Positions 1-64,000 of a DNA stretch of 64,000 bases are shown here, piece by piece. Location of the stretch: NCBI GenBank assembly GCA_016873195.1, contig VGXW01000001.1, positions 4,645 to 68,644 of the forward strand. Reading direction: 5' to 3'. How positions within the stretch are numbered: the stretch's first letter is position 1; every line of letters begins with the position of its first letter. Below the pieces are notes generated by a model. It did not search any database and was not told the origin of the DNA. It worked only from the letters and a program-made list of their open reading frames with translations. Source of the DNA: Planctomycetota bacterium. Its GTDB lineage: Bacteria > Planctomycetota > UBA1135 > UBA2386. Made by a program: the position numbers and the translations under genes.

Positions 1-1553
1 GCTACCTCGACGGCGGCGCCTACGGCAGCTACGGCACTGCGAGCACGTTCTATACGGGCGCGCTGCAGACGGTGACCTACGGCGTCGAGAACTACCACTT
101 CCGCGGCGCGCGCTTCTTCACCAACAAGGCCCCGTGCGGGCCCAAACGCGGGCACGGCACGCCGCAGCCGCGCTTCGCCCTCGAGGTGCAGCTCGACAAG
201 GTCGCGTGCGACCTCGGCCTCGATCCAGCGCAGATGCGCCTCGACAACCTGGCAGCGCGCGACTCGCTGACCGCGAACTTCCTGCGCATCGGTTCGATGG
301 GGCTCGGCACCTGCATCCAGAAGGTCGTCGCCGGCTCGGGCTGGCAGCAGCGACGCGGCAGGCTCGGCAGGCAGCCGAACGGCAAGTGCCGCGGGCTCGG
401 GCTCGCGTGCAGCAGCTACCTGTCGGGCGCAGGCCTGCCGATCTACTGGAACGGCATGCCGCACTCGGGCGTGCAGCTGAAGCTCGACCGCTCCGGCCTC
501 GTGACCGCGTTCTGCGGCAGCACCGACATCGGCCAGGGCAGCGACAGCGTGCTCGGCTGGATCGTCGGCGAGGTGCTCGGCATCGACCCGCTCGGCATCA
601 AGGTCGTCACCGGCGACACGGACCTCACGCCGGTCGACCTCGGCAGCTACAGCTCGCGCGTCACGCTGATGACGGGCAACGCGGCGATGCAGGCGGCCGA
701 ACGCGCGCGCGACGTCGTCGCCAGGGGTGCCGCCGAGAAGCTCGGCGTGCCCGCGGAGCGGCTCGTGTTCGCCGGCGGGCGCGTGTTCGACAGCGCCGAC
801 CCGCAGCAGGGTTTGACCTGGCAGGAAGCCGTCTGCGCCGCCGAAGCGCGCTTCGGCACGATCGGCACGGTCGGCAGCTACGCGCCCCCGCCGGCGGCGG
901 CGAAGTTCCGCGGCGGCGGTGTGGGCCCGAGCCCGAGCTACAGCTACTCGGCGGCCGTCGTCGAGGTCGAGGTCGACGCCGAGACCGGCATCTACTCGAT
1001 CGTGAAGGTCTGGATCGCGCACGACCTCGGCCGCGCGCTGAACCCCGCCATCGCGATGGGCCAGATCGAAGGCTCGGTCTACATGGGCCTCGGCGAGGCG
1101 ATGATGGAGGAGTCGGCCTACCGCGACCGCACGCACAAGGGGCACCGCATCTTCGTGCACAAGATCCCCTCGATGCTCGAGTACAAGAGCCCGACCGCGC
1201 TCGAGATGCCGGAGGTCGTGACCTACATCGTCGAGGACCCGGACCGGAATGGTCCCTACGGCGCGAAGGAGATCGGCCAGGGGCCGCTGCTGCCGATGAT
1301 GCCCGCGGTCGCGAACGCGATCTTCGACGCCGTCGGCGTGCGCGTGGACGAGGTGCCGATCTCGTTCGAGAAGGTGTTCGCGGCGCTGCAGGCGAAGGCA
1401 GCCGGCAAGGAAGCGCGGTTCGGGCCGAGCCCCGGTGCCGGCGGCGTGCCCGCGGTCGACTTCGGCGAGTCGCTGAAGATCAAGACGCCGTGGCAGGGTG
1501 GCGACGGCACGGCGTGGAACGAACCCAAACGCGACAAGAAGGCGGCCAGGTAG
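1..1553 (+). CDS. hcrA: Molybdopterin-binding large subunit of a xanthine-dehydrogenase-family enzyme, probably 4-hydroxybenzoyl-CoA reductase alpha (5' end outside window)
   Basis: Frame 3 is open from nt 3 to the TAG at 1551-1553; track ORF 72..1553 is only its first Met. The translation has aldehyde-oxidase/XDH Mo-cofactor domain motifs (IAHDLGRALNPAIAMGQIEGSVYMGLGEA; GPYGAKEIGQGPLLP). The specific hcrA call rests on the HcrB-type neighbour. Confidence 0.75.
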   Translation, partial: YLDGGAYGSYGTASTFYTGALQTVTYGVENYHFRGARFFTNKAPCGPKRGHGTPQPRFALEVQLDKVACDLGLDPAQMRLDNLAARDSLTANFLRIGSMGLGTCIQKVVAGSGWQQRRGRLGRQPNGKCRGLGLACSSYLSGAGLPIYWNGMPHSGVQLKLDRSGLVTAFCGSTDIGQGSDSVLGWIVGEVLGIDPLGIKVVTGDTDLTPVDLGSYSSRVTLMTGNAAMQAAERARDVVARGAAEKLGVPAERLVFAGGRVFDSADPQQGLTWQEAVCAAEARFGTIGTVGSYAPPPAAAKFRGGGVGPSPSYSYSAAVVEVEVDAETGIYSIVKVWIAHDLGRALNPAIAMGQIEGSVYMGLGEAMMEESAYRDRTHKGHRIFVHKIPSMLEYKSPTALEMPEVVTYIVEDPDRNGPYGAKEIGQGPLLPMMPAVANAIFDAVGVRVDEVPISFEKVFAALQAKAAGKEARFGPSPGAGGVPAVDFGESLKIKTPWQGGDGTAWNEPKRDKKAAR

Positions 1554-1569
1554 GCACGAGGAACACACC

Positions 1570-2550
1570 ATGCTGCGACTGCCCACGTTCACCTACCACC
1601 GGCCCAGGAGCGCGGTCGAAGCCGTGCGCCTGCTGCGCGAGCACGGCCGCGAGGCGATGTACGTCGCCGGCGGCACGGATCTCTATCCCAACATGAAGCG
1701 CCGCCAGCAGACGCCGACCCAGGTGATCTCGCTGCAGGACGTGCCGGACCTGCACGGCGTCGAGGTGCTGGCCGACGGCCGCGTGTCGATCGGCGCGATG
1801 GTCAAGCTGTCGGCGCTCGAGCGGCACCCGCACCTGCTGCGCCACTGCCCGGGCTTCGCCCACGCCGTGCGCGAGATCAGCACGCCGCTGCTGCGCAACA
1901 TGGGCACGATCGGCGGCAACCTCCTGCTCGACACGCGCTGCACCTACTACGACCAGACGCACGAGTGGCGCGAGTCGATCGACTTCTGCATGAAGAAGGA
2001 CGGCGCGATCTGCTGGGTCGCGCCCGCTTCGCCGCGCTGCTGGGCGGTGCAGAGCAGCGACACGGTGCCGGTGGTCTGCGCGATGGAGGCCGAGGTCGAA
2101 CTCGTGGGGAGCGGTGGGGCGCGCACGCTGCGGGCGGGCGAGCTGTATCGCGACGACGGGATCCAGTACCTGACGAAGGAGGCCGAGGAACTGCTGACGA
2201 AGCTCGTGCTGCCGGCGCCCGGCGCGTGGCGGGCGAGCTACGTGAAGCTGCGGCGGCGCGACACCTACGACTTCCCGGTGCTGGGGGTCGGCGCGTGCCT
2301 GTGGTTCGACGGCGGCGGCGTGGTGACCAAGGCGAACGTGCGGCTCGGCGGGGTCGGGTCCTACGCGATCCCGGCGGCCGAGACCGAGAAGCTGCTGGTC
2401 GGGAAGCGGTTGACCGACGAAGTGATCGCGGCGGCGGGTGCGGCGGCGCTGAAGTCGGCGCGCACGATGGACAACACGGACCAGGACGTCTACTGGCGCA
2501 AGAAGGTGGCGCCGGTGTTCGTGGCGCGCGCGATCGCGGCGTGCCGATGA
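1570..2550 (+). CDS. hcrB: FAD-binding medium subunit (CoxM/XdhB fold) with an extra 4-Cys insertion, 4-hydroxybenzoyl-CoA reductase beta type
   Basis: ATG at 1570 lies inside track ORF 1498..2550. The N-terminus MLRLPTFTYHRP...AGGTDLYPNMK is typical of the FAD subunit. It carries an insertion C-x15-C-x7-C-x8-C (nt 1939-2040). It follows hcrA, as in hcrCAB operons. Confidence 0.8.
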   Translation: MLRLPTFTYHRPRSAVEAVRLLREHGREAMYVAGGTDLYPNMKRRQQTPTQVISLQDVPDLHGVEVLADGRVSIGAMVKLSALERHPHLLRHCPGFAHAVREISTPLLRNMGTIGGNLLLDTRCTYYDQTHEWRESIDFCMKKDGAICWVAPASPRCWAVQSSDTVPVVCAMEAEVELVGSGGARTLRAGELYRDDGIQYLTKEAEELLTKLVLPAPGAWRASYVKLRRRDTYDFPVLGVGACLWFDGGGVVTKANVRLGGVGSYAIPAAETEKLLVGKRLTDEVIAAAGAAALKSARTMDNTDQDVYWRKKVAPVFVARAIAACR

Positions 2551-2622
2551 ACTCGCCTCGGCGTGGTCACGGGGCCGCCATGACACTCCCGATCATGGCG
2601 TAACGCTGGCGCTCCTTGCCGA

Positions 2623-3648
2623 TCAGCCCGCCTGGAGCGTGCGTTCGGCATCGCTGATCGTGTCGAGCAGCGCAGCGAAGCTCTGCGGCTCCTCGAGGAA
2701 CATCGGGCGCATGCTCTCGTAGTCGCGGCGCAGCGCCGGCACGCGCGGTGGTGGCGGCATCAGGCGCAGCGACCCGGCCTTCGCCGTGTCGTAGCTGGCC
2801 CAGGCACTCGGGAAGAACATGGCCTTGTGGCGCGCGACCTCGCCGAGCATCCCCAGGTCCGCGGCCGCCGCGCGGCCCACGGGATGATGCCAGAGAGCGG
2901 CGAAGTCCGAGTAGTGACGCGCGCAGCGGTCGGGCATCGGCCGTCCGACGGGTCGGTGGAACTCGGCGTGCAGGATGGTGGCCTTCTCCCAGAACGTCCG
3001 TGGAGCGTCGAGCACGACCACGCGCGCTGCCAGATCACCCTGCGCGAGGCCGAGCGCTTCGTCGACGAGCGTCGCGATCGGCTGGTCGACGAGCGGCCGT
3101 TGGCCCGCGAGCGATCCGAACTCGAGCTTGATCGACTGGGCAATGTAGCTGCCTCCGGCGGCAGCGTCGGTCGTCGGGTAGGTGAACCGCAGCACCGGCG
3201 AGTCGGTGCGCTCGTCGTGTTCGAAGGCGATCCAGCTTCCGCCCGGCGCCGCGCCGAGCCGCTCGCGGAACGACCGCTCGAGCAGTGGCTTCACCTCGGA
3301 CGCCACGAACTCGCGGCAGGCTGCCTGTAGCGCATCGTGTCGCCGGCTCCTGCTGGTCTTCGACGCTGCGGCGACGAGGACCTGTTCCTCGAAGCCGAGC
3401 ACCTCGGGCCGCACGCCGAGGTCGACGTCCTCGGAGAACCGATCGATGACGCGGAAGACCTTCGCCAGGGACGTGCCGCCCTTGAACAACAGGGCCGCGC
3501 CCAGTTCGTGATCCTCGAACAGCCTCGCCAGCGTCCAGCTCACCCATGCGTCCTTCTCGAGGATGAGCGTGGAGATGTCGCTGCGCGCCGCCGCCTCGGC
3601 GAGCAGCAGCTTGCGGTCCTTCGCGTCGAGGCCGGCGAACAGCTTCAT
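2623..3648 (-). CDS. abiEii: AbiEii/AbiGii-family nucleotidyltransferase toxin (type IV TA / abortive infection)
   Basis: Start taken at MKLFAGLD (ATG 3648), which gives an ATGA overlap with the upstream gene. The motif EKDAWVSWTLARL...LLFKGGTSLAKVFRVIDRFSEDVDLGV matches the AbiEii NTase core. Confidence 0.85.
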   Translation of the reverse strand: MKLFAGLDAKDRKLLLAEAAARSDISTLILEKDAWVSWTLARLFEDHELGAALLFKGGTSLAKVFRVIDRFSEDVDLGVRPEVLGFEEQVLVAAASKTSRSRRHDALQAACREFVASEVKPLLERSFRERLGAAPGGSWIAFEHDERTDSPVLRFTYPTTDAAAGGSYIAQSIKLEFGSLAGQRPLVDQPIATLVDEALGLAQGDLAARVVVLDAPRTFWEKATILHAEFHRPVGRPMPDRCARHYSDFAALWHHPVGRAAAADLGMLGEVARHKAMFFPSAWASYDTAKAGSLRLMPPPPRVPALRRDYESMRPMFLEEPQSFAALLDTISDAERTLQAG

Positions 3649-4328
3649 CGGCCCCCGGCTCCGCTCGCGGCCAGCCGACCGACGCTCTTTCCGCGCCTGC
3701 GCGCGCGGCGGCGCGGTTCCTCCGCCGTGAGGAAGCGCAGCAGCGGGTGCATCCACGCCGGAGCCCGCGGCAGATCGCGGCGAAGCCGGCGGCGGTCTGC
3801 GGGTTTCAGCTCGTCGCGCAAGTGGCGGATCCGCGCCTCGGTCGCATGCTGCCGGCCGAGGCTGCGCAGCCCGGCGAACACCATGCTGCTGACCGGTGCC
3901 ACCGCGCCGAGCTTGCGGCGCGGCCGCCGTCGGAAGCGGATGGTCAGCTTGCCCACGCGCACGAGCCGGCTCGGTCCATCGGTCAGGTACTCGATGCGCG
4001 CCGGCACCTGCTCCGAAAGCCGCAGCAGGTTGGCGGCGGTGGCTTCCGCGGGCTGGATCGTTGCGCCGTCGCGGCGCGCCACGGCCTTCGCGATCGTCTC
4101 TGGATCCGGCGACAGGTCGCCGAGCTGCGCATGCCGCCGCGGGACGTCGTAGAGGCCGCGTGCGAGCCGCCGCAGCAGGCCCTTCCGCAGCAGCCGCAGC
4201 AGCGCCATGCCGACCAGGTGCGGCGAGCCGGCGTCGAGGAAGTCGAACGGCGTGAAGACGGAACCCGGCTCCGCCCGCTCGATGCGGCGGCGGATGCGCT
4301 CCGTTCGTGGCATGGGCTTGCCTGGCAT
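3645..4328 (-). CDS. abiEi: AbiEi-family antitoxin / transcriptional regulator
   Basis: Start taken at MPGKPMPRTERIRRRIE (ATG 4328). The winged-helix N-terminus (GSVFTPFDFLD...LLRLLRKGLLRRLARGLYDVP) is typical of AbiEi. It overlaps abiEii by 4 nt. Confidence 0.85.
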   Translation of the reverse strand: MPGKPMPRTERIRRRIERAEPGSVFTPFDFLDAGSPHLVGMALLRLLRKGLLRRLARGLYDVPRRHAQLGDLSPDPETIAKAVARRDGATIQPAEATAANLLRLSEQVPARIEYLTDGPSRLVRVGKLTIRFRRRPRRKLGAVAPVSSMVFAGLRSLGRQHATEARIRHLRDELKPADRRRLRRDLPRAPAWMHPLLRFLTAEEPRRRARRRGKSVGRLAASGAGGR

Positions 4329-4370
4329 TGTGTTAACAATATCGATCAGGACTTTTAACGATCGCCGGTG
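4329..4370 (-). promoter_or_regulatory. AT-rich putative abiE promoter/operator
   Basis: One of the most AT-rich stretches I noticed in the window, immediately 5' of abiEi: GTTAACAATATCGATCAGGACTTTTAACGATCG. It contains palindromic hexamers (GTTAAC, ATCGAT, CGATCG) and a repeated TTAAC(N)ATCG unit. No clean -35/-10 could be assigned. Confidence 0.35.
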
Positions 4371-4418
4371 CAGGATGCCACGGCGCAGTCGCGCGTCGCG
4401 ATGCCGCCGATCCACCGC

Positions 4419-4650
4419 GCGCCGGCGTCACCGCCGCCAGACCGCGAACTGCAGTTCCTCGGCCGCGGGCGACGAGAGGCGAAGCTGGCTGGCAGCGGAG
4501 GTGGGTGGGCTGGGCGACGAGTGGACGGCCACCGAAACCGGGTGGCGCCAGCCCGCGCCCACGACGGACGACACGGACCGGGACGTCCACTGGCTCGAGA
4601 AGGGGGCGCTGGTGTTCGTGGCGCGCGCGCTCGCGGCGTGCCGGTGAACT
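4419..4650. repeat. Junction module copy B: 58-nt segment shared with 5424-5482, followed by a decayed copy of the hcrB 3' end including its stop codon
   Basis: Hand alignment of 4558-4648 against 2461-2551 gives 80/91 identical with no gaps; the translation ...TDRDVHWLEKGALVFVARALAACR* compares with hcrB ...TDQDVYWRKKVAPVFVARAIAACR*. Segment 4419-4476 is about 88% identical to 5424-5482, and 4487-4550 resembles 5535-5600. Confidence 0.65.
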
Positions 4651-4666
4651 GCGGCATCGCTCGCGG

Positions 4667-5251
4667 TCATGCACCTGGCCCGGCTTCACGCCGGGCCCGC
4701 TCGAGCAGTTCGCCGAGCTGCAGTTCGCCGGCCCAATGGCGCAGGTAGTCGAGATCGAGGCGCCCGCGCTGCGTCTTCAGGATGCCGAGCACGTCGCGCC
4801 ACTGGCGTTCCGACGCGCGCCCACCCTTCTCGTACCATTCCAGCTTCGACAGCACGCAGTCCTCGGCGGACGCCACGTGCGCGACGAAGCCCGGCGCGAT
4901 CTCGAGGGGCTGCCGGCGCTGCATCTCCTGCACGCTGAACGCGCGGTCCCGGCGCAGGATCAGGTCGACCTTGAAGCCGGTCTGCCGGTGGATCACGTTG
5001 CACGACTTTGCGTGCGCGATCGCGTATCGCATCCGTTCCGCGTCGGCGAAGAAGTCGGGTCGCAGGCACGCGACCAGCGGCGCGACGACCTCGGGACGGA
5101 GTTCGACGACGATGTCGATGCCCTGCGTGGTCCGGATCTCGCCGTGGACCGTGCTCGCGACCGAGCCGCCGACGAAGTACGAGATGCCGAGCCGCTGCAG
5201 GCAGGTCACGACCGCCGTCACGGCATCGTCCGGCAGGGGATCGTTCGTCAT
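4667..5251 (-). CDS. Minimal nucleotidyltransferase-fold protein (MNT/AbiEii-like), putative TA or defence component
   Basis: 194-aa ORF. It has a GGS-x14-GIDIVVE motif (LGISYFVGGSVASTVHGEIRTTQGIDIVVEL) resembling the G[GS]...DxD NTase signature. Its ATG overlaps the stop of the upstream small ORF (ATGA at 5248-5251). Confidence 0.7.
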   Translation of the reverse strand: MTNDPLPDDAVTAVVTCLQRLGISYFVGGSVASTVHGEIRTTQGIDIVVELRPEVVAPLVACLRPDFFADAERMRYAIAHAKSCNVIHRQTGFKVDLILRRDRAFSVQEMQRRQPLEIAPGFVAHVASAEDCVLSKLEWYEKGGRASERQWRDVLGILKTQRGRLDLDYLRHWAGELQLGELLERARREAGPGA

Positions 5252-5646
5252 TGCGCTTGTGGGTCGAAGCCGTAGCAGCGCACCATCGTGTCCCGGTCGA
5301 GGTGCAGGGCGATGCGGCGCAGCAGCACCTCGCGCTCGTCGGCCTGCGGGTAGCGGCGCCGGATGCCGGCGGTTGCGAACGCATCGGCCATGGCCTGCAG
5401 CCGGCGGAACGCCGCGTACTTCTGCGCCGGCGTCATCTGCCGCCAGACCGCGAACTGCAGTTCTTCAGCCTCGGGCGAGGTGTCGGTGGCGGGGCGATCC
5501 TCGGACACGGAGGCAAGGTAGGCGAGGGGACTCGGGCTGGCAACGGAGGTGGGGGGCTGCCGCGGCGAACGGACGGCTGCCAGTGGTGGCGGCGCTGCAA
5601 CTGGGCCGGCGGCCCGGTGGAGTAGGTCCACATCACGAGGCGCCAT
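5248..5646 (-). CDS. Small partner protein of the NTase (putative antitoxin/adaptor); start uncertain
   Basis: The frame is open far upstream, and candidate ATGs are at 5664, 5646 and 5436. The C-terminal 62 aa (MTPAQKYAAFRRLQAMADAFATAGIRRRYPQADEREVLLRRIALHLDRDTMVRCYGFDPQAQ) look like a compact helical domain. The 5' part overlaps repeat copy C, and GC3 cannot separate the frames there. Confidence 0.5.
   Translation of the reverse strand: MAPRDVDLLHRAAGPVAAPPPLAAVRSPRQPPTSVASPSPLAYLASVSEDRPATDTSPEAEELQFAVWRQMTPAQKYAAFRRLQAMADAFATAGIRRRYPQADEREVLLRRIALHLDRDTMVRCYGFDPQAQ
5424..5640. repeat. Junction module copy C (more diverged; about 45-nt indel relative to copy B)
   Basis: Segment 5424-5482 matches 4419-4476, including an identical 25-nt core at 5439-5463 = 4433-4457. 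Segment 5535-5600 matches 4487-4550. Its plus-frame translation (...GRLPVVAALQLGRR...) weakly parallels hcrB (...GKRLTDEVIAAAGAAALKSAR...). Confidence 0.5.
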
Positions 5647-5816
5647 GTAGACCTTCTCCACCATGCGTCGCGGCGGTTTGACTCCAGCAGCACTCCGGCG
5701 CGCCGGCCTTGGCACCCTCGCGGACGATGTTGCGGGTCGTCGCTCCTTGGGTTCGTGGGCCGTCGCTGGCGGTTGGACCGACGCCGACGCCCGGCGATGA
5801 GTCGCGCCGCGCTCCA

Positions 5817-7007
5817 TCAGCCCGGCGGCACTCGCCACAGCGTCACACGCACCCAACGTTCGTCCCGGTCGTGCTCGAGCTTGGGACCCGTGCCGTTGAA
5901 CTCGGCCATCGCGCGCGCGATGCGCGGGAAGCCGCTGCCGCGCTGCTCCATGAGCCCCTGGTCGGACAGGAAGGTGGCCATCGACTCGTTGCGCGAACGC
6001 GGCGTGCCGCCGGCGAGCACCGACTCGGGCCGTTTGTGGTTCGGCAACGCGCCGGGACTCGTCACCACGACCCGGTCGTCGAACACCTCGATCAGGATGC
6101 GCGAGCCCAGGATCGTGTAGTCGCGGTGGGCGACGGCGTTGACGACGCACTCCCGGAAGGCGCGCATCGGCACCAGCCAGTCGTCGATGCGGCGCATGCC
6201 GACGTAGCGTTCGCTGCGGCCCAGCGCACGCAGCCAGGCTTCGGCACGGTGGACCTGCTCGTCGAGGCGCCCGCGAGCTTCGCCGCTCAGCAACACGGCA
6301 TCGCCGCGGTCGGCGCCGGCGTAGGCCACGAGGTCGACGAAGAAGTTGCGGGTCGGTGCGTGACCCTGGGGGTCCTTGCCGAAACACAGGAGGCCGAACA
6401 GGGTGGCGCGTTGCTGCCCGTCGAGATCGCGACCGAGGACCTCACGGTTCTCGAGGTCGACAGCGAACGGCAGGGCGGGTTCGCTGGCCAGGTCGACACC
6501 CCGGCGCTGCATGAACGCGCGGAAGGCAGTGGGTTCGATGTCGTCAGTACTGGTGCCGGGAACGACTCGTTCCTCGGTGAACACGAGCCCGAACACGTTG
6601 TAGAGCTCCTGCAGTTCGGAGGGATCCGGGTCGACACTGCTCCTGCCGCGACGGACCAGCACCCTGCCGCGATGACGCATCGGTTCGGACCCACGCATGC
6701 GAGCGACCTCGATCCAGTGCACGACTGCGCCCTCGTGCAGCTGTCTGCCGAGGCGTGCCCGGACCGGCAGGTTGAGGGCCGTCTGCAGACTGCTGGCCAG
6801 GCGCTCCTGCACTTCCTCGCCAGGCATCGGCACGCCCTCGATCTGGCCGGTTGCGTCGACGCCGAGCACGAGCAGGCCGCCCTCGGTGTTGGCGAACGCG
6901 CAGACAGCTTCGAGCCAGTCCTTCTCGTCCCAGTGACGGAAGCGGCCGAGTTCGGTCTGCTGGTCCTCGCCAGCCTGGATGCGTGCCACTACCTCGCGCC
7001 ATTCCAT
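5817..7007 (-). CDS. COG2865-type protein: AlbA_2/Schlafen-like divergent AAA N-domain plus HATPase_c_4-like C-domain (putative ATP-dependent DNA-binding regulator)
   Basis: Start taken at MEWREVVARIQAGEDQQTELG (ATG 7007). The motifs EAVCAFANTEGGLLVLGVD and FRECVVNAVAHRDYTILGSRILIEVFDDRVVVTSPG...RSRNESMATFL are typical of this family. Confidence 0.8.
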   Translation of the reverse strand: MEWREVVARIQAGEDQQTELGRFRHWDEKDWLEAVCAFANTEGGLLVLGVDATGQIEGVPMPGEEVQERLASSLQTALNLPVRARLGRQLHEGAVVHWIEVARMRGSEPMRHRGRVLVRRGRSSVDPDPSELQELYNVFGLVFTEERVVPGTSTDDIEPTAFRAFMQRRGVDLASEPALPFAVDLENREVLGRDLDGQQRATLFGLLCFGKDPQGHAPTRNFFVDLVAYAGADRGDAVLLSGEARGRLDEQVHRAEAWLRALGRSERYVGMRRIDDWLVPMRAFRECVVNAVAHRDYTILGSRILIEVFDDRVVVTSPGALPNHKRPESVLAGGTPRSRNESMATFLSDQGLMEQRGSGFPRIARAMAEFNGTGPKLEHDRDERWVRVTLWRVPPG

Positions 7008-7172
7008 GGTGTGCCGTCGTCGTGGGAATCCGCTGGGACGACCGATCGTTCTCGTCGGATGGGTTGGCCGCAACCCCGAGCCGCCCAGGTCGCGAGCGCG
7101 GGCACAGGGCCCTCACGCCGGCGCCGCGATCGACCGGCGAGACGACGCACCCTCGCAACGCCCCGCTGCCGC

Positions 7173-8078
7173 CTACCCCTTCGCCTCGAGCGCCGCCATG
7201 ACCCGCTCGGTGATCGCCTTCACCAGATCGGCCTGGTCGCCGCCGCTGCACGCACACGCACCGTCGCACTTGCTGCACGCACGCGCGCCGCCCGCGCCGC
7301 CGACGCCGCCCGCCGCGCCGCCCTCGACGACTTCCGCGAGTTCGACCTTGCCGCCCTCGCCGACCCCGAACCGCGGGTTCACGCACAGCTCGCCGCCCTC
7401 GACGCGCCGGTTGTCGGTGCCCGAGCCGAACGCCTCCCGGAGGTCCAGCAGTTCGTTGACCTTGCCCTCGGGGATCCGGCGCACCTTGCCGAGCTGCCGC
7501 GCGAGGATCAGCATCCGGCAGTACGAGTCCAGGATCTCCGTGTGCCAGTAGGCGCGTTCGACCGTCGGCCCCCAGCTCACCGTGCCGTGGTTGCTGAGCA
7601 CGACCGTGTTCGCCTTGCCGAGGAACGGCCGCACCGAGTCGGCGAAGCTGTTGCCGCCCGGCGTCGCGTAGTTCGCGCGCGGCACGACGCCGAGGAACAC
7701 CTCGACCTCGGGCAGCACGCAGGTGGGGATGTCCTCGCCGGCCATGCCGAACGCGGTCGCGTGGGGGGGATGGCAGTGCACGACCGCGCGCACCTTCGGA
7801 TCGCCGCGGTAGACCTCGAGGTGCATCGCCGTCTCGCTGGTCGGCTTCTTCTTGCCCGCGACCTGGCGGCCCTTCAGGTCGACGACGCAGAGATCGTCGG
7901 GCTTCATGAAGCCCTTGCAGACCTGGGTCGGCGTGCAGAGCACGAGGTCGTCGTGCAACCGGTAGGAGATGTTGCCGTCGTTGCCGGCGGCGAACTGGCG
8001 CGCGTAGATGCGGCGGCCGATTTCGCAGATCTCCTGGCGGACCGCCCACTCACTGGGGCCGTTCGTCTTCGTCGTCAT
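7173..8078 (-). CDS. Class II aldolase (fuculose/rhamnulose-1-phosphate aldolase type) with C-terminal BMC encapsulation peptide
   Basis: Start taken at MTTKTNGPSEW (ATG 8078), overlapping the DeoR stop by 4 nt. The aldolase_II core is present (AAGNDGNISYRL...TSETAMHLEVYR...VVHCHPPHATAF). A Gly-rich linker and a C-x2-C-x3-C-x-C cluster precede the amphipathic tail DLVKAITERVMAALEAKG. Confidence 0.85.
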   Translation of the reverse strand: MTTKTNGPSEWAVRQEICEIGRRIYARQFAAGNDGNISYRLHDDLVLCTPTQVCKGFMKPDDLCVVDLKGRQVAGKKKPTSETAMHLEVYRGDPKVRAVVHCHPPHATAFGMAGEDIPTCVLPEVEVFLGVVPRANYATPGGNSFADSVRPFLGKANTVVLSNHGTVSWGPTVERAYWHTEILDSYCRMLILARQLGKVRRIPEGKVNELLDLREAFGSGTDNRRVEGGELCVNPRFGVGEGGKVELAEVVEGGAAGGVGGAGGARACSKCDGACACSGGDQADLVKAITERVMAALEAKG

Positions 8079-8941
8079 CGTTGCTCTCGTCGGGGTTTTC
8101 GTCGGGTCTCTCGAATGGGACTCTCGTCGGATTGCTCGCGCGGCGCTGCCTCCGCGCCGGCGACCAGCACGCGCAGGCCGGCCGCGCGCAGCCGGGCGAG
8201 CAGGTCGTCGCCGGCGCCGGCATCGGTGATCACGGCGTCGACCTCGCCGAGCGCGGCGAAGTAGACCACCGCGCGCCGCTCGAACTTGCTGTGGTCCGCG
8301 AGCAGGTAGACCTCGTCGGCGATCGCCATCAGCCGGCGTTTGATCGCCGCCTGCGCCTCGTCGAGTTCGGACAGGCCACGCTGCAGGTCGACGCCCTTGC
8401 TCGACAGGAACAGCTTGCCGATGTGCACGCGGTGCAGCGCTTCCTCGGCGAACGCGCCGGTCCACGACAGCGACGCCGGGTCGAGCCAGCCGCCCGTGCT
8501 CATCACGCGCGGGGGCGTGCGCTGGCAGAGCGCCAGCGTCGCCGGCAGCGAGTTGGTCACGACGGTGACCTCGCGGCCGTGCAGCAGGAGCGCCAGTTCG
8601 TGCGCGGTTTTACTGGCGTCGAGCGCGATGACGTCGCCGGGCGCGAGCAGCGCGGTGGCGGCGCGCGCGATCGCCTGCTTCTCCGCGTGGTGCGCCACGG
8701 CCCGCACGGCGAACGGCTGGTCCTGCTCGTGGGCCGGCACCGCACCGCCGTGCGTGCGCCGCAGGCGGCCCTGGCGGCCGAGCTTCTCGAGGTCGCGGCG
8801 CACGGTCTCCGGGGTGACGCCGAGCCGCGCGGCGACGTCGGCGACGTGCACGGAGCCGGAACTGCCGAGCAGCCCGAGGATCTCCCGCTGCCGCTCGAAG
8901 GCGAGTTTGCCGCGTTCGGTGCCTGGTTTTCTGCGTCTCAC
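8075..8941 (-). CDS. DeoR-family transcriptional regulator
   Basis: N-terminal HTH (RQREILGLLGSSGSVHVADVAARLGVTPETVRRDLEKL) plus a DeoR C-terminal sugar-phosphate sensor domain. It is divergent from the BMC operon. Confidence 0.85.
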   Translation of the reverse strand: MRRRKPGTERGKLAFERQREILGLLGSSGSVHVADVAARLGVTPETVRRDLEKLGRQGRLRRTHGGAVPAHEQDQPFAVRAVAHHAEKQAIARAATALLAPGDVIALDASKTAHELALLLHGREVTVVTNSLPATLALCQRTPPRVMSTGGWLDPASLSWTGAFAEEALHRVHIGKLFLSSKGVDLQRGLSELDEAQAAIKRRLMAIADEVYLLADHSKFERRAVVYFAALGEVDAVITDAGAGDDLLARLRAAGLRVLVAGAEAAPREQSDESPIRETRRKPRREQR

Positions 8942-9012
8942 GCTTGTTCTTTTCTGATTCTGCAGTATTTTCGTTCCGGTTCCACCTGGAACTTTCCGAA
9001 ATTATTTGCATC
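8942..9012. promoter_or_regulatory. Divergent AT-rich control region between the DeoR/aldolase and pduL operons
   Basis: Markedly AT-rich 70 nt (ttcttttctgattctgcagtattttcgttccggttccacctggaactttccgaaattatttgc) with an inverted repeat GTTCCAccTGGAAC and an extra TTCC half-site. It is a plausible DeoR operator, but promoters could not be assigned. Confidence 0.4.
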
Positions 9013-9774
9013 GTGAGCACCCCTGCAAGCCCCCGAGCCGTCGCCGCACCCGCGCTGCGCGCCCTGCCGCGTGAGCGCGTGGCGGCAGTGGTCGCCGAGG
9101 TGCTCGCCGAGAAGCTCGCGGCGCGGGCCCGAGTCCCGGCGGCCCCGGCCCCCACGAAGGCACCCGCCGCAAAGGCCAGCGACCGTGCGCCCGCCCCGCT
9201 CGTGGTCAACATCTCCGTGCGCCACGCGCACATCACCGAGCAACACCTCGAGGTGCTGTTCGGTGCCGGTGCGAAGCTCGAGCCGCAGCGCTGGCTCTAC
9301 CAGGAAGGGCAGTACGCGGCCGCGCAGACCGTCGACGTGATCGGGCCCAAGCGGCGCATCCTGCACGATGTGCGCATCCTCGGCCCGGTGCGCGACCACA
9401 CGCAGATCGAGCTCGCGTTCTCGGACGCGATCATGCTCGGCATCGACGTGCCGGTGCGCATGAGCGGCAACATCGTGGGCACGCCGGGCTGCATCGTGAT
9501 GGGCCCGAAGGGCCACCTGGTGCTGCCCGAGGGCGTGATCCGCGCCCAGCGCCACGTGCACCTGTCGCCCGCCGACGCCGAACGTCACGGCGTCGTGGCC
9601 GGCGACGAGATGGAACTGGTCGTCGAGCACCCGACCTGTCCGTGCGTGCTCGGCGGCATCGTCGCGCGCGTGCACCCCACGTTCCGCCTCGAAGTTCACA
9701 TGGATTCCGACGAGGGCAACGCCTGCGACCTGCCGCGGGCGGCCGGCGTCGCACTCAGGAAGGCGCGCGGGTGA
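9013..9774 (+). CDS. pduL: Phosphate acyltransferase PduL with N-terminal encapsulation peptide
   Basis: GTG 9013 is chosen because the track's ATG 8944 lies in the AT-rich intergenic region. The PduL core is [21 protein letters not shown]...[18 protein letters not shown]. An N-terminal amphipathic helix [19 protein letters not shown] is followed by a Pro/Ala linker. Confidence 0.8.
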
Positions 9775-9803
9775 GCCGCGCGAAGACAACCCGGAGAACC
9801 GTC

Positions 9804-10103
9804 ATGGCAGAGTTGGCAGCAATCGGCATGGTCGAGACCCGCGGCATGGTGGCGCTCATGGAGGCCACCGACGCGATGCTCAAGGCAGCACACGTCGAGG
9901 CGCTGGGCTGGCGCAAGGTCGGCTCGGGCCTGGTCACGATGTTCGTCACCGGCGAGGTCGCGGCGGTCAAGTCGGCGCTCGCCGCCGGCGCGGCGGCCGC
10001 GGCCAAGGTCGGCGAGGTGCGCGCGGTGCACGTGATCCCGCGCCCGCACGCCGAACTGGCCGGGCTCTACCCGCCCGCCAGGAAACCCGCCGCCCGCAAG
10101 TAG
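9804..10103 (+). CDS. BMC-H shell protein (single Pfam00936 domain)
   Basis: [59 protein letters not shown]... is a canonical hexamer shell sequence. ATG 9804 lies within track ORF 9642..10103. Confidence 0.9.
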
Positions 10104-10127
10104 CCCCGAGGAACACGGAGAACGGAC

Positions 10128-10394
10128 ATGAACAACGCCATCGGACTGCTCGAGACCAAGGGCATGAACCCCGTCGTCGTCGCCACCGACGCCATGTGCA
10201 AGGCGGCCAGCGTCGAGGTGCTGAAGCTCGTCGAGATCGGCGGCAGCTACGTGACGATCGTCGTCAAGGGCGACGTCGGCAGCGTCAAGGCCGCGGTCGA
10301 CGCCGGCGCCGAAGCGGCCGCTGCGGTCGGCGAGGTCGTCGCCGCGCACGTGATCCCGCAGCCGCACGAGGACCTGCTGAACGCGATCCTGTAG
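10128..10394 (+). CDS. BMC-H shell protein
   Basis: MNNAIGLLETKGMNPVVVATDAMCKAASVEVLKLVEIGGSYVTIVVKGDVGSVKAAVDAG... is a canonical PduA/EutM-like sequence. Confidence 0.9.
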   Translation: MNNAIGLLETKGMNPVVVATDAMCKAASVEVLKLVEIGGSYVTIVVKGDVGSVKAAVDAGAEAAAAVGEVVAAHVIPQPHEDLLNAIL

Positions 10395-10403
10395 CGCGCC
10401 GGC

Positions 10404-11609
10404 ATGAACGTCCTGGTCGTCAACCTCGGCAGCACGTCGTTCAAGTTCCGCTTGTTCGACATGGCCGGTGAACGCGAACTCGCCAGCGGCGAGGTCGACG
10501 GCGTCGGCCGGGCGCAGAGCCGCGTCGCCCTGCGCTGCGGCGGTGGCGAACAGGTCGAGCACGGTGCCGTGCCCGACCAGCAGGCGGCGATCGCGCGCTG
10601 CCTGCCCGCGGTGCTGCGGCGTTTCGCCGTCGACGCGGTCGGCTTCAAGGCCGTGCACGGCGGCCTGCTGGCGGCGGCCGAGCCGGTGACCGACGAGGTG
10701 CTCGCGGTGATGGAGCAGTTCGCCGCCGCGGCCCCGGCGCACAATCCGCCCTACGTCGCCGCGATGCGCGCGTTCCGGCAGCAGTTGCCCGGCACGCCGC
10801 TGGTCGCCGCGTTCGAGACCGGCTTCCACCGCACGATCCCGGCCGCGCGCGCGGTCTACGCGGTGCCGTGGTCGTGGACCGAAGCCGGCGTGCGCCGCTA
10901 CGGCTTCCACGGCGCCTCGCACCGCAGCGTCGCCGAGCGAGCGGCGGCGCGCTTCGGCGCGGGCCTGCGCGTGGTCTCGTTCCACCTCGGCGGCAGCAGT
11001 TCGGTCTGCGCGATCGCGGACGGCCGCAGCATCGCCTGCAGCTTCGGCATGACGCCGCAGTCGGGGCTGCCGCAGAACAACCGCGTCGGCGACTTCGACG
11101 CCTACGCGCTGCTGCCGCTCGCGGCGCGCACCGGCCGCCCGGCAGAGGAACTGCTCGCCGAGGCCGCCCGCGCGGGCGGCTTGCTCGGCATCAGCGGCAC
11201 GAGCGGCGACATGCGCGAACTGCTCGCGGCGGCCGGCGGCGACGAACGCGCGGCGCTGGCCGTCGACGTCTTCGTCGAGAGCGCGCGGCACCATCTCGGC
11301 GCCAGCGTGGTCGCGCTCGGCGGCCTCGACGTGCTCGGATTCACGGGCGGCATCGGCTTCCACTCGGCACCGCTGCGCGCGCGCATCTGCGCCGGCCTGC
11401 AGTTCCTCGGCGTTCAGCTCGACGAGGCGGCGAACGCGCGGGGCGGCGACGGTGCCCTCGTGTCGGCTGCCGGCGCGCAGGTCAAGGTCCTCGTGCTGCA
11501 CGCCGACGAGGAGCGGATCGTCGCGCGCCAGGTCAACGACGTGATCGGACAGGCGGCGCGGCCCGCGCGCAGCGGGCCCGCCGCGAGGCACCCAGAGGTG
11601 AAACCATGA
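10404..11609 (+). CDS. ackA: Acetate/propionate-family kinase
   Basis: MNVLVVNLGSTSFKFRLFDM...FHRTIP...YGFHGASH...HLGGSSSVCAI are acetate kinase signatures. Confidence 0.9.
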   Translation: MNVLVVNLGSTSFKFRLFDMAGERELASGEVDGVGRAQSRVALRCGGGEQVEHGAVPDQQAAIARCLPAVLRRFAVDAVGFKAVHGGLLAAAEPVTDEVLAVMEQFAAAAPAHNPPYVAAMRAFRQQLPGTPLVAAFETGFHRTIPAARAVYAVPWSWTEAGVRRYGFHGASHRSVAERAAARFGAGLRVVSFHLGGSSSVCAIADGRSIACSFGMTPQSGLPQNNRVGDFDAYALLPLAARTGRPAEELLAEAARAGGLLGISGTSGDMRELLAAAGGDERAALAVDVFVESARHHLGASVVALGGLDVLGFTGGIGFHSAPLRARICAGLQFLGVQLDEAANARGGDGALVSAAGAQVKVLVLHADEERIVARQVNDVIGQAARPARSGPAARHPEVKP

Positions 11610-11881
11610 GCAGGAAAGCAATCGGCCTGATCGAGACCAAGGGCCTGATCCCCGCCGTCGAGGCGACCGACGTCGCGCTGAAGGCGGCCAACGTGACCTT
11701 CGTCGGCATGCGCAACCCGGGCTCGGGCCTGGCCAGCATCACGATCGAGGGCGACGTCGCCGCGGTGCGCGCGGCGACCGATGCCGGCGCGGCCGCGGCG
11801 TCCCGGATCGGCGAGGTGGTGTCGGTGCAGGTGCTGTCGCGCCCGCACGACGAACTCGCCAAGCTGATGCCGGCGAAGTGA
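11606..11881 (+). CDS. BMC-H shell protein
   Basis: MSRKAIGLIETKGLIPAVEATDVALKAANVTFVGMRNPGSGLASITIEGDVAAVRAATDAG.... ATG 11606 overlaps the ackA stop (ATGA). Confidence 0.9.
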   Translation: MSRKAIGLIETKGLIPAVEATDVALKAANVTFVGMRNPGSGLASITIEGDVAAVRAATDAGAAAASRIGEVVSVQVLSRPHDELAKLMPAK

Positions 11882-11920
11882 TCCGGCCGCCCCCCCGTCC
11901 GCGCCGCAAGGAGACCGCAG

Positions 11921-12241
11921 ATGTTCATCGGCAAAGTGACCGGGCACGTCGTCAGCAGCCAGCACGAGCCGGCGATGGCCGGCGTCAAGCTCGTGGTCGT
12001 CGAGGCGCACACGGGCGCGGGGCCGGCGGCGGACGCGCTCGCCCCGACGGGCCGCTTCGTCGCCGCCGCCGACTCGCTCGGCGCCGCCGTCGGCGAGTAC
12101 GTGCTCGTGACCCAGGGCAGTTCGGCGCGGCTCACGGCGGCGACGCAGAAGCTGCCGGTCGACGCCGTCGTCGTCGGCATCGTCGATGCGGTGCGGCTGC
12201 ACGAACGCGTCTATGCGCGCGCGGACGGCACGCTGCGATGA
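11921..12241 (+). CDS. BMC-P pentamer vertex protein (EutN/CcmL family)
   Basis: MFIGKVTGHVVSSQHEPAMAGVKLVVVE...AADSLGAAVGEYVLVTQGSSAR is an EutN/CcmL pattern. Confidence 0.85.
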   Translation: MFIGKVTGHVVSSQHEPAMAGVKLVVVEAHTGAGPAADALAPTGRFVAAADSLGAAVGEYVLVTQGSSARLTAATQKLPVDAVVVGIVDAVRLHERVYARADGTLR

Positions 12242-13707
12242 ACGGAGGGCGCGACATGGTTGGCAGGGCGATCGACGAACGGCTGATCGGCGAGGTGGTC
12301 GAGCAGGTGCTGCAGCGGCTCGGCGTCGCAGCGCCCGCGGCGCCGGCGCAACCCGCGCGCCAGGCTCCGGCCGGCCGGCCCGGCGAGCCGCGGCTCGGCG
12401 TGTTCGGCAGCGTCGACGACGCCGTCGCCGCGGCCGAGCAGGCGCAGCGGCGGCTCGCGGCGGCCCCGCTCGAACTGCGCGCCAAGGCCGTCGAGTGCGT
12501 TCGCGCCGTGCTGCGCCGCGACAAGCAGGAACTCGCGCGGCTCGAGTTCGCCGAGACGAAGGTCGGCCGGCTCGAGCACAAGGTCGAGAAGCTCGAACTC
12601 GCGGCGGCGGTGCCCGGCGTCGAGATGCTGCGCACCGAGGCGACGAGCGGCGACCACGGGCTCACCGTGACCGAGTTCACGCCGTTCGGCGTGGTCGGCG
12701 TCGTGACGCCGGTGACGCACAGCGTGCCGACGTTCGGCTGCAACGCGATCATGATGCTCGCGGCCGGCAACACGCTGGTCTGCAACCCGCACCCGTCGGG
12801 CGCGCGCGTGGCCGCCGAAGCGACGCGGCGCTGGAACCGCGAGATCGCGCACCGCACCGGCCTCGAGGACCTGATCTGCTGCATCGCGGACCCGACGTTC
12901 GAGTCGGCGAACACGATCTTCGTACATCCGGGCGTGCGCCTGCTCTGCAGCACCGGCGGGGCGCTGCTCGCGCGCGCGGCGCTGCGCTCGGGCAAGCGCG
13001 CGATCGTGGCCGGCCCGGGCAACCCGCCCGTCGTCGTCGACGCCACCGCCGACGTCGAGAAGGCCGCGCGCGGCATCGTCGCGGGCGCGGCCTACGACAA
13101 CAACCTGCTCTGCATCGGCGAGAAGGAGGTGTTCGTCGTCGCCGCGGTCGCCGAACGGCTGATGGTCGCGATGGGCAAGGACCGCGGCCACCGGCTCGAC
13201 CAGGCGCAGATGGACCGCCTGACCGCGGCCGTGCTGTTCCGCGACGAGCAGACCGGCCACTGGCTGCCGAAGAAGGAGTTCGTCGGCCAGGATGCGCAGG
13301 TGCTCGCGCGCGCGATCGGGCTCGAGGTGCCCGCGCACGTGCGGCTGCTGTTCGGGGGGGTCGATCTGCAGAGCCCGCTGCTGCCGTGCGAGCAGATGAT
13401 GCCGCTGCTGCCGATCCTCGCCTGCGCCGACGTCGGCGAGGCGATCGCGCACGCGGCGCACTTCGAGCACGGCTTCCGCCACACCGCGATCATGTGGTCG
13501 CGCGACATCGAGAACCTGACCAGGATGGGCAGGGCGCTCGACACGACGGTCTACGTCAAGAACGGTCCGAGCCCGGCCGGGCTCGGCGTCGGCGGCCAGG
13601 GTTTCCCGTCGTTCTCGATCGCGACCACCGGCGAAGGCGTGACGAGCCCGCTGACGTTCACGCGCTACCGGCGCTGCACGATGGTCGACAGCCTCAGGAT
13701 CGGCTGA
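12238..13707 (+). CDS. CoA-acylating aldehyde dehydrogenase (PduP/EutE-like) with N-terminal encapsulation peptide
   Basis: ATG 12238 overlaps the BMC-P stop. An encapsulation-peptide-like helix DERLIGEVVEQVLQRL is followed by a Pro/Ala linker. The ALDH core includes the catalytic Cys context (AAYDNNLLCIGEKEVFVV) and GPGNPPVVVD. Confidence 0.85.
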   Translation: MNGGRDMVGRAIDERLIGEVVEQVLQRLGVAAPAAPAQPARQAPAGRPGEPRLGVFGSVDDAVAAAEQAQRRLAAAPLELRAKAVECVRAVLRRDKQELARLEFAETKVGRLEHKVEKLELAAAVPGVEMLRTEATSGDHGLTVTEFTPFGVVGVVTPVTHSVPTFGCNAIMMLAAGNTLVCNPHPSGARVAAEATRRWNREIAHRTGLEDLICCIADPTFESANTIFVHPGVRLLCSTGGALLARAALRSGKRAIVAGPGNPPVVVDATADVEKAARGIVAGAAYDNNLLCIGEKEVFVVAAVAERLMVAMGKDRGHRLDQAQMDRLTAAVLFRDEQTGHWLPKKEFVGQDAQVLARAIGLEVPAHVRLLFGGVDLQSPLLPCEQMMPLLPILACADVGEAIAHAAHFEHGFRHTAIMWSRDIENLTRMGRALDTTVYVKNGPSPAGLGVGGQGFPSFSIATTGEGVTSPLTFTRYRRCTMVDSLRIG

Positions 13708-13720
13708 CCATGGAGCCCCG

Positions 13721-14029
13721 ATGTTGATCGCGCGCGTGATCGGCCACGGCCACGCCGCGGTGCAGCACCGCTCGCTGCGCGGGACCAGGCTGCTGCTCGT
13801 CGAGCCGCTGCGCGCGCCGTCGACCGACCCGGTGCTCGCGATGGACCGCATCGGGGCCGCGGTGGGGGACCGCGTGCTGGTGTCGAGCGACGGCGAGAGC
13901 GCGCGGAACGCCGTCGGCGATCCGTCGTCGCCGCTGCGCTGGACGGTGGTCGGCATCGTCGACGCCGCCTCCGTGACCGGCATGCCCGGCCCGCGGGCCC
14001 GCCGGACCACGGCCGGAGGGCGACCATGA
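13721..14029 (+). CDS. BMC-P pentamer vertex protein (EutN/CcmL family)
   Basis: MLIARVIGHGHAAVQHRSLRGTRLLLVEPL...DRIGAAVGDRVLVSSDGESAR is an EutN-type pattern. Confidence 0.8.
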   Translation: MLIARVIGHGHAAVQHRSLRGTRLLLVEPLRAPSTDPVLAMDRIGAAVGDRVLVSSDGESARNAVGDPSSPLRWTVVGIVDAASVTGMPGPRARRTTAGGRP

Positions 14030-14640
14030 CCCGGACCGTCGTCACCGCCCAGAGGCTGATCGCGATGGCGCGCGAGCGCGGCGCGATCGTGCTGCCCGGC
14101 AACGCGCTGATCACGCCGGCGGCCGCCGACTGGCTGCTGACGGCCAAGGTGCCGGTCACGCAGGAGGGCGCGGCCCCGCCGGTGCCGGCGGAGCCGACGT
14201 TCCACCTGCTCGGCGACGGCGGCGATCCGTACGTCAGAGCGCTGCTGCCCGGGCTCGAACGGCGTTTCCCGTCGCTCGAGTTCCTGAGCTGCCGGAACGA
14301 CCGCCGCTGCCTGCTCGAACACCTGCGCACGATCACGGCGGCGCTGAGCGAGGACCCGGCGCGGCGCGCGGTCGTCGTCGCGAACGGCGCGGTCGTCAGC
14401 TGCGTCGCCAACAAGCAGGCGCGCGTGCGCGCGGCGATCCTCGACCAGCCGGGCTCGCTGCGCATGCTCATGCGCGAACTCGGCGCCAACCTGCTGATCC
14501 TCGAGCCCGGGCGCTTCTCGCTCGGCCAGGCGCGCGCGAGCTGCGAGCAGTTCTTCACCGGCAGGACGTCGACCTGCCCGAGTCTGGCCTCGGCGCTGCC
14601 GCCGTTCGGCGAGCCGGCCGGGCCCGGTGGGGAGGGCTGA
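14026..14640 (+). CDS. BMC-associated protein with an RpiB/LacAB-like C-terminal region
   Basis: 204-aa ORF, 4-nt coupled to the preceding gene. The C-terminal part (VVVANGAVVSCVANKQARVRAAILDQPGSLRMLMRELGANLLILEPGRFSLGQA) resembles the RpiB/LacAB core (GIGMSIAANK..IRAA...S....R.HN.AN.L.LG.R) from memory. The N-terminal 40 aa are unassigned. Confidence 0.45.
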   Translation: MTRTVVTAQRLIAMARERGAIVLPGNALITPAAADWLLTAKVPVTQEGAAPPVPAEPTFHLLGDGGDPYVRALLPGLERRFPSLEFLSCRNDRRCLLEHLRTITAALSEDPARRAVVVANGAVVSCVANKQARVRAAILDQPGSLRMLMRELGANLLILEPGRFSLGQARASCEQFFTGRTSTCPSLASALPPFGEPAGPGGEG

Positions 14641-14951
14641 TGCGCCCCGCGATCGTGCTCGGCACCGTCACGCTGTCCCGCGCGCTGCCGGAGATGGCGC
14701 CGGGCCAGTACCTGCTCGTCGCGCCGCAACGCGCGGCGGCGCTGCGGGCCAAGGTGACCGAGGTCGGCGAGGTCGTCGTCGCCTACGACGAACTCGGCGC
14801 GCCGCAGGGCGGGCTCGTCGCGGTCGCCGACGGGCGCGAGGCCTCGATGCCGTTCCGGCCGAAGGACGTGCCTTGCGATCACTACTGCGCGGCGATCCTC
14901 GACGTGGTGCACGTCAGCGGGTCCGCCGCGGCGGGCGAGGAGGGTTCGTGA
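14640..14951 (+). CDS. BMC-P pentamer vertex protein (EutN/CcmL family)
   Basis: MRPAIVLGTVTLSRALPEMAPGQYLLVAP...YDELGAPQGGLVAVADGREA is the third EutN-type paralogue. Confidence 0.8.
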   Translation: MRPAIVLGTVTLSRALPEMAPGQYLLVAPQRAAALRAKVTEVGEVVVAYDELGAPQGGLVAVADGREASMPFRPKDVPCDHYCAAILDVVHVSGSAAAGEEGS

Positions 14952-16279
14952 CGGTGCAGCAGCGCGAACAGGCGCTCTCGCGCATCGCCGAGCACGGCGT
15001 CGTCGGCGCCGGCGGCGCGGGCTTCCCGACGCACGTGAAGCTCCGGCAGCCGGTCGGCACGGTGATCCTCAACGCGGCCGAGTGCGAGCCGCTGATGCAC
15101 AAGGACAAGGAACTGCTGCGGCACCACGGCGAACTCGTCGTGCGCGGGCTCGTGCAGGCGGCTGCGATCACGGGCGCGCACAAGGTCGTCGCCGGCGTCA
15201 AGGGCAAGTACGAGGACGTGATCGCCGGGCTGCAGCGGCTCCTGCCCGGCGACGGGGTGGTCGTGCCGCTCGGGGACACCTACCCGAGCGGCGACGAGTT
15301 CGTGCTCGTCTACGACGTCACGGGCCGCGTGATCCCGCCGGGCGGTTTGCCGCGCGACGTCGACTGCGTCGTGATCAACGTCGAGACCGCCTACAACCTT
15401 GGGAAGGACGAGCCGGTGACCGACACGTTCCTGACCGTGGCCGGCGCCGTGGCCAGGCCGTGCACCGTGCGCGTGCCGGTCGGCGTGCCGTTCTCCCTGG
15501 TGCTCGAACTCGCCGGCGGCGCCACGGTCAGCTCGCCGCGCCTGCTCAGCGGCGGCGCGATGATGGGCCAGTTCGTGGGCCCGGAGGACCCGATCTCCAA
15601 AGCCTGTGGCGGCGTGCTCGTGCTGCCCGGCGACCACCCGCTCGTGCGCCGCCGCGAACAGAGCTGGCAGCAGATCGCGCGGATTGGCGCCAGCGCCTGC
15701 GACCAGTGCTCGTTCTGCACCGAACTCTGTCCGCGCTACCTGCTCGGCCACCCGATCGAACCGCATCTGGCGATGCGCACGCTCGGTTTCGTCGAGGACC
15801 GCGCGGCCGCGGTGCGTGGGGCGCAGTTCTGCTGCGAGTGCAACCTGTGCACGCTGGTCGCCTGCCCCGAGGACCTCGACCCGAAGAGAATCACCGTGCA
15901 CCACAAGCAGGCGCTGCGCGCGCAGGGCCAGCGCTGGCAGGCCCAGCCGCATCCCTACCGCGCCGACGTCACGTTCGCCGACCGGCGCGTGCCGATGCGG
16001 CGGCTGATCCAGAAGCTCGGGCTCGGCCACTTCACGAACGAAGGCCCGCTGCTCGAGCAGAGCGCGCTGCCCGCGCAGGTGACCTTGCCCCTGCTGCAGC
16101 ACACGGGTGCCCCGGCGCGGCCCGTCGTCGCGTCGGGTGCCCGCGTGCGGCGCGGCGACGTCGTCGCCCGGCCGGCACCCGGCGCGCTCGGTGCCTCGGT
16201 CCACGCGAGCATCGACGGCCGCTGCGAACTGTTCGAGGACCGCATCGTCGTCCGCGGAGCGGCGCGAGGAGGCAGCTGA
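14948..16279 (+). CDS. pduS: PduS/RnfC-like Fe-S flavoprotein (NADH-binding SLBB protein with two 4Fe-4S motifs)
   Basis: GTG 14948 overlaps the BMC-P stop (GTGA). It has [17 protein letters not shown], plus [12 protein letters not shown] and [13 protein letters not shown] ferredoxin-type motifs. Confidence 0.8.
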
Positions 16280-16854
16280 TGCTCGAGTCGATCGGGATCC
16301 TGGAGGTCAGCAGCGTGGCGCTGGGCTACCGCGCAGAGGACGCGATGCTGAAGGCGGCGGACGTGCGGGTCCTGCTCGCGCGCACGATCTGTTCGGGCAA
16401 GTTCCTCGTCGTCGTGACCGGCAGCGTCGATCAGGCCACCGCGGCGGTCGACGCCGGCGTCGCGTCGCTGCGCGACGGACTGATCGACCACGCGGTGATC
16501 CCACGCATCCACGGCGACGTGTTCCGGGCGCTGCACCAGTGCGTCGAACTGCAGGTGAAGCCGGCGGCCGAGCGGCAGGCGGCGGTCAAGGCGCTCGGCG
16601 TCGTCGAGACCTTCTCGGCCACCAGCATCCTCGAGGCGGCCGACGCGGCGGCGAAGGCGGCGGCGGTCGCGCTGCTGCGCATCCACCTCGCGATGGCGCT
16701 CGGCGGCAAGGGGATGCTGCTGCTGGCCGGCGCGGTGGCCGACGTGCAGGCCGCGGTCGAGGCGGCGGCGGCGGCGGCCCGCGGCAAGGGGCTGCTGGTC
16801 GCGGCGGTGACGATCCCGGGACCGAGCCGGGAACTGTTCGCCGAGTACGTCTGA
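16279..16854 (+). CDS. pduT: BMC-T tandem-domain shell protein, PduT-like
   Basis: Two Pfam00936-like halves ([29 protein letters not shown]... and [26 protein letters not shown]...). A Cys at residue 38 (RTICSGKF) aligns with the PduT KTICPGKF motif. Confidence 0.85.
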
Positions 16855-16928
16855 GCAGCCGTTCGACCGCAGTTCCCGGTTGGACGGCGCAGGGTGGCGT
16901 AGACAATGCCGCCCCGCAGCGACCGCTC

Positions 16929-18731
16929 ATGCCCAAGAACCCCGCAACCCCTTCCCCGTCCCGCCTCGTCGGCGCGCTGCCGAAGATCGGCATCCGCCCC
17001 ACCATCGACGGCCGCCGCCGCGGCGTGCGCGAGTCGCTCGAGAAGCAGGTCATGGACCTCGCGCGCGCGACCGCCGCCCTGATCGAGCAGGAGGTGCGGC
17101 ACAGCAGCGGCGAACGCGTGCAGTGCGTGATCGCCGACGCCTGCATCGGCGGCGTGCGCGAGGCGGCCGAGTGCGCGGCGAAGTTCGACGCCGAGGGCGC
17201 CTCTGTGTCGCTGACCGTGACGCCGTGCTGGTGCTACGGCTCGGAGACGATGGACATGGACCCGCTGCGGCCGAAGGCGATCTTCGGCTTCAACGGCACC
17301 GAGCGCCCGGGCGCGGTCTACCTCGCCGCGGTGATGGCCGCGCACGCGCAGAAGGGTCTGCCCGCGTTCGGCATCTACGGCCGCGACGTGCAGGACGCCG
17401 GCGACGAGTCGATCCCCGCCGACGTCAAGGCGAAGATCCTGCGCTTCTGCCGCGCCGGGCTCGCCGTCGCGACGATGCGCGGCAAGAGCTACCTGTCGCT
17501 CGGCGGCACCTCGATGGGCATCGCCGGCTCGGTCGTCGATCCGTCGTTCTTCGAGTCGTGGCTCGGCATGCGCGTCGAGGCCGTCGACATGTCGGAGTTC
17601 GTGCGCCGGCTCGAGGAGGGCATCTTCGACCAGGCCGAGTACTCGCGTGCGATCGCCTGGGTCAAGGCGAACTGCCGCGAGGGCAAGGACTGGAACGCGC
17701 CTGAGCAGGTGCGCAGCCGCGCCCAGCTCGATCGCGAGTGGGAGGTCTCGGTCAAGATGGCGCTGATCGCGCGCGACCTCATGGTCGGCAACCCGGCCCT
17801 CGCGGCGAAGGGCTTCGAGGAGGAGGCGATGGGGCGCAACGCGCTGTGCGCGGGTTTCCAGGGCCAGCGCCACTGGACCGACCACTTCCCGAACGGCGAC
17901 TTCATGGAGGCGATCCTGTGCTCGTCGTTCGACTGGAACGGCATCCGCGCGCCGTTCGTGCTGGCGACCGAGAACGACAGCCTGAACGGCGCCTGCATGA
18001 TGTTCGGCAAGCTGCTGACCGGCACCGCGCAGGTGTTCTCCGACGTGCGCACCTACTGGAGCGCGGCCGCGGTCGAGCGCGTCGCCGGCCACGCGCTCGG
18101 CGGGGTCGCTGCCGGCGGGCTGCTGCACCTCAAGAACTCGGGCCCGACCGCGCTCGACGCGACGGGCCGGCAGAGCCGCGGCGGCAAGCCGGTCATGAAG
18201 CCGTTCTGGGAGATCACGCCCGCCGAGGTCGAGGACTGCCTGAAGCACACACGGTGGCATCCGTCGATCACCGAGTACTTCCGCGGCGGCGGCTGGTCGA
18301 CGAGCTTCCTGACGCCGGGCGGCATGCCGCTGACGATGTCGCGCATCAACCTCGTCAAGGGGCTGGGGCCGGCGCTGCAGATCGCCGAGGGCTGGTCCCA
18401 CAAACTGCCCGAGAAGGTGCACCGCGTGCTCGACGAGCGCACGAACGCGACCTGGCCGACGACGTGGTTCGCGCCGCGCTGCACGGGGGCTGGCGTGTGG
18501 ACCGATGCGTATTCGGTGATGAACGCGTGGGGCGCCAACCACGGCGCGATCTGCTACGGCCACGTCGGCGCCGACCTGATCACGCTGGCGGCGCTGCTGC
18601 GCATCCCGGTGTTCATGCACAACGTGCCGGAAGGCGATGTCTTCCGGCCCGGCACGTGGAACGCGTTCGGCACCGCGGATCCCGAGGGCGCCGACTTCCG
18701 AGCGTGCCAGGCGCTCGGGCCGCTCTACTGA
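16929..18731 (+). CDS. fucI: L-fucose isomerase
   Basis: 600-aa protein ([21 protein letters not shown]...TENDSLNG...[11 protein letters not shown]) with full-length resemblance to FucI. Confidence 0.9.
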
Positions 18732-18823
18732 GGTCTGGACCGCCGCAACGCGGCGACCTGCAACGGACGAAGCCACGCACGCGGGCGCCGCTGCGGCGGT
18801 TTCCATTGAGGCCTGCGCCGTCC

Positions 18824-18845
18824 TCGCCGCCCGACTCGGCGGCGA
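18824..18845. terminator. GC hairpin between convergent fucI and kinase genes (weak terminator candidate)
   Basis: tcGCCGCCcgactcGGCGGCga forms an 8-bp stem with a 6-nt loop. There is no U-tract on either strand. Confidence 0.2.
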
Positions 18846-18850
18846 ACACC

Positions 18851-20350
18851 TCAACCGGCTGACAGTGCACAGAAGCGCGCAAACGCCTCGTCCCAGCGCG
18901 CGCCGTCTTCCAGCCGCGGCGTGAACACCTGCGGCGCGAAGCTCGCGCGCGCGACGGCGCGGATGTCGGCCTGATCGCGCAGCGCGCCGAGGCCCATCGC
19001 CTGCACGAGCACGTTGCCGGCGGCGGTCGCCTCGAACGGGCCGACGACCACCTTGCGGCCCGTCGCGTCGGCGGTCAGCTGGTTCAGGAGCGCGTTCTGC
19101 GCGCCGCCGCCGACGACGTGCAGCACCGCGAAGCGGCGGCCGAGGATCTGCTCGAGCTGGGCGAGCGTGCGGCGGTAGGCGAGCGCGAGGCTGTCGAGGC
19201 AGCAGCGCACTAGGGCGCCGGGGTCGCCGGGCACGGGCTGGCCCGTGCGTGCGGCGAAGGCGCGGATCTTGTCGATCATGGCGCCCGGGGTCATGAACTC
19301 GCCCTGGCTGCCGTCGACGAGCGTGACGAGCGGCGGCGCGGCGGCGGCGAGCGCCTGCAGCGCCGGGTAGTCGTAGGCCTCGCCCTGCTGCTCGAGCTGG
19401 CGCCGCGTCTCCTGCACGAGCCAGAGCCCGCAGATGATCTTCAGGAAGCGGATGCGGCCGTGCAGCGCGCCTTCGTTGGTGAACGGCGCCCGGCGCGCGG
19501 CCTCGGTCAGGCACGGCCGGTCGATCTCGGCGCCGAGCAGCGACCACGTGCCGCTGCTGAGGTAGCACCAGTCGGCCCACGGTTCGGCCGGCACCGCGGC
19601 GACGGCCGAGGCGGTGTCGTGCGCGGCCGGGGCGACGACCTGCACGCTGCGCTCGAGGCCCGTGCGGTCGGCGACCGCCGGCAGCAGCGGGCCGAGCACC
19701 GTGCCGGGCGCCACGATCTCGCCGAGCAGGTCGGTGCGCAGCCCGCAGCGCTCGACGAGGCCCTTGTGCCAGGTGCCCGTGCGCGGGTCGAGCAGCTGGC
19801 TCGTCGACGCGATCGTCGCCTCGACCACGGTGCGCCCCGACAGCCGCGCGTGCAGCAGGTCCGGCACGAACAGCAGCCGGTGCGCGCGCCGCAGCAGTTC
19901 CGGTTCGGCATCGCGCTGGGCGACGAGCTGGAACAGCGTGTTGAACGGCATGCGCTGGTTGCCGGTGGCGGCGTAGAGCGCTTCTTCGCCGAGTTCTGCG
20001 ACCACCTTGGCCATCGCCTTCTCGTTGCGCGGGTCGCGGTAGGCCCGCGGTGCCGCGAGCAGTTCGCCGCGCGCATCGACGAGGCCGTAGTCGACGCCCC
20101 AGGTGTCGACGCCGACCGACACGACGGGGGCGTTGCGTTCGCGCGCCCACGCACCGGCCTTGCCGAGCCCGGTCTCGATCTCCTGCCAGAGCACGCCGAC
20201 GTCCCACGTGAGCCCACCCGGCACCGCCACGGTGCGGTTCGGGAAACGGTGCAGCTCGGTGAGCTCGAGATGGTCACCGGCGAGCTCTCCGGCGATGGCG
20301 CGGCCCGATTCGGCGCCGAGGTCGATCGCGACGTGGATGCGGGCGGTCAT
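18851..20350 (-). CDS. rhaB: FGGY-family sugar kinase, rhamnulokinase-like (rhamnulose/fuculose kinase)
   Basis: MTARIHVAIDLGAESGRAIAG...VGVDTWGVDYGLVD...NTLFQL...VVGGGAQNALLNQLTADATG is a RhaB-type FGGY pattern. Confidence 0.8.
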   Translation of the reverse strand: MTARIHVAIDLGAESGRAIAGELAGDHLELTELHRFPNRTVAVPGGLTWDVGVLWQEIETGLGKAGAWARERNAPVVSVGVDTWGVDYGLVDARGELLAAPRAYRDPRNEKAMAKVVAELGEEALYAATGNQRMPFNTLFQLVAQRDAEPELLRRAHRLLFVPDLLHARLSGRTVVEATIASTSQLLDPRTGTWHKGLVERCGLRTDLLGEIVAPGTVLGPLLPAVADRTGLERSVQVVAPAAHDTASAVAAVPAEPWADWCYLSSGTWSLLGAEIDRPCLTEAARRAPFTNEGALHGRIRFLKIICGLWLVQETRRQLEQQGEAYDYPALQALAAAAPPLVTLVDGSQGEFMTPGAMIDKIRAFAARTGQPVPGDPGALVRCCLDSLALAYRRTLAQLEQILGRRFAVLHVVGGGAQNALLNQLTADATGRKVVVGPFEATAAGNVLVQAMGLGALRDQADIRAVARASFAPQVFTPRLEDGARWDEAFARFCALSAG

Positions 20351-20403
20351 GGCAGCGGACGTGCCGCGACTCTACTGCGGCCCGCGTCGCCGGGCGACGG
20401 CGC

Positions 20404-21846
20404 TCAGCGCTGGTGATCGACGAGGCGCAGCAGCCAGGCGGGCAACCAGGCGAACGCGCAGCCGTGCGGCAGGCCGGCGAGTTCGCTCGCACCGCGCGGC
20501 CGCAGCTGGCGGGGGCGACCCGACCAGGCGTGCTCGCGCACGGCCGGCGCCGCGCCGCGATCGCCGCAGGCCCGCAGCAGGGCGACCCGCGCGGCCGGGG
20601 CGGCGACGCGGCCCAGGCGTCCGAGCAGCGCAGCGCGTTCGCGGTCGCCGCCGGCGCGTGCGAGCGCGCGGCAGAGCAGTTCGGCATCGGCCTCGTCCCC
20701 GCGGCGGGCCAGCACGTCGGCGGCGCGTTCGCGCACGGCGGCGTCGGCGTCGCCGAGCAGGATCTCGCGCAGGTACGGCAGCGCTTGCCCGCCGGCCATG
20801 CCGAGCACGTCGACCGCGGCGAGGCGCAGCGCGGGATCGGCCCTGCCGTCGTTCAGCGCGAGCCGCGCGCGAACCGGCGCGGTGGAATCGCCGGCGATCT
20901 GCTGCGCGAGCAGCCAGAACGGCGGCTCGGCGAGGTTGTGTTGCCGCAGACTGGCCGCGCGCAGCACCTCGACAACGTCCGCGCGGCCGCTGGCCTGCGC
21001 GTGCACGGCGTAACCGAGGGCCCAGACCGCGCGCAGCGCGGGATCGGCGAAGCCGTCCTTCACGAGCGATCCGAACTCGGGGTGCGCGACGCTCGCCAGC
21101 ACGGTGTGCGCGCGCTGCACGGGCGCGGCGCCGCGCAGCGCCTGCTGCAGCTCGGTCGGCGACAGTGCGCCGCGCTCGACCGCGAGTTCGTGCGCGCAGA
21201 GCCGCAGCGCATCCGGTCCCTTGGTCAGCAGCGCACGCAGCGCCGCGGCGAGGTCGCACGGCGCCTGCACCGGCGCGGCGCAGGCCATGGCCATCGTCGC
21301 GCGCTCCTTGCCGGCAGCCAGCCAGCCGGCGGCGATCTCGGCCAGCACGTCGCCGGCGAGCAGCAGGTCGGCGGCGCAGAGCGCGTCGCGCAGCCCGGGC
21401 TCGGCGCTGTTGCGGGCGAGCCGGCGCAGCTCGGTGCTGTCGCCGAGGCCGTCGCTCTTCGCCGCCATGCCGAAGGCGAGGGCGGCGAGTTGTCGTTCGC
21501 TGAGCGGTCGGGCAGCGTCCATCGCCTGCACGAGCAGGAACCGCGCCGGGGCACCGCCGTGTTCGCCGAGCCCGAGCAGCGCGGTACTGCGCACGGCCGG
21601 CGACGGATCGTCGAGTGCGGCGGCCAGCAGGGGCAGACCACCCTCGATCGGCCCGGCGCAGCCGAGCGCGAACAGCGCGCCGGCGCGGTCGATCTCGTCG
21701 CCGTGCTGCGCCGCTTCGTGCAGCAGCCGGCGCGTGGCGGTGACGGTGGTCGTGTGCACGTGCACGGTCACCTCGGGGTGGGGCGCGCTGGGCGGCCGCT
21801 CCGGCACCGGCAGCCAGCGCGCGCGGTTCCACTCCCACCACGACAT
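20404..21846 (-). CDS. HEAT-repeat protein (PBS-lyase/CpcE-F-like HEAT repeats)
   Basis: 480-aa Ala/Leu-rich ORF with recurring D(P/A)xxxVRxxAxxxLG units (DDPSPAVRSTALLGLGEHG; DADAAVRERAADVLARRGD). There is no enzymatic motif. Confidence 0.55.
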   Translation of the reverse strand: MSWWEWNRARWLPVPERPPSAPHPEVTVHVHTTTVTATRRLLHEAAQHGDEIDRAGALFALGCAGPIEGGLPLLAAALDDPSPAVRSTALLGLGEHGGAPARFLLVQAMDAARPLSERQLAALAFGMAAKSDGLGDSTELRRLARNSAEPGLRDALCAADLLLAGDVLAEIAAGWLAAGKERATMAMACAAPVQAPCDLAAALRALLTKGPDALRLCAHELAVERGALSPTELQQALRGAAPVQRAHTVLASVAHPEFGSLVKDGFADPALRAVWALGYAVHAQASGRADVVEVLRAASLRQHNLAEPPFWLLAQQIAGDSTAPVRARLALNDGRADPALRLAAVDVLGMAGGQALPYLREILLGDADAAVRERAADVLARRGDEADAELLCRALARAGGDRERAALLGRLGRVAAPAARVALLRACGDRGAAPAVREHAWSGRPRQLRPRGASELAGLPHGCAFAWLPAWLLRLVDHQR

Positions 21847-21888
21847 CGCGACCTCGCACGGAGTCGCTGGGATACCGCGGAGACCGCG

Positions 21889-22074
21889 TCAACCCTCGGA
21901 CGGCCCGTGGTTCTCGAACCGCATGCGGGCGCGCCAGTCGACGGCGAGCGGTGGCGCCACGGGCGCCGGCAGGATGCGCTGCGCGGCGGCCGAAGTGGCG
22001 AGCAGGAGCCCGCCGAACGCGGCGCACAGCGCGCGGCGGCGGGGGTCCGAGAGGAGGGTCGGGCAGGTGGGCAT
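21889..22074 (-). CDS. Possible small secreted protein
   Basis: 61-aa ORF with an RRR...FGGLLLATSAAAQ signal-like N-terminus, 42 nt upstream of the HEAT gene on the same strand. There is no obvious RBS. Confidence 0.25.
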   Translation of the reverse strand: MPTCPTLLSDPRRRALCAAFGGLLLATSAAAQRILPAPVAPPLAVDWRARMRFENHGPSEG

Positions 22075-22154
22075 GGCGGGCCGTTCGCAAGGCCCGTGCC
22101 TTCGGCCCGCCGGAGCCCGGCCGCCGCTCGCCGCGTTGCCGCGGATCGCGACGC

Positions 22155-22170
22155 GTTACCGTGCGGTAAC
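22155..22170. promoter_or_regulatory. Perfect 7+7 inverted repeat in a divergent intergenic region
   Basis: GTTACCGtgCGGTAAC lies between the minus-strand small ORF/HEAT gene and the plus-strand CpcT-like gene. Confidence 0.3.
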
Positions 22171-22243
22171 GAGGTCCGTGCGCTCGCGCCCCCGGGACCG
22201 GCGAACCGCTCGTGCGGCGGCCGCCGCGGGATACCTTCCCCCG

Positions 22244-22750
22244 ATGCGCAGTTGCGCGCTGCTGGCCTTCGCCGCGCCGTTCGCGTTCCTGCCTTCCTGC
22301 CGCGCGGCGCCCGCGGCCGAAGTCGCTGGCTTGCTCGCGGGTTCCTGTTCCAGCGCCGAGCAGGCGAAGTTGGACCCCGAGTTCTTCGAGGTGCACCTGC
22401 ACATGCCGCGCACCTGGCCGGACCGCATCGATGGACAGTGGCTCTCCGTCGAGCAGGCGATGGCGACCGCGCTCGACGAGCCGTACCGCCAGCGCATCTG
22501 CTGCGTCACGCCCGCCGGCGACGGGGCCGTGCTGAGTTCGGTGTTCGAGCTGCCGAACGCCGCCGCGCGCGGTACAGCGCTGCGATACGAACGAACGGCT
22601 CTGCCAGGGGACCCCTGTGGCAGCGTAGCTGCCGCCGCGGTGAGCGCGCCGGGCGCCACCAGCTTCGCCCTGATGCGGCGTCTGCGGATCCGCACCGCGT
22701 TTGCTTTCGACCAGCACTTCGCACAGGCTGGCTTCCGGCTGCTCGGCTGA
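22244..22750 (+). CDS. CpcT/CpeT (DUF1001)-like lipoprotein
   Basis: ATG 22244 lies inside a long artefactual ORF. The signal/lipobox is LLAFAAPFAFLPSC. VAGLLAGSCSSAEQAKLDPEFFEVHLHM and GQWLSVEQAMATALDEPYRQRICCV parallel the cyanobacterial CpcT motifs (W..GDFSNQAQA...; VEQAY....DPYR.RV). The C-terminal half is divergent or short. Confidence 0.5.
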   Translation: MRSCALLAFAAPFAFLPSCRAAPAAEVAGLLAGSCSSAEQAKLDPEFFEVHLHMPRTWPDRIDGQWLSVEQAMATALDEPYRQRICCVTPAGDGAVLSSVFELPNAAARGTALRYERTALPGDPCGSVAAAAVSAPGATSFALMRRLRIRTAFAFDQHFAQAGFRLLG

Positions 22751-22806
22751 CCGGCTCCGGGTTCGCCCCGGTCGACGGCTGGCCCGGGTGCGGCCATCAT
22801 GCCCGC

Positions 22807-25362
22807 ATGACGCATCTGGTTCCGGCCTCGCTGCCGCCCACCCGTTCCCGGTTCGCGTGCGCGCTGTCGGCCACCTTGCTGTCCGCGGTCGCCGCCGCGC
22901 AGTGCGGCCTGCAGCCCGCGCCCGGCCTCGGCCCGGCCGGCCTCGACACGCAGGTCAACGCCGCGGTGGCCTGGGACCCCGACGGCCCAGGCCCGCGGCC
23001 GGCGGTGCTCGTGTGCGCTGGCTACTTCACCCTGGCCGGCAGGGTGCCCGCGTCGCGCATCGCGGCCTGGGATCCGGTCACGGGGCAGTGGTCGCAGCTC
23101 GGGCCCGGCCTGGACAACACGGTGTTCGCGCTCGCGGTGCTGCCGGGCGGCGACCTCGTCGCGGGCGGCTACTTCACCGACGCGGGCGGCAGCGGAGCGA
23201 ACTCCATCGCGCGCTGGGACGGCAGCAGCTGGGGGCCGCTCGGCGCCGGCACCGACGGCGGCGTGTTCGCACTGTGCGTGACCCCGAACGGCGATCTGGT
23301 CGCCGGCGGCCGCTTCACGACGGCGGGCGGCGTCGCGGCGGCCAACATCGCGCGCTGGGACGGGAACGTCTGGTCGGCCCTCGGTGCCGGCGTCGACGAC
23401 GACGTGATGGCGCTCTGCGCTCGCCCGAACGGCGACGTGTTCGCGGGCGGCCGCATGACCCAGGCGGGTGGCGTCGCCGTGTCCTACGTCGCGCGCTGGA
23501 ACGGCAGCACGTGGTCGTCGCCCGGCGGCGGCGTCGACGCGCAGGTGCGCGCGCTGCGCACGCTGCCGAACGGCGACGTCGTGTGCGGCGGGTTCTTCTA
23601 CCACGCGGGCGGCACGCCGGCCTCGTTCGTCGCGCGCTGGAACGGCGCCGCGTGGGCGCCGCTCGGTGCTGGCATGCCCGGCTGGGTGTTCGCGTTCGCG
23701 GTGCGGCCGAACGGCAACCTGGTCGCCGGCGGCTACAACTGCCTGCGCGAATGGAACGGCGCCACGTGGTCCGGCCTCGGCGGCAGCGCGGTCGTCGCCG
23801 GCTCGGTCGGCGCTCTCGCGGAATCGCCGAACGGCGAACTCGCCGCGGGCGGCAGCTTCTTCGAACTCGCCGGCGCAGCGGCGGACCACGTCGCGATCTG
23901 GAACGGCACCTCGTGGCGTGCCACCGCGGCCGGCACCAACGCGCCGCTGTCCGCCCTGGCCGCGCACCCGGGCGGCGGCGTGATCGCCGGCGGGTACTTC
24001 ACCACGATCGAGGGCGTCGCCGCCAACCGGGTGGCGCGCTGGCACGGCGCGTCGTGGTCCCCGCTCGGCGCGGGCCTCGGCGGCCCGGCGCTGGCGCTCG
24101 CGGTGCGGCCGAACGGCGACGTGGTCGCCGGCGGGGGCTTCTCGAGCGCGGGCGGCGTGCCGGCGATCAACATCGCGGTCTGGGACGGTGCCGCGTGGTC
24201 GGCGCTCGGCGCCGGCCTCGACGGCACGGTCGCGGCCCTCGCCGCGCTGCCGAACGGCGACGTCGTCGCGGGCGGCTGGTTCTACAACGCCGGCTCGGTG
24301 CCCGCGCGCGGCCTCGCGCGCTGGAACGGCTCGACGTGGAGCGCGATCGGCGGCGGCCTGTCGACCAGCATCTTCCTGTCCATCTCCGTGAGTGCGCTCG
24401 CGGTGCTGCCGAACGGCGACCTCGTCGTCGCGGGCTCGTTCCAGTTCGCCGGCGGCCTGCCCGTGAACAACGTCGCGCGCTGGGACGGTTCCTCGTGGCA
24501 CGCGCTCGGCGGCGGTCTGCCGCAGGGCTTCTTCGGCGGTTCGGCGCGCGCGCTCGCGGCGCTGCCGGACGGCGATCTCGTGGCGGCCGGCAGCCTCAAC
24601 GTCGCGACGCCGAACGGTATCGCCGCAGGCCTCGCCCGGTGGGACGGCGCTGCGTGGTGGCCGCTCGGCAGCGGCCTCCCCGGCTTCGTCGAGGCGCTCT
24701 GCGTGCTGCCCGACGGCGACCTGGTCGCCGGTGGGCTGTTCACGTCGGCGGGTGGCGCGCCCGCGGTGAACCTCGCGCGCTGGGACGGCGCTGCCTGGTC
24801 GGGCCTCGCCGGCGGCACGGCGGGCTACAACGCCAGCACCGGCGACGTCGCCGCGATCGCGATGGCCAGCAACGGCGACCTCGTGCTCGGCGGCTCCTTC
24901 ACGCGCGTCGGCTCGGTGGTCGCGGCGCACGTCGCGCGGCTCGTGCCGGGCTGCCCGGCGAACGCGGTGGGGGCCGGGGCCGGCTGCCGGAGCTCGGGCG
25001 GCAACAACGCGCTCACCGTGCGCGTGCTGCCGTGGGCCGGCGGTGTCTGTCGCACGCGCGGCACGGGCATGGCGCCGGCCGCGGTCGTCGCGATCGCCAC
25101 CGGCTTCCTGCCGATCTCGCTGCCGCTCAGCGCGCTGTCGCCGCTCGCCGGACCCGGCTGCACCCTGCACACCACGGTCGAGGTGGTCGAGTACGGCCTC
25201 TGCGCGGGCGGTCTCGACTACGCGTTCTTCGTGCCCGACGCGCCCGCGCTGGTCGGCGTGCAGTTCGTGCAACAGATGCTCGCCGCCGAGTTCGACACGA
25301 GCCTGCAGTTCACGTCGCTGACGGCGACCGACGCCGTGCGGATGACGATCGGTTCCCTGTAG
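22807..25362 (+). CDS. Secreted tandem-repeat (beta-propeller-like, delta-60-repeat-like) protein with a distinct C-terminal domain
   Basis: ATG 22807 lies inside track ORF 20413..25362. The signal peptide is ACALSATLLSAVAAAQC. There are 13 units of about 47 aa with consensus ARW(D/N)GxxWxxLGxGxxxxVxALxxLPNGDLVAGGxFTxAGGxxAxx. Confidence 0.75.
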   Translation: MTHLVPASLPPTRSRFACALSATLLSAVAAAQCGLQPAPGLGPAGLDTQVNAAVAWDPDGPGPRPAVLVCAGYFTLAGRVPASRIAAWDPVTGQWSQLGPGLDNTVFALAVLPGGDLVAGGYFTDAGGSGANSIARWDGSSWGPLGAGTDGGVFALCVTPNGDLVAGGRFTTAGGVAAANIARWDGNVWSALGAGVDDDVMALCARPNGDVFAGGRMTQAGGVAVSYVARWNGSTWSSPGGGVDAQVRALRTLPNGDVVCGGFFYHAGGTPASFVARWNGAAWAPLGAGMPGWVFAFAVRPNGNLVAGGYNCLREWNGATWSGLGGSAVVAGSVGALAESPNGELAAGGSFFELAGAAADHVAIWNGTSWRATAAGTNAPLSALAAHPGGGVIAGGYFTTIEGVAANRVARWHGASWSPLGAGLGGPALALAVRPNGDVVAGGGFSSAGGVPAINIAVWDGAAWSALGAGLDGTVAALAALPNGDVVAGGWFYNAGSVPARGLARWNGSTWSAIGGGLSTSIFLSISVSALAVLPNGDLVVAGSFQFAGGLPVNNVARWDGSSWHALGGGLPQGFFGGSARALAALPDGDLVAAGSLNVATPNGIAAGLARWDGAAWWPLGSGLPGFVEALCVLPDGDLVAGGLFTSAGGAPAVNLARWDGAAWSGLAGGTAGYNASTGDVAAIAMASNGDLVLGGSFTRVGSVVAAHVARLVPGCPANAVGAGAGCRSSGGNNALTVRVLPWAGGVCRTRGTGMAPAAVVAIATGFLPISLPLSALSPLAGPGCTLHTTVEVVEYGLCAGGLDYAFFVPDAPALVGVQFVQQMLAAEFDTSLQFTSLTATDAVRMTIGSL
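23059..24930 (+). repeat. Coding tandem repeat array, about 13 x roughly 141 nt
   Basis: The repeats are read from the translation (IAAWDP..., IARWDGSSW..., IARWDGNVW..., VARWNGSTW... through LARWDGAAWSGL...). Unit lengths vary from 38 to 53 aa. Confidence 0.8.
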
Positions 25363-25368
25363 CCGGGG

Positions 25369-25401
25369 GCCGGGGCGGCTCGGGCCCGGGTCATCCCCGG
25401 C
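25369..25401. terminator. Nested GC hairpin between convergent genes (weak bidirectional terminator candidate)
   Basis: GCCGGGG...CCCCGGC arms enclose the palindrome CGGGCCCG. There is no U-tract. Confidence 0.25.
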
Positions 25402-25436
25402 GCGCCGCGCACCGCCGGTGGCGGCTGCCCGGCGCG

Positions 25437-27866
25437 TCAGCTTCCCGCGGCCACGAGCGCCAGAGCCGCCGGCAGCGGGAGGCGGAACGCGAACGAGGTG
25501 CCCGACCCCGGGCGGCTGGTCACCTCGATCGTGCCGCCGAGTCCGAGACAACCGGCGCGCACGGCCGCGAGCCCCACACCGCGCCCGGAGATCGCGGTCG
25601 CTTCGTCGCGGGTCGACAGGCCGTCGGCGAACAGCGCCGCGACGAGGTCGTCGTGGGTCGCGGCCGGCAGGCCGCGCCGGCGTGCCGCGGCCGCCACTGC
25701 GTCCCAGTCGATGCCGCCGCCGTCGTCCTCCACCGCGAGCAGCAGCAACTGCCGTTCGATGCGGGCCGAGATCGCGATGCGCCCGCGCGGCGGCTTGCCG
25801 CGTGCCCGGCGCTGGGCCTCGGGCTCGATGCCGTGGTCGACGGCGTTGCTCACCACGTGCACGAACGCTTCGAGGAGCGGTGCCAGCGCCTCGTGGTCGA
25901 TGCGCAGGTCGCCGCCGTGCACCTCGACCTCGACCCGCTTGCCGAGCTTGTCGGCGACGCGCAGCGCGTGCCGCGCGAACCGGTCGAGCACCGCCGCCGC
26001 CGGTCGCTGGCGCCACGACTCGACGATGGCGACGAGCCGGCCGGGCGGTTCGCCCGCGCAGAGCCGCGCGAGGAAGCCCGCGTGCTCGGCGGCCGTCAGC
26101 ACGATGCGCTCGCGCGCCTGCTCGGGCAGGAAGGTCCGGATGCGCTGCACGGCGGCGTCCCAGTGCTGCTGCAGTTCGGCGGCGAAGCCGTCGATCGGCA
26201 GGCCCTGCGCCAGCGCGTCCTCGACGCGGTGGCACGACGCGGCGTACCCGCCGAAGCCGTAGACCGACGCGCTGCCCTTCATCGTGTGCAGCGCCCGGCG
26301 CCGCTCGGCCTCGCTCTCGGCGTGCAGCGCGCCGGCGAGCAGTCCCTGCATCTCGTCGAGGAACCGCTCGAAGTCGGCCGGATCGCGCAGCAGGTTCCCG
26401 ACCACGGCCTGCAGTTCGCGCGCCTCGCGCTCCGCGCGTTCGGTCTCGAGCCGCGCCGTCGCGTCCTTGACCACGACGAGCAGGCCGACGAGCGCGCTGT
26501 CCTTCTCGATGCGGCCGACCTCGAGCTCGAAGTGGCGCCCGCTGCGCGCGAGCTGCCGCGGCAGCTGGTCCGCGAGCAGTTCGAACGGCAGGAACCCGTC
26601 CTGGATCTGCTGCACGCCGAGCTCGAACTCGGCCGCGCGCGGGTCGTCGCCGAACAGCAGGTCCCAGACCTTGCGGGTGGCACCCGGCCCGAACCACAGC
26701 TCGGCGCACTTCGACCCGCCGGGCAGCACCGTGCCGTCGAGGCCGCACGCGAGCATGCCGTCGCCCGTGCTGTCGAGCACGAGCCGCAGCCGCTCGTGCA
26801 TCGCCGTCAGCGAACGTTCCCGCTCGAGTATGCCCTCCGCCATGTCGTGGAAGGCCTCGGTCAGCTCGCCGAGTTCGTCGGCGACCGTCTTCGGCCGCGG
26901 CGGTTGCTCGCCGGCGCGCAGCGCCTCGACCGCTCGCAGCAGGGTGCCGAGCCGGCGCAGCAGACGCGCGACGAAGCCCCAGCTCAGCAGCAGGAGCAGG
27001 GCGCCGGCGCCCGCGATGGTGAACATCGCCGAACGCAGGATTCGCTGGCCAACGGCCAGCAGCGGGCGACCGACGTCGATGCGCAGCAGCACGCCGGGCC
27101 GCCCGTACAGGTCGGGCAACCAGCCGAAGGCCGCGACGGCGGCTGCGGACACCGCGCGCGTGGCGACCTGGTCGGGCGCGGCGGCGAGTTCCCGGCGCGC
27201 GTCGGCCTCCACGTCGTCGGCCGGCGGCTCGGTGGCGCGGCGCAGGTTCGCGTCGAGCCGCGTGAACTGGCGCAGCCGGTGCAGCCACTCCGCGTCGACC
27301 CGCGAGGCGGTCAGCAGGCGTCCCGGCCGCGGCGGCGCGCCCTGGTCGGAGCGCAGCACGTCGCGCGAGGACGTGATCCAGATCGTGTCGCCGACGCAAC
27401 AGAGCCCGACGCGCGGCGCTCCCGCGCGGTAGTGCACGGAACGGTCGTGCAGGTGCGCGAGCAAGCCCGGGTCCGCTGCCACGAACTGCTGCCGTGCGAC
27501 GTCGAGTGCCGCCGCGGCGCAGACCTTGCCGTCGTCCAGCCGCACGACCTGCACGACGTCCCAGCGCAGCGAGGCGAGCCCGCTGACGATCAGGTTCGCC
27601 TCGGCGAAGTCCGGGTAGTCGTCGTTGAGCAGGCGCGCCGCGTCGTCCCATTCCGCCCAGTCCGTCGTGCGGAGCAGGTGCTCCTGCAGCATCGTGTCGA
27701 CGGTCGCGACGGTCGCGCGCACCTTCTGCGCGGCCTCGCCGTGCTCGGATTCGCGCAGCCCGGACATGACGAGCGCGTCGGTCGCGACGTAGAGACCGGC
27801 GCTCAGCCCGGCGCTGCCCAGCACCACGGCCAGCAGGACCTTGCTGCGCAGCCTCACGGCCAGCAC
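25437..27866 (-). CDS. Membrane sensor kinase: CHASE4-like periplasmic domain - HAMP - PAS - HPt - CheA-type catalytic domain (no CheW/P5 domain)
   Basis: There are two TM segments (residues about 8-28 and about 283-305). CHASE4-like: TDWAEWDDAARLLNDDYPDFAEANL. HPt: RRALHTMKGSASVYGF. CheA P4-like: FVHVVSNAVDHGIE...DDGGGID...GRGVGLAAV...GSGTSFAFRLPL. The protein ends right after the ATPase domain. Confidence 0.8.
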   Translation of the reverse strand: MLAVRLRSKVLLAVVLGSAGLSAGLYVATDALVMSGLRESEHGEAAQKVRATVATVDTMLQEHLLRTTDWAEWDDAARLLNDDYPDFAEANLIVSGLASLRWDVVQVVRLDDGKVCAAAALDVARQQFVAADPGLLAHLHDRSVHYRAGAPRVGLCCVGDTIWITSSRDVLRSDQGAPPRPGRLLTASRVDAEWLHRLRQFTRLDANLRRATEPPADDVEADARRELAAAPDQVATRAVSAAAVAAFGWLPDLYGRPGVLLRIDVGRPLLAVGQRILRSAMFTIAGAGALLLLLSWGFVARLLRRLGTLLRAVEALRAGEQPPRPKTVADELGELTEAFHDMAEGILERERSLTAMHERLRLVLDSTGDGMLACGLDGTVLPGGSKCAELWFGPGATRKVWDLLFGDDPRAAEFELGVQQIQDGFLPFELLADQLPRQLARSGRHFELEVGRIEKDSALVGLLVVVKDATARLETERAEREARELQAVVGNLLRDPADFERFLDEMQGLLAGALHAESEAERRRALHTMKGSASVYGFGGYAASCHRVEDALAQGLPIDGFAAELQQHWDAAVQRIRTFLPEQARERIVLTAAEHAGFLARLCAGEPPGRLVAIVESWRQRPAAAVLDRFARHALRVADKLGKRVEVEVHGGDLRIDHEALAPLLEAFVHVVSNAVDHGIEPEAQRRARGKPPRGRIAISARIERQLLLLAVEDDGGGIDWDAVAAAARRRGLPAATHDDLVAALFADGLSTRDEATAISGRGVGLAAVRAGCLGLGGTIEVTSRPGSGTSFAFRLPLPAALALVAAGS

Positions 27867-27891
27867 TCCCGCGCTGTGCCGCGCGCGGCCA

Positions 27892-28398
27892 TCAGAACAG
27901 CACCACGTCGCCCTCGCGGGCCACCTCGGTCGCCATCGCCTTCTCGAACTGCGCGTGGTCGGTCACTTCGTAGTCGACCCAGGCGATGATCCGGCCGCCG
28001 TCCCTGGCCTCGAACAGCACGCCGGAGACGTTGCTCGTGCCGCCGAGTGGCGCGATGCGTTCGCCGCGCAGCACGATCGGCGTCGTCGCGTAGACCTCGA
28101 TGCCGTGGCCCAGCAGCTTGTTCTTGACGCGCCCGAGCAGCTGGTTGGCCAGCTCGGCGATCCAGTCACGATCGCTCGTGGACGGCACGGGCCGCGTGCG
28201 CCGCACGGGCTCCAGATCGGCCGCGAGCATCAGCGCTCCGGCGAGGATCTGGCCGTGGAACCCGATCACGGCGCACAGGGGAGCGTGGGCTCCCCTGGGC
28301 GGTCGCTCCGCGATCTCGGCGATCGGCACGCCGTAGGCCTTGAACAGCGCCGTCGTGCTCGCGAACAGGAGGTTGTCGATGGTCTGTGCGGTGCCCAT
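27892..28398 (-). CDS. CheX/CheC-like domain protein
   Basis: 168-aa ORF between cheY and the kinase. CAVIGFHGQILAGALMLAADLE...DWIAELANQLLGRVKNKL resembles the CheX fold signature (D.igEl.N...G..K). Confidence 0.55.
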   Translation of the reverse strand: MGTAQTIDNLLFASTTALFKAYGVPIAEIAERPPRGAHAPLCAVIGFHGQILAGALMLAADLEPVRRTRPVPSTSDRDWIAELANQLLGRVKNKLLGHGIEVYATTPIVLRGERIAPLGGTSNVSGVLFEARDGGRIIAWVDYEVTDHAQFEKAMATEVAREGDVVLF

Positions 28399-28443
28399 GC
28401 CGTGCGCTTCTCCCGTGGGGCGTGCCGAGCCCGGCGCGCCTGT

Positions 28444-28815
28444 TCAGCCTCCGGTCAGCTTGCGGATCGCCGCCAGCACCAGCGGCGCCTTGAATGGTTT
28501 GACGATCCAGCCCTTCGCCCCCGCCGAACGCGCGCGCTGCAGCAGCGCCGGTTGGCCCTCGGTGGTCAGCATCACGACCGGCATCGCCGCCGTGCGCCCG
28601 GCCTGGTGCAGCTTCTCGAGCAGGTCGAGACCGTTCATGCGCGGCATGTTGACGTCGCAGAGCACGAGCGCGATGTCGGGTGCTCCGGCGAGCAGTTCCA
28701 GTGCTGCGACGCCGTCGCCGGCCTCGACCACCTCGAACCCTTCGGGGGCGAGCGCCTGCGCCACCTGCTGGCGCACGCTCGCCGAGTCGTCGACGACGAG
28801 GATCCTCTTGCTCAT
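28444..28815 (-). CDS. Single-domain CheY-like response regulator
   Basis: MSKRILVVDDSASVRQQV...LVLCDVNMPRMNGLDLL...VVMLTTEG...GAKGWIVKPF; 123 aa. ATG 28815 lies inside track ORF 28444..30681. Confidence 0.85.
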   Translation of the reverse strand: MSKRILVVDDSASVRQQVAQALAPEGFEVVEAGDGVAALELLAGAPDIALVLCDVNMPRMNGLDLLEKLHQAGRTAAMPVVMLTTEGQPALLQRARSAGAKGWIVKPFKAPLVLAAIRKLTGG

Positions 28816-28966
28816 GGCCTTGTGCGTTCTGCCGCCGCCACCGCCGCTGCCGGGCGACGGGGCGGATGTGCACGCATCGGCCGGCCGGCCGTGGCGACTG
28901 GAGCGCAGCCGCGCGTGGCCACGATCTGCCCATGCCTCCGGCCGCTCGCGCGGCGATGATGCCGGC

Positions 28967-29497
28967 ATGCGCAAGCTCGCCCTGTTCGCCGCCCTGTCGC
29001 TCGGTGGTTGCTCCGGCACGCCAGTGCCGCATCCGGCTCCCGGCAGCGTCCCCGATCCCGACGCCGCCTTCGTCGTCGAGGACGGCATGCTCGTGCTGCC
29101 GGGTCCGGTCTCGTTCGCGACGGGGCGGGCCGTGCCGACCGAGGACAGCGACCTCGCGCTGCGCCACGTGGTCCGGTTCCTCGCCAACAAGCCCGCGGTC
29201 ACCCTGCTGCGCATCGAGGTGCACACGGACGGCAGCTCCGGCGCGGCCAGGGAGCAGGCCCTCAGCGAAGCGCGCGCGCTGGCGGTCGCGGTGCGGCTGA
29301 TCGAGTTCGGCGCCGACGCGGACCGCCTGCTGCCGGTCGGGTTCGGCAGCACGAAGCCCGCCGCGGACCGTACGACGCCCGCGGGGCGCGCGCAGAACTC
29401 CCGCGTCGAGTTCCATCCGGCGGCGCTGCGCGGCAAGCCGATCGGCGGTCTGCCGGTCGACGGCGGCGGCGTGGCGGCGCGGAAGCCGGGCGGCTGA
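28967..29497 (+). CDS. OmpA-family lipoprotein
   Basis: Lipobox LFAALSLGGC. OmpA_C-like LRIEVHTDGSS...EQALSEARALAVAVRLIEFGADADRLLPVGFGSTKP...NSRVEF. Confidence 0.8.
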   Translation: MRKLALFAALSLGGCSGTPVPHPAPGSVPDPDAAFVVEDGMLVLPGPVSFATGRAVPTEDSDLALRHVVRFLANKPAVTLLRIEVHTDGSSGAAREQALSEARALAVAVRLIEFGADADRLLPVGFGSTKPAADRTTPAGRAQNSRVEFHPAALRGKPIGGLPVDGGGVAARKPGG

Positions 29498-29566
29498 GCG
29501 CGCGGCGCGCGCCGGGTCGCGTGCGCGGTGCTTCCGGGAGGCGGCAGCGCTACTGTGGTCGCCGCG

Positions 29567-30358
29567 ATGGACGCGCCGCGCAAAGAGATCTCTTCCGGCA
29601 GGAACCCCGCGATCCAGCGCTTCCGCGACGCGGCGGCCGGCGCGCTCGGGGGCGCCATGCTCGCCGAGGGCGTGCGGCTCGTGCGCGAGGCGCTCGACGC
29701 CGGCCTGCCCGTGCTCGAGGCCGCTCTGTCGCCGCGCTGCAGCGATGCCGCGCTGCGCGAACGGTTGCAGCAGCAGGCGCGGAGCTTCCTCGAGGTGACC
29801 GACGAGGTGCTCGGCCGCATGAGCGCGCTCGAGACGCCGCAGGGAGTCGCGGTGCTGCTCGCCATCCCGGACGCGCCGGAGGCGAAGCTGCTGCAGGGCG
29901 ACCTCGCCCCGCTGGTCGTCGTCGCCGCGGGCCTGCGCGATCCGGGCAACCTCGGCGCGCTGCTGCGGACCGCCGAGGCGGCGGGGGCCACCGGCGTGCT
30001 GACGATGCAGGGCGGCGCCGACCCGTTCCGCGACAAGGCCGTGCGCGGGTCGATGGGCTCGGTGTTCCGGCTGCCCGTGCGGCACGGCCTCGACGCCGCC
30101 GGCGTCGTCGAGTTCGCGCGGCGCCACCGCCTGCAGGTCGTCGTCGCCGACGGCGGCGGCGAGGTGCCGTTCACGCAGGCCGACCTGAGGAAACCGCTCT
30201 TGCTCGTCGTCGGCGCCGAGGCCGCGGGCGTGCCGCCGGAACTGCTGCGCGCGGCGGCGCAGCGCGTGCGGATCCCGCTGCGGCCGCCCGTCGAGAGCCT
30301 CAACGTCGCGGTCGCCGCCGGCGTGCTGCTCTTCGAGGCGCAGCGGCAACGGGGTTGA
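29567..30358 (+). CDS. TrmH/SpoU-family RNA 2'-O-methyltransferase
   Basis: GLRDPGNLGALLRTAEAAGATGV...MGSVFRLPV...ESLNVAVAAGVLLFE. The start is ATG 29567 or GTG 29528. Confidence 0.8.
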   Translation: MDAPRKEISSGRNPAIQRFRDAAAGALGGAMLAEGVRLVREALDAGLPVLEAALSPRCSDAALRERLQQQARSFLEVTDEVLGRMSALETPQGVAVLLAIPDAPEAKLLQGDLAPLVVVAAGLRDPGNLGALLRTAEAAGATGVLTMQGGADPFRDKAVRGSMGSVFRLPVRHGLDAAGVVEFARRHRLQVVVADGGGEVPFTQADLRKPLLLVVGAEAAGVPPELLRAAAQRVRIPLRPPVESLNVAVAAGVLLFEAQRQRG

Positions 30359-30359
30359 C

Positions 30360-31697
30360 ATGAGCCTGTTCGGCGATCTGCCCGACGCAGCGGGGCCAGC
30401 GGCGCCGAAGGGCCCGCCGCCGCCGCTCGCCGAGCGCATGCGGCCGCGCACGCTCGCGGAGTTCCTCGGCCAGGAACAGGTGCTCGGCGCGGGCCGCGCG
30501 CTGCGGGCTGCGATCGAGCAGGGCAACGCGGGTTCGCTGATCCTGTGGGGCCCGCCGGGCACCGGCAAGACGACGCTGGCGCTGCTGATCGCGCGGCACG
30601 CTGCCCTGCACTTCCAGCCGTTCTCGGCCGTGTTGGCGGGCGTCGCGCAGGTGCGCGAGGCGGTCGCCGAGGCGAAGGCACGCCGCCAGCGCGACGGCCA
30701 GGGCACGCTGGTGTTCGTCGACGAGATCCACCGCTTCAACAAGGCGCAGCAGGATGCGTTCCTGCCGCACGTCGAGAAGGGCGACCTCGTGCTCGTGGGG
30801 GCCACGACCGAGAACCCGTCCTTCTCGGTGAACGGCGCCCTGCTGTCGCGCGTGCGCGTGGTGCCGCTGCAGCCGCTGCCGCCGGCGGCGCTGGAACAGC
30901 TCGTGCGGGATGCGCTGACGGACCGCGAGCGCGGCCTCGGCGTGCGCGGCCTCGCGATCGCGCCCGCGGCGCTCGAACGGCTCGTGCTGCTGGCGGGCGG
31001 CGACGCCCGGCGCGCGCTCGGCTGCATCGAGGCGTGCGCCCTGACCTGCGTCGACGGCGACACGATCACCCGAGCGCAGGTCGTCGAGGCGTTCCAGCAC
31101 CGCGCGCTGCTGCACGACAAGGCCGGCGACCACCACTTCGACCTGCTGTCCGCGCTGCACAAGAGCCTGCGCAACTCCGACGTGCAGGCGGCCGTCTACT
31201 GGCTCGCGCGCGCGCTCGAGGCGGGCACCGACCCCGTGCACGCGGCGCGCCGGCTCGTCGCGATGGCGGCGGAGGACGTCGGCCTCGCCGACCCCATGGC
31301 GCTGCAGGTCGCGGTCGCCGCGCTGCACGCGCTGCAGTTCCTGGGCCTGCCCGAGGGCCGCCTGCCGCTGACCGAGGCCACCGTCTACCTCGCCGCGGCG
31401 CCGAAGAGCAACGCGGTCGTGCGCGCGATCGACGCGGCGGGCGCGGCGGCGCGCGAGGGCGCGGACCACCCGGTGCCGCTGCACCTGCGCAACGCGGTGA
31501 CCGGACTCGCGAAGGAACTCGGCCACGGCCAGGGCTACGTCTACGCGCACGACACCGCGGCCGGGGTCGGGCGCATGGAGTGCCTGCCGCCCGAACTGCG
31601 CGACGCGCGGTTCTTCGTGCCCGGCGAACGCGGCTTCGAGAAGAAGGTCCAGGAGCGCATGGCCGAGAACGACCGCCTGCGGCGCGGCCATGGCTGA
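30360..31697 (+). CDS. rarA: Replication-associated recombination protein A (AAA+ ATPase)
   Basis: LILWGPPGTGKTTLA, VFVDEIHRFNKAQQDAFLPHVE and GATTENPSF, plus a MgsA C-terminal domain. Confidence 0.9.
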   Translation: MSLFGDLPDAAGPAAPKGPPPPLAERMRPRTLAEFLGQEQVLGAGRALRAAIEQGNAGSLILWGPPGTGKTTLALLIARHAALHFQPFSAVLAGVAQVREAVAEAKARRQRDGQGTLVFVDEIHRFNKAQQDAFLPHVEKGDLVLVGATTENPSFSVNGALLSRVRVVPLQPLPPAALEQLVRDALTDRERGLGVRGLAIAPAALERLVLLAGGDARRALGCIEACALTCVDGDTITRAQVVEAFQHRALLHDKAGDHHFDLLSALHKSLRNSDVQAAVYWLARALEAGTDPVHAARRLVAMAAEDVGLADPMALQVAVAALHALQFLGLPEGRLPLTEATVYLAAAPKSNAVVRAIDAAGAAAREGADHPVPLHLRNAVTGLAKELGHGQGYVYAHDTAAGVGRMECLPPELRDARFFVPGERGFEKKVQERMAENDRLRRGHG

Positions 31698-32493
31698 AGG
31701 CCGCGTGCTGTTCGGCGTCGCCGGCTGGTCCTACCCGGACTGGAAGGACGTCGTCTACCCGCGCAACTGCAAGGACAGCTTGCGCGCGGTCGCGCAGCGG
31801 GTCGACCTGATCGAGATCAACAGCACGTTCTACGCCGTGCCGTCGGCGAAGAACTGCGCGTCGTGGGTCGAGCGCACGCAGGACCTCGGCACGCGCTTCA
31901 CGGCCAAGCTGCCGCACGAGTTCACGCACGAGCGGACCTTCGACGCCGCCCTCGTGGCCCAGGTGCGCGGTGGATGCGCGCCGCTGTTCGCCTCGGGCCG
32001 GTGCCTCGGGCTGCTCGCGCAGTTCAACCACGAGTTCCCGTTCACCGCGGCCGCGGTCGAGCACCTCGCGCGGCTCGCGGCTGCGTTCGGTGGCGACACC
32101 TCGCTGTTCGCCGAGGTGCGGCACCGCAGCTGGAACGCCGACGCGGCCCTGGATGCGCTGCGCGGGCTCGGGGTCGGCGCGCTCGACCTCGACTACCCGG
32201 GCATGGTCGGCGGCTTCTCGCGCGACGTCGCGGGCGTGCCGGCCCCCGGCGGCGTCAGCTACTTCCGCCTGCACGGCCGGAACCAGGCGTGGTTCCGCAA
32301 GGGTGCCGGTCGCGACGAGGTCTACGACTGGGAGTACGGCCCGCGCGAGGTCGAGCAGCTGCAGGCGCGCATCGAACGGATCGCGCGGCAGGCGACGCGC
32401 ACGCTCGTCGTCGCCAACAACCACTTCCACGGCAAGGCCATGTCGGTGATCGAGCAGCTGCTCGCGTGGTACCGCGCGGCGGGTGCGGGCTGA
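31690..32493 (+). CDS. DUF72 (YecE/UPF0759) family protein
   Basis: VLFGVAGWSYPDWKDVVYP...INSTFYAVPS...YFRLHGRN. It overlaps the rarA end by 8 nt. Confidence 0.8.
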   Translation: MAEGRVLFGVAGWSYPDWKDVVYPRNCKDSLRAVAQRVDLIEINSTFYAVPSAKNCASWVERTQDLGTRFTAKLPHEFTHERTFDAALVAQVRGGCAPLFASGRCLGLLAQFNHEFPFTAAAVEHLARLAAAFGGDTSLFAEVRHRSWNADAALDALRGLGVGALDLDYPGMVGGFSRDVAGVPAPGGVSYFRLHGRNQAWFRKGAGRDEVYDWEYGPREVEQLQARIERIARQATRTLVVANNHFHGKAMSVIEQLLAWYRAAGAG

Positions 32494-32504
32494 CCGGCGG
32501 CCGT

Positions 32505-32870
32505 TCAGGCGTGCGCGGCGTGTTTCTGCGCGGGCAGCGCGTCGCGGATCAGCAGGAGGCAGCGCTTCTGGCACGCGACCTGGTCCTGCGGTTCGCACAG
32601 GCTGCAGCGCTCGACGTCGAGCCAGCGGTTCGTGTGCGCGTCGCGCACGAAGGTCGCCGTGGCGACCTGGCCCTTCGGGATGCAGAGCAGCCGCTGTTCC
32701 TCGCGCGCCAGGACGGCGCCAGCGGGGATCCGGGCCTTCGCCTCCGTCACGCCCGACAGCGCCATGCCGATCGCCAGACCGACGAGCACGCCGAGCGCTG
32801 CGCCGAGCGGGCCGGCGGCCGCGAAGCCGAGCAGGAGCCCCGCGCACATGCCGACGTAGGTGATGATCAT
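32505..32870 (-). CDS. Small membrane protein with Cys-rich C-terminal domain (hypothetical)
   Basis: ATG 32870 is preceded by GGAGG. The N-terminus is a Gly/Ala-rich TM region (MIITYVGMCAGLLLGFAAAGPLGAALGVLVGLAIGMAL), followed by C...C-x2-C...C-x3-C. Confidence 0.5.
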   Translation of the reverse strand: MIITYVGMCAGLLLGFAAAGPLGAALGVLVGLAIGMALSGVTEAKARIPAGAVLAREEQRLLCIPKGQVATATFVRDAHTNRWLDVERCSLCEPQDQVACQKRCLLLIRDALPAQKHAAHA

Positions 32871-33178
32871 CGCTACCTCCGGGACGGTGCGGGCCGCGCC
32901 CCGCACGAGCTGACGGAACGTACCGAGGCCGGTGCCGGGTGGGAATCCGCCCGAATGCGCAGGGCGCCCGCACCACGCGCGGCGCGGCACGGGCTTGCGC
33001 ATTCTCCGCTGTGGGACGTGCCCCCGACTGCCGGGCGCTGTCTTGCGGCCGCGACATCCTGCCCTCCTGCGAGGACCGGCGCGGCCGGCGCGAAACGGTG
33101 GGCGGGTGGCCTGCGCCGGCGAACAGCTGGCACGGCGATTGCTCGCGACCGACGACGACGACCACCTCAGGAGTGACC

Positions 33179-33640
33179 ATGAACCGCCACCTGTACCTGC
33201 TCCCGGCCATGCTGCCGCTGCTCGCCGGCTGCGGCGGCCACTCGCACGACCCGGTCCCCGCCCCGGTCGCCGAACCGCGCCCGGTGTCGATCCTCGTCGA
33301 GGTCTACGACCCCTACACCAACCTCGTCTGGGAGAACGTGTCGGTTCGCGTCGTCGAGGCCGACCAGGAGTGGTCGAACAGCACCTGGACGAGCCCGTAC
33401 GCCGACTGGTACCTGACCGACGGGAGCGGCCGCGTGTGGTTCGACGAGTACTTGCTCGGTGCGGCCGAGGTGGGCTTCTTCGAGGACGTCGTCGGGCGGG
33501 CGATGCTGAGCCCGCGCCTCGACGAGGACGAAGCTCTCGTGGTGCTCGAGGTCGCCGCGGCAGGTTTCTTCCCGGTGTTCGTCGAGGTGCCGTTGCGGTG
33601 GGACGAGCCCGACGTGTTCGTCGAGGTCCCGTTCTTCTGA
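33179..33640 (+). CDS. Lipoprotein, acidic, unknown function
   Basis: AGGAG RBS upstream of ATG 33179. Lipobox LPLLAGC. The mature part is acidic with no recognisable domain. Confidence 0.55.
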   Translation: MNRHLYLLPAMLPLLAGCGGHSHDPVPAPVAEPRPVSILVEVYDPYTNLVWENVSVRVVEADQEWSNSTWTSPYADWYLTDGSGRVWFDEYLLGAAEVGFFEDVVGRAMLSPRLDEDEALVVLEVAAAGFFPVFVEVPLRWDEPDVFVEVPFF

Positions 33641-33701
33641 TCGGGCCCGGCCGCGCGGCGCAGCCCGGTCAAGTCGCGCCGCGGCGCGCGTCGATGGGAT
33701 C

Positions 33702-34640
33702 GTGACACTCCAGCCGAGGACCCGCTTGGACACGATCCTGCTCGTCAACGACTCCAACACCCTGACCAAGGTCCTGTCGAGCCACTTCTCGCGGGCGGGC
33801 TACCGCGTGATCTGCGTGACCGGGGTCATGGACGCGTTCGCGGCCTTCATCCGCAACGAGGTCGACCTGATCCTGACCGACTACGTGCTGCGCGAGAAGG
33901 ACTGCGCCGAGGTCATCGCGACGTTCCGCAGCAAGAAGGCGCTGGGCAAGCTGCCGATCGTCGTCTTCACCGCGATGGAGGATCCGGACACGGCGCGGCG
34001 GTGCGTCGAGGCGGGAGCCAACCTCGTGCTCGCCAAGTCGAACGGCACGCGCCACCTGCTCGAACGCATCGAGGGACTCGTCACCGAATGGAAGGCCAGC
34101 CGGCCGAGCCCGTCGCTCGACAAGGACCTGGGGCACTGCATCGTCCAGGCGACCGGCGACGTGTTCCGCACGATGGTCAACCGGAAGGTGACGCCCGGCG
34201 AGGTGACGATCGAGAAGGCACAGATCCGCCGCGCCGAGGTGATCGGCAGCATCGGCGTCGCCGGCTTCCTGTCCGGCTCGATCTCGCTGTTCATGCCGCG
34301 CAAGCTCGCGCAGGAGACCGTGGCGGCGATGCTGATGCTCGAGCCGGGAACGGAGGTGTCCGACGCCGAACTCGTCGATGCGATCGGCGAGCTGACCAAC
34401 ATGGTCGGCGGCAACATCAAGACCCTGCTGTTCCAGAAGACCCCGTTGTTCGACATCTCGGTGCCGAGCGTCTACATCGGCGAGGACCTGCAGCGGCGCT
34501 CGGTCAGCGACGACCTCTGTTTCATGGTGCCGTTCCGCGTCGGCGACCTGGAGTTCGCGGTCGAGTTCCTGATGGTCACCAAGAAGGAAGGCGGCACGGG
34601 CGTGCAACAGGTCGTCGTGGACGGCGTTCGCAGCGCGTGA
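33702..34640 (+). CDS. Response-regulator receiver fused to a CheX phosphatase-like domain
   Basis: The REC domain has ILLVNDSN...DLILTDYVL...VVFTAMED...LAKS. The C-terminal part (VIGSIGVAGFLSGSISLF...DAIGELTNMVGGNIKT) is a CheX signature. The start is GTG. Confidence 0.75.
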   Translation: MTLQPRTRLDTILLVNDSNTLTKVLSSHFSRAGYRVICVTGVMDAFAAFIRNEVDLILTDYVLREKDCAEVIATFRSKKALGKLPIVVFTAMEDPDTARRCVEAGANLVLAKSNGTRHLLERIEGLVTEWKASRPSPSLDKDLGHCIVQATGDVFRTMVNRKVTPGEVTIEKAQIRRAEVIGSIGVAGFLSGSISLFMPRKLAQETVAAMLMLEPGTEVSDAELVDAIGELTNMVGGNIKTLLFQKTPLFDISVPSVYIGEDLQRRSVSDDLCFMVPFRVGDLEFAVEFLMVTKKEGGTGVQQVVVDGVRSA

Positions 34641-34671
34641 TCCGGCGGGCGCCACCGGGCACACTTGCGGC

Positions 34672-36021
34672 GTGAGCCGCGACGCCATCCCCGATCCCGC
34701 CCTGCACGCGACGAGGCGCCAGCGCCTGCTCGACCGCCTCGGCGACGGGCTGCTGCTGCTGCCGACCGCGCCCGAGACGCTGCGCAACGGCGACGTGCTG
34801 CACGAGTACCGCCCGGGCAGCGACTTCCACTTCCTGACCGGGTTCCCCGAGCCCGAGGCCGTGCTGGTCGCCTGCCGCACCGCGCGCGGGCGCCACCGCA
34901 GCCTGCTGTTCGTGCGGCCGCGCGACAAGGCCCGCGAGACCTGGGACGGCCGGCGCTGCGGCACGGCCGGGGCGAAGCGGGTCTTCGGCGTCGACGCGGC
35001 GCACCCGCTCGGCGAACTGTGGCAGGAGCTGCCGAAGCTGCTGCACGGGCAGCCGCGCCTGTTCTTCCGCCTCGGCGCCGACGCGGCGTTCGACCGCCGG
35101 CTGCTCGACCTGTTCGCGGCGCAGGCGAAGAAGCACAAGAAGCGCCAGCCCCCGGCGCACCCGGCGATCGAGGATCCGGTGCCCGCGATCGCCGCGCTGC
35201 GGCTGGCCAAGGACCGCGCGGAGCTCGACGCGATGCGCGTCGCGACCGCGATCACCGCCGCGGGGCACAGGGCCGCGATGGCATGGGCCCGCCCGGGGCT
35301 GCGCGAGTACGAGGTGCAGGCCGCGCTCGAGGCGGAGTTCCGCCGGCTCGGCAGCCCGCGCAACGGCTACCCGTCGATCGTCGCGAGCGGGTCGAACGCG
35401 TGCATCCTGCACTACCACGAGAACGACCGCACGCTGCGCGCCGGCGACCTGCTGCTGGTCGACGCGGGTGCCGAGTTCGCGGGCAGCACGGGCGACATCA
35501 CGCGGACGTTCCCGGTGTCGGGGCGATTCACCGCGGCGCAGGCGGCGGTCTACACGGTGGTGCTGCGCGCGCAGCTCGCGGGCATCCGCGCGTGCCGGAG
35601 GGGCGCGCCGTCCGACGCGCCGCACAAGGCCTGCGTGCGGGCGCTGACGCGCGGCCTCGTCGAACTCGGCGTGCTGCGCGGCGACGTGGCGCGGCTCGTG
35701 CGCAAGGAGAAGTACAAGCCGTGGTACATGCACGGCAGCAGCCACTGGCTCGGCCGCGACGTGCACGACGTCGGCGCCTACCAGGACGGCGACGACCACC
35801 CCGAACCGCTGCCCGCGGGCGCGGTGCTGACCGTCGAACCGGGCCTCTACCTCGGCCGCCTCGATCGCAAGGTGCCGCGCGAACTGCGCGGCATCGGCGT
35901 GCGCATCGAGGACGACGTGCTGGTCACGGCGCGCGGTCCCGAGGTGCTGACCGCCGCGGCGCCGAAGACGATCCGCGACGTGCAGGCTGCCTGCGGCCCC
36001 GGTCAGCAGTCGCGCCGGTAG
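34672..36021 (+). CDS. pepP: Xaa-Pro aminopeptidase (M24B)
   Basis: ILHYHENDRTLRAGDLLLVDAGAEFAGSTGDITRTFPVSGRF...SHWLGRDVHD...VLTVEPGLY...GVRIEDDVLVT are the metal-ligand motifs of M24B. The start is GTG. Confidence 0.85.
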   Translation: MSRDAIPDPALHATRRQRLLDRLGDGLLLLPTAPETLRNGDVLHEYRPGSDFHFLTGFPEPEAVLVACRTARGRHRSLLFVRPRDKARETWDGRRCGTAGAKRVFGVDAAHPLGELWQELPKLLHGQPRLFFRLGADAAFDRRLLDLFAAQAKKHKKRQPPAHPAIEDPVPAIAALRLAKDRAELDAMRVATAITAAGHRAAMAWARPGLREYEVQAALEAEFRRLGSPRNGYPSIVASGSNACILHYHENDRTLRAGDLLLVDAGAEFAGSTGDITRTFPVSGRFTAAQAAVYTVVLRAQLAGIRACRRGAPSDAPHKACVRALTRGLVELGVLRGDVARLVRKEKYKPWYMHGSSHWLGRDVHDVGAYQDGDDHPEPLPAGAVLTVEPGLYLGRLDRKVPRELRGIGVRIEDDVLVTARGPEVLTAAAPKTIRDVQAACGPGQQSRR

Positions 36022-37724
36022 CGGTCCCACATGCGCTCGGCGAACGGGCTGAAGGCGCGCGTCCAGCCGTGCTTCGGCTCGATCTGCAGGTAGCGGTCGA
36101 CGTAGTCGAACAGCGCCTCGTGCCCCCATGCCTCGCGCAGGCCCATCAACCGCGCCGCGAGCACGTAGCCGAGCCAGGCGTTCGCCGTGCAGCAGCGCCG
36201 GTACGGATCGGCGGTCCAGGCCTTGCGGTCGTGCCGCGGATCGTCGGCGTGGCGGTTGCCCCACTCCGGCAGGCCGACGTCCTCCGCGCCGTAGCCGCCG
36301 TGGCCGTGGTCGAAGACGCCGGGCGCGGTCTCGGCGACGTAGAACGTCTGCACGTCCTCGGCGAACGCCAGCGGGTGGTCGCGCAGCGTGGCGGACAGCG
36401 CCTCGTCCTGCAGCAGCGCCGCGGCGAGCAGCAGCGGGAACTTGCGGCCGCTGCCGCTGCCGCCGTCGGCGACGAACCGGCCGCCGTTGCCGACGATGCC
36501 GTGCACGTCGATGCCGTACTGCACCAGGGCCAGCGCGAGGTCGCGTCTGGCCGCGTCGGGCAGGTCGAGCTGCAACACGAGCGCGGCCTGGCCGACCAGG
36601 TCGGCGATCTCGCGGCCGTAGTCGGGCATGTGGTCGCGCGGGTGCAGGTAGCGCCCGGTCCAGCCCGGCACGTGGTCGAGCCAGGTGCGCGCGAACCGCT
36701 GCGCGAGCGCGGCTGGATCCGGCGCGCCGGCGACGGGCGGCAGTCGCCGCAGCCGCGTGAGGTCCAGCCGCCCGGCGCGCCAGCGACAGGTCTTGTCGGC
36801 GCCGCAGTAGGGCGGCCGGAACGCGTCCGCGGGCGGCGCCTCGGCGAGGCAGGTCAGGACCGCGCAGCCGATCAGCTGCGGCAGGGCGCCGGCGGCCGGG
36901 TCGCTGATCGCCGAGACCAGCGACGTGCCGGGCAGCAGGCGCAGCGGGCGTTCGCGCGACACGCCGTGCGCGACGTCGAGCGCCCGGTCGAAGCCGCCGG
37001 CGGCGCCGTCGCCGAACATCGCGCTGTCGTAGCCCTGCCGTTCGCAACGCGGGTCGGGGTTCGACATCGAGCCGTTGCGCAGCCGCTCGCCGTCGGCCCT
37101 CGCGGCCGGCGCGATCGCGACGACGTCGACCGGGCCCAGCACCCAGGGGTCGCCGTTGGCGAACCGGCCGTTCGCGGCGGGTTCGCGCAGCGTCCAGGTC
37201 ACGCCGTGCCGTTCGAGCAGCGCGGACGGGCTGCCGCCGGTGCGCTCGTCGCCGGAGCCGGTTGCCGCGCCCGGCGCAGCCGCGTCGGCGCCGATGCGCA
37301 CGCCGTCGCTCGTCACGGGCAGGCTCCGGTTGCCGGCGAGGTCGGTCGCACGCACGCTGACGAACAGCGTCTGGTCGCCGGGCAGCTCGACGCCCTCGGT
37401 GGCCGCGCGCTCGGCCCCGCCGACGGCGGTCCAGGGCATCACGTCCGCCGCTCCAGGATGCGTGCCGACGCACCACTCGTAGACCACCGGCAGGCCCTCG
37501 GGATCGACGAACGGATCCCAGTTCGCGAACAGCGCACCGCGCGACTCCTGGCGGTCGACGTCGGCGCCGATGCCGTCGCGCACGGCGGCCGGCGCCGGTG
37601 GGGCATCCGGCGGGCGATGCAGGTCGCCGGGCGCGGGCGCGCTGCAGCCGGCGAGCAGCAGCAGCCCGACCGCGGACCGGGCGCGGGCCGGCCGCGGCGG
37701 CTTCTCGAGCTGGATGCCGGGCAT
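36003..37724 (-). CDS. Large lipoprotein of unknown function, divergent from the EPS locus
   Basis: ATG 37724 (AGGA 8 nt upstream) lies inside a 1193-aa artefactual ORF. Lipobox LLLLAGC. The mature 540 aa are non-low-complexity, with no motif I can assign. Confidence 0.6.
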   Translation of the reverse strand: MPGIQLEKPPRPARARSAVGLLLLAGCSAPAPGDLHRPPDAPPAPAAVRDGIGADVDRQESRGALFANWDPFVDPEGLPVVYEWCVGTHPGAADVMPWTAVGGAERAATEGVELPGDQTLFVSVRATDLAGNRSLPVTSDGVRIGADAAAPGAATGSGDERTGGSPSALLERHGVTWTLREPAANGRFANGDPWVLGPVDVVAIAPAARADGERLRNGSMSNPDPRCERQGYDSAMFGDGAAGGFDRALDVAHGVSRERPLRLLPGTSLVSAISDPAAGALPQLIGCAVLTCLAEAPPADAFRPPYCGADKTCRWRAGRLDLTRLRRLPPVAGAPDPAALAQRFARTWLDHVPGWTGRYLHPRDHMPDYGREIADLVGQAALVLQLDLPDAARRDLALALVQYGIDVHGIVGNGGRFVADGGSGSGRKFPLLLAAALLQDEALSATLRDHPLAFAEDVQTFYVAETAPGVFDHGHGGYGAEDVGLPEWGNRHADDPRHDRKAWTADPYRRCCTANAWLGYVLAARLMGLREAWGHEALFDYVDRYLQIEPKHGWTRAFSPFAERMWDRYRRDC

Positions 37725-37976
37725 GCGATCGTCCTGGAGTCGGGTGGTCATCGGGACACGGCCGGCCGGGCCTTGAGGCGCTCGCGGCAGCGCCCGGGCC
37801 GGGATCCGGAGCGTGGTCCAGGTTACAGAAGTCCGCGGCCCTGGCGTGCCGAAAGAACCTCGCGACCGGCGCCACTGCTGCGCGAACGCCGCGTCGGATA
37901 GGATCCGCGGCCCGCGGGCACGGTCGCCGCACCGGGCCGGGACACGGTGGAACCCGGCCGGGAGCCGGGTGCAGAC

Positions 37977-39611
37977 ATGACGAAGAACCTCGCTGACGAA
38001 CTGCAGTTCACGGCCCGGCAGGCGATGACGGGCCTGCACCCGTTGCCGCAAGGGGAGGAGCCCGGCGGCCTGCCGTTGCGCAAGCTGTTGGCGGCGGTCT
38101 TCCGCTCGCGCTACCTCGTGTTCGGCACCACGCTGTTCGGCCTGCTGGTCGGCGCGTTCCTGGCGATCACGACGGCGAACTCCTACGTGAGCACCGGCAC
38201 GTTCCGCTTCACGGGTTCCGGCGCCGAGGTCTCGGACATCGACCCGACGCGCGCGACGCAGACGAGCCTGGAGGCGATCGGCACGACCGCGACCTACATC
38301 CTGGGCACGCCGGGCCTGCTGAGCCGCGTCGTCGACCGGCTGGGTCCCGCGCGCATCCTCGCGCCGTACCGGCCCGGCACGCCCGGCGCATCGGGCGTGC
38401 GGTCGTTCTTCTACGCGATCCAGCGCGACTGGAACGCGACCCGATCCGAGGACGTGTCGCCCGAAGAGGCGCTGAAGTGCCTGCAGCGGACCCTGTCGAT
38501 CGAACGCCCGCGCTTCACCGACGTGCTGGTCGCGACGTGCCGGGCCAACGACCCGCGGCTCGCCCAGGAGGTCCTCTCCGTCTACATGGCCGAGGCGATC
38601 AAGTGGCACATCGAGAAGTACGACGACCCGAAGGCCTACGAGGAGCTGCGCAAGGCGGTCGACGACGCGCGCCAGCGGCTCGACGCGGCGCAGCGCGCGC
38701 TGCAGGACTTCCGCGACCTCGAGGCCGGCGTGCAGGACTTCGAGAGCGAACTGCGCCGCCTCAGGGAGGACGAGAGCGACGCGCTCGGCGATCGCACGCG
38801 GCACGAGGCGGAACTGAGCCAGAAGCGGGCGATGGTCGAGGCGCTGCGGGAGCAGCTCGACCAGGTCAAGGGCACGCTGCCGCGCTACGTGATCGAACAC
38901 AAGAAGCCCGACCCGACGCGCGAGATCGACGAGTACACGGCGCGCAAGATCGACCTGAACCTCGAGCTGAAGCGGTTGCAGAGCGAGGGCCGGCGCGACA
39001 CCGCGGACAAGGAGCGGCAGATCCAGGCGATCGACGCGGAGATCGCGCGCATCAAGAAGCAGGCGGCCGAAGCGGAGCCGATCCCCGAACAGGTCGAGAA
39101 CCCCGACTGGCGCCGTGCGACCGTCACGCTCGGCGAACTGCAGACCGAGGTCCGCCTGCTGGCGGCGCAGCTCGCGCAGATGACCAAGGACCGCGAGACG
39201 GCGAGCAAACGGCTCGAGCGCATGATCGGCCTCGAGCCGCAGTACCTGAAGCTGCGCGACGCGCGCCTCGCCGCCGACGACGCGCTGAAGCTGTCGCTCG
39301 ACGCCTGGCAGGTGGCGCAGCAGAAGCGCGCGCTGAGCCAGGGCCTGTTCAGCTCGCTGAAGGAGGTCGAGCCGGCCTCGCTGCCGCTCGAGAAGGAGGG
39401 ACCCAACCGCGGCAGGCTGCTGCTCGGCGGCCTGATGGTCGGGCTGTTCCTCGGGCTCGGTCTCGTCGTGCTGCGCGCGTTGCCCGACACCGTGGTGCGC
39501 ACGCGCGAGAACCTCGAGCGCATCGAGGGCCTGCAGGTGATCGGCGTGATGCCGCGGCTCGACGGCCGGAACCTGAAGCGGCACCGGTTGCTGCGCGAGC
39601 GAGGCTGGTGA
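37977..39611 (+). CDS. Polysaccharide co-polymerase / chain-length determinant (Wzz/GumC-like PCP)
   Basis: N-terminal TM (YLVFGTTLFGLLVGAFLAI), a long periplasmic coiled-coil region rich in E/R/K/L, and a C-terminal TM (LLLGGLMVGLFLGLGLVVL). Confidence 0.75.
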   Translation: MTKNLADELQFTARQAMTGLHPLPQGEEPGGLPLRKLLAAVFRSRYLVFGTTLFGLLVGAFLAITTANSYVSTGTFRFTGSGAEVSDIDPTRATQTSLEAIGTTATYILGTPGLLSRVVDRLGPARILAPYRPGTPGASGVRSFFYAIQRDWNATRSEDVSPEEALKCLQRTLSIERPRFTDVLVATCRANDPRLAQEVLSVYMAEAIKWHIEKYDDPKAYEELRKAVDDARQRLDAAQRALQDFRDLEAGVQDFESELRRLREDESDALGDRTRHEAELSQKRAMVEALREQLDQVKGTLPRYVIEHKKPDPTREIDEYTARKIDLNLELKRLQSEGRRDTADKERQIQAIDAEIARIKKQAAEAEPIPEQVENPDWRRATVTLGELQTEVRLLAAQLAQMTKDRETASKRLERMIGLEPQYLKLRDARLAADDALKLSLDAWQVAQQKRALSQGLFSSLKEVEPASLPLEKEGPNRGRLLLGGLMVGLFLGLGLVVLRALPDTVVRTRENLERIEGLQVIGVMPRLDGRNLKRHRLLRERGW

Positions 39612-39613
39612 CC

Positions 39614-40279
39614 ATGGGCGACGTCATCGCGAGACACGACCCGAAGAGCCGGAGGTCCGAGGTCATCGCGACCGAACTCGGCTACCTGTGGTCCAACCTG
39701 CTGCAGCGCGGCGTGGTCGAGACGCACCGCGCGATCGGCTTCTGCGCGATCGGCGACGACGAGGGGTCCAACACGCTCGCGGCGAACCTGGCGCTGTTCC
39801 TCGGCAGCAGGGGCCGGCGCGTCGCGCTGGTCGAGGCGACCCTGCGCGCACCGGCCCTCGCCGGCATCTTCCAGGCGACGCCGTCGCCCGGGCTCGCCGA
39901 GGTGCTCGCCGGCAAGGCCGTGCTGCGCGACGCGCTGCGGCTCGAGGTGGCCGCGGGGGTCGATCTGGTCGCGGCCGGCGACGGGGCCGATCCGTTCTGG
40001 TGTTTCACCGGCGATCGCTTCCGCGCGGTGGTCCAGGAACTGCTCGCCGACCGCGAACTGTGCCTCGTCGACGTGCCGGGCCTCAACCGCGCGCCGGAGG
40101 CGGACTTCGTCGTGCGCGCGCTCGACGCCGTCGTGCTCGTCGTCGAGGCGAACCGCCACCACGCCGACGTCGTGCAGCGCAACATCACGTTCCTGCGGTC
40201 GCTGGGCACGCCGGTGCTCGGCTCGGTCGTCAACGACCTCGTGCACGAGATCCCGACCATCGTGCAGAAGCTCATGTAG
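39614..40279 (+). CDS. BY-kinase-like (CpsD/CapB/Wzc C-terminal) P-loop protein with degenerate Walker motifs
   Basis: Overall MinD/BY-kinase layout (AIGFCAIGDDEGSNTLAANLALFLGSRGRRVALVEATLRAP...LCLVDVPG). Walker A reads G-D-D-E-G-S-N-T, with Asn where Lys is expected. There is no C-terminal Tyr cluster. Confidence 0.7.
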   Translation: MGDVIARHDPKSRRSEVIATELGYLWSNLLQRGVVETHRAIGFCAIGDDEGSNTLAANLALFLGSRGRRVALVEATLRAPALAGIFQATPSPGLAEVLAGKAVLRDALRLEVAAGVDLVAAGDGADPFWCFTGDRFRAVVQELLADRELCLVDVPGLNRAPEADFVVRALDAVVLVVEANRHHADVVQRNITFLRSLGTPVLGSVVNDLVHEIPTIVQKLM

Positions 40280-40309
40280 CGCCGTGGCGGGCTGCGCTAC
40301 AACGCGGCC

Positions 40310-41836
40310 GTGACCGCCAGGCCCACCAGCGCCGACGCCGTGCCGGACGGCCTGGCCCTCGGCTTCGACGTCACCGCGTGGTACCAGGATCCGGCCTTCG
40401 CGCCGCACCTGTCGCGGCGCCACTGGCGCAGGCTGCCGGCGCGGCTCGCCGAGGGCGTCGGGCAGGCGCTCGCGGCGTGCCGCCGCCACGGTTCGCGCGC
40501 GACGTTCTTCGTGTCGGGCGAGGTGGCGGAGGGGTCGCCGGACCTGGTGCGCGCGATCGCCGCCGCCGGCCACGAGGTGGGGCTTGCGGGGCCCGAACCG
40601 TGCGACCTCGCCGGGCTCGCCGCCGCAGACCGCGCGGTCTGGCTCGACCGGTGCGAACGCACGCGGCGCCGGCTCGAGGCGCTCGCCGGAGCCGCCGTGC
40701 GCGGTTTTCGCGCGCCGTGGCCGGTGGCCGCTGGCGGCGCGTGGTGGCGCGCGGCGATGGCCGGCCCGGGCTGCCGGTACGACGCCACGGAAGTGGCCGA
40801 CGGTTCGGCGCCGCCCGGCCAGCTCGTGGTCGCGGCCCACGGAATCGCCGGCCCGGGGGCCGCGCGTTGCGTGCCGACCTGGGCGCTCGATGCGGGCCAG
40901 CCGCGGCTCGTGGGCCTGCCGCGCGCGGTGCTGCGGGGGCACCGCAAGGTGATCGCGGCCGTCGGCGGGGGCCTCGAACGCCTGCTCGCAACCGGTTCCC
41001 CGCGGCCGTTCGCGGCAGCACTCGGGCTGCCGGCCGCGCTGCCTGCCGCGCCCGATCCGCCGCCCGCTCCGCCGCCCGCCCCGCTGCCCGCCGCAACCGC
41101 TCCACCGCCCGCTCCGCGCCCGGACCTGCCAGAACTCGCGGTGGTCGTGCCGCTCAAGGACGAGGAGCCGGGTCTGCCATCGCTCGCGGTGGAGCTCGAC
41201 GCGCTCGCGGCGCGGCTCACCCCGCTCGTGCGCACGGGGTTCGTGCTCGTCGACGACGGCAGCACCGACCGCACCTGGCCGATGCTGCAGGAACTGTTCG
41301 GCTCGCGGAGCGACGTGCGGCTCGTGCGGCACGAGCGGAACCTCGGCGTCGCGGCGGCGATCCGCACCGGCCTCGGCGCGACCGCTGCGCCGCTCGCGGC
41401 CTCGATCGACGGCGACCTGTCCTACGATCCGGCCGAGCTCGAGCACATGCTGCCGCTGCTGGAGGGCGCCGACGTCGTGACGGCGTCGCCGTACCACGCG
41501 CGCGGCGGCGTGCGCCACGTGCCGCCCTGGCGCCTGCTGCTGTCGCGCGCGCTGTCGCGCTGCTACCGGTGGCTGCTGCGCAGCGACGTGCGCACGTGGA
41601 CGAGCTGCTTCCGGCTCTACCGGCGCGCCGCCGTGGCCGACCTGCCGCTCGAACACCCGGGCTTCCTGGGCACGGCCGAGTGGCTCGTGCGCGTGCTGCG
41701 GCGCGGCGGCGTGGTGCGCGAGCATCCGTGCGTGCTCGAGGCGAGGCTGTTCGGCGTCTCGAAGATGAAGGTGCTGCGCACGATCTGCGGCCACCTGCGC
41801 CTGTTGTGGCAGGTGCTGCGCGGCCGGATCAGCTGA
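40310..41836 (+). CDS. Fusion protein: polysaccharide deacetylase-like N-domain + family-2 glycosyltransferase
   Basis: N-terminal: GSRATFFVSGEVAEGSPDLVRAIAAAGHEVGLAG...RGFRAP (CE4-like). This is followed by a Pro/Ala linker (PAAPDPPPAPPPAPLPAATAPPPAP). GT2: LAVVVPLKDEE...VLVDDGSTDRT...DGDLSYDP. The start is GTG. Confidence 0.7.
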   Translation: MTARPTSADAVPDGLALGFDVTAWYQDPAFAPHLSRRHWRRLPARLAEGVGQALAACRRHGSRATFFVSGEVAEGSPDLVRAIAAAGHEVGLAGPEPCDLAGLAAADRAVWLDRCERTRRRLEALAGAAVRGFRAPWPVAAGGAWWRAAMAGPGCRYDATEVADGSAPPGQLVVAAHGIAGPGAARCVPTWALDAGQPRLVGLPRAVLRGHRKVIAAVGGGLERLLATGSPRPFAAALGLPAALPAAPDPPPAPPPAPLPAATAPPPAPRPDLPELAVVVPLKDEEPGLPSLAVELDALAARLTPLVRTGFVLVDDGSTDRTWPMLQELFGSRSDVRLVRHERNLGVAAAIRTGLGATAAPLAASIDGDLSYDPAELEHMLPLLEGADVVTASPYHARGGVRHVPPWRLLLSRALSRCYRWLLRSDVRTWTSCFRLYRRAAVADLPLEHPGFLGTAEWLVRVLRRGGVVREHPCVLEARLFGVSKMKVLRTICGHLRLLWQVLRGRIS

Positions 41837-42797
41837 ACCCCGCGCCGGGTGCTCCGCGCAGGTCGGGCACCTCGCGCGGCCGGCGACACAGTTCGCCGAC
41901 GCAGCCGGGGCGCGCCAGCCGCCGCAGTGCTGCCGCGTAGAGCCCCGCCCGATCGCGCCGGCCGACCAGCGCCGCGACCGCCCAGACGCACCAGCGCAGC
42001 AGCATGCCGAGCACGAGGCAGGCGCGGACCCACTCGGTCCAGCCCCGGCCGTGCCAGGCGGCGTGGTAGAGCAGGCAGCTCTCGCGGAAGGCCACGAACG
42101 TGCGTTCGGCGGCCTGCGCGGCGCTGAGCCCGCCCGCGTGCACGAAGCACGGCTCGGACAGCCAGCGCACGCGGTGGCCCGCGGCGCGCACGCGTTCGCA
42201 GAAGTCGGCCTCCTCGAAGTACATGAAGAACCGTTCGTCGAAGCCGCCGACCTCGCGCAGCACGGCGCCGCGGATCAGGAACACGCAGCCGCTGACGTTG
42301 TCGACGTCGGCAGCCGCCGCCGGCGCGCGGGCGCTCACGAGCAGGTCGAGGCCCAGCGCCCGCGGCAGGTAGTGGCGCGGCAGATGCTGCTGCCACGTGC
42401 TCCGCTGGCCCCGCCCGCACTCGTCGACGATGCGCGGCCCGAACACGGCGGCGCCGGGCTCCCGATCGGCCGCCGCGAGCAGTGCCTGCAGCGCGGGCCA
42501 CGTCGCCTCGGCGTCGGTGTTGAGCAGCAGCACCCAGCGACCGCGCGCGCGCTCGAGGCCGCGGTTGACGCCGTAGGCGAACCCGCCGTTGCGCGGCTGC
42601 GGCAGCACGATCGCGGCGGGGAACGCCGCGCGCGCAGCCGCGGCGCTGCCATCGCCGCTGTCGTTGTCGACCACGATCAGCTCGCACGGGAGCGGCGGGT
42701 CCGGCAGCAGGCGCCCGAGCAGGGCCAGCAGCAGGTCGCGCGTGTTCCAGTTCACGACGACGATCGAGAGCTCCGGCGATCGCGCGGCGGCGGTCAT
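41829..42797 (-). CDS. Family-2 glycosyltransferase
   Basis: LSIVVVNWNTRDLL...LIVVDNDSGDGS...NGGFAYGVNRG...LLLNTDAE. Confidence 0.8.
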   Translation of the reverse strand: MTAAARSPELSIVVVNWNTRDLLLALLGRLLPDPPLPCELIVVDNDSGDGSAAAARAAFPAAIVLPQPRNGGFAYGVNRGLERARGRWVLLLNTDAEATWPALQALLAAADREPGAAVFGPRIVDECGRGQRSTWQQHLPRHYLPRALGLDLLVSARAPAAAADVDNVSGCVFLIRGAVLREVGGFDERFFMYFEEADFCERVRAAGHRVRWLSEPCFVHAGGLSAAQAAERTFVAFRESCLLYHAAWHGRGWTEWVRACLVLGMLLRWCVWAVAALVGRRDRAGLYAAALRRLARPGCVGELCRRPREVPDLRGAPGAGFS

Positions 42798-42855
42798 CGG
42801 CGGGCAGCAGAGCGCACGCGCTGGCGCGGTGGAAGCTCGCGGCCGGGCTTCCTGG

Positions 42856-44232
42856 TCACATGCCCGTGCCCGACAGCACGGCGCGGAAGGTGTGTGCGAT
42901 CAGCTTGAGGTCGAGCCACAGCGACCAGTTGTCGATGTAGTAGAGGTCCATCTCGACCCAGCGCTTGAAGGACACGCGGTTGCGGCCCCAGACCTGCCAG
43001 ACGCACGTGAGCCCGGGCTTCACCGAGATGCGGCGGCGCTGCCACCACGAGTACTGCTCGACCTCGCTCGGGATCGGCGGCCGCGGGCCGACGAGGCTCA
43101 TGTCGCCGATCAGCACGTTGAGCAGCTGCGGCAGTTCGTCGAGGCTGAACTTGCGCAGCAGGCGGCCGACGGGGGTCACGCGCGGGTCCTTCGGGATCTT
43201 GAACGCGGGGCCGTCCTGCGTGCTGGCGCCGCGCAGCTGCTCCTGCTGCGCGTGGGCGCCGACGCGCATCGTGCGGAACTTGAAGCACGTGAAGTGCTCC
43301 CCGCTGCGGCCGACGCGCGTCTGGCGGTAGAACACCGGGCCGGGGCTCGTGAGCCTGACGGCCAGCGCGCAGCCGAGGAACACCGGCAGCAGCGCGGCGA
43401 GGCCGACCGTGGCCCCGACGAGGTCGATGGCGCGTTTGCCCAGCTGCGCGAACGTCTGGCTGGGTTCCGTCTCGAACGTGAGCCCGGTCTGGCTGCCGGT
43501 CCACGACAGGCCGACGCGCAGGTGGCGGAGATCCAGGAACGGCGGGAAGTAGCGGATGCCGAGGCCGATCGCGTCGCACGCGTCGAAGACGCGGTGCACT
43601 TCACCCGTGACGGCCCGGTCCGACGGGCAGACGAGCGCCAGGTCGAGGTGGCGACCCGCGAGAGTCTGTTCGAGGTCGCCGATCGCACCGATCGGCGCGA
43701 GCTGCGGCATCTCGGCCGGCTCCTCGCCCGTGAACGGCACACAGCCGACGAACTCCATGTCGCGTCGCACGTCGCGTCCCGAGATCAGTGCCCGCGCGCT
43801 GGCACTGGCGCCGATCACGAGAGTGCGCAGGCGGCCCGACGCATGTGCGATCGGCGACGCGAGCGCCGCGAGGCGCACCGCCGCCAGGGCCGCGACGCCG
43901 AGGCCGAACACGAGCCAGATGTGGAACGGCGGGCGGCTCAGGATCGAGGTGCCGAGCAGGCCGGCGACGCCCCATACGGTGGCCCAGGTCTCGAGCATCG
44001 CGCGGAACGCCGTGCGCCGGTTACGGCGTAGGGGAACGTGATAGGTTCCCAGCCGGTATGCCACGACCAGCCATACCGAACCGAACAGCGCCGCGTGCAT
44101 GGCTGCAGTGATCGCGACTTCGCGCGCCGGCTCAGGCCCGCTGGTGAGCATCCCGGCGCCTGCGAGGGCGGCGGTGATGGCTGCGAGGTCGGCAGCGACC
44201 AGGGCCATGCGGAGTGGGCGAGCGCGGGGCAT
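42856..44232 (-). CDS. Polyprenyl-phosphate sugar phosphotransferase (WcaJ/EpsL-type priming enzyme)
   Basis: N-terminal TM region plus a C-terminal bacterial sugar transferase domain (KRAIDLVGA...PVFYRQTRVGRSGEHFTCFKFRTM...LDELPQLLNVLIGDMSLVGPRP). Confidence 0.85.
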   Translation of the reverse strand: MPRARPLRMALVAADLAAITAALAGAGMLTSGPEPAREVAITAAMHAALFGSVWLVVAYRLGTYHVPLRRNRRTAFRAMLETWATVWGVAGLLGTSILSRPPFHIWLVFGLGVAALAAVRLAALASPIAHASGRLRTLVIGASASARALISGRDVRRDMEFVGCVPFTGEEPAEMPQLAPIGAIGDLEQTLAGRHLDLALVCPSDRAVTGEVHRVFDACDAIGLGIRYFPPFLDLRHLRVGLSWTGSQTGLTFETEPSQTFAQLGKRAIDLVGATVGLAALLPVFLGCALAVRLTSPGPVFYRQTRVGRSGEHFTCFKFRTMRVGAHAQQEQLRGASTQDGPAFKIPKDPRVTPVGRLLRKFSLDELPQLLNVLIGDMSLVGPRPPIPSEVEQYSWWQRRRISVKPGLTCVWQVWGRNRVSFKRWVEMDLYYIDNWSLWLDLKLIAHTFRAVLSGTGM

Positions 44233-44514
44233 GCGGCAAGAAGGCGAGGAGAGGTGTTTCTAGTCGGGTGGGGGGCGGTGGATACGGGATGCCCTGTGGC
44301 TGTATCGGCAGGCGGGCCGGGCGGCCCCTACATCGGCGAAAGAGCGAACGCGTGGCGATCGTGACAGGGGATTCCCACGAGGACCCGGCCATCCCCCGGC
44401 GGCAGGAACTGGCGATGCTGTCCACCGAACCCGTCCTGTGGGCAAGTCGGTGGAGAGAGTATGGGTTCGGGGTGGAAAGCCCGTGCAGATTCCGGTGGAG
44501 ATCGGCGCCGGGCT
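44233..44514 (-). other. 282-nt structured, comparatively AT-rich leader/intergenic region inside the EPS gene string
   Basis: It lies between the Wzy-like stop (44515) and the priming transferase start (44232). Complementary arms at 44422-44433 (ccaccgaacccg) and 44463-44475 (gggttcggggtgg) can pair. Five CCACC motifs occur on the transcribed strand. Confidence 0.3.
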
Positions 44515-45858
44515 TCAGGAGGGCACCAGGATCCCCTGGTGCCGGGCCTGCAACTCCGGCGACGCACCCGGCACCAGCGTCAGCGAGGCGCAGGCCGCGA
44601 GCGTCACTTGCCACAGGACCACGGTCTGCTCGAAGTAGGACACGGCGATGAAGTTCATGCAGTGCATGAACATCGCGGTGCCCAGCGACCACGCGATCAA
44701 CCTGGTGCTGCGCGGCAGCAGCGGCGAACGCAGCGTGCGCGAGATGCCGGCGAACGCGAACCAGATGCAGAGCACGAAGGCCAGCAGGCGCGCGAGTCCG
44801 CCGGTCACCCCTTCGGCGACGAACTGGTTCGTCACGTCGTGCAGTCCCGGTCCCCAGTGCCCGGTCGCGGGCGTGCCGAGCAACCACCACTCGCCGACCC
44901 GTTCGAAGAACTTGTCGACCAGATGGTAGCGGTGCCAGCCCGTCGAGCCGCCGACGACGTCCACGCGCGCGAGCAGATGCCAGACGGGCATCTTCATCAG
45001 CAGGAAGTGCAGCACGCAGAGCCACGCGAGCACGAGCCAACGCAACCACCGCAGCGCGCCGCGCACGAAGTAGGCCACTGCGCCGACGAGGCCGAACAGC
45101 ACGGCCATCACGGGCGTGCTCGAGGCGCACAGCACCACGATCGCCAGCGCCGCGGCGGTGCCGCAGGCGGGCAGGATCCAGCCGCGGCCCAGCCAGCCGC
45201 GCACCAGGAAGAACGGCACGAGGCAGGCCCAGAAGCAGCCTGCGAGGATCGAGTGGGCGAAGGCGCCCTGGCAGCGCAGCCGCCCGTCGCGCACCTCGGT
45301 GAACTGCGGCACGCCGCCGAACACGTGGAACATGTTCTGCTGCGTGCGGTTCTCGACGAGGAAGAACACCAGCACCACGAAGCCGCACAGCAGGAACTGC
45401 ACGGCGATCCGGAGCAGGTCGCCCGCGGTCTGGATCCACGCCCGGAAGAAGAAGTAGACCATCATCGCGTCGACGGCGATGCCGAGCCGGTTCACCAGGA
45501 CCGACAGCGTCATGCCCTGCAGCGTGCCGAACACCGCCGCGACGACGGCCCACGCGACCATCGCGCGGTCGAGGTGGTTCCAGGCGATGGGCGTCGTTTC
45601 GCCGCGCAGCAGCAGCCGCAGCCAGATCGCCGCCATCAGCAGGCGCACGAACGTGAAGTCGATCGTGGCGATCACGATGCGCTGCCCGGCAGGGATGAAG
45701 CACAGCAGCAGGATCACGGGCAGGGTGGCCCACCGGCGCGGCGCCAGGATCGCCATCACCGACAGCAGCGCGAGCATGGCGGCGCCCACCGGGTGCACGG
45801 CGGTGACGTTGCCGAAGTCGTGCCCCGCCTGCGCGGGAACGTCGGGATCCTGGATCAT
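44515..45858 (-). CDS. O-antigen ligase/polymerase-family (Wzy-like) integral membrane protein
   Basis: ATG 45858 (MIQDPDV...). About 10-12 hydrophobic segments and a large loop with RLRCQGAFAHSILAG, as in the Wzy_C family. Confidence 0.7.
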   Translation of the reverse strand: MIQDPDVPAQAGHDFGNVTAVHPVGAAMLALLSVMAILAPRRWATLPVILLLCFIPAGQRIVIATIDFTFVRLLMAAIWLRLLLRGETTPIAWNHLDRAMVAWAVVAAVFGTLQGMTLSVLVNRLGIAVDAMMVYFFFRAWIQTAGDLLRIAVQFLLCGFVVLVFFLVENRTQQNMFHVFGGVPQFTEVRDGRLRCQGAFAHSILAGCFWACLVPFFLVRGWLGRGWILPACGTAAALAIVVLCASSTPVMAVLFGLVGAVAYFVRGALRWLRWLVLAWLCVLHFLLMKMPVWHLLARVDVVGGSTGWHRYHLVDKFFERVGEWWLLGTPATGHWGPGLHDVTNQFVAEGVTGGLARLLAFVLCIWFAFAGISRTLRSPLLPRSTRLIAWSLGTAMFMHCMNFIAVSYFEQTVVLWQVTLAACASLTLVPGASPELQARHQGILVPS

Positions 45859-46022
45859 CGCCAGCACGTGGGCTCTGCTCGGCCATCGGGGCGGCCCGGC
45901 TCGACGCGCTCCGCCGCGCGCCCTCGGGCCGTGGGTCCGGACCGCCGCGGCACGAGGATCCCCGCGCGGGGGCCGCGAGTCCAGCCGGCAGCGCGCGGCA
46001 GACGCGGCCCGGCCGCGCCACG

Positions 46023-46850
46023 ATGCTGGCGCCCGCGCGGCTGCGCTCCTACCCTGCCCGCGTGACTTCGACGTTCCTCCGTGATCCGGGTGGCCGGGAT
46101 TCCCCGGCCGGCTCCATCTGCCCCGCACGCCGCCACCGCTGGTCTCCGGTCGCCGCCGTGCTGTTGCTGTTCGCCGCGTGCTCCTCCGCGCCGCCGTTCG
46201 ACGCGAAGGCCGTCGCCGCCGAATGGGCCGCCTACATGCAGCGCGACTACGTGCTGCGCCCGGGCGACCGCCTGTCGGTGCTGGTCGAGCAACTGCGGCC
46301 GGACCAGGCCCAGGGGGCGCTGCGCGACGCCGTGCAGGAGGTCGTCGTCTCGCCGACCGGCACGATCGACCTGCGGCAGCTGCCGGGGCCCCTGCAGGTG
46401 GGCGGCAGGTCGGTCGGCGCGACGCGCACGCTGGTCGCCGAGGCCTACAAGTTCCTCGCCGCGGAGCCGAAGGTCACCGTGACCCTGATCGAGGCCGCGG
46501 CCCAGTCCGTCTTCGTGTGCGGCGAGGTGCACCGCCCCGGTCCCATCGTCTTCCAGCCGGGGCTGACGATGACGCAGGCGATCGCCGCGGCGGGCAGCTT
46601 CATCCACACGGTCAAACACTCCGACATCCGCGTGCTGCGCATCCACCCGGACGGTTCGCAGCGCACGTTCCGGGTCAACATGGACGCCGTGCTGCTCGAC
46701 CAGCAGCCCGACTTCCTGCTGCTGCCCGGCGACGTCGTCTACGCGCAGACCTCGGGCATCGCCGACGCCGGCAACTGGGTCGACCTCTGGATCCGGCGGC
46801 TGTTGCCGTTCTCGATCGGTGGCCCGGCGATCGGCACCATCCAAAACTGA
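46023..46850 (+). CDS. Polysaccharide export protein (Wza-like: Poly_export + SLBB)
   Basis: YVLRPGDRLSVLV...VVVSPTGTIDLRQLPGPLQVGGRSV...VTVTLIEAAAQSVFVCGEVHRPGPIVF..GLTMTQAIAAAGSF. The start is uncertain (ATG 46023 or GTG 46062). Confidence 0.75.
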   Translation: MLAPARLRSYPARVTSTFLRDPGGRDSPAGSICPARRHRWSPVAAVLLLFAACSSAPPFDAKAVAAEWAAYMQRDYVLRPGDRLSVLVEQLRPDQAQGALRDAVQEVVVSPTGTIDLRQLPGPLQVGGRSVGATRTLVAEAYKFLAAEPKVTVTLIEAAAQSVFVCGEVHRPGPIVFQPGLTMTQAIAAAGSFIHTVKHSDIRVLRIHPDGSQRTFRVNMDAVLLDQQPDFLLLPGDVVYAQTSGIADAGNWVDLWIRRLLPFSIGGPAIGTIQN

Positions 46851-46875
46851 GCGGGCCGTCCGCCCGGGAACCTGG

Positions 46876-48108
46876 ATGACCGCCGCCGCCAGCCTCCTGC
46901 GCGTCTGCATGGTCGTGCACGCCTACTACGAGGGCGACGCGCGCGTGCGGCGCTACGCGGAGTCGCTGGCCGCGGCCGGGCACGCCGTCGACGTGCTCGC
47001 GCTGCGCGCCCCCGGCAGACCGGTGCGCGAGGAACTGCGCGGCGTCGCCGTGCAGCGCCTGCCGCTGTCGCGCCGGCGCGGCGGAGCCCTGCGCTATCTG
47101 TTCGAGTACGTGCGGTTCACGCTGCTGTGCGGCTGCGTGCTCGCGTGGCGCGCGCGCCGCTACGACCTCGTGCACGTGCACAACATGCCCGACTTCCTCG
47201 TGTTCGCGGCGCTGCTGCCGCGCCTGTGCGGCCGGACCGTGCTGCTCGACGTGCACGACCTGATGCCCGAGGTCTACTGCAGCAAGTTCAAGACCGGCGT
47301 GCGGCACCCGGGCCTCTGGCCGATGCGCGCGCAGGAATGGCTGTCGCACCGCTTCGCGAGCGCCTGTTGCTTCGCGACCGAACGGTTCCGGCGCGTCGCG
47401 ATCGACCGCGGCACGGTGCGCGAGGCGGACTCGATCGCGGTGCTGAACGCGGCGGACACGACGCTGTTCGACCGGCGCCGGCACCCGTGGTCGGGCCCCG
47501 GGCCCGGTGCCTTCGTGATGCTCTACCTCGGCACCGTGTCGCACCGGCACGGCGTCGACCAGTGCGTGCGCGTGCTGCCGCTGTTGCGCGAACGGATCCC
47601 GGGCCTCGTGCTCGTGGTCCACGCCAAGCTCTCCGAGGCGGAGGGCCGGCCGATGCAGGAACTGCAGGACCTGGCGCGCGAGCTCGGCGTCGCGGACCTC
47701 GTCGAGATCCGGCCGCCGCTCCTGCTGCAGGACGTGCCGGCCGCGATGAGCCGCGCGTCGGTCGGCGTGTTCACGCCGCACCTCGACGTGCACATCGACA
47801 TGGCGCTGTCGCTGAAGGTGCCCGAGTTCGTCGCGATGGGCGTGCCGGTGGTCGCCGTGCGCACCTCGATCATGACCTCGCTGTTCGCCGAGGACGAAGT
47901 GGCGATGTTCGCCGACGGCGACCTGCCGGCGTTCGCCGACTGGCTCGCGCGGCTCGCCGCCGACCCGGCGCTGGGCCGCGCCATGGCGGAACGAGCGGCG
48001 CGGTTCACGCGCGAGCACGCGTGGGAGAACGAGTTCGCCGGCTACGTGCGGCTGCTGGAGCGGCTGCTGCGGCGGCCGGTCGCGGCGCGCCCGGTGGGCC
48101 CGACGTGA
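46876..48108 (+). CDS. Family-4 (GT-B) glycosyltransferase
   Basis: ATG 46876. LRVCMVVHAYYEGDARVRRYAESLAAAGHAVDVL...LVHVHNMPDFLVF...GTVSHRHGVD...E(x7)E-type C-terminal region. Confidence 0.8.
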   Translation: MTAAASLLRVCMVVHAYYEGDARVRRYAESLAAAGHAVDVLALRAPGRPVREELRGVAVQRLPLSRRRGGALRYLFEYVRFTLLCGCVLAWRARRYDLVHVHNMPDFLVFAALLPRLCGRTVLLDVHDLMPEVYCSKFKTGVRHPGLWPMRAQEWLSHRFASACCFATERFRRVAIDRGTVREADSIAVLNAADTTLFDRRRHPWSGPGPGAFVMLYLGTVSHRHGVDQCVRVLPLLRERIPGLVLVVHAKLSEAEGRPMQELQDLARELGVADLVEIRPPLLLQDVPAAMSRASVGVFTPHLDVHIDMALSLKVPEFVAMGVPVVAVRTSIMTSLFAEDEVAMFADGDLPAFADWLARLAADPALGRAMAERAARFTREHAWENEFAGYVRLLERLLRRPVAARPVGPT

Positions 48109-48186
48109 CGCATCGTCCGCCGGGGGGCTTGGGCGCGGGTTCCGCGGGCCGTACGATGCCCGGGTTTCCTGCCACGAGGTGAAACG

Positions 48187-48654
48187 ATGCGGCCATTCGC
48201 CGTGCTCGCCGTCTCCTGCCTGCTCGTCGCTTTCGCGCCTGCCCAGTTCGCCGGTCCCGGCCTGTCGTGGTCGGGCAGTTCGGGCGGCAACGCGCGCTCC
48301 TTCGTGCCGAGCTGCACGAACCTGCCCGTCGCCGCCGTGCCCGGCGAGACGGTCACGGTGACCGTCTGGGGCGACGTGCTGTCGCCGTTCGTGCTGCTGG
48401 CGGCGTGGAGCGGCACGCAGTGCGTGCAGTTCCCGGGGGTCGGCAACGGCCTGATCCTCGATCCGCCGGTGCTGACCGTCACGTGCGGCGTGCTGACGCA
48501 GACGACGCCGTGCCTGTCGTGTCCGCCGGGGCTCGAGCCGCTGCCGTTCGTGCTGCCCGCCTGGCTGCCGGCCGGCACCGCGCTCGCGCTGCAGGGCGGC
48601 GCGTTCGGCTCGGGCCAGCCGTCGTTCACGATCGCGATCACCGGACGGGTCTGA
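48187..48654 (+). CDS. Small secreted Cys-containing protein, unknown function
   Basis: Signal peptide MRPFAVLAVSCLLVAFAPAQ. The 155-aa mature part is weakly reminiscent of the C-terminal domain of the repeat protein at 24940-25359. Confidence 0.45.
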   Translation: MRPFAVLAVSCLLVAFAPAQFAGPGLSWSGSSGGNARSFVPSCTNLPVAAVPGETVTVTVWGDVLSPFVLLAAWSGTQCVQFPGVGNGLILDPPVLTVTCGVLTQTTPCLSCPPGLEPLPFVLPAWLPAGTALALQGGAFGSGQPSFTIAITGRV

Positions 48655-48669
48655 TCGCCCCTCCGGCCG

Positions 48670-50175
48670 TCACAGGCCGAAGAAGCGCCGGATGCGCTGC
48701 ACCAGCTCGCCGGCACCCTTCTGCACCGCCGCCTTCTTCTCGGGCGCGGCATCCTGCAGTTCCTGCAGCGCGCGCAGGCCTTGCCGCCGCGCCTCGACGA
48801 TCTCGGCCATCTCCTGCGCGAGCCCGGGCCGCCGCGCCAGCATCGCGTGCAGCGCGGCCTTGTGGATCACCAGCACGGCGAGGTCGTCGACGGCGGTCAC
48901 GCTCGCGGAGCGCACGTCGCCGGTCAGCAGCGCCATCTCGCCGAAGAACTCGCCGCGCGACAGGCGCGCGACCTCGCGCTCGGCGTCGTTGTCGGTGCGC
49001 ACGGTGACGATCGCGGTGCCCTCGAGCACGACGTACATCGCGTCGCCGGGGTCGCCCTGGTGCACGACGCGCTCGCCGCGGCCGAACTCGAGCCGTTCGC
49101 AGTCGAGCGACATCTGCTCGAGTTCCTCGGGCGACAGCGGCACGAACACCGGCACGCTGTTCAGCACGTCGACCGCGCGGTGCTTGACGACCGGCTTGGG
49201 CATGGTCTGCCGGTACTCGTAGTTGACGCTGATCGGGAACGGGATCGACAGCCGGTTGCGTTTGGCGGCGTACCAGACGCGCGTCATGAACTCGTCGTTG
49301 ATCTCCTGCACGCGCGGGTAGTCGTCGATGAAGAAGCGCACCTGGTACTCGATCGAATACGCGGCGTAGTTGACCGTGCGCACGGCCGGCTGCGGCTCGG
49401 TCAGCACGCCGCGCGTGCTGCGCACCACGGACAGCAGCACGCGCTTGACCTTGTTCGGCGGGTCGTCGTACGAGAAGCCGAACACGGGGCTCTCGGCGTG
49501 CGCGCGCGTCGGCCGCGAGATGTTGACCAGCGTCTCCTTGCCGATCACCGAGTTCGGGATCACGACCATGTCGCGCGCGCGCGTGCGCACGCGGACCGAG
49601 CGCCAGTTCATCTCGACGACCTCGCCGGTCAGCGAGCCGACGGTGATCCAGTCGCCGACCTCGAACGGCCGCTCGAACATCACCGCGATGCCCGCCATCA
49701 CGTTGTCGAGCGTGTTCTGCAGCGCGAAGCCGAGCACGATCGAGCTGACGCCGACCGCGGTCAGCATGCCGCCGAGGTCCTTGTCCCAGACGCCGGCGAC
49801 GACGAAGCAGCCGCCGACCAGCACCAGGATCAGCCGCAGGATGTCGATCAGCAGCTTCGGGTAGCGCGCGGCGAACGTGTTGCCCTCGCGGCGCATCAGC
49901 GCCGTGTTGGTCACGAACGACAGCGCGACCAGGATGCCGGCGAGCCACAGCAGCGTCTCGACGATGCGCAGCGGCGTGCCCTGCGGATCCCAATGCAGGC
50001 CGCGCCACCCCACGAGGTAGAGCAGCAGCGCGGGCAGCACGAGCCCGCGCACCATGCGCACCGTGCCGCGCAGCGGGTGCTGGCGGCGGTCGAGTCCGCG
50101 CGCGAGCGTGGTCGCGAGAAGGGCCAACGCGAGCCAGCCGAGCACGTACAGGGCGATCTCGAGCCAGGGTTCCAC
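48670..50175 (-). CDS. MscS-family mechanosensitive channel with C-terminal cyclic-nucleotide-binding domain (bCNG-type)
   Basis: TM region plus MscS beta-domain (FERPFEVGDWITVGSLTGEVVEMNWRSVRVRT). cNMP-binding domain (GERVVHQGDPGDAMYVVLEG...GEFFGEMALLTGDVRSASV). Confidence 0.85.
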   Translation of the reverse strand: MEPWLEIALYVLGWLALALLATTLARGLDRRQHPLRGTVRMVRGLVLPALLLYLVGWRGLHWDPQGTPLRIVETLLWLAGILVALSFVTNTALMRREGNTFAARYPKLLIDILRLILVLVGGCFVVAGVWDKDLGGMLTAVGVSSIVLGFALQNTLDNVMAGIAVMFERPFEVGDWITVGSLTGEVVEMNWRSVRVRTRARDMVVIPNSVIGKETLVNISRPTRAHAESPVFGFSYDDPPNKVKRVLLSVVRSTRGVLTEPQPAVRTVNYAAYSIEYQVRFFIDDYPRVQEINDEFMTRVWYAAKRNRLSIPFPISVNYEYRQTMPKPVVKHRAVDVLNSVPVFVPLSPEELEQMSLDCERLEFGRGERVVHQGDPGDAMYVVLEGTAIVTVRTDNDAEREVARLSRGEFFGEMALLTGDVRSASVTAVDDLAVLVIHKAALHAMLARRPGLAQEMAEIVEARRQGLRALQELQDAAPEKKAAVQKGAGELVQRIRRFFGL

Positions 50176-50195
50176 GGGTTCCTCCGGGCGGCGGG

Positions 50196-51080
50196 TCAGC
50201 CCCTGGTGGCGGCGAGGTAACGCTGCCGGCGCGCCGCGGCGGCGGCGGGGTCGCCGGCGAACGGCAGCGGCGGGCCGAGCGCGGCCGTGCGGTCCTGCGG
50301 GGCCGGGTGGGTCGAGAACATGCCGCCCTGCCCGCCCTCACCCTGCATGTTGCCGAGCACGCGCGCGAGCGCCTGCGGGTCGTAGCCGGTGTTGGCCAGG
50401 AACTCGCGGCCGAGCGCGTCGGCCTGTTCTTCCGACTCGCGCGAGTAGCCGCTCGTCACGAGCGTCTGCACGATGTCGTCGATCGAACCGTCGAACAGGT
50501 CCGTCAGCGCGTCGAGGTCCTCCTTGCTCATCGTCGCCTGCGCCGCGCCGGCGCCGAGGTAGGTGAACGCCTGCGCGAGGTTCGCCTTCTGGATCGCCGC
50601 GACGCCGTGTTGCAGCGTCACGTGCGCGATCTCGTGCGCGAGCACCGCGGCGAGTTCGTCCTCCGAGCGCGTCTTGGCGATCAGGCCCTTCGACAAGAGG
50701 ATCAGACCGCCCGGGCACGCGAACGCGTTGACCTCGTCGGTCGCGAGCACCGCGAAGCGGTAGTCGAGGAACGGCCGGCGCACCTTGTCGTTGGTGCCGA
50801 CGATCGCATGGCCGATGCGGTTCACGTAGGCCGTCAGCCGTTCGTCGTCGCTGATCTGGTAGCCGGGCATCGCCAGGATCTGCGCCCCGACCGAGCGGCC
50901 GATGAAGTGGGGTTCGCTCGGGTCGAGGTCCTGGAACGACTTGCGCAGGCGGTTCATGCCGCGGAACAGTTTGCCCTCGGCGGTGCTCTCGTCGGTCGCC
51001 TGCTCGAGCGCGTCGAGCACGGCGGCGCAGGCCGCGAGCGGCAGCGCGCAGAACACGAACAACAGCAGCAGGCGGCGCAT
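50196..51080 (-). CDS. M48-family Zn metallopeptidase (secreted/lipoprotein)
   Basis: ATG 51080. Signal LLLLFVFCALPLAACAA. The motifs NAFACPGG...LAAVLAHEIAHV include HExxH. Confidence 0.8.
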   Translation of the reverse strand: MRRLLLLFVFCALPLAACAAVLDALEQATDESTAEGKLFRGMNRLRKSFQDLDPSEPHFIGRSVGAQILAMPGYQISDDERLTAYVNRIGHAIVGTNDKVRRPFLDYRFAVLATDEVNAFACPGGLILLSKGLIAKTRSEDELAAVLAHEIAHVTLQHGVAAIQKANLAQAFTYLGAGAAQATMSKEDLDALTDLFDGSIDDIVQTLVTSGYSRESEEQADALGREFLANTGYDPQALARVLGNMQGEGGQGGMFSTHPAPQDRTAALGPPLPFAGDPAAAAARRQRYLAATRG

Positions 51081-51568
51081 CACCGGCCCTCCTGCAGCAG
51101 CCCGCCCTCGGTCAGGAAGCGCTGCACGTCGGTTTCGGGCGTGGCGCGCGCTTGCAGCCGGTCGACGAGCTGGAAGGCCGCCTCGAGGTTCGGGTTCTTG
51201 CCGCGGTAGTTCTGCTCGACCTGCGGGTTGAAGCCCTTGCGCGCGGCCGACGTCTCCGACGCGGAGTAGTTCTCGCGCACGCCCTGGCCCGACAGCCGCA
51301 CGTCGGGGTTCGTCGACACGTCGGTCTCGTGCAGCCAGCCGGCCAACTGGCCGGACCTGACCCGGAGCCACGCGCCGTCGCGCCGCTCGAAGGCGAGCTT
51401 GTCGCCCTCGCGCAGATCGGCGACCGGCGCGGCGAACATCTTCTTCTGCGCGCGCAGCTTCGTCGTCCTGCGCGTGACGGTCAGGATGGCGCCCGGGTCC
51501 TGCGGCGTGTCCGCCGCGAGCAGGGTCAAGATCACGAACAGGCCGACGGCCCGCGTGGGCAGCTTCAT
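51080..51568 (-). CDS. Secreted SH3-like domain protein
   Basis: MKLPTRAVGLFVILTLLAA signal. A bacterial SH3-like stretch is present (LRAQKKMFAAPVADLREGDKLAFERRDGAWLRVRSGQLAGWLHETDV). Its stop overlaps the M48 start by 1 nt. Confidence 0.55.
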   Translation of the reverse strand: MKLPTRAVGLFVILTLLAADTPQDPGAILTVTRRTTKLRAQKKMFAAPVADLREGDKLAFERRDGAWLRVRSGQLAGWLHETDVSTNPDVRLSGQGVRENYSASETSAARKGFNPQVEQNYRGKNPNLEAAFQLVDRLQARATPETDVQRFLTEGGLLQEGR

Positions 51569-51634
51569 GGCGGGGCACAATAGCGAGCGCGCGGCGCCGC
51601 GCGAGCCCGCGGGTGGCGCCCGCGCCGGGCGCCG

Positions 51635-53740
51635 TCACTTCTTGTCGAGGCGGAACTCGCCGTCGAACGAGGGATCCTGCAGCTTCTCGAGCCACAGCGC
51701 CGCGAGTCCGTCGCCGGGCCGCAGCTCGAGGCACCGCTCGAGACCGGCGCGCGTTGCTCCGCGGTCGCCGGCGCGCAGCGCGTCGAGGGCGCCGCGCCAG
51801 GCGTCGGCGAAGGCGAGCGTCGCCGCGTCGGCTGCGGCGCGCAGCGCCAGCGGTTCGTAGACGCGGATCGGCGCCTGCCGGCCGACGACGCCGATGCGGC
51901 CGACCTCGCGGCCGACCACGTCGGCAGCGGCCATCGCCCACGCCGTCTCGCTGGCGAGGCACTGCGTGCCGAACGCCTTGTTGGCGCCCTCGAGCCGCGC
52001 CGCGAGGTTCACGGTGTCGCCGATCGCCGTGTAGTCGAAGCGGTCGGCCGAGCCCATGTTGCCGATCACCGCGGGGCCCGTGTGCACGCCGATGCGCGTC
52101 GCGATGCCCGGGATGCCGCGCGCCTCTGCCTCGGCGGCGATCTGCCGGCTCACCTGCAGCGCCCGCACCGCGGCGCGCACCGCGGCGCGGCCGTGGTCGT
52201 CGGTCGCGACCGGCGCGCCGAAGAAGGCCATGATCGCGTCGCCGATGAACTTGTCGACGACGCCGTGTTCGGCGAGCACGGGCTTGCACATGCGCGTGAA
52301 ATAGTCGTTCAGGAAGGCGACCAGTTCGTGCGGCTGGCAGCGTTCCGAGAGTCCCGTGAAGCCCTGCAGGTCGGTGAACAGGAGCGTGACGTCGCGCAGT
52401 TCGCCGCCGAGCCGCAGCGCCTGCGGGTCGCGCAGCACCTCGGCCAGCACCTCGGGTGCGAGGTAGCTCTGGAACGCGCGCCGCATCTCGCGCTTCTGCC
52501 GGCCCTCGACGACGAGGCGCCACAGGAACGAGCCGACGGCCGACGTGCCGCCGGCGAGCGCGGGCGCGGCGACCGGCACCGCGAGCAGCGACAGCCAGGT
52601 CCAGGCGACGAGGCCGAGGCCGAGCAGCAGCAGCAGCCCCAGCGCGGCCAGCGGGGCGAGCGCGCCGGGCAGCAGGAACACCGCCGCGGTGCCGAGCGCG
52701 GCGGCGGCGGCGGCGAGCGGCAGGTCCCACGCGGGCGCGCGCAGCGCGTCGCCGCGCAGCAGGTTGTCGATCGCCGTCGCGTGCAGTTCGACGCCGGGGA
52801 AGCGTTCGCTGAGCGGGGTCTGGTGCGCGTCCTCGTAACCCTCGGCGTGCACGCCGATCAGCACGATCCTGTCGCGGAAGGTCTCCGGCGGGTAGCGCGG
52901 CGCCTCGCCGGGTTCGGCCTGCGCCGCCAGCAGCACGTTGACGAACTTGACCTTCGGGAACGTGAACTCGGGTCCGCGGAAGTTCAGCAGCATGCGCGCG
53001 CCGGGACCGGCGGCCACCGTGGGACCACCGGGCAGACCGATGGCGCCGGCCTGCACCTCGAACTCCCTGGCGGCCGTGCCCGCGAGCGCCGCCGCGGCCG
53101 CCAGCGACGGGAAGACCTTCGCCGGTTCTTCCTTCGGGCCCCACAGGCGCAGCAGGTCGTAGCGGCGGAACGTCTTGTCGGCGTCCGGGCGGATGTTGAC
53201 GAAACCGAGCCGGTCGGCGCCGGCGACGAGTTCCGGCAGCGGCAGCACGACGCCGCGTTCGCGCGTCCGCGCGAGCGCTTCAGCACCGCCGAGGCCCTGC
53301 GCGGCGAACGCCGCGGTCTCCGCGGCGTCGCGGCCGTCCTCGCGGAAGTCGACGAACTTCATCGCCAGCACGTCGCCGCGCCCGCCGGCCAGTGCGTTGC
53401 CGAACTCGGTGTCGCCGGCGGCGCTGCCGCGCTGGTCGAACAAGAGGTCGAAGACCACCGCGCGCGCGCCGGCATCGCGCAGGTGCTGCAGCACCGGCGC
53501 GTAGACGTCGCGCGGCCACGGCCACGAGAAGCCGCCCTCCTTCTCGGCGTAGTCCAGCGACTCCTGGTCGATCCACGCGATCACGACGTCGTCGCCGGGC
53601 GCCACGCGGCCGAGGCCGGTCGCATAGCGCGCGTCGAGCAGCAGCAGCTCGAGCCGTTCGACGGCGCCGAGCGGCAGCAGGGCCAGCACCAGCACGAAGC
53701 CCGACAGGGCGCAGAGACAGGCGGCGACCGGGCGGCGCAT
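51635..53740 (-). CDS. CHASE2-domain membrane adenylate/guanylate cyclase (class III)
   Basis: ATG 53740. The CHASE2-like N-terminal part has VVIAWIDQESL...RAVVFDLLF, followed by TM segments. The cyclase domain has VTLLFTDLQGFTGLSE...KFIGDAIMAFFGAP...RIGVHTGPAVIGNMGS..RFDYTAIGDTVNLAARLE. Confidence 0.85.
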   Translation of the reverse strand: MRRPVAACLCALSGFVLVLALLPLGAVERLELLLLDARYATGLGRVAPGDDVVIAWIDQESLDYAEKEGGFSWPWPRDVYAPVLQHLRDAGARAVVFDLLFDQRGSAAGDTEFGNALAGGRGDVLAMKFVDFREDGRDAAETAAFAAQGLGGAEALARTRERGVVLPLPELVAGADRLGFVNIRPDADKTFRRYDLLRLWGPKEEPAKVFPSLAAAAALAGTAAREFEVQAGAIGLPGGPTVAAGPGARMLLNFRGPEFTFPKVKFVNVLLAAQAEPGEAPRYPPETFRDRIVLIGVHAEGYEDAHQTPLSERFPGVELHATAIDNLLRGDALRAPAWDLPLAAAAAALGTAAVFLLPGALAPLAALGLLLLLGLGLVAWTWLSLLAVPVAAPALAGGTSAVGSFLWRLVVEGRQKREMRRAFQSYLAPEVLAEVLRDPQALRLGGELRDVTLLFTDLQGFTGLSERCQPHELVAFLNDYFTRMCKPVLAEHGVVDKFIGDAIMAFFGAPVATDDHGRAAVRAAVRALQVSRQIAAEAEARGIPGIATRIGVHTGPAVIGNMGSADRFDYTAIGDTVNLAARLEGANKAFGTQCLASETAWAMAAADVVGREVGRIGVVGRQAPIRVYEPLALRAAADAATLAFADAWRGALDALRAGDRGATRAGLERCLELRPGDGLAALWLEKLQDPSFDGEFRLDKK

Positions 53741-53784
53741 GCGCGGGTTGTAGCCGGAGCTGCGCGCGGCGGCGCCTGCCCCGT

Positions 53785-54702
53785 TCAGAAGCCGTCGGCC
53801 TGCCGGTAGCGCTCGATCAGCTTCTTCTCGCCGTCCAGGCCGCCCTCCGCGTTGCCGTGCTCCATGCCGACGACGCCGCGGAAGCCCTTGCCGTGGACGT
53901 GGCGGAACACGTTCCGGTAGTTGATCTCGCCGGTGCCCGGCTCCTTCCGGCCCGGATTGTCGCCGACCTGGAAGTAGGCGATCTCCTCCCACGCCGCGTC
54001 GAGGTTGGGGATCAGGTTCCCCTCGGTGACCTGCTGGTGGTAGAGGTCGTCGAGGATCTTGCAGTGCGGGCTGCCGACCGCGCGGCAGATCGCGAACGCC
54101 TGCGCGATCTTGGTCAGGAACAGGTTCGGGTGGTCGCGGAAGTTCAGCGGCTCGAGCACCATCACGAGCTCGCTCTTCGCAGCCGCCATCACGTCGCAGC
54201 AGCGCTTCAGCAGCTCGACCACGTTGGCGGTCTGGTAGCCGGGCTCGAGGCGCGGGTCGACGGTGCCGGGCACGACGGTGCACCAGCGTGCGTTGACGCG
54301 CCTCCCGGTCTCGACGGCCTTCCGCATGTCGGCGAGTGCGCGTTCGGCGTGGTCCTTCTTGCCGGACGCGAACACCGGCGCGCCGAAGTCGCCGTGCGCG
54401 ACGAACACGCCCATCGTCATTCCGAGCTGCGCCCTCGTCTTGGCGAGGCGCTCCTGCGTCGCTTGGTCGCGGCCGCCCATGCCGTTGTCCTCCCACGCGC
54501 GGAAGCCCTCGTCCGCCGCGAACTGCAGCTGGTCCTCGAGCTCCTTCGCGTGGTTCTGGAACATGCCGAAGTGCGGCGCGTAGAGCAGGCGGAACGGCGC
54601 GCCGGGGCGCGCGGCGGCGGTGGACGTGGGGGAGAGAGAAGCCGCGAGCGGCGCGGTGGCGGCCGTGCAGGCGGCAGCGGCGAGGAAGGTGCGGCGATCC
54701 AT
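53785..54702 (-). CDS. Xylose-isomerase-like TIM-barrel protein (hydroxypyruvate isomerase family) with Tat-type signal
   Basis: MDRRTFLAAAACTAA twin-arginine-like signal. VLEPLN...HPNLFL...CKILDDLYHQQ...IAYFQVGDNPGRKEPGTGEINY matches the Hyi family. Confidence 0.8.
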   Translation of the reverse strand: MDRRTFLAAAACTAATAPLAASLSPTSTAAARPGAPFRLLYAPHFGMFQNHAKELEDQLQFAADEGFRAWEDNGMGGRDQATQERLAKTRAQLGMTMGVFVAHGDFGAPVFASGKKDHAERALADMRKAVETGRRVNARWCTVVPGTVDPRLEPGYQTANVVELLKRCCDVMAAAKSELVMVLEPLNFRDHPNLFLTKIAQAFAICRAVGSPHCKILDDLYHQQVTEGNLIPNLDAAWEEIAYFQVGDNPGRKEPGTGEINYRNVFRHVHGKGFRGVVGMEHGNAEGGLDGEKKLIERYRQADGF

Positions 54703-54755
54703 GGGGGCCGCAGGATACCCGCGCGGGCGGCTGCAGCGATCTTCGTCTTCGCCGC

Positions 54756-55700
54756 TCACTTGCCGGACCGCTTCAGCAGCTCGAACAGCTCGCTGTCGGT
54801 CGACAGCACGAGGTTCTTGCCGGCCAGCACCGCGCGCCAGGTCTCCAGCGTCTTCAGGAACGCGTAGAGCTCGCGCGCCGCTGGGCTCTGGTCGTAGGCC
54901 GCCGCGTAGATGCGCGTCGCCTCGGCGTCGGCCTCGCCGCGGGTCTGCTGCACCTTCATGTAGGCCTCCGACTCGATGCGGCGCAGCTCGAGCTCCTTCT
55001 TGCCGAGGATGCGCGCCGCTTCGCCTTCGCCCTCGCTGCGGAAGCGCTGCGCGATCTGCGCGCGCTCGCTGGTCATGCGCTGGTAGATGCGCGGCAGCAC
55101 GTCGGCGTTGTAGTTGACGCGTTTGATGCGCACGTCGAGCAGGTCGATGCCGAGCGGCTTCAGCTTCGGCGCCGCGGCGGCGAGCACGTCCTTCTCGATC
55201 TCGAGGCGGCCGCGCCTGGCGACCGGCAGCACGGTGACCGTCTGCGCCTGCTTCTGCACGTCGGGCGGCAGCACGCGGTTCTTGTCGCTGCGCACGATCT
55301 CGATCAGCTCGTGGCTCGCGACCGCGGCGCGCACCTCGCTGCCGATGATGTCCTCGAGCCGCGACTGCGCGCTGCGTTCGTCGCGCAGCGCGACGAACCA
55401 CGCGGCCGGGTCGCCGATGCGCCAGCGGCTGAAGGTGTCGACCGAGATGTAGGTCTTGTCCTTGGTCGGCATCTCGGTCGCCGCCCCGTCGAACTCGAGC
55501 ACGCGCTTCTCGAGGCGGTGGACCTCCTGCACGAACGGCGTCTTCCAGTGCAGCCCGGGCTCGGTGACCGGTTCGCCGACCGGCCGGCCGAACTGCGTCA
55601 GGATCACGACCTCGGTCTCGCGCACGGTGTAGAACGCGCCGCCCGCGACCATCACGACGAACAGGGCCACGGCGGCGAGCACGGCGAGTTTGAGCCTCAC
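54756..55700 (-). CDS. hflC: HflC (SPFH/band-7 protease modulator)
   Basis: GTG 55700 overlaps the hflK stop (GTGA). The N-terminal TM is followed by YTVRETEVVILTQFGRPV...GLHWKTPFVQ and an SPFH domain. Confidence 0.85.
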   Translation of the reverse strand: MRLKLAVLAAVALFVVMVAGGAFYTVRETEVVILTQFGRPVGEPVTEPGLHWKTPFVQEVHRLEKRVLEFDGAATEMPTKDKTYISVDTFSRWRIGDPAAWFVALRDERSAQSRLEDIIGSEVRAAVASHELIEIVRSDKNRVLPPDVQKQAQTVTVLPVARRGRLEIEKDVLAAAAPKLKPLGIDLLDVRIKRVNYNADVLPRIYQRMTSERAQIAQRFRSEGEGEAARILGKKELELRRIESEAYMKVQQTRGEADAEATRIYAAAYDQSPAARELYAFLKTLETWRAVLAGKNLVLSTDSELFELLKRSGK

Positions 55701-56686
55701 TTGCGCACCTCCGGCGCCACCTGGGCGCCCGGCAGCAGCGGCAGCAGCTGGGTCACGCGCTCGTCGACGATCCAGGCACCCTGCAGTGCCGGCAGCACCT
55801 CCTTCATCGTCTCGAGGTAGAGACGTTTCCTGGTGACCTCGGGCGCCTTCACGTACTCGGCGAGCACGGCGGTGAAGGCGGCGGCGTCGCCGCGCGCCTC
55901 GTTGACCCGCTGCTGCCGGTAGCCCTCGGCCTGGCTGATCTTCTGCTCGGCCTCGCCGGTCGCCTTCGGCACGACCTTGTTGTACTCGCCGTTGGCGACG
56001 TTGATCATGTTCTCGCGGTCCTGCTGGGCCTTGTTGACCTCGTTGAACGAGGCCTGCACCGCCTGCGGCGGATCGACGTCCTTGAGCTGCACCTGGTTCA
56101 CGGCGACGCCGAGCTGGTAGAGCCTGGCCATCTCGCGCAGCCGCGCGGCGGCAGCGGCCTCGATCTCGGCGCGGCCGATCGTGATGACCTCGTCGACGGT
56201 GCGGTCGCCGGGGACTTCGCGCATCACGGCTTCGCCGAGGTCGCGCAAGGTCTGGCCGGGCTCGCGCACGTGGAACAGGAACAGCCGCGGGTCGTCGACG
56301 CGGTACTGCACGACCCACTCGACGAGCGCGGCGTTGAGGTCGCCGGTGACCATGTTGCGCTCGAGCTCCGGCTGGCGGCCGACCTGGTCGGGGTTGGTCC
56401 AGGGCTCGTCGGGCCGGAAGCCGAACTCGAGCTTGAGCTGGCGCTTGACCGGCACGAGTTCGACTTCGTCGATGCCGAACGGCAGCTTCCAGTGCAGGCC
56501 GGGGTCCTGCTCGGTGTGGTAGCGGCCGAAGCGCAGCACGACGCCGACGGCCTCGGCGGGCACCTGGTAGAAGGTCGACAGCAGGCCGATCAGCAGCAGC
56601 AGCGCGGGCAGGAGCCAGAGGAAGCGCAGGTAGTGGCGCAGGCGCTCGGCCGGCGGTTCACCGAAGGAGATCGTCGGACGGGGCAT
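55697..56686 (-). CDS. hflK: HflK (SPFH/band-7 protease modulator)
   Basis: ATG 56686. FYQVPAEAVGVVLRFGRYHTEQDPGLHWKLPFGIDEV...NMVTGDLNAALVEWVVQYRV...DVDPPQAVQASFNEVNKAQQD. Confidence 0.85.
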   Translation of the reverse strand: MPRPTISFGEPPAERLRHYLRFLWLLPALLLLIGLLSTFYQVPAEAVGVVLRFGRYHTEQDPGLHWKLPFGIDEVELVPVKRQLKLEFGFRPDEPWTNPDQVGRQPELERNMVTGDLNAALVEWVVQYRVDDPRLFLFHVREPGQTLRDLGEAVMREVPGDRTVDEVITIGRAEIEAAAAARLREMARLYQLGVAVNQVQLKDVDPPQAVQASFNEVNKAQQDRENMINVANGEYNKVVPKATGEAEQKISQAEGYRQQRVNEARGDAAAFTAVLAEYVKAPEVTRKRLYLETMKEVLPALQGAWIVDERVTQLLPLLPGAQVAPEVRK

Positions 56687-56751
56687 GGGCGGAGCGTACG
56701 GGGCGGGGGGCTGGCGCGCGACGGCGGGGAGGGGTGGCGGGGATGACGACG

Positions 56752-57204
56752 CTACTGCCGCTTGCGGGTCTGCGCCTTGCGCGATGGTCTTGCCCTCGGG
56801 CGCTTCAGGCCCGGCAGCGGGCCGCGCGCCACGTTGTCCCGCAACCACGACGCGAACGCGGGTTCGTCCAGCGAGCCGTCCGCGAGAGCCAGCACGAACA
56901 CGGCGGCGTGCGCGGGATCGGCAACGAGCCGCATGCCGTTGCGTTCCAGGAAGACGGCCGCCGCGAGGAAGGCGGTGCGCTTGTTGCCGTCGACGAACGG
57001 GTGGTTCTCGATGATGCCAAAGGGGGAGGCAGCGGCGAGTCGGCACAGGCCCGCCTGTTCGTAGGCGAACAGGTGTTGTGGCCGGGCGAGTGCCGACGCG
57101 AGCAACCCTTCATCGCGCAGTCCGTCCGAACCGCCGTGTTGGCGCAGGCCCTCGGTATGGCATGCCAACACGGTTTGCGGCAACAGCCAGATGGGGGTCT
57201 TCAC
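56752..57204 (-). CDS. doc: Doc (death-on-curing) Fic-fold toxin
   Basis: GTG 57204 overlaps the antitoxin stop (GTGA). It has the Fic/Doc motif HPFVDGNKRTAF and a basic C-terminal tail. Confidence 0.85.
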   Translation of the reverse strand: MKTPIWLLPQTVLACHTEGLRQHGGSDGLRDEGLLASALARPQHLFAYEQAGLCRLAAASPFGIIENHPFVDGNKRTAFLAAAVFLERNGMRLVADPAHAAVFVLALADGSLDEPAFASWLRDNVARGPLPGLKRPRARPSRKAQTRKRQ

Positions 57205-57428
57205 TTCGCCAACTCGCGCAAGGTCGAGCTGTAGCGGGACAACAGCGATCGGGCCGCTCGCATCTGCGCCTCGAACTCGGCGTCCTCGGCCACGAGCTGG
57301 AAGCCCTCGCCACGTTCGTTGGGGATCAACGTGAGCGAGCTACCCTCGCGGACCTGCAAGACCTTCAGGACCTCGGCGGGCAGGATCACGCCGAGGGAGT
57401 TGCCGATCTTGCGCAGCTTGAGTTCCAT
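57201..57428 (-). CDS. AbrB/MazE/SpoVT-type antitoxin partner of Doc
   Basis: MELKLRKIGNSLGVILPAEVLKVL is a looped-hinge-helix (AbrB-like) N-terminus; 75 aa. Confidence 0.8.
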   Translation of the reverse strand: MELKLRKIGNSLGVILPAEVLKVLQVREGSSLTLIPNERGEGFQLVAEDAEFEAQMRAARSLLSRYSSTLRELAK

Positions 57429-57556
57429 GTTGCCACGAAAGTTATAACACCCGCCGCGAGCCGTCAAGCGCCCCGCCAGCGCCCACCCAACTCGTCGTGG
57501 CCCGCCGCCGACAGGCCAAGGTCGAGGCGACGCGCGGACCCGTTGTCGGCGGGCGC

Positions 57557-57600
57557 GTTTGCTCAACCACTGAGCAGAAATACTCAATGACTGAGCAACC
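57557..57600. promoter_or_regulatory. Repeated TGAGCA/TGCTCA motifs in a divergent intergenic region
   Basis: tttGCTCAaccacTGAGCAgaaatactcaatgacTGAGCAAcc contains an inverted repeat (TGCTCA-N5-TGAGCA at 57560-57576) plus a third TGAGCAA copy at 57592-57598. Confidence 0.3.
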
Positions 57601-57636
57601 TCGAGTTGCCCGCTGGCATGTGCTCTGATCCCCAGC

Positions 57637-57876
57637 GTGAGCAAGGACTTCCAACGGGAGCTGACGCTCGGGATCCTGGCCGCACTGCGCCGTCGGCCGC
57701 CGCTCCTCCAAGTGATGCGGGGGGCGAGGCAGGTGGGGAAGTCGACGATCGCCGAACAGGTCGGTCGGCAGTGGCGCGGGCCGGTGCGGTATGCGGTGGC
57801 GGATGCGCCGGTGCCCCCCGGGGCCGGAGTGGATCGAGTCCGAATGGCGTCTGGCGGGCTCGGCGCCCGCGGGTGA
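57637..57876 (+). pseudogene. 5' fragment of an AAA_14/DUF4143-type ATPase gene (truncated and frameshifted)
   Basis: The N-terminus ...LLQVMRGARQVGKSTIAEQVG carries the P-loop typical of this family, which is normally about 400 aa. The frame breaks near 57800, where PPGPEWIESEWRLA continues in another frame. Homology ends before 57949. Confidence 0.45.
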
Positions 57877-57948
57877 GGAGCCGTTCCAAGCGGTCGAACG
57901 CGAATGTGGCGAAGCCCAACTCGGCAATGTCGGCGCGCAGCGGTGGGG

Positions 57949-58395
57949 TCAGCCGGTCGACGGCGGCCCGCTGGGCGGCGCGTACATGCATCCCCGCTCC
58001 CGGGCCTTGCTGACCAGCTTGTCGGCTGCCTTCCTCACCGCCGACCCGCCGCCCACGTTGGCGAAGTCGGCGACCGCATGCGCATCATCCTCCGGGAGCT
58101 GGCGCGGGTCCTCCTTCCCGATCGGGTCCGCGTAGGCACGCACACCGACAGCCGAACACTCGCCAACCGACACCGACCAGGTGCCGGCCGACCTGTACTC
58201 CTTGCGCGTGTGCCGCAGGTACGCCTCCTTGGCGCTGACCAGCGAACCTCGCGACACCGATAGCTTGCCCGCGTCCTTGCGGGTCGGATGGAAGGCCTGG
58301 CTCGACACGCGCCCGTCGTTGATCCACTCCGGATGCACCTGGCGGTGCAGCAGTTCTTGCGGCTCCGTGAGCGGGGCCAGCGGTAGGGGAGCCAC
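57949..58395 (-). CDS. Hypothetical 148-aa protein (downstream gene of a two-gene cassette)
   Basis: Non-low-complexity ORF (LLHRQVHPEWINDGRVSSQAFHPTRKDAGKLSVSRGSLVSAKEAY...). Its ATG lies 3 nt after the stop of the upstream gene. I cannot assign a family. Confidence 0.6.
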   Translation of the reverse strand: MAPLPLAPLTEPQELLHRQVHPEWINDGRVSSQAFHPTRKDAGKLSVSRGSLVSAKEAYLRHTRKEYRSAGTWSVSVGECSAVGVRAYADPIGKEDPRQLPEDDAHAVADFANVGGGSAVRKAADKLVSKARERGCMYAPPSGPPSTG

Positions 58396-58398
58396 TGG

Positions 58399-59535
58399 TC
58401 AGCAACCTCCCGAGGCAAGCCTGCGCAGCACCAGGGCAACCCGCTCCGCATCGTGTGGCCGAGCGACTGTAGCGCTCAACTGCTCTTGCGTGTCGGCGGT
58501 CACGTTCGTGGCGTGGAACTCCACTGCGCCGCTCGTCAGGTCCGCGGTGAGCGCAACCTCCCAGGGGCCTAGCGTCCACTCCGCGCGGGCGCCGCCGTCC
58601 TCGGTCGGGTACAGGAACGGCAGCGGGCACTCGGCTGCTGCGACGACGCTCTCCAGGAAGGACTCGAACTCGCCGAGTCCTTGACTGTCCAAGGCCGGGG
58701 TGCTCGGTTCGAGCCAGCCGGGGGGCAGTCGGCGCAAGCGGGCGAACTGCTCGGGCAACGGGGCGGCATCCGACGAGTCCTCGTCGTTCACCGCACGGAT
58801 GTCGCGTCCTTCCTTGACGCGTTCCCGCCTGCCGCTGCGGTCGAACTCGGCCACGACCGAGATCTGGACGAGCCGACGGAGCAAGCGCACCGCCGACTCG
58901 AGGACCTCTGCCGGACACGAGGGCACGTCGACGATCACTCCGTCGGCGGTCTTGATGCTGATCCTGTTGCGGTGCAGGTCGACGCCGCCGAGTTCGCCCT
59001 CCAGGACGATCTCCTCCTCGTAGCGGCCCGTGTACTCGAGCGCGATCCGCTTGCGGACCGAGGCGTCGTACCGAGGGCCGGCAGCCTCCCGGATCTGCAG
59101 CTCGACCCACTCGTCGCTGCGCAGCTTCCGGCCGAATCGGTTGAAGTGCCGCGCCAGGGATGCGGGGAAGGCAGGGGCCGATGCTGGCAACGTACCGTGC
59201 CTGCAAAGGTCGGTGCCGGCAGCACCGACGAGGACGTTCACGAGATCGCCGGCTCGATCCATATACTCGGCCAGGTCCGGGTCAGTCTCGTCCCGTTCGA
59301 TGATCGCGCACGCGCTGCCCGGTTCCACGCCGCGCAGGAACAGCGGAAAGGCCTCGTCGAACCGGCGGGGCGCTCGCACGCGGCCCTTGTGATCCTCCAG
59401 CCAGAGGTGCCGCGAAAGGTCGACTAGCAGGTCGCGGTACACCAGCAGGTCGGGCAGCGCATCGAACGAAAGCGCGTTCGTGTCGAAGCGGCCACAGTGG
59501 AACCGCAAGGCTGCGAATCTCCTGGTGTTGACCAT
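58399..59535 (-). CDS. Hypothetical 378-aa protein (upstream gene of a two-gene cassette)
   Basis: ATG 59535 lies inside track ORF 58399..59946. The composition is balanced (MVNTRRFAALRFHCGRFDTNALSFDALPDLLVYRDLLVDLSRHLWLEDHKG...). I cannot assign a family. A TGcTAGATT extended -10-like element sits about 25 nt upstream. Confidence 0.6.
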   Translation of the reverse strand: MVNTRRFAALRFHCGRFDTNALSFDALPDLLVYRDLLVDLSRHLWLEDHKGRVRAPRRFDEAFPLFLRGVEPGSACAIIERDETDPDLAEYMDRAGDLVNVLVGAAGTDLCRHGTLPASAPAFPASLARHFNRFGRKLRSDEWVELQIREAAGPRYDASVRKRIALEYTGRYEEEIVLEGELGGVDLHRNRISIKTADGVIVDVPSCPAEVLESAVRLLRRLVQISVVAEFDRSGRRERVKEGRDIRAVNDEDSSDAAPLPEQFARLRRLPPGWLEPSTPALDSQGLGEFESFLESVVAAAECPLPFLYPTEDGGARAEWTLGPWEVALTADLTSGAVEFHATNVTADTQEQLSATVARPHDAERVALVLRRLASGGC

Positions 59536-59837
59536 CGGCTCGACTGGAGGGGCAGGGAATCTAGCACTCTCGGCGCGGCACCATGAACAACTGAAGCCGC
59601 GGAAACCTCCCAGCCGGACAGGTCGGGGCCGGCCAATCCTCGCCGCACGGGCGCCGCGATCGTCACCGACGGCCTCGAGCGCATGCGCGAATCGACCTCG
59701 CCGAGCGGCAGCATCCGGCGACGGCTTGGCATCGGCTCGTCGCGGCCGTCGGCGCCCGAGTGCGTGGTTTCGGCCGTTGTTGGTCGCCGGGTTGCGGCGG
59801 TGGAACCTCGGCTCGAGCCCGGGCTCTGCTCGGTTGC

Positions 59838-60311
59838 CTACGTCTGGTCGGCGTCTGCCGCGTTCAGGTCCAGGTCGAGGCACAGCCGCGGTGCCGGGCG
59901 GAAGCCGCTCTTCTGGAAGAACGCGACCAGCTCCACGTCGTCCCACGCCACCTCGGTCGCGAGCGAGCCGATGCCGAGCCCGCGCAGGTTCTGCTGCAGC
60001 TGCCGCAGCAGCGCCTTGCCGACGCCCACGCCGCGCTGGTTCGGATTCACGCCAATCGTGTCGAGCACCGCGACCTGCTCCATCGCGCCGAACTCGCCGT
60101 AGTAGACGCGCGCGAGCAGGAAGCCGGCGAATTGGCCGTCGACCTCGGCGGCGAGCGACACCTGGATGCCGGTGTCGGACAGCGCCTGCGCCAGCTTCGT
60201 CTTGAAGTACTCGGTGCGCTTCCGGCCCGTGATCTTGCTGTCGAGCAGGATCACGGCGTCGAGGTCGCGCGGCCGCAGGTTGCGGACCACCACGGGGTCG
60301 TTGTGCGTCAT
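59838..60311 (-). CDS. GNAT-family N-acetyltransferase
   Basis: VLDTIGVNPNQRGVGVGKALLRQL is an acetyl-CoA-binding motif (Q/RxxGxG/A); 157 aa. Confidence 0.85.
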   Translation of the reverse strand: MTHNDPVVVRNLRPRDLDAVILLDSKITGRKRTEYFKTKLAQALSDTGIQVSLAAEVDGQFAGFLLARVYYGEFGAMEQVAVLDTIGVNPNQRGVGVGKALLRQLQQNLRGLGIGSLATEVAWDDVELVAFFQKSGFRPAPRLCLDLDLNAADADQT

Positions 60312-60333
60312 GGGATCTCTCGGGTGTGCGCGG

Positions 60334-61062
60334 TCAGGCGGTGCACTGGCCGCCGTCGACGCGCAGGACCTGGCCGGTCACGTGCGCCGCCAGCGGCGAA
60401 CTCAGGAACAGCACGACGTCGGCGACGTCGTCGGGGGTGCCAAGGCGCCCGAGCGCCGTCTCGGCGAGGGCCTTCTGGCGGTGTTCGTCGGGCAGCGAGC
60501 GCGTCATCGCGGTCTCGATCCAGCCCGGCGCCACGCTGTTGACGCGGACGGAAAAGCCGCCGAGCTCGCGCGCGAGGCTCTTGCCGAACGCGATCAGCCC
60601 GGCCTTGCTCGCCGCGTAGTTCGACTGGCCGAACTTGCCGCGTTCGCCGTTGATCGACGCCACCAGCACGATGCTGCCGCCGCCGGCCGCGCGCAGGCGC
60701 GGGACCAGCAGCTGGACCAGGTGGAACGCCGAGTCGAGGTTGACGCGCTGCACCTCGCTCCACTGCTCCTTGCGCAGCTTCCAGGACACGCCGTCGCGCG
60801 TGATGCCGGCGCGGAGCACGAACGCGTGCACCTGGGCGGGCAGCGTCGGTTCGAGTGCGGCGATCGCGTCCGCGTCGCCGAGGTCGGCGGCGAGGTTCAT
60901 GGCACCCGGCACCGGTGTGGCACCCGGGCGGTCGATGCTGAGCACCTGCGCGCCGGCCTGCTGCAGCCGCGCGCAGACGGCAAGCCCGATGCCGCCGCTG
61001 CCGCCGGTGACCACCGCCGTGCGGCCCGCGAGCGACAGCGTGATCCCCGCGCCGGCGGTCAC
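60334..61062 (-). CDS. Short-chain dehydrogenase/reductase (FabG-like)
   Basis: GTG 61062 overlaps the bcrD stop. It has TAVVTGGSGGIG, NGERGKFGQSNYAASKAG (YxxxK) and VNSVAPGWIET. Confidence 0.85.
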   Translation of the reverse strand: MTAGAGITLSLAGRTAVVTGGSGGIGLAVCARLQQAGAQVLSIDRPGATPVPGAMNLAADLGDADAIAALEPTLPAQVHAFVLRAGITRDGVSWKLRKEQWSEVQRVNLDSAFHLVQLLVPRLRAAGGGSIVLVASINGERGKFGQSNYAASKAGLIAFGKSLARELGGFSVRVNSVAPGWIETAMTRSLPDEHRQKALAETALGRLGTPDDVADVVLFLSSPLAAHVTGQVLRVDGGQCTA

Positions 61063-61925
61063 GCCGTGCCTCCGGTCAGCGACAGCCCCTTGGCCATCAG
61101 CTTGCGCGCGCGGAAGGCGCCCCACAGCGCGGCACCGATCGCGCCGGCGAGCACCGACTCCTCGTGCGTGCGAACGTCGATCGGCACCTTCTGCTCCTTG
61201 GCGAGTTCGACCATGGCCGCGTGCAGGCCGGTGTCGCGCGCGAGCCCGCCGGTGATCAGCACCGCGCCCTGCGCGTTCGCCGAGGTCAGGAGCTTCAGGT
61301 AGCGGCCCGCCATCGACAGGTGGATGCCCTTCAGGATGTTCGGGATCGTGATGCCGCGCGAGACCATGTTGATCACGTCGGTCTCGGCGAGCACCGCGCA
61401 GATCGACGAGCAGGTCTCCGGCTTGTCGGCCTGCAGCGACAGCGGCCCGATCTCGTCGATCGTGACGCCGAGGTAGCGGCAGATGTTCTCGAGGAACTGC
61501 CCCGAGCCCGACGCGCACTGGCTCGTCATGCGGTGGCCGAGCACCTTGGCGCGGTCGTCCATCAGCACGGCTCTGGCGTGCAGGGCGCCGATGTCGACGA
61601 CGGCGCGCACCGCGGGGTCGAGGAACAGGCCGCCGCGCGCGTGCGTGGTCATGCCGTAGAAGTGGCCCGTGCGGTGCTCGACCTTCTCGCCCTCGCCGGT
61701 GGTGGCGACGTAGTCGAGCTGGTCGCGCCGGCGGCCGGCCTGCTGCAGCGCCTGGTCGAGCGCGCTGTCGACCACGGCCAGCGGGTCGCGGCGGCGCAGC
61801 CGTTCGACCACCTGGGACGACAGCGAGGCGCCGTCGGCGCCGCGGTCGTGCAGGATCGCGACCTTGATCGAGGAACTGCCGACGTCGATGCCGGCACACC
61901 ACAGGGGACGCACGGGACCGCTCAC
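61059..61925 (-). CDS. bcrD: Benzoyl-CoA reductase subunit D (BadF/BadG/BcrA/BcrD ATPase family)
   Basis: GTG 61925 overlaps the bcrA stop. It has the acetate/sugar-kinase-fold motifs GIDVGSSSIKVAIL and VVDIGALHARAV, and CASGSGQFLE. The order B-A-D matches bcrCBAD operons. Confidence 0.8.
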   Translation of the reverse strand: MSGPVRPLWCAGIDVGSSSIKVAILHDRGADGASLSSQVVERLRRRDPLAVVDSALDQALQQAGRRRDQLDYVATTGEGEKVEHRTGHFYGMTTHARGGLFLDPAVRAVVDIGALHARAVLMDDRAKVLGHRMTSQCASGSGQFLENICRYLGVTIDEIGPLSLQADKPETCSSICAVLAETDVINMVSRGITIPNILKGIHLSMAGRYLKLLTSANAQGAVLITGGLARDTGLHAAMVELAKEQKVPIDVRTHEESVLAGAIGAALWGAFRARKLMAKGLSLTGGTA

Positions 61926-63238
61926 GACTGCACCTCCACGGCCTCTTCCTGCTGCCGCTGCACCTCGCGCCACGCGAACAGCGAGGCGCCGAGCGCTCCG
62001 GTGTAGATCGAGTCCGGCGAGATGTTCAGCGTGCGCTCGCCGTAGTTCTCCCGCACCAGGTCGCGCAGCGCCTTGACCGCGGCCGTGTTCTTGGCCACGC
62101 CGCCGGTGAACGTGAACTGCTCCTCGACGCCGCCCGAGCGGGCCAGCAGCGACATCGCGCGCAGCACGATCGCGCGGTGCAGGCCGGACAGGATGTCCTC
62201 GCGCTTCTCGCCGAGCGAAAGCCGTTCGCGCAGTTCGGCGCCCGCGAACACCGTGCAGGTCGAGTTGATGCGCACCGTGCGGCACGCCTTGCCGGCCATC
62301 GGGCCGAGCTCGTGCAGGCCCAGGTTCATCTCGTCGGCGATGTAGCCGAGGTAGCGGCCGCAGCCCGCCGCGCAGCGGTCGTTCATCTGGAAGCTCGTGA
62401 CGATGCCGTGCGCGTCGACCTGGATCGCCTTGGTGTCCTGGCCGCCGATGTCGAGCACGGTGCGCGTGTGCGGGAACATGAAGTGCGCGCCGAGCCCGTG
62501 GCACAGGATCTCGCTGCGGATCAGCTTCTCGGGGAACGGCAGCCGCTGGCGGCCGTAGCCGGTGCCGACGCTCATGCGCTGGCTCAGTTCGATCGCCATC
62601 ACCGCGGCGACCGCCTGCACGAGCGCCGGATCGCCGGCCCGCTGCATCGCCAGCCGCGCGTGGTCGGCAAAGGTGCCGACCGCCTCGGTCGAGTTCTCGG
62701 TCTCGAGGATCGCCTTGTCGAACAGGCCGACCAGCGGATCGAACGCGTGCACGTTGTCGCGCGCGAGGGCCTCGGCGAGCTCGACGTAGCGGCTGCCCGC
62801 GAGGTCGCGGAAGAAGTCGCTCTTGCGCGAGCTGCCGGGCTGGAACAGCGCGCCCGCCTCCTCGCCCATGCGGCCGAGGATGCGGTCGAGGGCCTTGCCG
62901 GTGTCCTTGCCGAGCCCGGTGCGCACGGCGTGGTGGTGCAGCCGTTCGCCGAGCGCCTTCAGCTGGCTCCGGTACTGCTGCTCGCGGAACGCGAGCTCGA
63001 ACGCCTGCAGCAGCTGCTGGCGGCGGGCTTCGGGCACGCCGGCCGAGGCCATGCGGCCGTCGATCAGCGCGAAGCGCGCGTTGATCAGCGCCTCGCCGAG
63101 CGCCACCTTGCAGGCGACGTCGTAGTTGCTGCGGCTGTTGGTGATGCCGCGGCCCAGGATCCTCTGGTCGGGGTCGAGCACGACCGCCTTGGTCGTGGTC
63201 GACCCGAGGTCGATGCCGACGCAGAACTCGATGCGCAT
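61922..63238 (-). CDS. bcrA: Benzoyl-CoA reductase subunit A (ATP-binding)
   Basis: MRIEFCVGIDLGSTTTKAVVLD...VLDIGGQDTKAIQV...NDRCAAGCGRYLGY; 438 aa. Confidence 0.85.
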   Translation of the reverse strand: MRIEFCVGIDLGSTTTKAVVLDPDQRILGRGITNSRSNYDVACKVALGEALINARFALIDGRMASAGVPEARRQQLLQAFELAFREQQYRSQLKALGERLHHHAVRTGLGKDTGKALDRILGRMGEEAGALFQPGSSRKSDFFRDLAGSRYVELAEALARDNVHAFDPLVGLFDKAILETENSTEAVGTFADHARLAMQRAGDPALVQAVAAVMAIELSQRMSVGTGYGRQRLPFPEKLIRSEILCHGLGAHFMFPHTRTVLDIGGQDTKAIQVDAHGIVTSFQMNDRCAAGCGRYLGYIADEMNLGLHELGPMAGKACRTVRINSTCTVFAGAELRERLSLGEKREDILSGLHRAIVLRAMSLLARSGGVEEQFTFTGGVAKNTAAVKALRDLVRENYGERTLNISPDSIYTGALGASLFAWREVQRQQEEAVEVQS

Positions 63239-63240
63239 GG

Positions 63241-64000
63241 TCAGGAACCCCCGGCGCGCTTCTGCGCGATCATCTGGAAGTAGGACTCGAGGCGGTTCTT
63301 GATGTTCGACGCCGAGAAGTAGCGCGGGTCGACGAGGTCGCTCTCGATGAAACCGCCGGGCCGGCCGGTGCGCTGCTCGACCTCGCGCAGGATCATCAGT
63401 TGGCCCGCGCTGAACGAGTTGCAGCTCTTGACCGAGTTGATCAGGAAGCCGTCGGCCGCGTAGTCCTGCACGTAGCGCGCCAGCATCTGCACGCGCGTCG
63501 GCAGGTTCAGGTTCGTGTAGCAGCCCATGCAGTAGTCGGCCAGTGTCTCGAGCGGGCGGCTCGGGTCGTGGCGGAAGCCGTTGTCGTAGACGCCGCCGAC
63601 CTTCGTGTAGGTCGAGGCGACGACGCAAGCACCCTCGTCGGTGAACATCTGCCAGAACTGGCGGAAGCTGGTCCAGTTCGGCGGCCCCTCGACGACCACG
63701 CGGTACTTCTCCTCGGTCAGCTCGCCGTCGGGGGTCACCGGGCCCTTGCCGAGCCGGATGCGTTCCTCGATCTCGCTGCGCAGCTCCCGGTAGTACTCGA
63801 TCGCGTCCTGCGTGCCGCGGAACGAGGTGAAGATCGGGCCGATGTAGTAGACGCCGCCGAAGTAGGCGTCGATCGGCGACGGCTTGCGTTTGCCGGTCTC
63901 GAGCACCCAGACGAGGTCGTCCTCGGCCTTCGCCGACCGCGCGAGCTGCTGCTTCAGCAGGTCCTCGTCGTAGGCACGGCCCGAGATCTTCTCGAGCGCC
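63241..64000 (-). CDS. bcrB: Benzoyl-CoA reductase subunit B, C-terminal part (5' end beyond window)
   Basis: The frame is open to the window edge. ...CYTNLNLPTRVQMLARYVQDYAADGFLINSVKSCNSFSAGQLMILREVE...SDLVDPRYFSASNIKNRLESYFQMI is typical of BcrB/BadE. Confidence 0.85.
   Translation of the reverse strand, partial: ALEKISGRAYDEDLLKQQLARSAKAEDDLVWVLETGKRKPSPIDAYFGGVYYIGPIFTSFRGTQDAIEYYRELRSEIEERIRLGKGPVTPDGELTEEKYRVVVEGPPNWTSFRQFWQMFTDEGACVVASTYTKVGGVYDNGFRHDPSRPLETLADYCMGCYTNLNLPTRVQMLARYVQDYAADGFLINSVKSCNSFSAGQLMILREVEQRTGRPGGFIESDLVDPRYFSASNIKNRLESYFQMIAQKRAGGS

Follow-up and report, generated by a model that had tools for sequence, protein, structure and literature searches.

A displaced hcrB-like gene end between two toxin–antitoxin cassettes of a planctomycete, and its probable origin in the duplication of a cassette unit

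How does a second, decaying copy of a gene's 3' end come to lie between two different toxin–antitoxin (TA) cassettes when the gene has its own end still intact? This question is raised by a 4.6-kb islet of TA and defence genes in the window analysed here, a 64-kb stretch of planctomycete DNA, where the islet is bounded by the end of an hcrB-like operon on one side and by a microcompartment sugar-utilisation cluster on the other. The arrangement, with both cassettes on the minus strand, was recognised in an initial annotation, and on this point we agree with it. The features discussed below are as follows.

1570–2550, plus strand: hcrB-like gene, encoding the FAD-binding subunit of a xanthine-dehydrogenase-family molybdoenzyme
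2442–2451, plus strand: the microhomology GGCGGCGCTG, inside hcrB and immediately 5' of the duplicated segment
2453–2569, plus strand: copy A, the functional last 98 nt of hcrB and about 19 nt 3' of it; left copy of the duplicated target
2623–3648, minus strand: AbiEii nucleotidyltransferase toxin (Pfam PF08843, 1e-33; PADLOC AbiEii, 7e-88)
3645–4313, minus strand: AbiEi antitoxin/regulator, DUF6088 type (Pfam DUF6088, 1e-36, and AbiEi_4; PADLOC AbiEi, 2e-59)
4419–4475, minus strand: J1, pseudogene fragment of a second copy of the antitoxin gene, codons about 11–28
4476–4549, minus strand: up1 and the joint, a leader copy (4476–4529) and 20 nt in register with 5578–5597 that include a decayed copy of the microhomology
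4550–4669, plus strand: copy B, displaced pseudogene of the hcrB 3' end (120 nt: 98 nt, stop codon and about 19 nt)
4667–5251, minus strand: MenT1-like nucleotidyltransferase (NTase), putative toxin of the second cassette
5248–5508, minus strand: small ORF of 86 aa, putative antitoxin, overlapping the NTase start by 4 nt; holds J2 (5424–5478)
5509–5597, minus strand: leader of the intact cassette, with up2 at 5524–5577; distal end of the duplicated unit, ending in GGCGGCGCTG at 5588–5597
5817–7007, minus strand: COG2865-type protein with Schlafen AlbA_2 and HATPase_c_4 domains (Pfam) and partial PADLOC matches; a neighbour only

The product of the hcrB-like gene carries the Pfam domains FAD_binding_5 and CO_deh_flav_C and scores 243 bits against TIGR03195, below that model's cut-off of 404. 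The gene is the last member of a conserved operon, and its orthologues (75–86% identity) are found in 37 Planctomycetota MAG loci. The two copies of its end align without gaps (2453–2553 with 4550–4650) at 87% identity, in frame and including the stop codon, with 85 of 98 bases identical in the coding part. Gapped local alignment of 2453–2569 with 4550–4669 scores 77.5, a value that none of 500 dinucleotide shuffles reached (14.3 ± 2.4). An nhmmer profile built from 34 orthologous hcrB tails and run on the whole 64 kb identified two copies, A (E = 1e-71) and B (E = 6e-20), the next best match having E = 0.036. The left edge of copy B is sharp, as the profile match begins exactly at 4550. A longer homology, reaching back to 2398 and 4505, had been proposed, but 2372–2452 against 4466–4549 scores 12.5, where the shuffle mean is 12.6. 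Eight changes in copy B are derived, and seven of these hit first or second codon positions that are invariant in 33 orthologues; judged by its sequence, copy B is a decaying pseudogene. At third codon positions, A and B differ at 3 of 34 sites, compared with at least 7 of 34 for any orthologue; this places the origin of copy B in the same lineage or one very close to it.

Copies A and B bracket a 1.98-kb segment (2570–4549) bearing a recognisable AbiE system. The AbiEi regulator is encoded directly upstream of AbiEii (a DUF1814-type NTase) with a 4-nt overlap, and both proteins match Pfam (PF08843, PF19570, PF13338) and PADLOC profiles, as expected of an AbiE type IV TA or abortive infection module. 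The left boundary of this insert falls within about 0–20 nt of where the NTase cassette has its own boundary next to hcrB. Insertion at a fixed point would account for the coincidence too, which counts against the history proposed below.

In the second cassette, the AlphaFold model of the NTase (pLDDT 92) has its best PDB matches in the MenT1 toxin and MenAT1 (8an4 and 8an5; TM 0.62–0.64, E 3e-7), and the small ORF overlapping it upstream is a further likeness to MenAT1 (Rv0078A/B). However, identity to MenT1 is just 18–19%, and the window copy has Gly for the first Asp of DxD. Its motif reads GGS...G44-I-D46, whereas at least 90% of 40 aligned homologues have Asp at this site. Pfam and NCBIfam gave no match to the NTase, which has more than 1,180 homologues. 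The predicted fold and the small partner gene are those of a MenT-type TA system and the G[GS]...DxD motif is not intact; we treat the NTase as a putative toxin and the small ORF as a putative antitoxin. The small-ORF protein is identical to P0001 and has homologues P0002–P0006; in most related loci its gene is upstream of and paired with the NTase gene. Contigs without hcrB (L089–L093) have the leader too, conserved upstream of the same cassette.

Remnants of a second copy of this cassette lie between the AbiE genes and copy B. J1 (4419–4472) is 91% identical to J2 (5424–5478), and up1 (4476–4529) is about 80% identical to up2 (5524–5577), a 45-nt indel separating J from up. The J score was reached by none of 500 dinucleotide shuffles, nor was that of up alone (30, against 13.9 ± 2.2; 0 of 500). 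Read on the minus strand, J1 gives SPAAEELQFAVWRR and then a stop, a motif conserved in the protein homologues P0002–P0005. It lacks a start codon, has suffered a 1-nt deletion that leads to the stop, and breaks off at 4419, the edge of the AbiE insert; on these features of the DNA itself, J1 is a pseudogene of the 5' end of the small antitoxin gene. The 25-nt core GCCGCCAGACCGCGAACTGCAGTTC, which the initial annotation took for a junction or recombination module, turns out to be the reverse complement of codons ELQFAVWR in the conserved antitoxin-like N-terminus (P0001–P0005). The larger "junction module" is J1 plus the up1 leader, and we reject it as an att-like site. Its recurrence at other cassette boundaries, which the annotation itself had set as a test, was not borne out.

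The proposed repeats are thus partly upheld: those between A and B and within J and up exceed shuffled sequence (0 of 500 in each case), and the hcrB end is present in two copies rather than three. Neither A nor B aligns above chance with 5578–5816, and what had been called "copy C" is the cassette's own leader (up2, 5524–5577). No repeats flanking the COG2865 gene were detected by repeat comparison, the hcrB-tail profile or shuffle-tested alignment. Because there are only two hcrB-end copies and 5524–5577 is leader, the AbiE segment alone is bracketed by hcrB ends, and not three successive cargoes as first thought.

The joint between the remnants and copy B is informative. The register between up1 and up2, with a spacing of 1,048 nt, runs up to a head-to-tail joint at 4549/4550, so that in J1, up1 and B we see the joint of a single unit, circular or in tandem. 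The 10-mer immediately 5' of the duplicated segment in hcrB has a second, identical copy at 5588–5597, in register and immediately 5' of the other breakpoint. Only 2.5% of random pairs of 60-nt windows share at least 10 nt anywhere, which speaks for the microhomology. Against it, the word is a common GC-rich one (nine copies in the window) that was noticed post hoc, and its copy at the joint is degraded. A 10-nt microhomology at the joint favours ordinary recombination, illegitimate or homologous, over the site-specific recombinase acting in trans that had been suggested.

We infer the following order of events and enzymology, to which we assign a probability of about 0.6. In the ancestral state, hcrB would have been followed by the convergent MenT1-like NTase toxin gene, the small antitoxin gene and a leader of about 90 nt. 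A unit of 1,048 nt (present 4550–5597), comprising the last 98 nt of hcrB, the spacer of about 19 nt, the NTase gene, the small ORF and the leader, would then have been duplicated head to tail, either as a tandem duplication or through an excised circle re-integrated by host recombination, with the new joint between the leader and position –98 of the hcrB end made at the microhomology. Since the duplication takes in the stop codon of hcrB, the gene would have stayed intact (copy A) and the second end (copy B) would have become a functionless fossil. Subsequently, a 1.85-kb AbiEii/AbiEi cassette may have replaced the redundant NTase gene and antitoxin codons of about 29–86 in the hcrB-proximal unit. 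The antitoxin gene's 5' end (J1) and the leader (up1) would have remained there; a later loss of 45 nt from J1/up1 would have removed the start codon, and a frameshift would have been added. Host illegitimate and homologous recombination would suffice for all of this, with no dedicated recombinase required, and the addictive nature of TA modules would explain why the cassettes persisted. Microhomology-mediated tandem duplication resembles this history in its head-to-tail joint, the 1,048-nt distance, the 10-nt identity at the breakpoints and the decay of one copy, but here one cassette copy has been replaced by an unrelated TA cassette.

Similar arrangements occur outside the window. In four other unrelated genomes the small-ORF/NTase cassette is bracketed by imperfect duplications, 56–300 nt long, of the end of a neighbouring gene: 56 nt in L135/L136, 86 nt or more in L098/L099, 67 nt in L102, and about 300 nt in L100/L101, where three copies are present and an AbiE cassette is the second cargo, alternating with the first. 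An AbiE homologue in L130 likewise shows a gene-end duplication (89 nt). The background rate of such flanking duplication is 0.3% of random 850-nt segments. For the cassette family, then, the pattern is more than a single occurrence. For the hcrB end it is not: each of the 37 orthologous loci carries one hcrB tail only, followed by DNA unrelated to that of the window, and none (0 of 37) has a duplicated tail or these cassettes, which shows that the hcrB end is not a recurrent integration hotspot.

Some of these loci bear on where the duplicated unit came from. At certain residues copy B and J1 keep the family consensus where the functional copies (A and J2) are derived, so they could have originated in a sister strain and not by duplication in situ. 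In such a strain the AbiE cassette would have replaced most of the NTase cassette beside hcrB, and a 2.1-kb circle (hcrB end, AbiE, J1 and up1), excised at the microhomology, would have entered the hcrB end by a Campbell-type single homologous crossover beside a resident intact cassette. The topology and joint would be the same as those of in situ duplication. This course of events would also explain the L101 arrays, with their different cargoes between target copies, and locus L098, where two copies of the hsdR 5' end differ mostly synonymously and resemble two orthologous alleles, and it agrees with the cycle of invasion, amplification and release proposed for restriction-modification (RM) modules (PMC2853133). 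However, neither the strain nor the circle has been observed, the donor must have been very close given the third-position differences between A and B, and at least as many steps are needed as for duplication in situ. We consider import from a sister strain unlikely, if the most serious of the alternatives.

Serial site-specific integration, the reading nearest to the initial annotation, is less probable still. Small elements without an integrase but with replacement hcrB 3' ends would have integrated one after another at an attB site in the hcrB end, served by a recombinase encoded elsewhere in the genome, as when CIME-type elements are mobilised in cis or trans. Tandem accretion at one att site, including integrase-less CIME-type derivatives (ICESt3/CIME), places cargoes in series with copies of the target 3' end between them; the proximal copy keeps the gene intact, and individual units lack a recombinase. 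The window has the same outward form, its intact gene-proximal and displaced distal copies recalling attL and attR of islands at gene 3' ends, and the AbiE segment and NTase cassette both adjoin the hcrB downstream region at about +19 nt. Elsewhere, too, target-end copies separate different TA cassettes, and the L100/L101 target has a tRNA-like end (...GGTTCGAGCCC...ACCA), a classic integrase target. Against this, a Pfam scan of ORFs from the 64-kb window (60.3–63.2 kb covered in part) turned up no domain of an integrase or transposase, in agreement with the initial annotation. The third, original target copy predicted distal to the NTase cassette is absent, leaving two copies where n + 1 are expected of gene-3'-end islands, and no att-like core is conserved between junctions, the supposed conserved arm being a fragment of the antitoxin gene. 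The target is unused in the 37 related genomes, and the cassette family sits on at least five unrelated targets, which include 5' as well as 3' gene ends and whose duplicated stretches measure between 56 and about 300 nt. Moreover, the block duplicated in L097/L101 covers more than 200 nt of the RNA and about 100 nt past its 3' end, unlike a fixed crossover core, and the joint in the window shows microhomology.

Chance matches or an assembly artefact can be dismissed: although 55–65% identity alignments abound in a genome of about 70% G+C, and the left half proposed for copy B is indeed at chance level, as is "copy C", the shuffles and the profile match to copy B speak against chance, and the structure is the same in seven independently assembled contigs from at least six samples (99.97–100% identical over 2300–7200). 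These seven are the only close contigs and all carry the structure of the window; no relative with a single unit or an empty site was found, which counts against the order of events proposed above.

Integron cassettes and CALINs also bear comparison, as promoter-poor small cassettes, often TA, in one orientation, with repeats between them and no integrase nearby. In the window, however, the repeats are hcrB and antitoxin-gene fragments rather than attC-type imperfect palindromes, and no IntI gene was found among the ORFs scanned. Judged from the identity of the repeats, attC-type sites are missing at the cassette 3' ends, and copy B directly adjoins the NTase stop codon, leaving no room for one.

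A closer parallel to duplication and replacement by host recombination is insertion with long target duplication (ILTD) and amplification via flanking repeats, described for RM addiction modules (PMC2853133; Furuta, Abe & Kobayashi 2010); ILTD of RM gene complexes is credited there to Nobusato et al. 2000. By analogy, the gene-end duplications around the cassette family match ILTD, which has so far been described for RM modules. In both cases a small addiction-type module without integrase or transposase sits between direct repeats, imperfect and tens to hundreds of bp long, which copy the local target and often overlap a gene end; repeat length varies between targets, the unit is multiplied in tandem through the repeats, and the mechanism is presumed to be host-mediated. 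In the window, the target-copy repeats exceed 30 bp (A/B about 117 nt, with 87% identity over the coding portion), and the insert is shorter than 20 kb and contains a complete addiction module, TA rather than RM, with no mobility genes among the ORFs scanned. The cargo differs in consisting of TA modules with nucleotidyltransferase toxins (MenT1-like and AbiE), so that the DNA breakage by the cargo invoked by Furuta et al. is not available here, and what lies between the repeats is one copy of a duplicated unit whose content has been exchanged, not a simple insert.

In L135, L098 and L102 one cassette lies between two target copies, which simple tandem duplication does not explain, and the general process may therefore differ from that proposed for the window. 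The varied targets and lengths fit homology- or repair-driven events, not one site-specific enzyme. Gene-end duplications around this cassette family in several genomes are more than isolated accidents would predict.

Genes resembling those for hydroxybenzoyl-CoA reductase open the window, in the genome of a high-GC member of the Planctomycetota. The hcrA- and hcrB-like genes (1-2550) have orthologues in 37 Planctomycetota MAG loci, at 75-89% amino-acid identity. We use the name hcrB-like because the gene scores 243 bits against the equivalog model for 4-hydroxybenzoyl-CoA reductase beta, under its cut-off of 404. Toxin-antitoxin (TA) and other minus-strand genes follow, and beyond 7007 lie a class II aldolase, a DeoR regulator and then a microcompartment fucose/rhamnose cluster. 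A second candidate defence locus, made of adjoining minus-strand genes, was identified at 57637-59946.

Genes and profile matches discussed in the text (plus-strand coordinates)
1570-2550, hcrB-like gene with FAD_binding_5 and CO_deh_flav_C domains (Pfam)
2623-3648, minus strand, AbiEii toxin (Pfam and PADLOC profile matches)
3645-4313, minus strand, AbiEi antitoxin (Pfam and PADLOC profile matches)
4667-5251, minus strand, 194-aa protein (NTase), overlapped by the 86-aa ORF
5248-5508, minus strand, 86-aa small ORF, containing the repeat J2
5817-7007, minus strand, Schlafen-AlbA_2/HATPase_c_4 protein (Pfam)
57637-57876, 79-aa fragment beside the PDC-M32 genes, weak AAA_14 P-loop match
57949-58395, minus strand, PDC-M32B match (PADLOC candidate system, 1e-39)
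58399-59946, minus strand, PDC-M32A match (PADLOC candidate system, 5e-65)

The 194-aa protein has no match in Pfam or NCBIfam. Its AlphaFold model, built from 40 homologues (pLDDT 92), superposes best on the M. tuberculosis MenT1 toxin (8an4/8an5; TM 0.62-0.64; E 3e-7), and on this basis the NTase and the small ORF are predicted to form a MenAT1-like toxin-antitoxin pair. At residue 44, where the catalytic DxD motif begins with an Asp in at least 90% of the 40 aligned homologues (consensus DVDIV), the NTase has Gly (GGS...QGIDIV); the intact cassette may thus encode an attenuated or inactive toxin. The hcrB and AbiEii genes converge on an inverted repeat at 2575-2600, CGCCATGA(N9)TCATGGCG, a possible bidirectional terminator.

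The 3' end of the hcrB-like gene (A) recurs as a displaced copy (B), as the initial annotation had claimed. A (2453-2553) and B (4550-4650) are 87% identical without gaps, and local alignment of 2453-2569 with 4550-4669 scores 77.5, against 14.3 +/- 2.4 for 500 dinucleotide shuffles, none of which reaches it. An nhmmer profile of 34 orthologous tails detects the real gene (E 1e-71) and B (E 6e-20, starting exactly at 4550); with the same profile we found no further hcrB tail in the 64 kb, the next best match having an E of 0.036. The third tail proposed earlier, "copy C", thus falls away: the profile finds two copies only, A and B align at chance level with 5578-5816, and 5524-5577 is the cassette leader. 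The proposed leftward extension of the A/B match is equally illusory, with 2372-2452 against 4466-4549 scoring 12.5 (shuffle mean 12.6); similarity of copy B over 4466-4505 is chance-level, blastn having run on through GC-rich sequence. Seven contigs, assembled independently from six or more samples, agree at 99.97-100% identity over 2300-7200, and on this ground we regard the repeat structure as real.

A and B differ at 13 sites over 98 coding bases, and we polarised these differences with 33 orthologues. B carries eight derived changes, of which seven alter first or second codon positions at which the orthologues show no variation; A carries three (P>S, L>I and one synonymous), and the other two are not polarisable. 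Since the derived changes hit invariant positions, B appears to be decaying free of protein constraint. A bias from AT to GC among the changes in B was considered and rejected (4 AT>GC, 2 GC>AT, 2 G<>C). Among the 34 third codon positions, A and B disagree at 3, but comparing either copy with any orthologue gives 7 or more disagreements, which points to an origin of B in the same or a very close lineage. We thus read B as a probable fossil from that lineage rather than from a distant donor. Metagenome pipelines call an 80-aa gene here (4428-4670, minus strand), which is antisense to the fossil hcrB end and then runs in frame into a fossil antitoxin N-terminus. It has no family match in Pfam and is most likely spurious, a warning for annotation that an ORF merely antisense to a fossil gene end can be called.

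Two further repeat pairs accompany the hcrB ends. J1 (4419-4472) and J2 (5424-5478), described in the initial annotation as a junction module, are 91% identical, and up1 (4476-4529) and up2 (5524-5577) are ~80% identical; a 45-nt indel separates the J and up blocks. The A/B, J and up comparisons each exceed all 500 shuffles, the control that the annotation had suggested. The recurrence of J therefore holds, and its interpretation as an att- or attC-like site was rejected, the module being antitoxin coding sequence plus leader. Its 25-nt core is the reverse complement of the codons E-L-Q-F-A-V-W-R at the N-terminus of the 86-aa ORF, and the protein motif DTSPxAEELQFAVWR(Q/R)MTP is kept in homologues from other metagenomes (P0002-P0005). 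J1 (4419-4475) translates as SPAAEELQFAVWRR and then meets a stop due to a 1-nt deletion, is missing a 45-nt stretch with the start codon, and breaks off at 4419, the start of the AbiEi upstream region. Because of the frameshift stop, the missing start codon and the truncation, J1 is best read as a pseudogene fragment of a second antitoxin gene. In L089-L093, comparison loci from elsewhere that lack a neighbouring hcrB, this small-ORF/NTase pair follows an FGE-sulfatase gene, and the DNA resembles that of the window from ~5577 as far as the end of the NTase gene at its stop codon. As this similarity reaches ~5577 without hcrB, up is part of the cassette itself, its leader or promoter region, with up1 as the fossil copy.

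Read along the plus strand, hcrB with its end A is followed by the AbiE cassette, J1 and up1; then come B, the NTase gene, the small ORF with J2 inside it, up2 and a spacer. The up1/up2 register, at a spacing of 1048, extends to 4549 and B begins at 4550, which makes J1-up1-B a head-to-tail joint of one unit, represented today by 4550-5597 (1,048 nt: hcrB end, NTase gene, small ORF and leader). The 10-mer GGCGGCGCTG lies at 2442-2451, directly 5' of A, and again at 5588-5597, directly 5' of the register-equivalent breakpoint; the joint carries it in degraded form (GGGTGGCGCC). This is a common word, with 9 copies in the window; a shared stretch of at least 10 nt, at any position, nevertheless occurs in only 2.5% of random pairs of 60-nt segments, and the present one sits in register at each of the two breakpoints. 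Judged from the sequence, the joint carries what looks like the signature of microhomology-mediated tandem duplication, to which circle excision and re-integration would be equivalent. The proximal unit keeps just its two ends, A and J1/up1, and a 1,849-nt AbiE segment (2570-4418) stands in place of ~754 nt, namely the NTase gene and antitoxin codons ~29-86.

We favour a two-step history, with a probability of about 0.6. A unit of hcrB end and MenT-like cassette would have undergone microhomology-mediated head-to-tail duplication (or re-integration of a circle), and AbiE would then have replaced the redundant proximal cassette, an order of events that we infer rather than observe. A variant in which the circle came from a sister strain would leave an equivalent joint, and seems to us unlikely. 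By itself, the window locus is a fairly ordinary recombination scar; it illustrates how TA/defence cassettes can be copied and swapped at the end of a host gene without disrupting it.

Accretion of cassettes at the hcrB end by a trans-acting site-specific recombinase, as envisaged in the initial annotation, is unlikely. The observation behind it is largely real and its outline is right: the gene end is regenerated, a fossil copy lies displaced between two different kinds of TA cassette, and no recombinase was found; the three copies, the junction module and the hotspot did not hold up. A Pfam search of plausible window ORFs (60.3-63.2 kb partly covered) found no integrase, transposase or serine recombinase, and the n+1 target copies expected from serial integration are absent. 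None of the 37 orthologous hcrB loci has a second hcrB tail downstream or any of the three window cargoes, and the gene after hcrB differs in almost every one of the 37 genomes. From these loci, the hcrB end appears to be the end of a conserved operon and not a recurrent integration site. The lack of a recombinase among the ORFs searched, of a recurrent target and of n+1 copies weighs against a dedicated site-specific system, although a recombinase encoded elsewhere in the genome is conceivable. A recombinase, a recurrent target and n+1 copies also define integrative islands, as attC sites and IntI define integrons, and none of these features was found here. No empty-site or variant alleles occur among the seven contigs carrying the exact proteins, all of which are identical.

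The orthologous neighbourhoods provided further observations. In five related MAGs (loci L014, L020, L033, L037, L043), no more than 2-5 kb lie between hcrB and the downstream orthologues of the window genes at 29528-36021 (SpoU methylase, MgsA ATPase, DUF72, CheX response regulator, Xaa-Pro aminopeptidase). The corresponding interval of the window (2553-29527) measures ~27 kb and holds the TA islet, the BMC fucose/rhamnose cluster, a beta-propeller protein and a CHASE4 kinase. We rejected 2.5-29.5 kb as one large island, the intervening DNA being a microcompartment fucose/rhamnose cluster and signalling genes, not mobile; rearrangement is the more likely source of the difference. In a Gemmatimonadaceae MAG (L046), a minus-strand methyltransferase gene is found within the first 1.2 kb after the hcrB orthologue. 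The 70-nt copies that flank it (1113-1183 and 2395-2465) are a palindromic REP/MITE-like element, unrelated to gene-end duplication.

The small-ORF/NTase cassette is bracketed by long imperfect direct repeats in four independent loci from other metagenomes or genomes, and the repeats are copies of a neighbouring gene end. In a Planctomycetota MAG whose hcrB orthologue is 290 kb away (L135/L136; L135 is from the same genome as L015), an 859-nt cassette lies between two 56-nt copies that are 91% identical (L135 4667-5637). These hold the overlapping 3' ends of convergent genes for a 119-aa secreted protein and an SDF-family transporter, and each copy leaves one of the two intact; the second starts at the NTase stop codon, like B. 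At L098/L099 the cassette is found between an hsdR 5' fragment and the complete hsdR (L098 326-475 and 1548-1700). The fragment has its own start codon, is preceded by a PIN toxin gene, and differs from hsdR mostly at synonymous sites, as two orthologous alleles would. At L102, with a TumE toxin gene upstream, a 67-nt copy of a gene start precedes the cassette and the real gene follows it (228-294 and 1287-1354).

The fourth locus carries three decaying ~300-nt copies (L101 181-4620; also L100 and L097). In L100/L101 these delimit two cargoes, the small-ORF/NTase and AbiEi/AbiEii cassettes, the same two kinds as in the window. The repeat unit corresponds to the 3' portion of an RNA-like gene, with ...GGTTCGAGCCC...ACCA and a terminator at its end; it closes with a tRNA-like T-arm/acceptor, ...GGTTCGAGCCCTCTCGCGCCCACCA, and then a terminator hairpin. 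Despite these features, a tRNA or tmRNA target was rejected, with no significant ARAGORN or Rfam match. The third copy in L101 is split by a ~230-nt insert, and in L097/L101 the duplicated block reaches ~100 nt beyond the RNA 3' end.

An AbiEii homologue shows a similar arrangement in L130, where a 5.2-kb segment has an 89-nt fragment of a sigma-70 gene 5' end on one side and the intact gene on the other.

Repeats at L130
4268-4355, sigma-70/PDZ gene 5' end, fossil, upstream
9565-9653, sigma-70/PDZ gene 5' end, intact gene, downstream

A different AbiE homologue (L123 2682-6334) lies within a cluster of TA-like pairs (PhdYeFM/DUF433; AbiEi/AbiEii; a 175-aa ORF with a DUF6036 protein), around which no flanking direct repeats were detected.

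As a control, 850-nt segments were taken at random from comparison loci totalling 1 Mb: only 0.3% were similarly bracketed, most of them by internal protein repeats or REP-like elements. Against this background, finding 4 bracketed loci among the ~13 that are informative has a P of ~1e-7. Unrelated genes serve as targets, at their 5' as well as their 3' ends, and the duplications are 56 to ~300 nt long. No shared junction motif was seen among the few junctions compared by eye. This wider recurrence around the cassette supports the spirit of the initial annotation.

Among phenomena already described, the nearest is "insertion with long target duplication", reported across many phyla for restriction-modification (RM) gene complexes, small addiction modules without mobility genes, whose direct target repeats exceed 30 bp and often overlap gene ends (PMC2853133). 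The proposed RM life cycle runs from insertion through amplification via the repeats to release; the mechanism is unexplained, and DNA breakage by the RM system was suggested (PMC2853133). The window locus resembles this class in repeat length, insert size and lack of mobility genes. Within the literature searched, no description of the phenomenon for classical TA cassettes was found, and a TA review that uses both terms cites RM work only and does not apply the phrase to a TA locus. It is quite unlikely, in our estimate, that small NTase-type TA cassettes (MenT1-like, AbiE) are themselves mobile units that enter gene ends with 50-300-nt target duplication, leaving flanking genes intact and forming arrays separated by fossil gene ends, with no integrase or transposase. 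Such spread might use a RecA-dependent circle/Campbell cycle or repair that fills long staggered breaks, conceivably with a contribution from the cassette's own proteins.

How chromosomal TA/defence cassettes move without mobile-element genes is poorly understood. If true, the mobile-unit reading would extend the phenomenon from RM systems to TA modules with toxins that do not cleave DNA, and would remove the proposed role of cargo-made DNA breaks. The worth of the locus is that recurrent long gene-end duplications around the same cassette family in unrelated bacteria would extend the addiction-module mode of mobility to TA systems. If the pattern holds in a systematic survey, it would represent a recombinase-independent route to TA/defence islets, and a mechanism unexplained since 2000 would become testable with non-nuclease cargo.

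Follow-up and report, generated by a model that had tools for sequence, protein, structure and literature searches.

A copy of the candidate defence pair PDC-M32 beside a truncated ATPase gene in a Planctomycetota bacterium

Results

A tightly linked gene pair next to an ATPase remnant

We analyzed a 64,000-nucleotide stretch of Planctomycetota DNA, referred to below as the window. Near its distal end the minus strand carries two co-directional genes, A and B, that lie next to the remains of an ATPase gene. The features of this region are as follows:

57637-57856, plus strand: 5' remnant of a PDC-S01-type AAA_14/DUF4143 P-loop ATPase gene, a pseudogene with ~71 of ~395 codons left
57857-57948, no strand: junction that joins the ATPase stump to gene B at its 3' end, with the breakpoint somewhere inside
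57949-58395, minus strand: gene B (PDC-M32B), GTG start, 148 aa
58399-59535, minus strand: gene A (PDC-M32A), ATG start, 378 aa plus the stop codon
59536-59611, minus strand: 5' leader or promoter region, conserved and moving with the cassette, with the block GCTTCAGTTGTTCA...TAGATT

The coordinates bear out the original prediction, made from the letters and open reading frames of the window, of two linked ORFs of 378 and 148 aa on the strand opposite the ATPase gene, with 3 nt between the stop of A and the start of B. A GGGAGG Shine-Dalgarno sequence lies ~10 nt ahead of the gene B GTG, while the ATG start of gene A is supported by residue F7, which is conserved in the family. Codon 10 of gene A, a TTG, offers an alternative start that has its own Shine-Dalgarno sequence (AGGAGA), and an automatic gene call (P0041, 369 aa) took that TTG. 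Based on full-length HMM matches to PDC-M32A and PDC-M32B, together with the many homologues of both, we judged A and B to be real genes rather than chance high-GC ORFs.

The cassette stands alone and spans ~57949-59611 of the minus strand. A DNA alignment with the closest relative, a Planctomycetota MAG (L006), displayed 68% similarity from window position 59611 down to 57974. No sigma-70 consensus site scored in the leader region, promoter, terminator and Rfam scans returned nothing of note, and a 52-nt repeat folded no better than shuffled sequence.

The pair belongs to PDC-M32

The original prediction regarded the module as novel and both proteins as being without a recognizable family; neither view survived. 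Protein A matched the PADLOC profile PDLC04575 (PDC-M32A; E=1.9e-65, residues 5-367, profile positions 4-364 of 375) as well as phrog_30544 (E=1e-26), and protein B matched PDLC04579 (PDC-M32B; E=9.5e-40, residues 12-139, profile positions 3-121 of 123) and phrog_31579 (E=2e-19). Pfam, NCBIfam and PDB-sequence searches, run with single proteins and with whole alignments, returned nothing for A or B, and weak Pfam matches pooled over 40 B and 55 A homologues revealed no recurrent family. The PADLOC matches identify the A-B pair as a copy of candidate PDC-M32, which is already catalogued as cassette CAS_00128, FAM_01821>>FAM_00608 (Payne, Hughes, Fineran & Jackson 2024, bioRxiv 10.1101/2024.01.29.577857). 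PDC-M32 is one of 145 defence candidates predicted by "guilt-by-embedding", the systems around its defining copies being BREX, DISARM or type I R-M (bioRxiv 10.1101/2024.01.29.577857). No experimental test of any PDC-M32 member was found in the literature searched.

Linkage, distribution and genomic context

The order, strand and tight coupling of A and B are conserved across many phyla. B was directly preceded by a same-strand A-family ORF in 79 of 80 species genomes, the exception lying at a contig edge; these 80 loci are biased towards those containing B, because the scan used a narrow B alignment, wide alignments being without a conserved stretch. Four of five A homologues that were checked were followed by a B-family gene, and the fifth was a VapC-paired variant. 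The 3-nt gap is likewise kept in one relative (L001), and in other relatives the two genes overlap by a few nt. Such conservation supports the earlier proposal of a tightly linked toxin/immunity-like or defence pair.

Homologues of A fell into 1495 representative clusters, nearly all of ~375 aa, and 40 homologues of B were collected. PDC-M32 loci are patchy across phyla, as for horizontally transferred genes. A tblastn search of GenBank phages gave no match for A, a B-pattern scan of IMG/VR confirmed no close relative, and plasmids yielded only two matches for A; on a Limnohabitans plasmid the A-B pair lies within a TA cluster.

An association with defence islands, which the original prediction proposed to score, was evident. 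Fourteen of the 44 well-flanked loci were nested co-directionally in R-M operons, forming a single tightly spaced array (hsdM-A-B-hsdS-...-hsdR), and an R-M gene was found within 5 kb in 21 of the 44. The flanks of family loci also hold BREX, type IV restriction, PbeA, Mokosh-like and DISARM genes. In some genomes the pair lies among housekeeping genes, as in L104, where it is near nusG/secE, and in L047.

No BREX, DISARM or type I R-M system surrounds the copy in the window, which is flanked by Doc/AbrB, the ATPase stump and a GNAT gene. Its predicted position beside Doc/AbrB was confirmed by matches to Fic/DOC (E=2e-15) and to an AbrB/MazE-type antitoxin (E=1.5e-7). No R-M homologues were detected in the 64-kb window, where defence genes are limited to Doc/AbrB and the ATPase stump.

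Most of the ATPase gene is missing

As the original prediction stated, the ATPase gene starts at 57637, encodes the P-loop GARQVGKST and is frameshifted near 57800. We placed the shift, a +1 change from frame 1 to frame 2, inside a C6G4 run at 57814-57823, and homology ends at 57856. The stump matched PADLOC PDC-S01 over profile positions 2-56 of 395 (E=2e-8), and its match to Pfam AAA_14 was weak and confined to the P-loop, while an intact relative (L091:1040-2227) matched PDC-S01 with E=3e-155. Likeness to the PDC-S01 or AAA_14-DUF4143 (COG1373-like) ATPases resides in the N-terminal 71 residues: in tblastn, intact members of 395-406 aa aligned only by residues 3-71 (window 57649-57856), and the same queries failed to find the 3' part elsewhere in the 64-kb window. 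Of a complete ~395-aa AAA_14/DUF4143 protein, which would have Walker A and B motifs and a C-terminal DUF4143 region, only residues ~1-71, including Walker A, remain, in a frameshifted state. With ~80% of the gene lost and the remainder frameshifted, the stump differs from these ATPases in being a pseudogene. The adjoining junction contains an imperfect palindrome at 57857-57882, and a scan of it for terminator-like sites scored none.

It was originally proposed that insertion of the cassette destroyed the ATPase gene. The pair does abut a truncated ATPase gene, but a simple insertion that split this gene could not be demonstrated: we found no 3' ATPase piece in the window, no repeats (target-site duplications, terminal repeats, or flanking direct or inverted repeats at the cassette borders), no GC shift, and no cassette-free allele, all independent contigs that span the cassette containing it. 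No tRNA was seen near the cassette, and where the cassette is conserved in other genomes, the ATPase fragment does not belong to it. Truncation or replacement of the ATPase gene fits better, and the best explanation is that the cassette took the place of most of a PDC-S01-type ATPase gene, beside Doc-AbrB in a small TA/defence islet. Since PDC-S01 is itself a candidate defence gene, the window appears to illustrate small-scale turnover of candidate defence genes inside such an islet, from PDC-S01 to PDC-M32.

Protein A comprises two separable parts

Alignments, the predicted model and domain occurrence divide gene A as follows:

59023-59535, minus strand: N-terminal alpha/beta region, residues 1-171, from alignments
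58792-59022, minus strand: OB-like beta-barrel, residues ~172-248, from the predicted model
58402-58770, minus strand: C-terminal domain, the B-coupled module, residues 256-378, from the model linker and domain occurrence

Conserved features of the N-terminal region are GxRF (R16), RxRxPxGF (R52-F59), GS (73-74) and FGxxLxxxE (G135-E142). In the model the barrel follows the order beta1-beta2-beta3-helix-beta4-beta5, and Foldseek found local matches to OB folds (SilF/CusF, IF1, Rim1 SSB, Stn1) with probabilities of 0.97-1.0, all at E>1e-3. The N-terminal region and the OB barrel together make up a separable N-module (~residues 1-250). A low-confidence linker (residues 252-255) separates it in the model from the C-terminal domain, whose family motif is GWxDGxGxA...PxPxLYPTPEGGxQAEW and appears in the window copy as a GWLEP variant.

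The two parts also occur apart. In ~18 of the 80 loci the C-terminal domain alone (~110-140 aa) lies upstream of B, and R-M-embedded loci were enriched for such partners (7/12 vs 7/32, Fisher p=0.03, uncorrected for phylogeny). Fusions of the C-terminal domain also occur: in L039 its partner is a 2-TM domain and, in a single lineage (L084), a type III Res subunit downstream of a Mod methyltransferase. Conversely, the N-module (HMM 1-254) in P0211/P0209, again a single lineage, carries another tail of ~50 aa and is followed by a VapC PIN toxin (PDB VapC20, E=1.9e-7). These domain occurrences indicate that A consists of two separable parts, the C-terminal of which is specific to B. A and 55 of its homologues contained no Pfam/NCBIfam domain, and A no recognizable DNA-binding domain like those of classical type II antitoxins.

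Protein B, a putative enzyme

The AF2 model of B is compact (pLDDT 94), and no structural neighbour was found for it in PDB or BFVD. Positions conserved among 81 sequences include R18, Q19, S32, Q33, K40, D41, S46, E79, H106 and D110, with R18, Q19, D41, S46 and H106 invariant or nearly so. With its compact, confidently predicted model and its near-invariant polar residues, B looks like an enzyme. Similarity to toxins or enzymes was not detectable, either by sequence or by fold.

The original prediction singled out the ART, NTase and nuclease folds as ones to look for in B, and none of them matched. The best PDB match, to the ART-like AvrPphF, was weak (E=0.23, TM 0.31), and there was no match in Pfam. 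R18, S32 and E79, which might form an R-S-E ART triad (Arg / Ser-x-Ser / Glu), are conserved, but more distant relatives differ at the Ser positions (ASDRF, SKSRF) and the fold offers no support. Motifs of HEPN, PIN, PD-(D/E)xK and BECR-type RNases were set aside, as the order of conserved residues and the secondary structure appeared by eye not to fit.

Discussion

Taken together, the findings discussed above make it probable that the cassette, a stand-alone copy of PDC-M32, is a modular, TA-like pair of the abortive-infection type. We infer that B occupies the toxin slot and A the antitoxin/sensor slot, because the A N-module, with another tail, precedes VapC in P0211/P0209. B would be a growth-arresting effector enzyme, the predicted toxin of the pair. 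The C-terminal domain of A (256-378) would bind B and keep it inactive, as the domain-swap pattern suggests, while the N-module (1-250), with its OB-like barrel, may sense a trigger (phage nucleic acid or protein) or regulate the operon. Infection, or loss of A, would then free B. By analogy with VapC, which is found in the same slot, and with PrrC, which is found in type I restriction loci, the target of B might be RNA or another nucleic acid, a view that we hold only weakly.

A bolder extension of this model can be offered tentatively, and we are more inclined to doubt it than to accept it. On this view B would found a new fold of enzymatic toxins, and PDC-M32 would be an effector system of the plug-in kind: through the C-terminal domain of A, acting as an adaptor, B would be linked to a free OB-fold sensor, as in the window, or directly to restriction enzymes. 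Evasion or inhibition of restriction would trigger the system, which would thereby provide a second line of defence. The N-module, for its part, would be promiscuous, a sensor/antitoxin unit that controls VapC as well. Coupling to restriction enzymes is suggested by the nesting in type I operons and by the fusion to type III Res.

We considered whether the pair is instead a plain addiction module, that is, a selfish TA pair without antiviral function whose effect is to stabilize the islet or mobile DNA. Its position next to Doc/AbrB in the window and within the Limnohabitans TA cluster is consistent with this idea, as is a mix-and-match architecture like that of TA systems. The neighbouring candidate PDC-S01, moreover, gave no protection against T4, T5 or T7 in one study, so a PDC label is not by itself proof of defence. 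However, the family is strongly and recurrently embedded in defence loci, R-M and BREX among them, which argues against addiction, and addiction alone would hardly account for fusion to a restriction enzyme. We regard a plain addiction module as unlikely.

A PrrC-like guard of restriction, in which the C-terminal domain of A docks B on an R-M complex and B fires once a phage anti-restriction protein disables that complex, would agree with the hsdM-A-B-hsdS-...-hsdR arrays, the Res fusion after Mod, the enrichment of C-terminal-domain-only partners in R-M-embedded loci, and the precedent that PrrC sets for type I-embedded effectors. The window is nevertheless devoid of R-M genes, its full-length A has an N-module of its own, and across the family ~2/3 of the well-flanked loci lie outside R-M operons, and in about half any R-M gene is more than 5 kb away. 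In addition, 7 of 9 Hma-embedded candidates gave defence when tested alone (Payne et al., bioRxiv 10.1101/2024.01.29.577857). We consider a restriction guard improbable. A non-conflict role, in which the pair is a two-subunit factor that binds or modifies nucleic acid, the OB-fold protein A being the principal component and B its cofactor, would suit the barrel in the A model, the lack of a known toxin signature in either protein and the copies among housekeeping genes, but is very improbable given the patchy cross-phylum distribution expected under horizontal transfer, the association with defence and TA genes, and the ability of VapC to replace the downstream partner.

For the TA-like, abortive-infection-type pair that we favor, this dissection yields a testable model of PDC-M32: an effector whose confident model lacks a structural neighbour; a dedicated coupling domain that is found alone, on a large OB-fold protein, on a restriction enzyme or on a membrane anchor; and an N-module common to A and a VapC system. 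Were B confirmed to be a toxin, it would represent both a new toxin fold and a clear illustration of the way in which effectors become connected to restriction systems.

Relative to the catalogued PDC-M32, the window pair has full-length profile matches, and its genes are likewise adjacent, on one strand, with A before B. It differs in standing alone beside Doc/AbrB, whereas the defining copies lie within BREX, DISARM or type I R-M systems, and the paper that described the family gave no function or domain dissection. Like type II TA systems such as VapBC, PDC-M32 is bicistronic, with the partner upstream, a small effector downstream and tight or overlapping junctions; the C-terminal part of the partner is specific to the putative toxin, and a variant of A lies upstream of a genuine VapC. 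In contrast to those systems, with which it shares a tight, small gene pair, A is 378 aa long and has no recognized HTH, RHH or AbrB DNA-binding domain, and B, the putative toxin, matches no known toxin family or fold.

PrrC/EcoprrI is an anticodon nuclease that a type Ic R-M enzyme keeps in a latent state, and TgvAB are other type I-embedded effectors (PMC11411939). PDC-M32 resembles both in that ~1/3 of its loci are nested in type I R-M operons and, in one lineage, the B-coupling domain is joined to a subunit of a restriction enzyme. It differs from PrrC/EcoprrI in consisting of two proteins with no ABC-ATPase or anticodon-nuclease domain, and the window copy, having no R-M genes nearby, is not an R-M-linked anticodon nuclease of the PrrC kind.

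The Panacea family is DUF4065, and promiscuous modular antitoxins such as PanA/Panacea were reportedly described by Kurata and colleagues in PNAS in 2022. A has no sequence relationship to them, since it lacks any Pfam match and hence a match to Panacea, and its toxin partners number only two to date; the likeness is that one PDC-M32 partner module, the N-module of A, pairs with unrelated toxins, either B (predicted) or VapC.

Identity and linkage of the gene pair

Although chance long ORFs are frequent at the ~70% GC of the window, the two minus-strand ORFs of the cassette, A and B, are real genes. As originally predicted, they are tightly linked on the strand opposite the ATPase gene, with a gap of 3 nt between the A stop and the B start, and they lie beside Doc and AbrB genes, both of which were matched:

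56752-57204, Doc toxin (Fic/DOC, E=2e-15)
57201-57428, AbrB/MazE-type antitoxin (E=1.5e-7)
57637-57856, ATPase stump, truncated, PDC-S01 family
57949-58395, minus strand, B, 148 aa, GTG start, GGGAGG ~10 nt before the start
58399-59535, minus strand, A, 378 aa, ATG start
59838-60311, GNAT acetyltransferase

The longest possible A ORF reaches 59946; we placed the start at the ATG because the family alignment, including conserved F7, begins there.

Neither protein matched Pfam or NCBIfam, and the original prediction had recognized no family for them. That view is now superseded, as A and B match PADLOC-DB profiles PDC-M32A (E=1.9e-65) and PDC-M32B (E=9.5e-40), respectively, over their full lengths. 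The pair is a further member of this catalogued, uncharacterized candidate family. The PDC systems were defined by Payne et al. 2024 (bioRxiv 10.1101/2024.01.29.577857), who proposed 145 candidates based on gene embedding in BREX, DISARM or type I restriction-modification (R-M) operons; in their list PDC-M32 is cassette CAS_00128, entered with a count of 98 and assigned no function. No experimental test of PDC-M32 was found in the searchable literature. Both proteins are present in PHROGs as function-unknown families, and both are hypothetical proteins in the RefSeq annotation of a plasmid copy. The A family comprises 1495 clusters at 50% identity, almost all ~375 aa.

Scanning one genome per species for conserved B peptides gave 233 confirmed matches in Myxococcota, Planctomycetota, Actinomycetota, Chloroflexota, Verrucomicrobiota, Pseudomonadota, Bacteroidota, Spirochaetota and other phyla. 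When the pair was sought in these genomes, as the original prediction had proposed, 79 of the 80 retained loci had a co-directional A-family ORF immediately upstream of B, the single exception being interrupted by a contig end; these loci were chosen via B, so linkage is measured chiefly from the B side. Viewed from the A side, 4 of 5 homologues, some with A only 25% identical, have a B-family gene downstream with an overlap of a few nt.

Domain exchange in protein A

In the AlphaFold model of A (pLDDT 90), an N-terminal alpha/beta region is followed by a five-stranded barrel of OB topology (~172-248) and, beyond a low-confidence linker (residues 252-255), by a C-terminal domain (256-378). Foldseek matches to the barrel were OB folds (SilF/CusF, IF1, Rim1 SSB and Stn1), all local and of high probability, with E above 1e-3. 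Comparative genomics splits A into the same parts. Roughly 18 of the 80 loci encode just the C-terminal domain (~110-140 aa) upstream of B. At one Burkholderiales locus (MAG JAFLDG010000010.1, L084:2783-10372), a type III R-M Mod methyltransferase gene (MTase_III, E=1e-139) is followed by that for a 1253-aa Res restriction subunit and then by B. This Res comprises a ResIII helicase, a TnsA-like nuclease region and, as its last ~125 residues, the PDC-M32A C-terminal domain; by its sequence, the domain predicted to couple to B is here fused directly to a restriction enzyme. In Actinoplanes sp. (L039:9022-10360) the A C-terminal domain follows a 2-TM region that matches CyanoTRADDas_TM weakly (E=3e-4), and this fusion protein is the partner of B, suggesting a membrane-anchored variant.

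The reciprocal arrangement was also found. Two 310-aa proteins, P0211 and P0209 (L105:5001-6343 and L106), keep the N-terminal region plus barrel (the N-module, HMM positions 1-254) and carry an unrelated tail of ~50 aa ending ...NLDHYLYGS. Downstream, in place of B, is a VapC-type PIN toxin (PDB VapC20, E=1.9e-7) and then a UvrD-like helicase. The Res-fused and VapC-paired variants each represent one lineage. From these arrangements we infer that the C-terminal domain of A is a B-specific coupling module, that the N-module is a separable unit able to pair with another toxin, and that B would occupy a slot filled elsewhere by a known toxin.

Two further loci depart from the standard arrangement. 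L013:2074-3541 carries a second A-like gene, N-terminally shortened (HMM positions 90-377) and with no B gene after it, that overlaps the end of an ORF resembling by eye an AAA+ ATPase; an ORF of PIN-type appearance, also by eye, lies downstream on the opposite strand. This gene could be an orphan or decayed copy. In a Solirubrobacterales MAG chromosome (OY969707.1, L018:8755-9916) A is divided into two overlapping ORFs and B is intact, reflecting either a long-read homopolymer error or a real frameshift after which the C-terminal part could still be translated on its own.

Protein B

The B model is compact and of high confidence (pLDDT 94), with five strands and three main helices. Conserved polar residues (R18, Q19, S32, Q33, K40, D41, S46, E79, H106 and D110) suggest a putative active site. 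No structure in PDB or BFVD matched the fold, the best PDB match being AvrPphF ORF2 (E=0.23, TM 0.31), and neither PDB-sequence nor Pfam searches gave a match, even when weak matches were pooled over 40 homologues. The ADP-ribosyltransferase fold raised in the original prediction gained no support: the serines required for an R-S-E assignment vary among distant members.

The truncated ATPase gene

Intact ATPase relatives are 395-406 aa (L091, L093), and the window matches them at their residues 3-71 only (57649-57856); within this stretch a C6G4 run (57814-57823) carries a +1 shift. The predicted frameshift and truncation are both seen; the shift could be an assembly error, and the truncation is unaffected either way. 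The PADLOC profile PDC-S01 matches the stump at E=2e-8, against E=3e-155 for an intact relative, so the locus pairs what is left of one candidate defence gene with a different, intact one. One study (bioRxiv 10.1101/2024.09.26.614923) found that PDC-S01 did not protect against T4, T5 or T7.

The truncation adjoins the cassette, as the proposal that an insertion destroyed the ATPase gene had held. The insertion itself fared less well: the window contains no further ATPase fragments, the cassette flanks no repeats, GC anomaly or tRNA, and no cassette-free allele was found. Five or six near-identical contigs from other samples match the window at 99.8-99.95%, and every one of them that covers the cassette carries it. 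Replacement or deletion inside a small toxin-antitoxin (TA)/defence islet fits the event better than a simple gene-splitting insertion.

The nearest cassette, that of L006 (68% DNA identity), is similar over 59611-57974, which defines the shared unit as a ~76 nt leader plus A and B. Beside this coding DNA, just 68% identical, the leader (59536-59611; L006:7047-7122) holds a conserved non-coding block, GCTTCAGTTGTTCA ... TAGATT, that is probably a promoter or operator; sigma-70 spacing does not fit.

Separately, the window contains two copies, 88% identical, of a ~52-nt sequence (59752-59802, minus strand; 18739-18790, plus strand), each immediately 3' of a stop codon, of the GNAT gene and of a gene ending near 18730, respectively. 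A 42-nt degenerate pattern derived from both copies found just those two sites and matched 0 of 100 shuffles. The repeated sequence does not fold better than shuffled versions, has no Rfam match and may be a small intergenic repeat.

Genomic context and proposed mode of action

Flanking ORFs were called heuristically in the 44 loci with at least 18 kb of sequence, and family counts come from pooled scans rather than per-locus annotation. One batch (112 ORFs) contained type I and type IV restriction, PbeA, MkoA, type IIG R-M, DrmMI and the BREX set PglX, PglZ and BrxL; a second (144 ORFs) contained HsdM (7), HsdR (7), HsdS (4), AAA_21 (5) and integrase (2). Clustering, with a Pfam check of cluster representatives, placed HsdR at 15 loci, HsdM at 14 and HsdS at 11, usually as hsdM-A-B-hsdS-...-hsdR on one strand with few-base gaps. 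The pair is embedded in an R-M operon at 14/44 loci and has an R-M gene within 5 kb at 21/44, independently recovering the embedding that defined PDC-M32. Partners consisting of the C-terminal domain only were embedded at 7/12 loci versus 7/32 of the others (p=0.03, uncorrected for phylogeny).

In three Dehalococcoidia MAG chromosomes (L047, L065 and L085), such a partner and B sit inside a syntenic metabolic block (carboxyltransferase, aminotransferases and enolase-superfamily enzymes), near several Uma2-family putative endonuclease genes and no R-M system.

On balance, we judge it probable that A and B form a modular TA-like abortive-infection system, in which B would be the effector, the A C-terminal domain would neutralize or couple it, and the N-module would act as sensor or regulator. 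This model draws mainly on the C-terminal domain of A accompanying B, on the N-module pairing with VapC instead, and on B standing where VapC stands elsewhere. The predicted toxin/immunity or sensor/effector pair is supported in its tight linkage; B matches no known toxin family. That the pair is a plain addiction module seems unlikely. A PrrC-like R-M guard is kept alive for part of the family by operon embedding and the Res fusion, but the 64-kb window holds no R-M gene, so this copy must act alone, if active at all; we regard such a guard as quite unlikely. A non-conflict function is very improbable.

A Limnohabitans plasmid copy lies among RelE/ParE, VapBC and HigBA-like pairs, surroundings that resemble the Doc/AbrB setting in the window, and analogy with VapC and PrrC hints weakly that the target of B might be nucleic acid.
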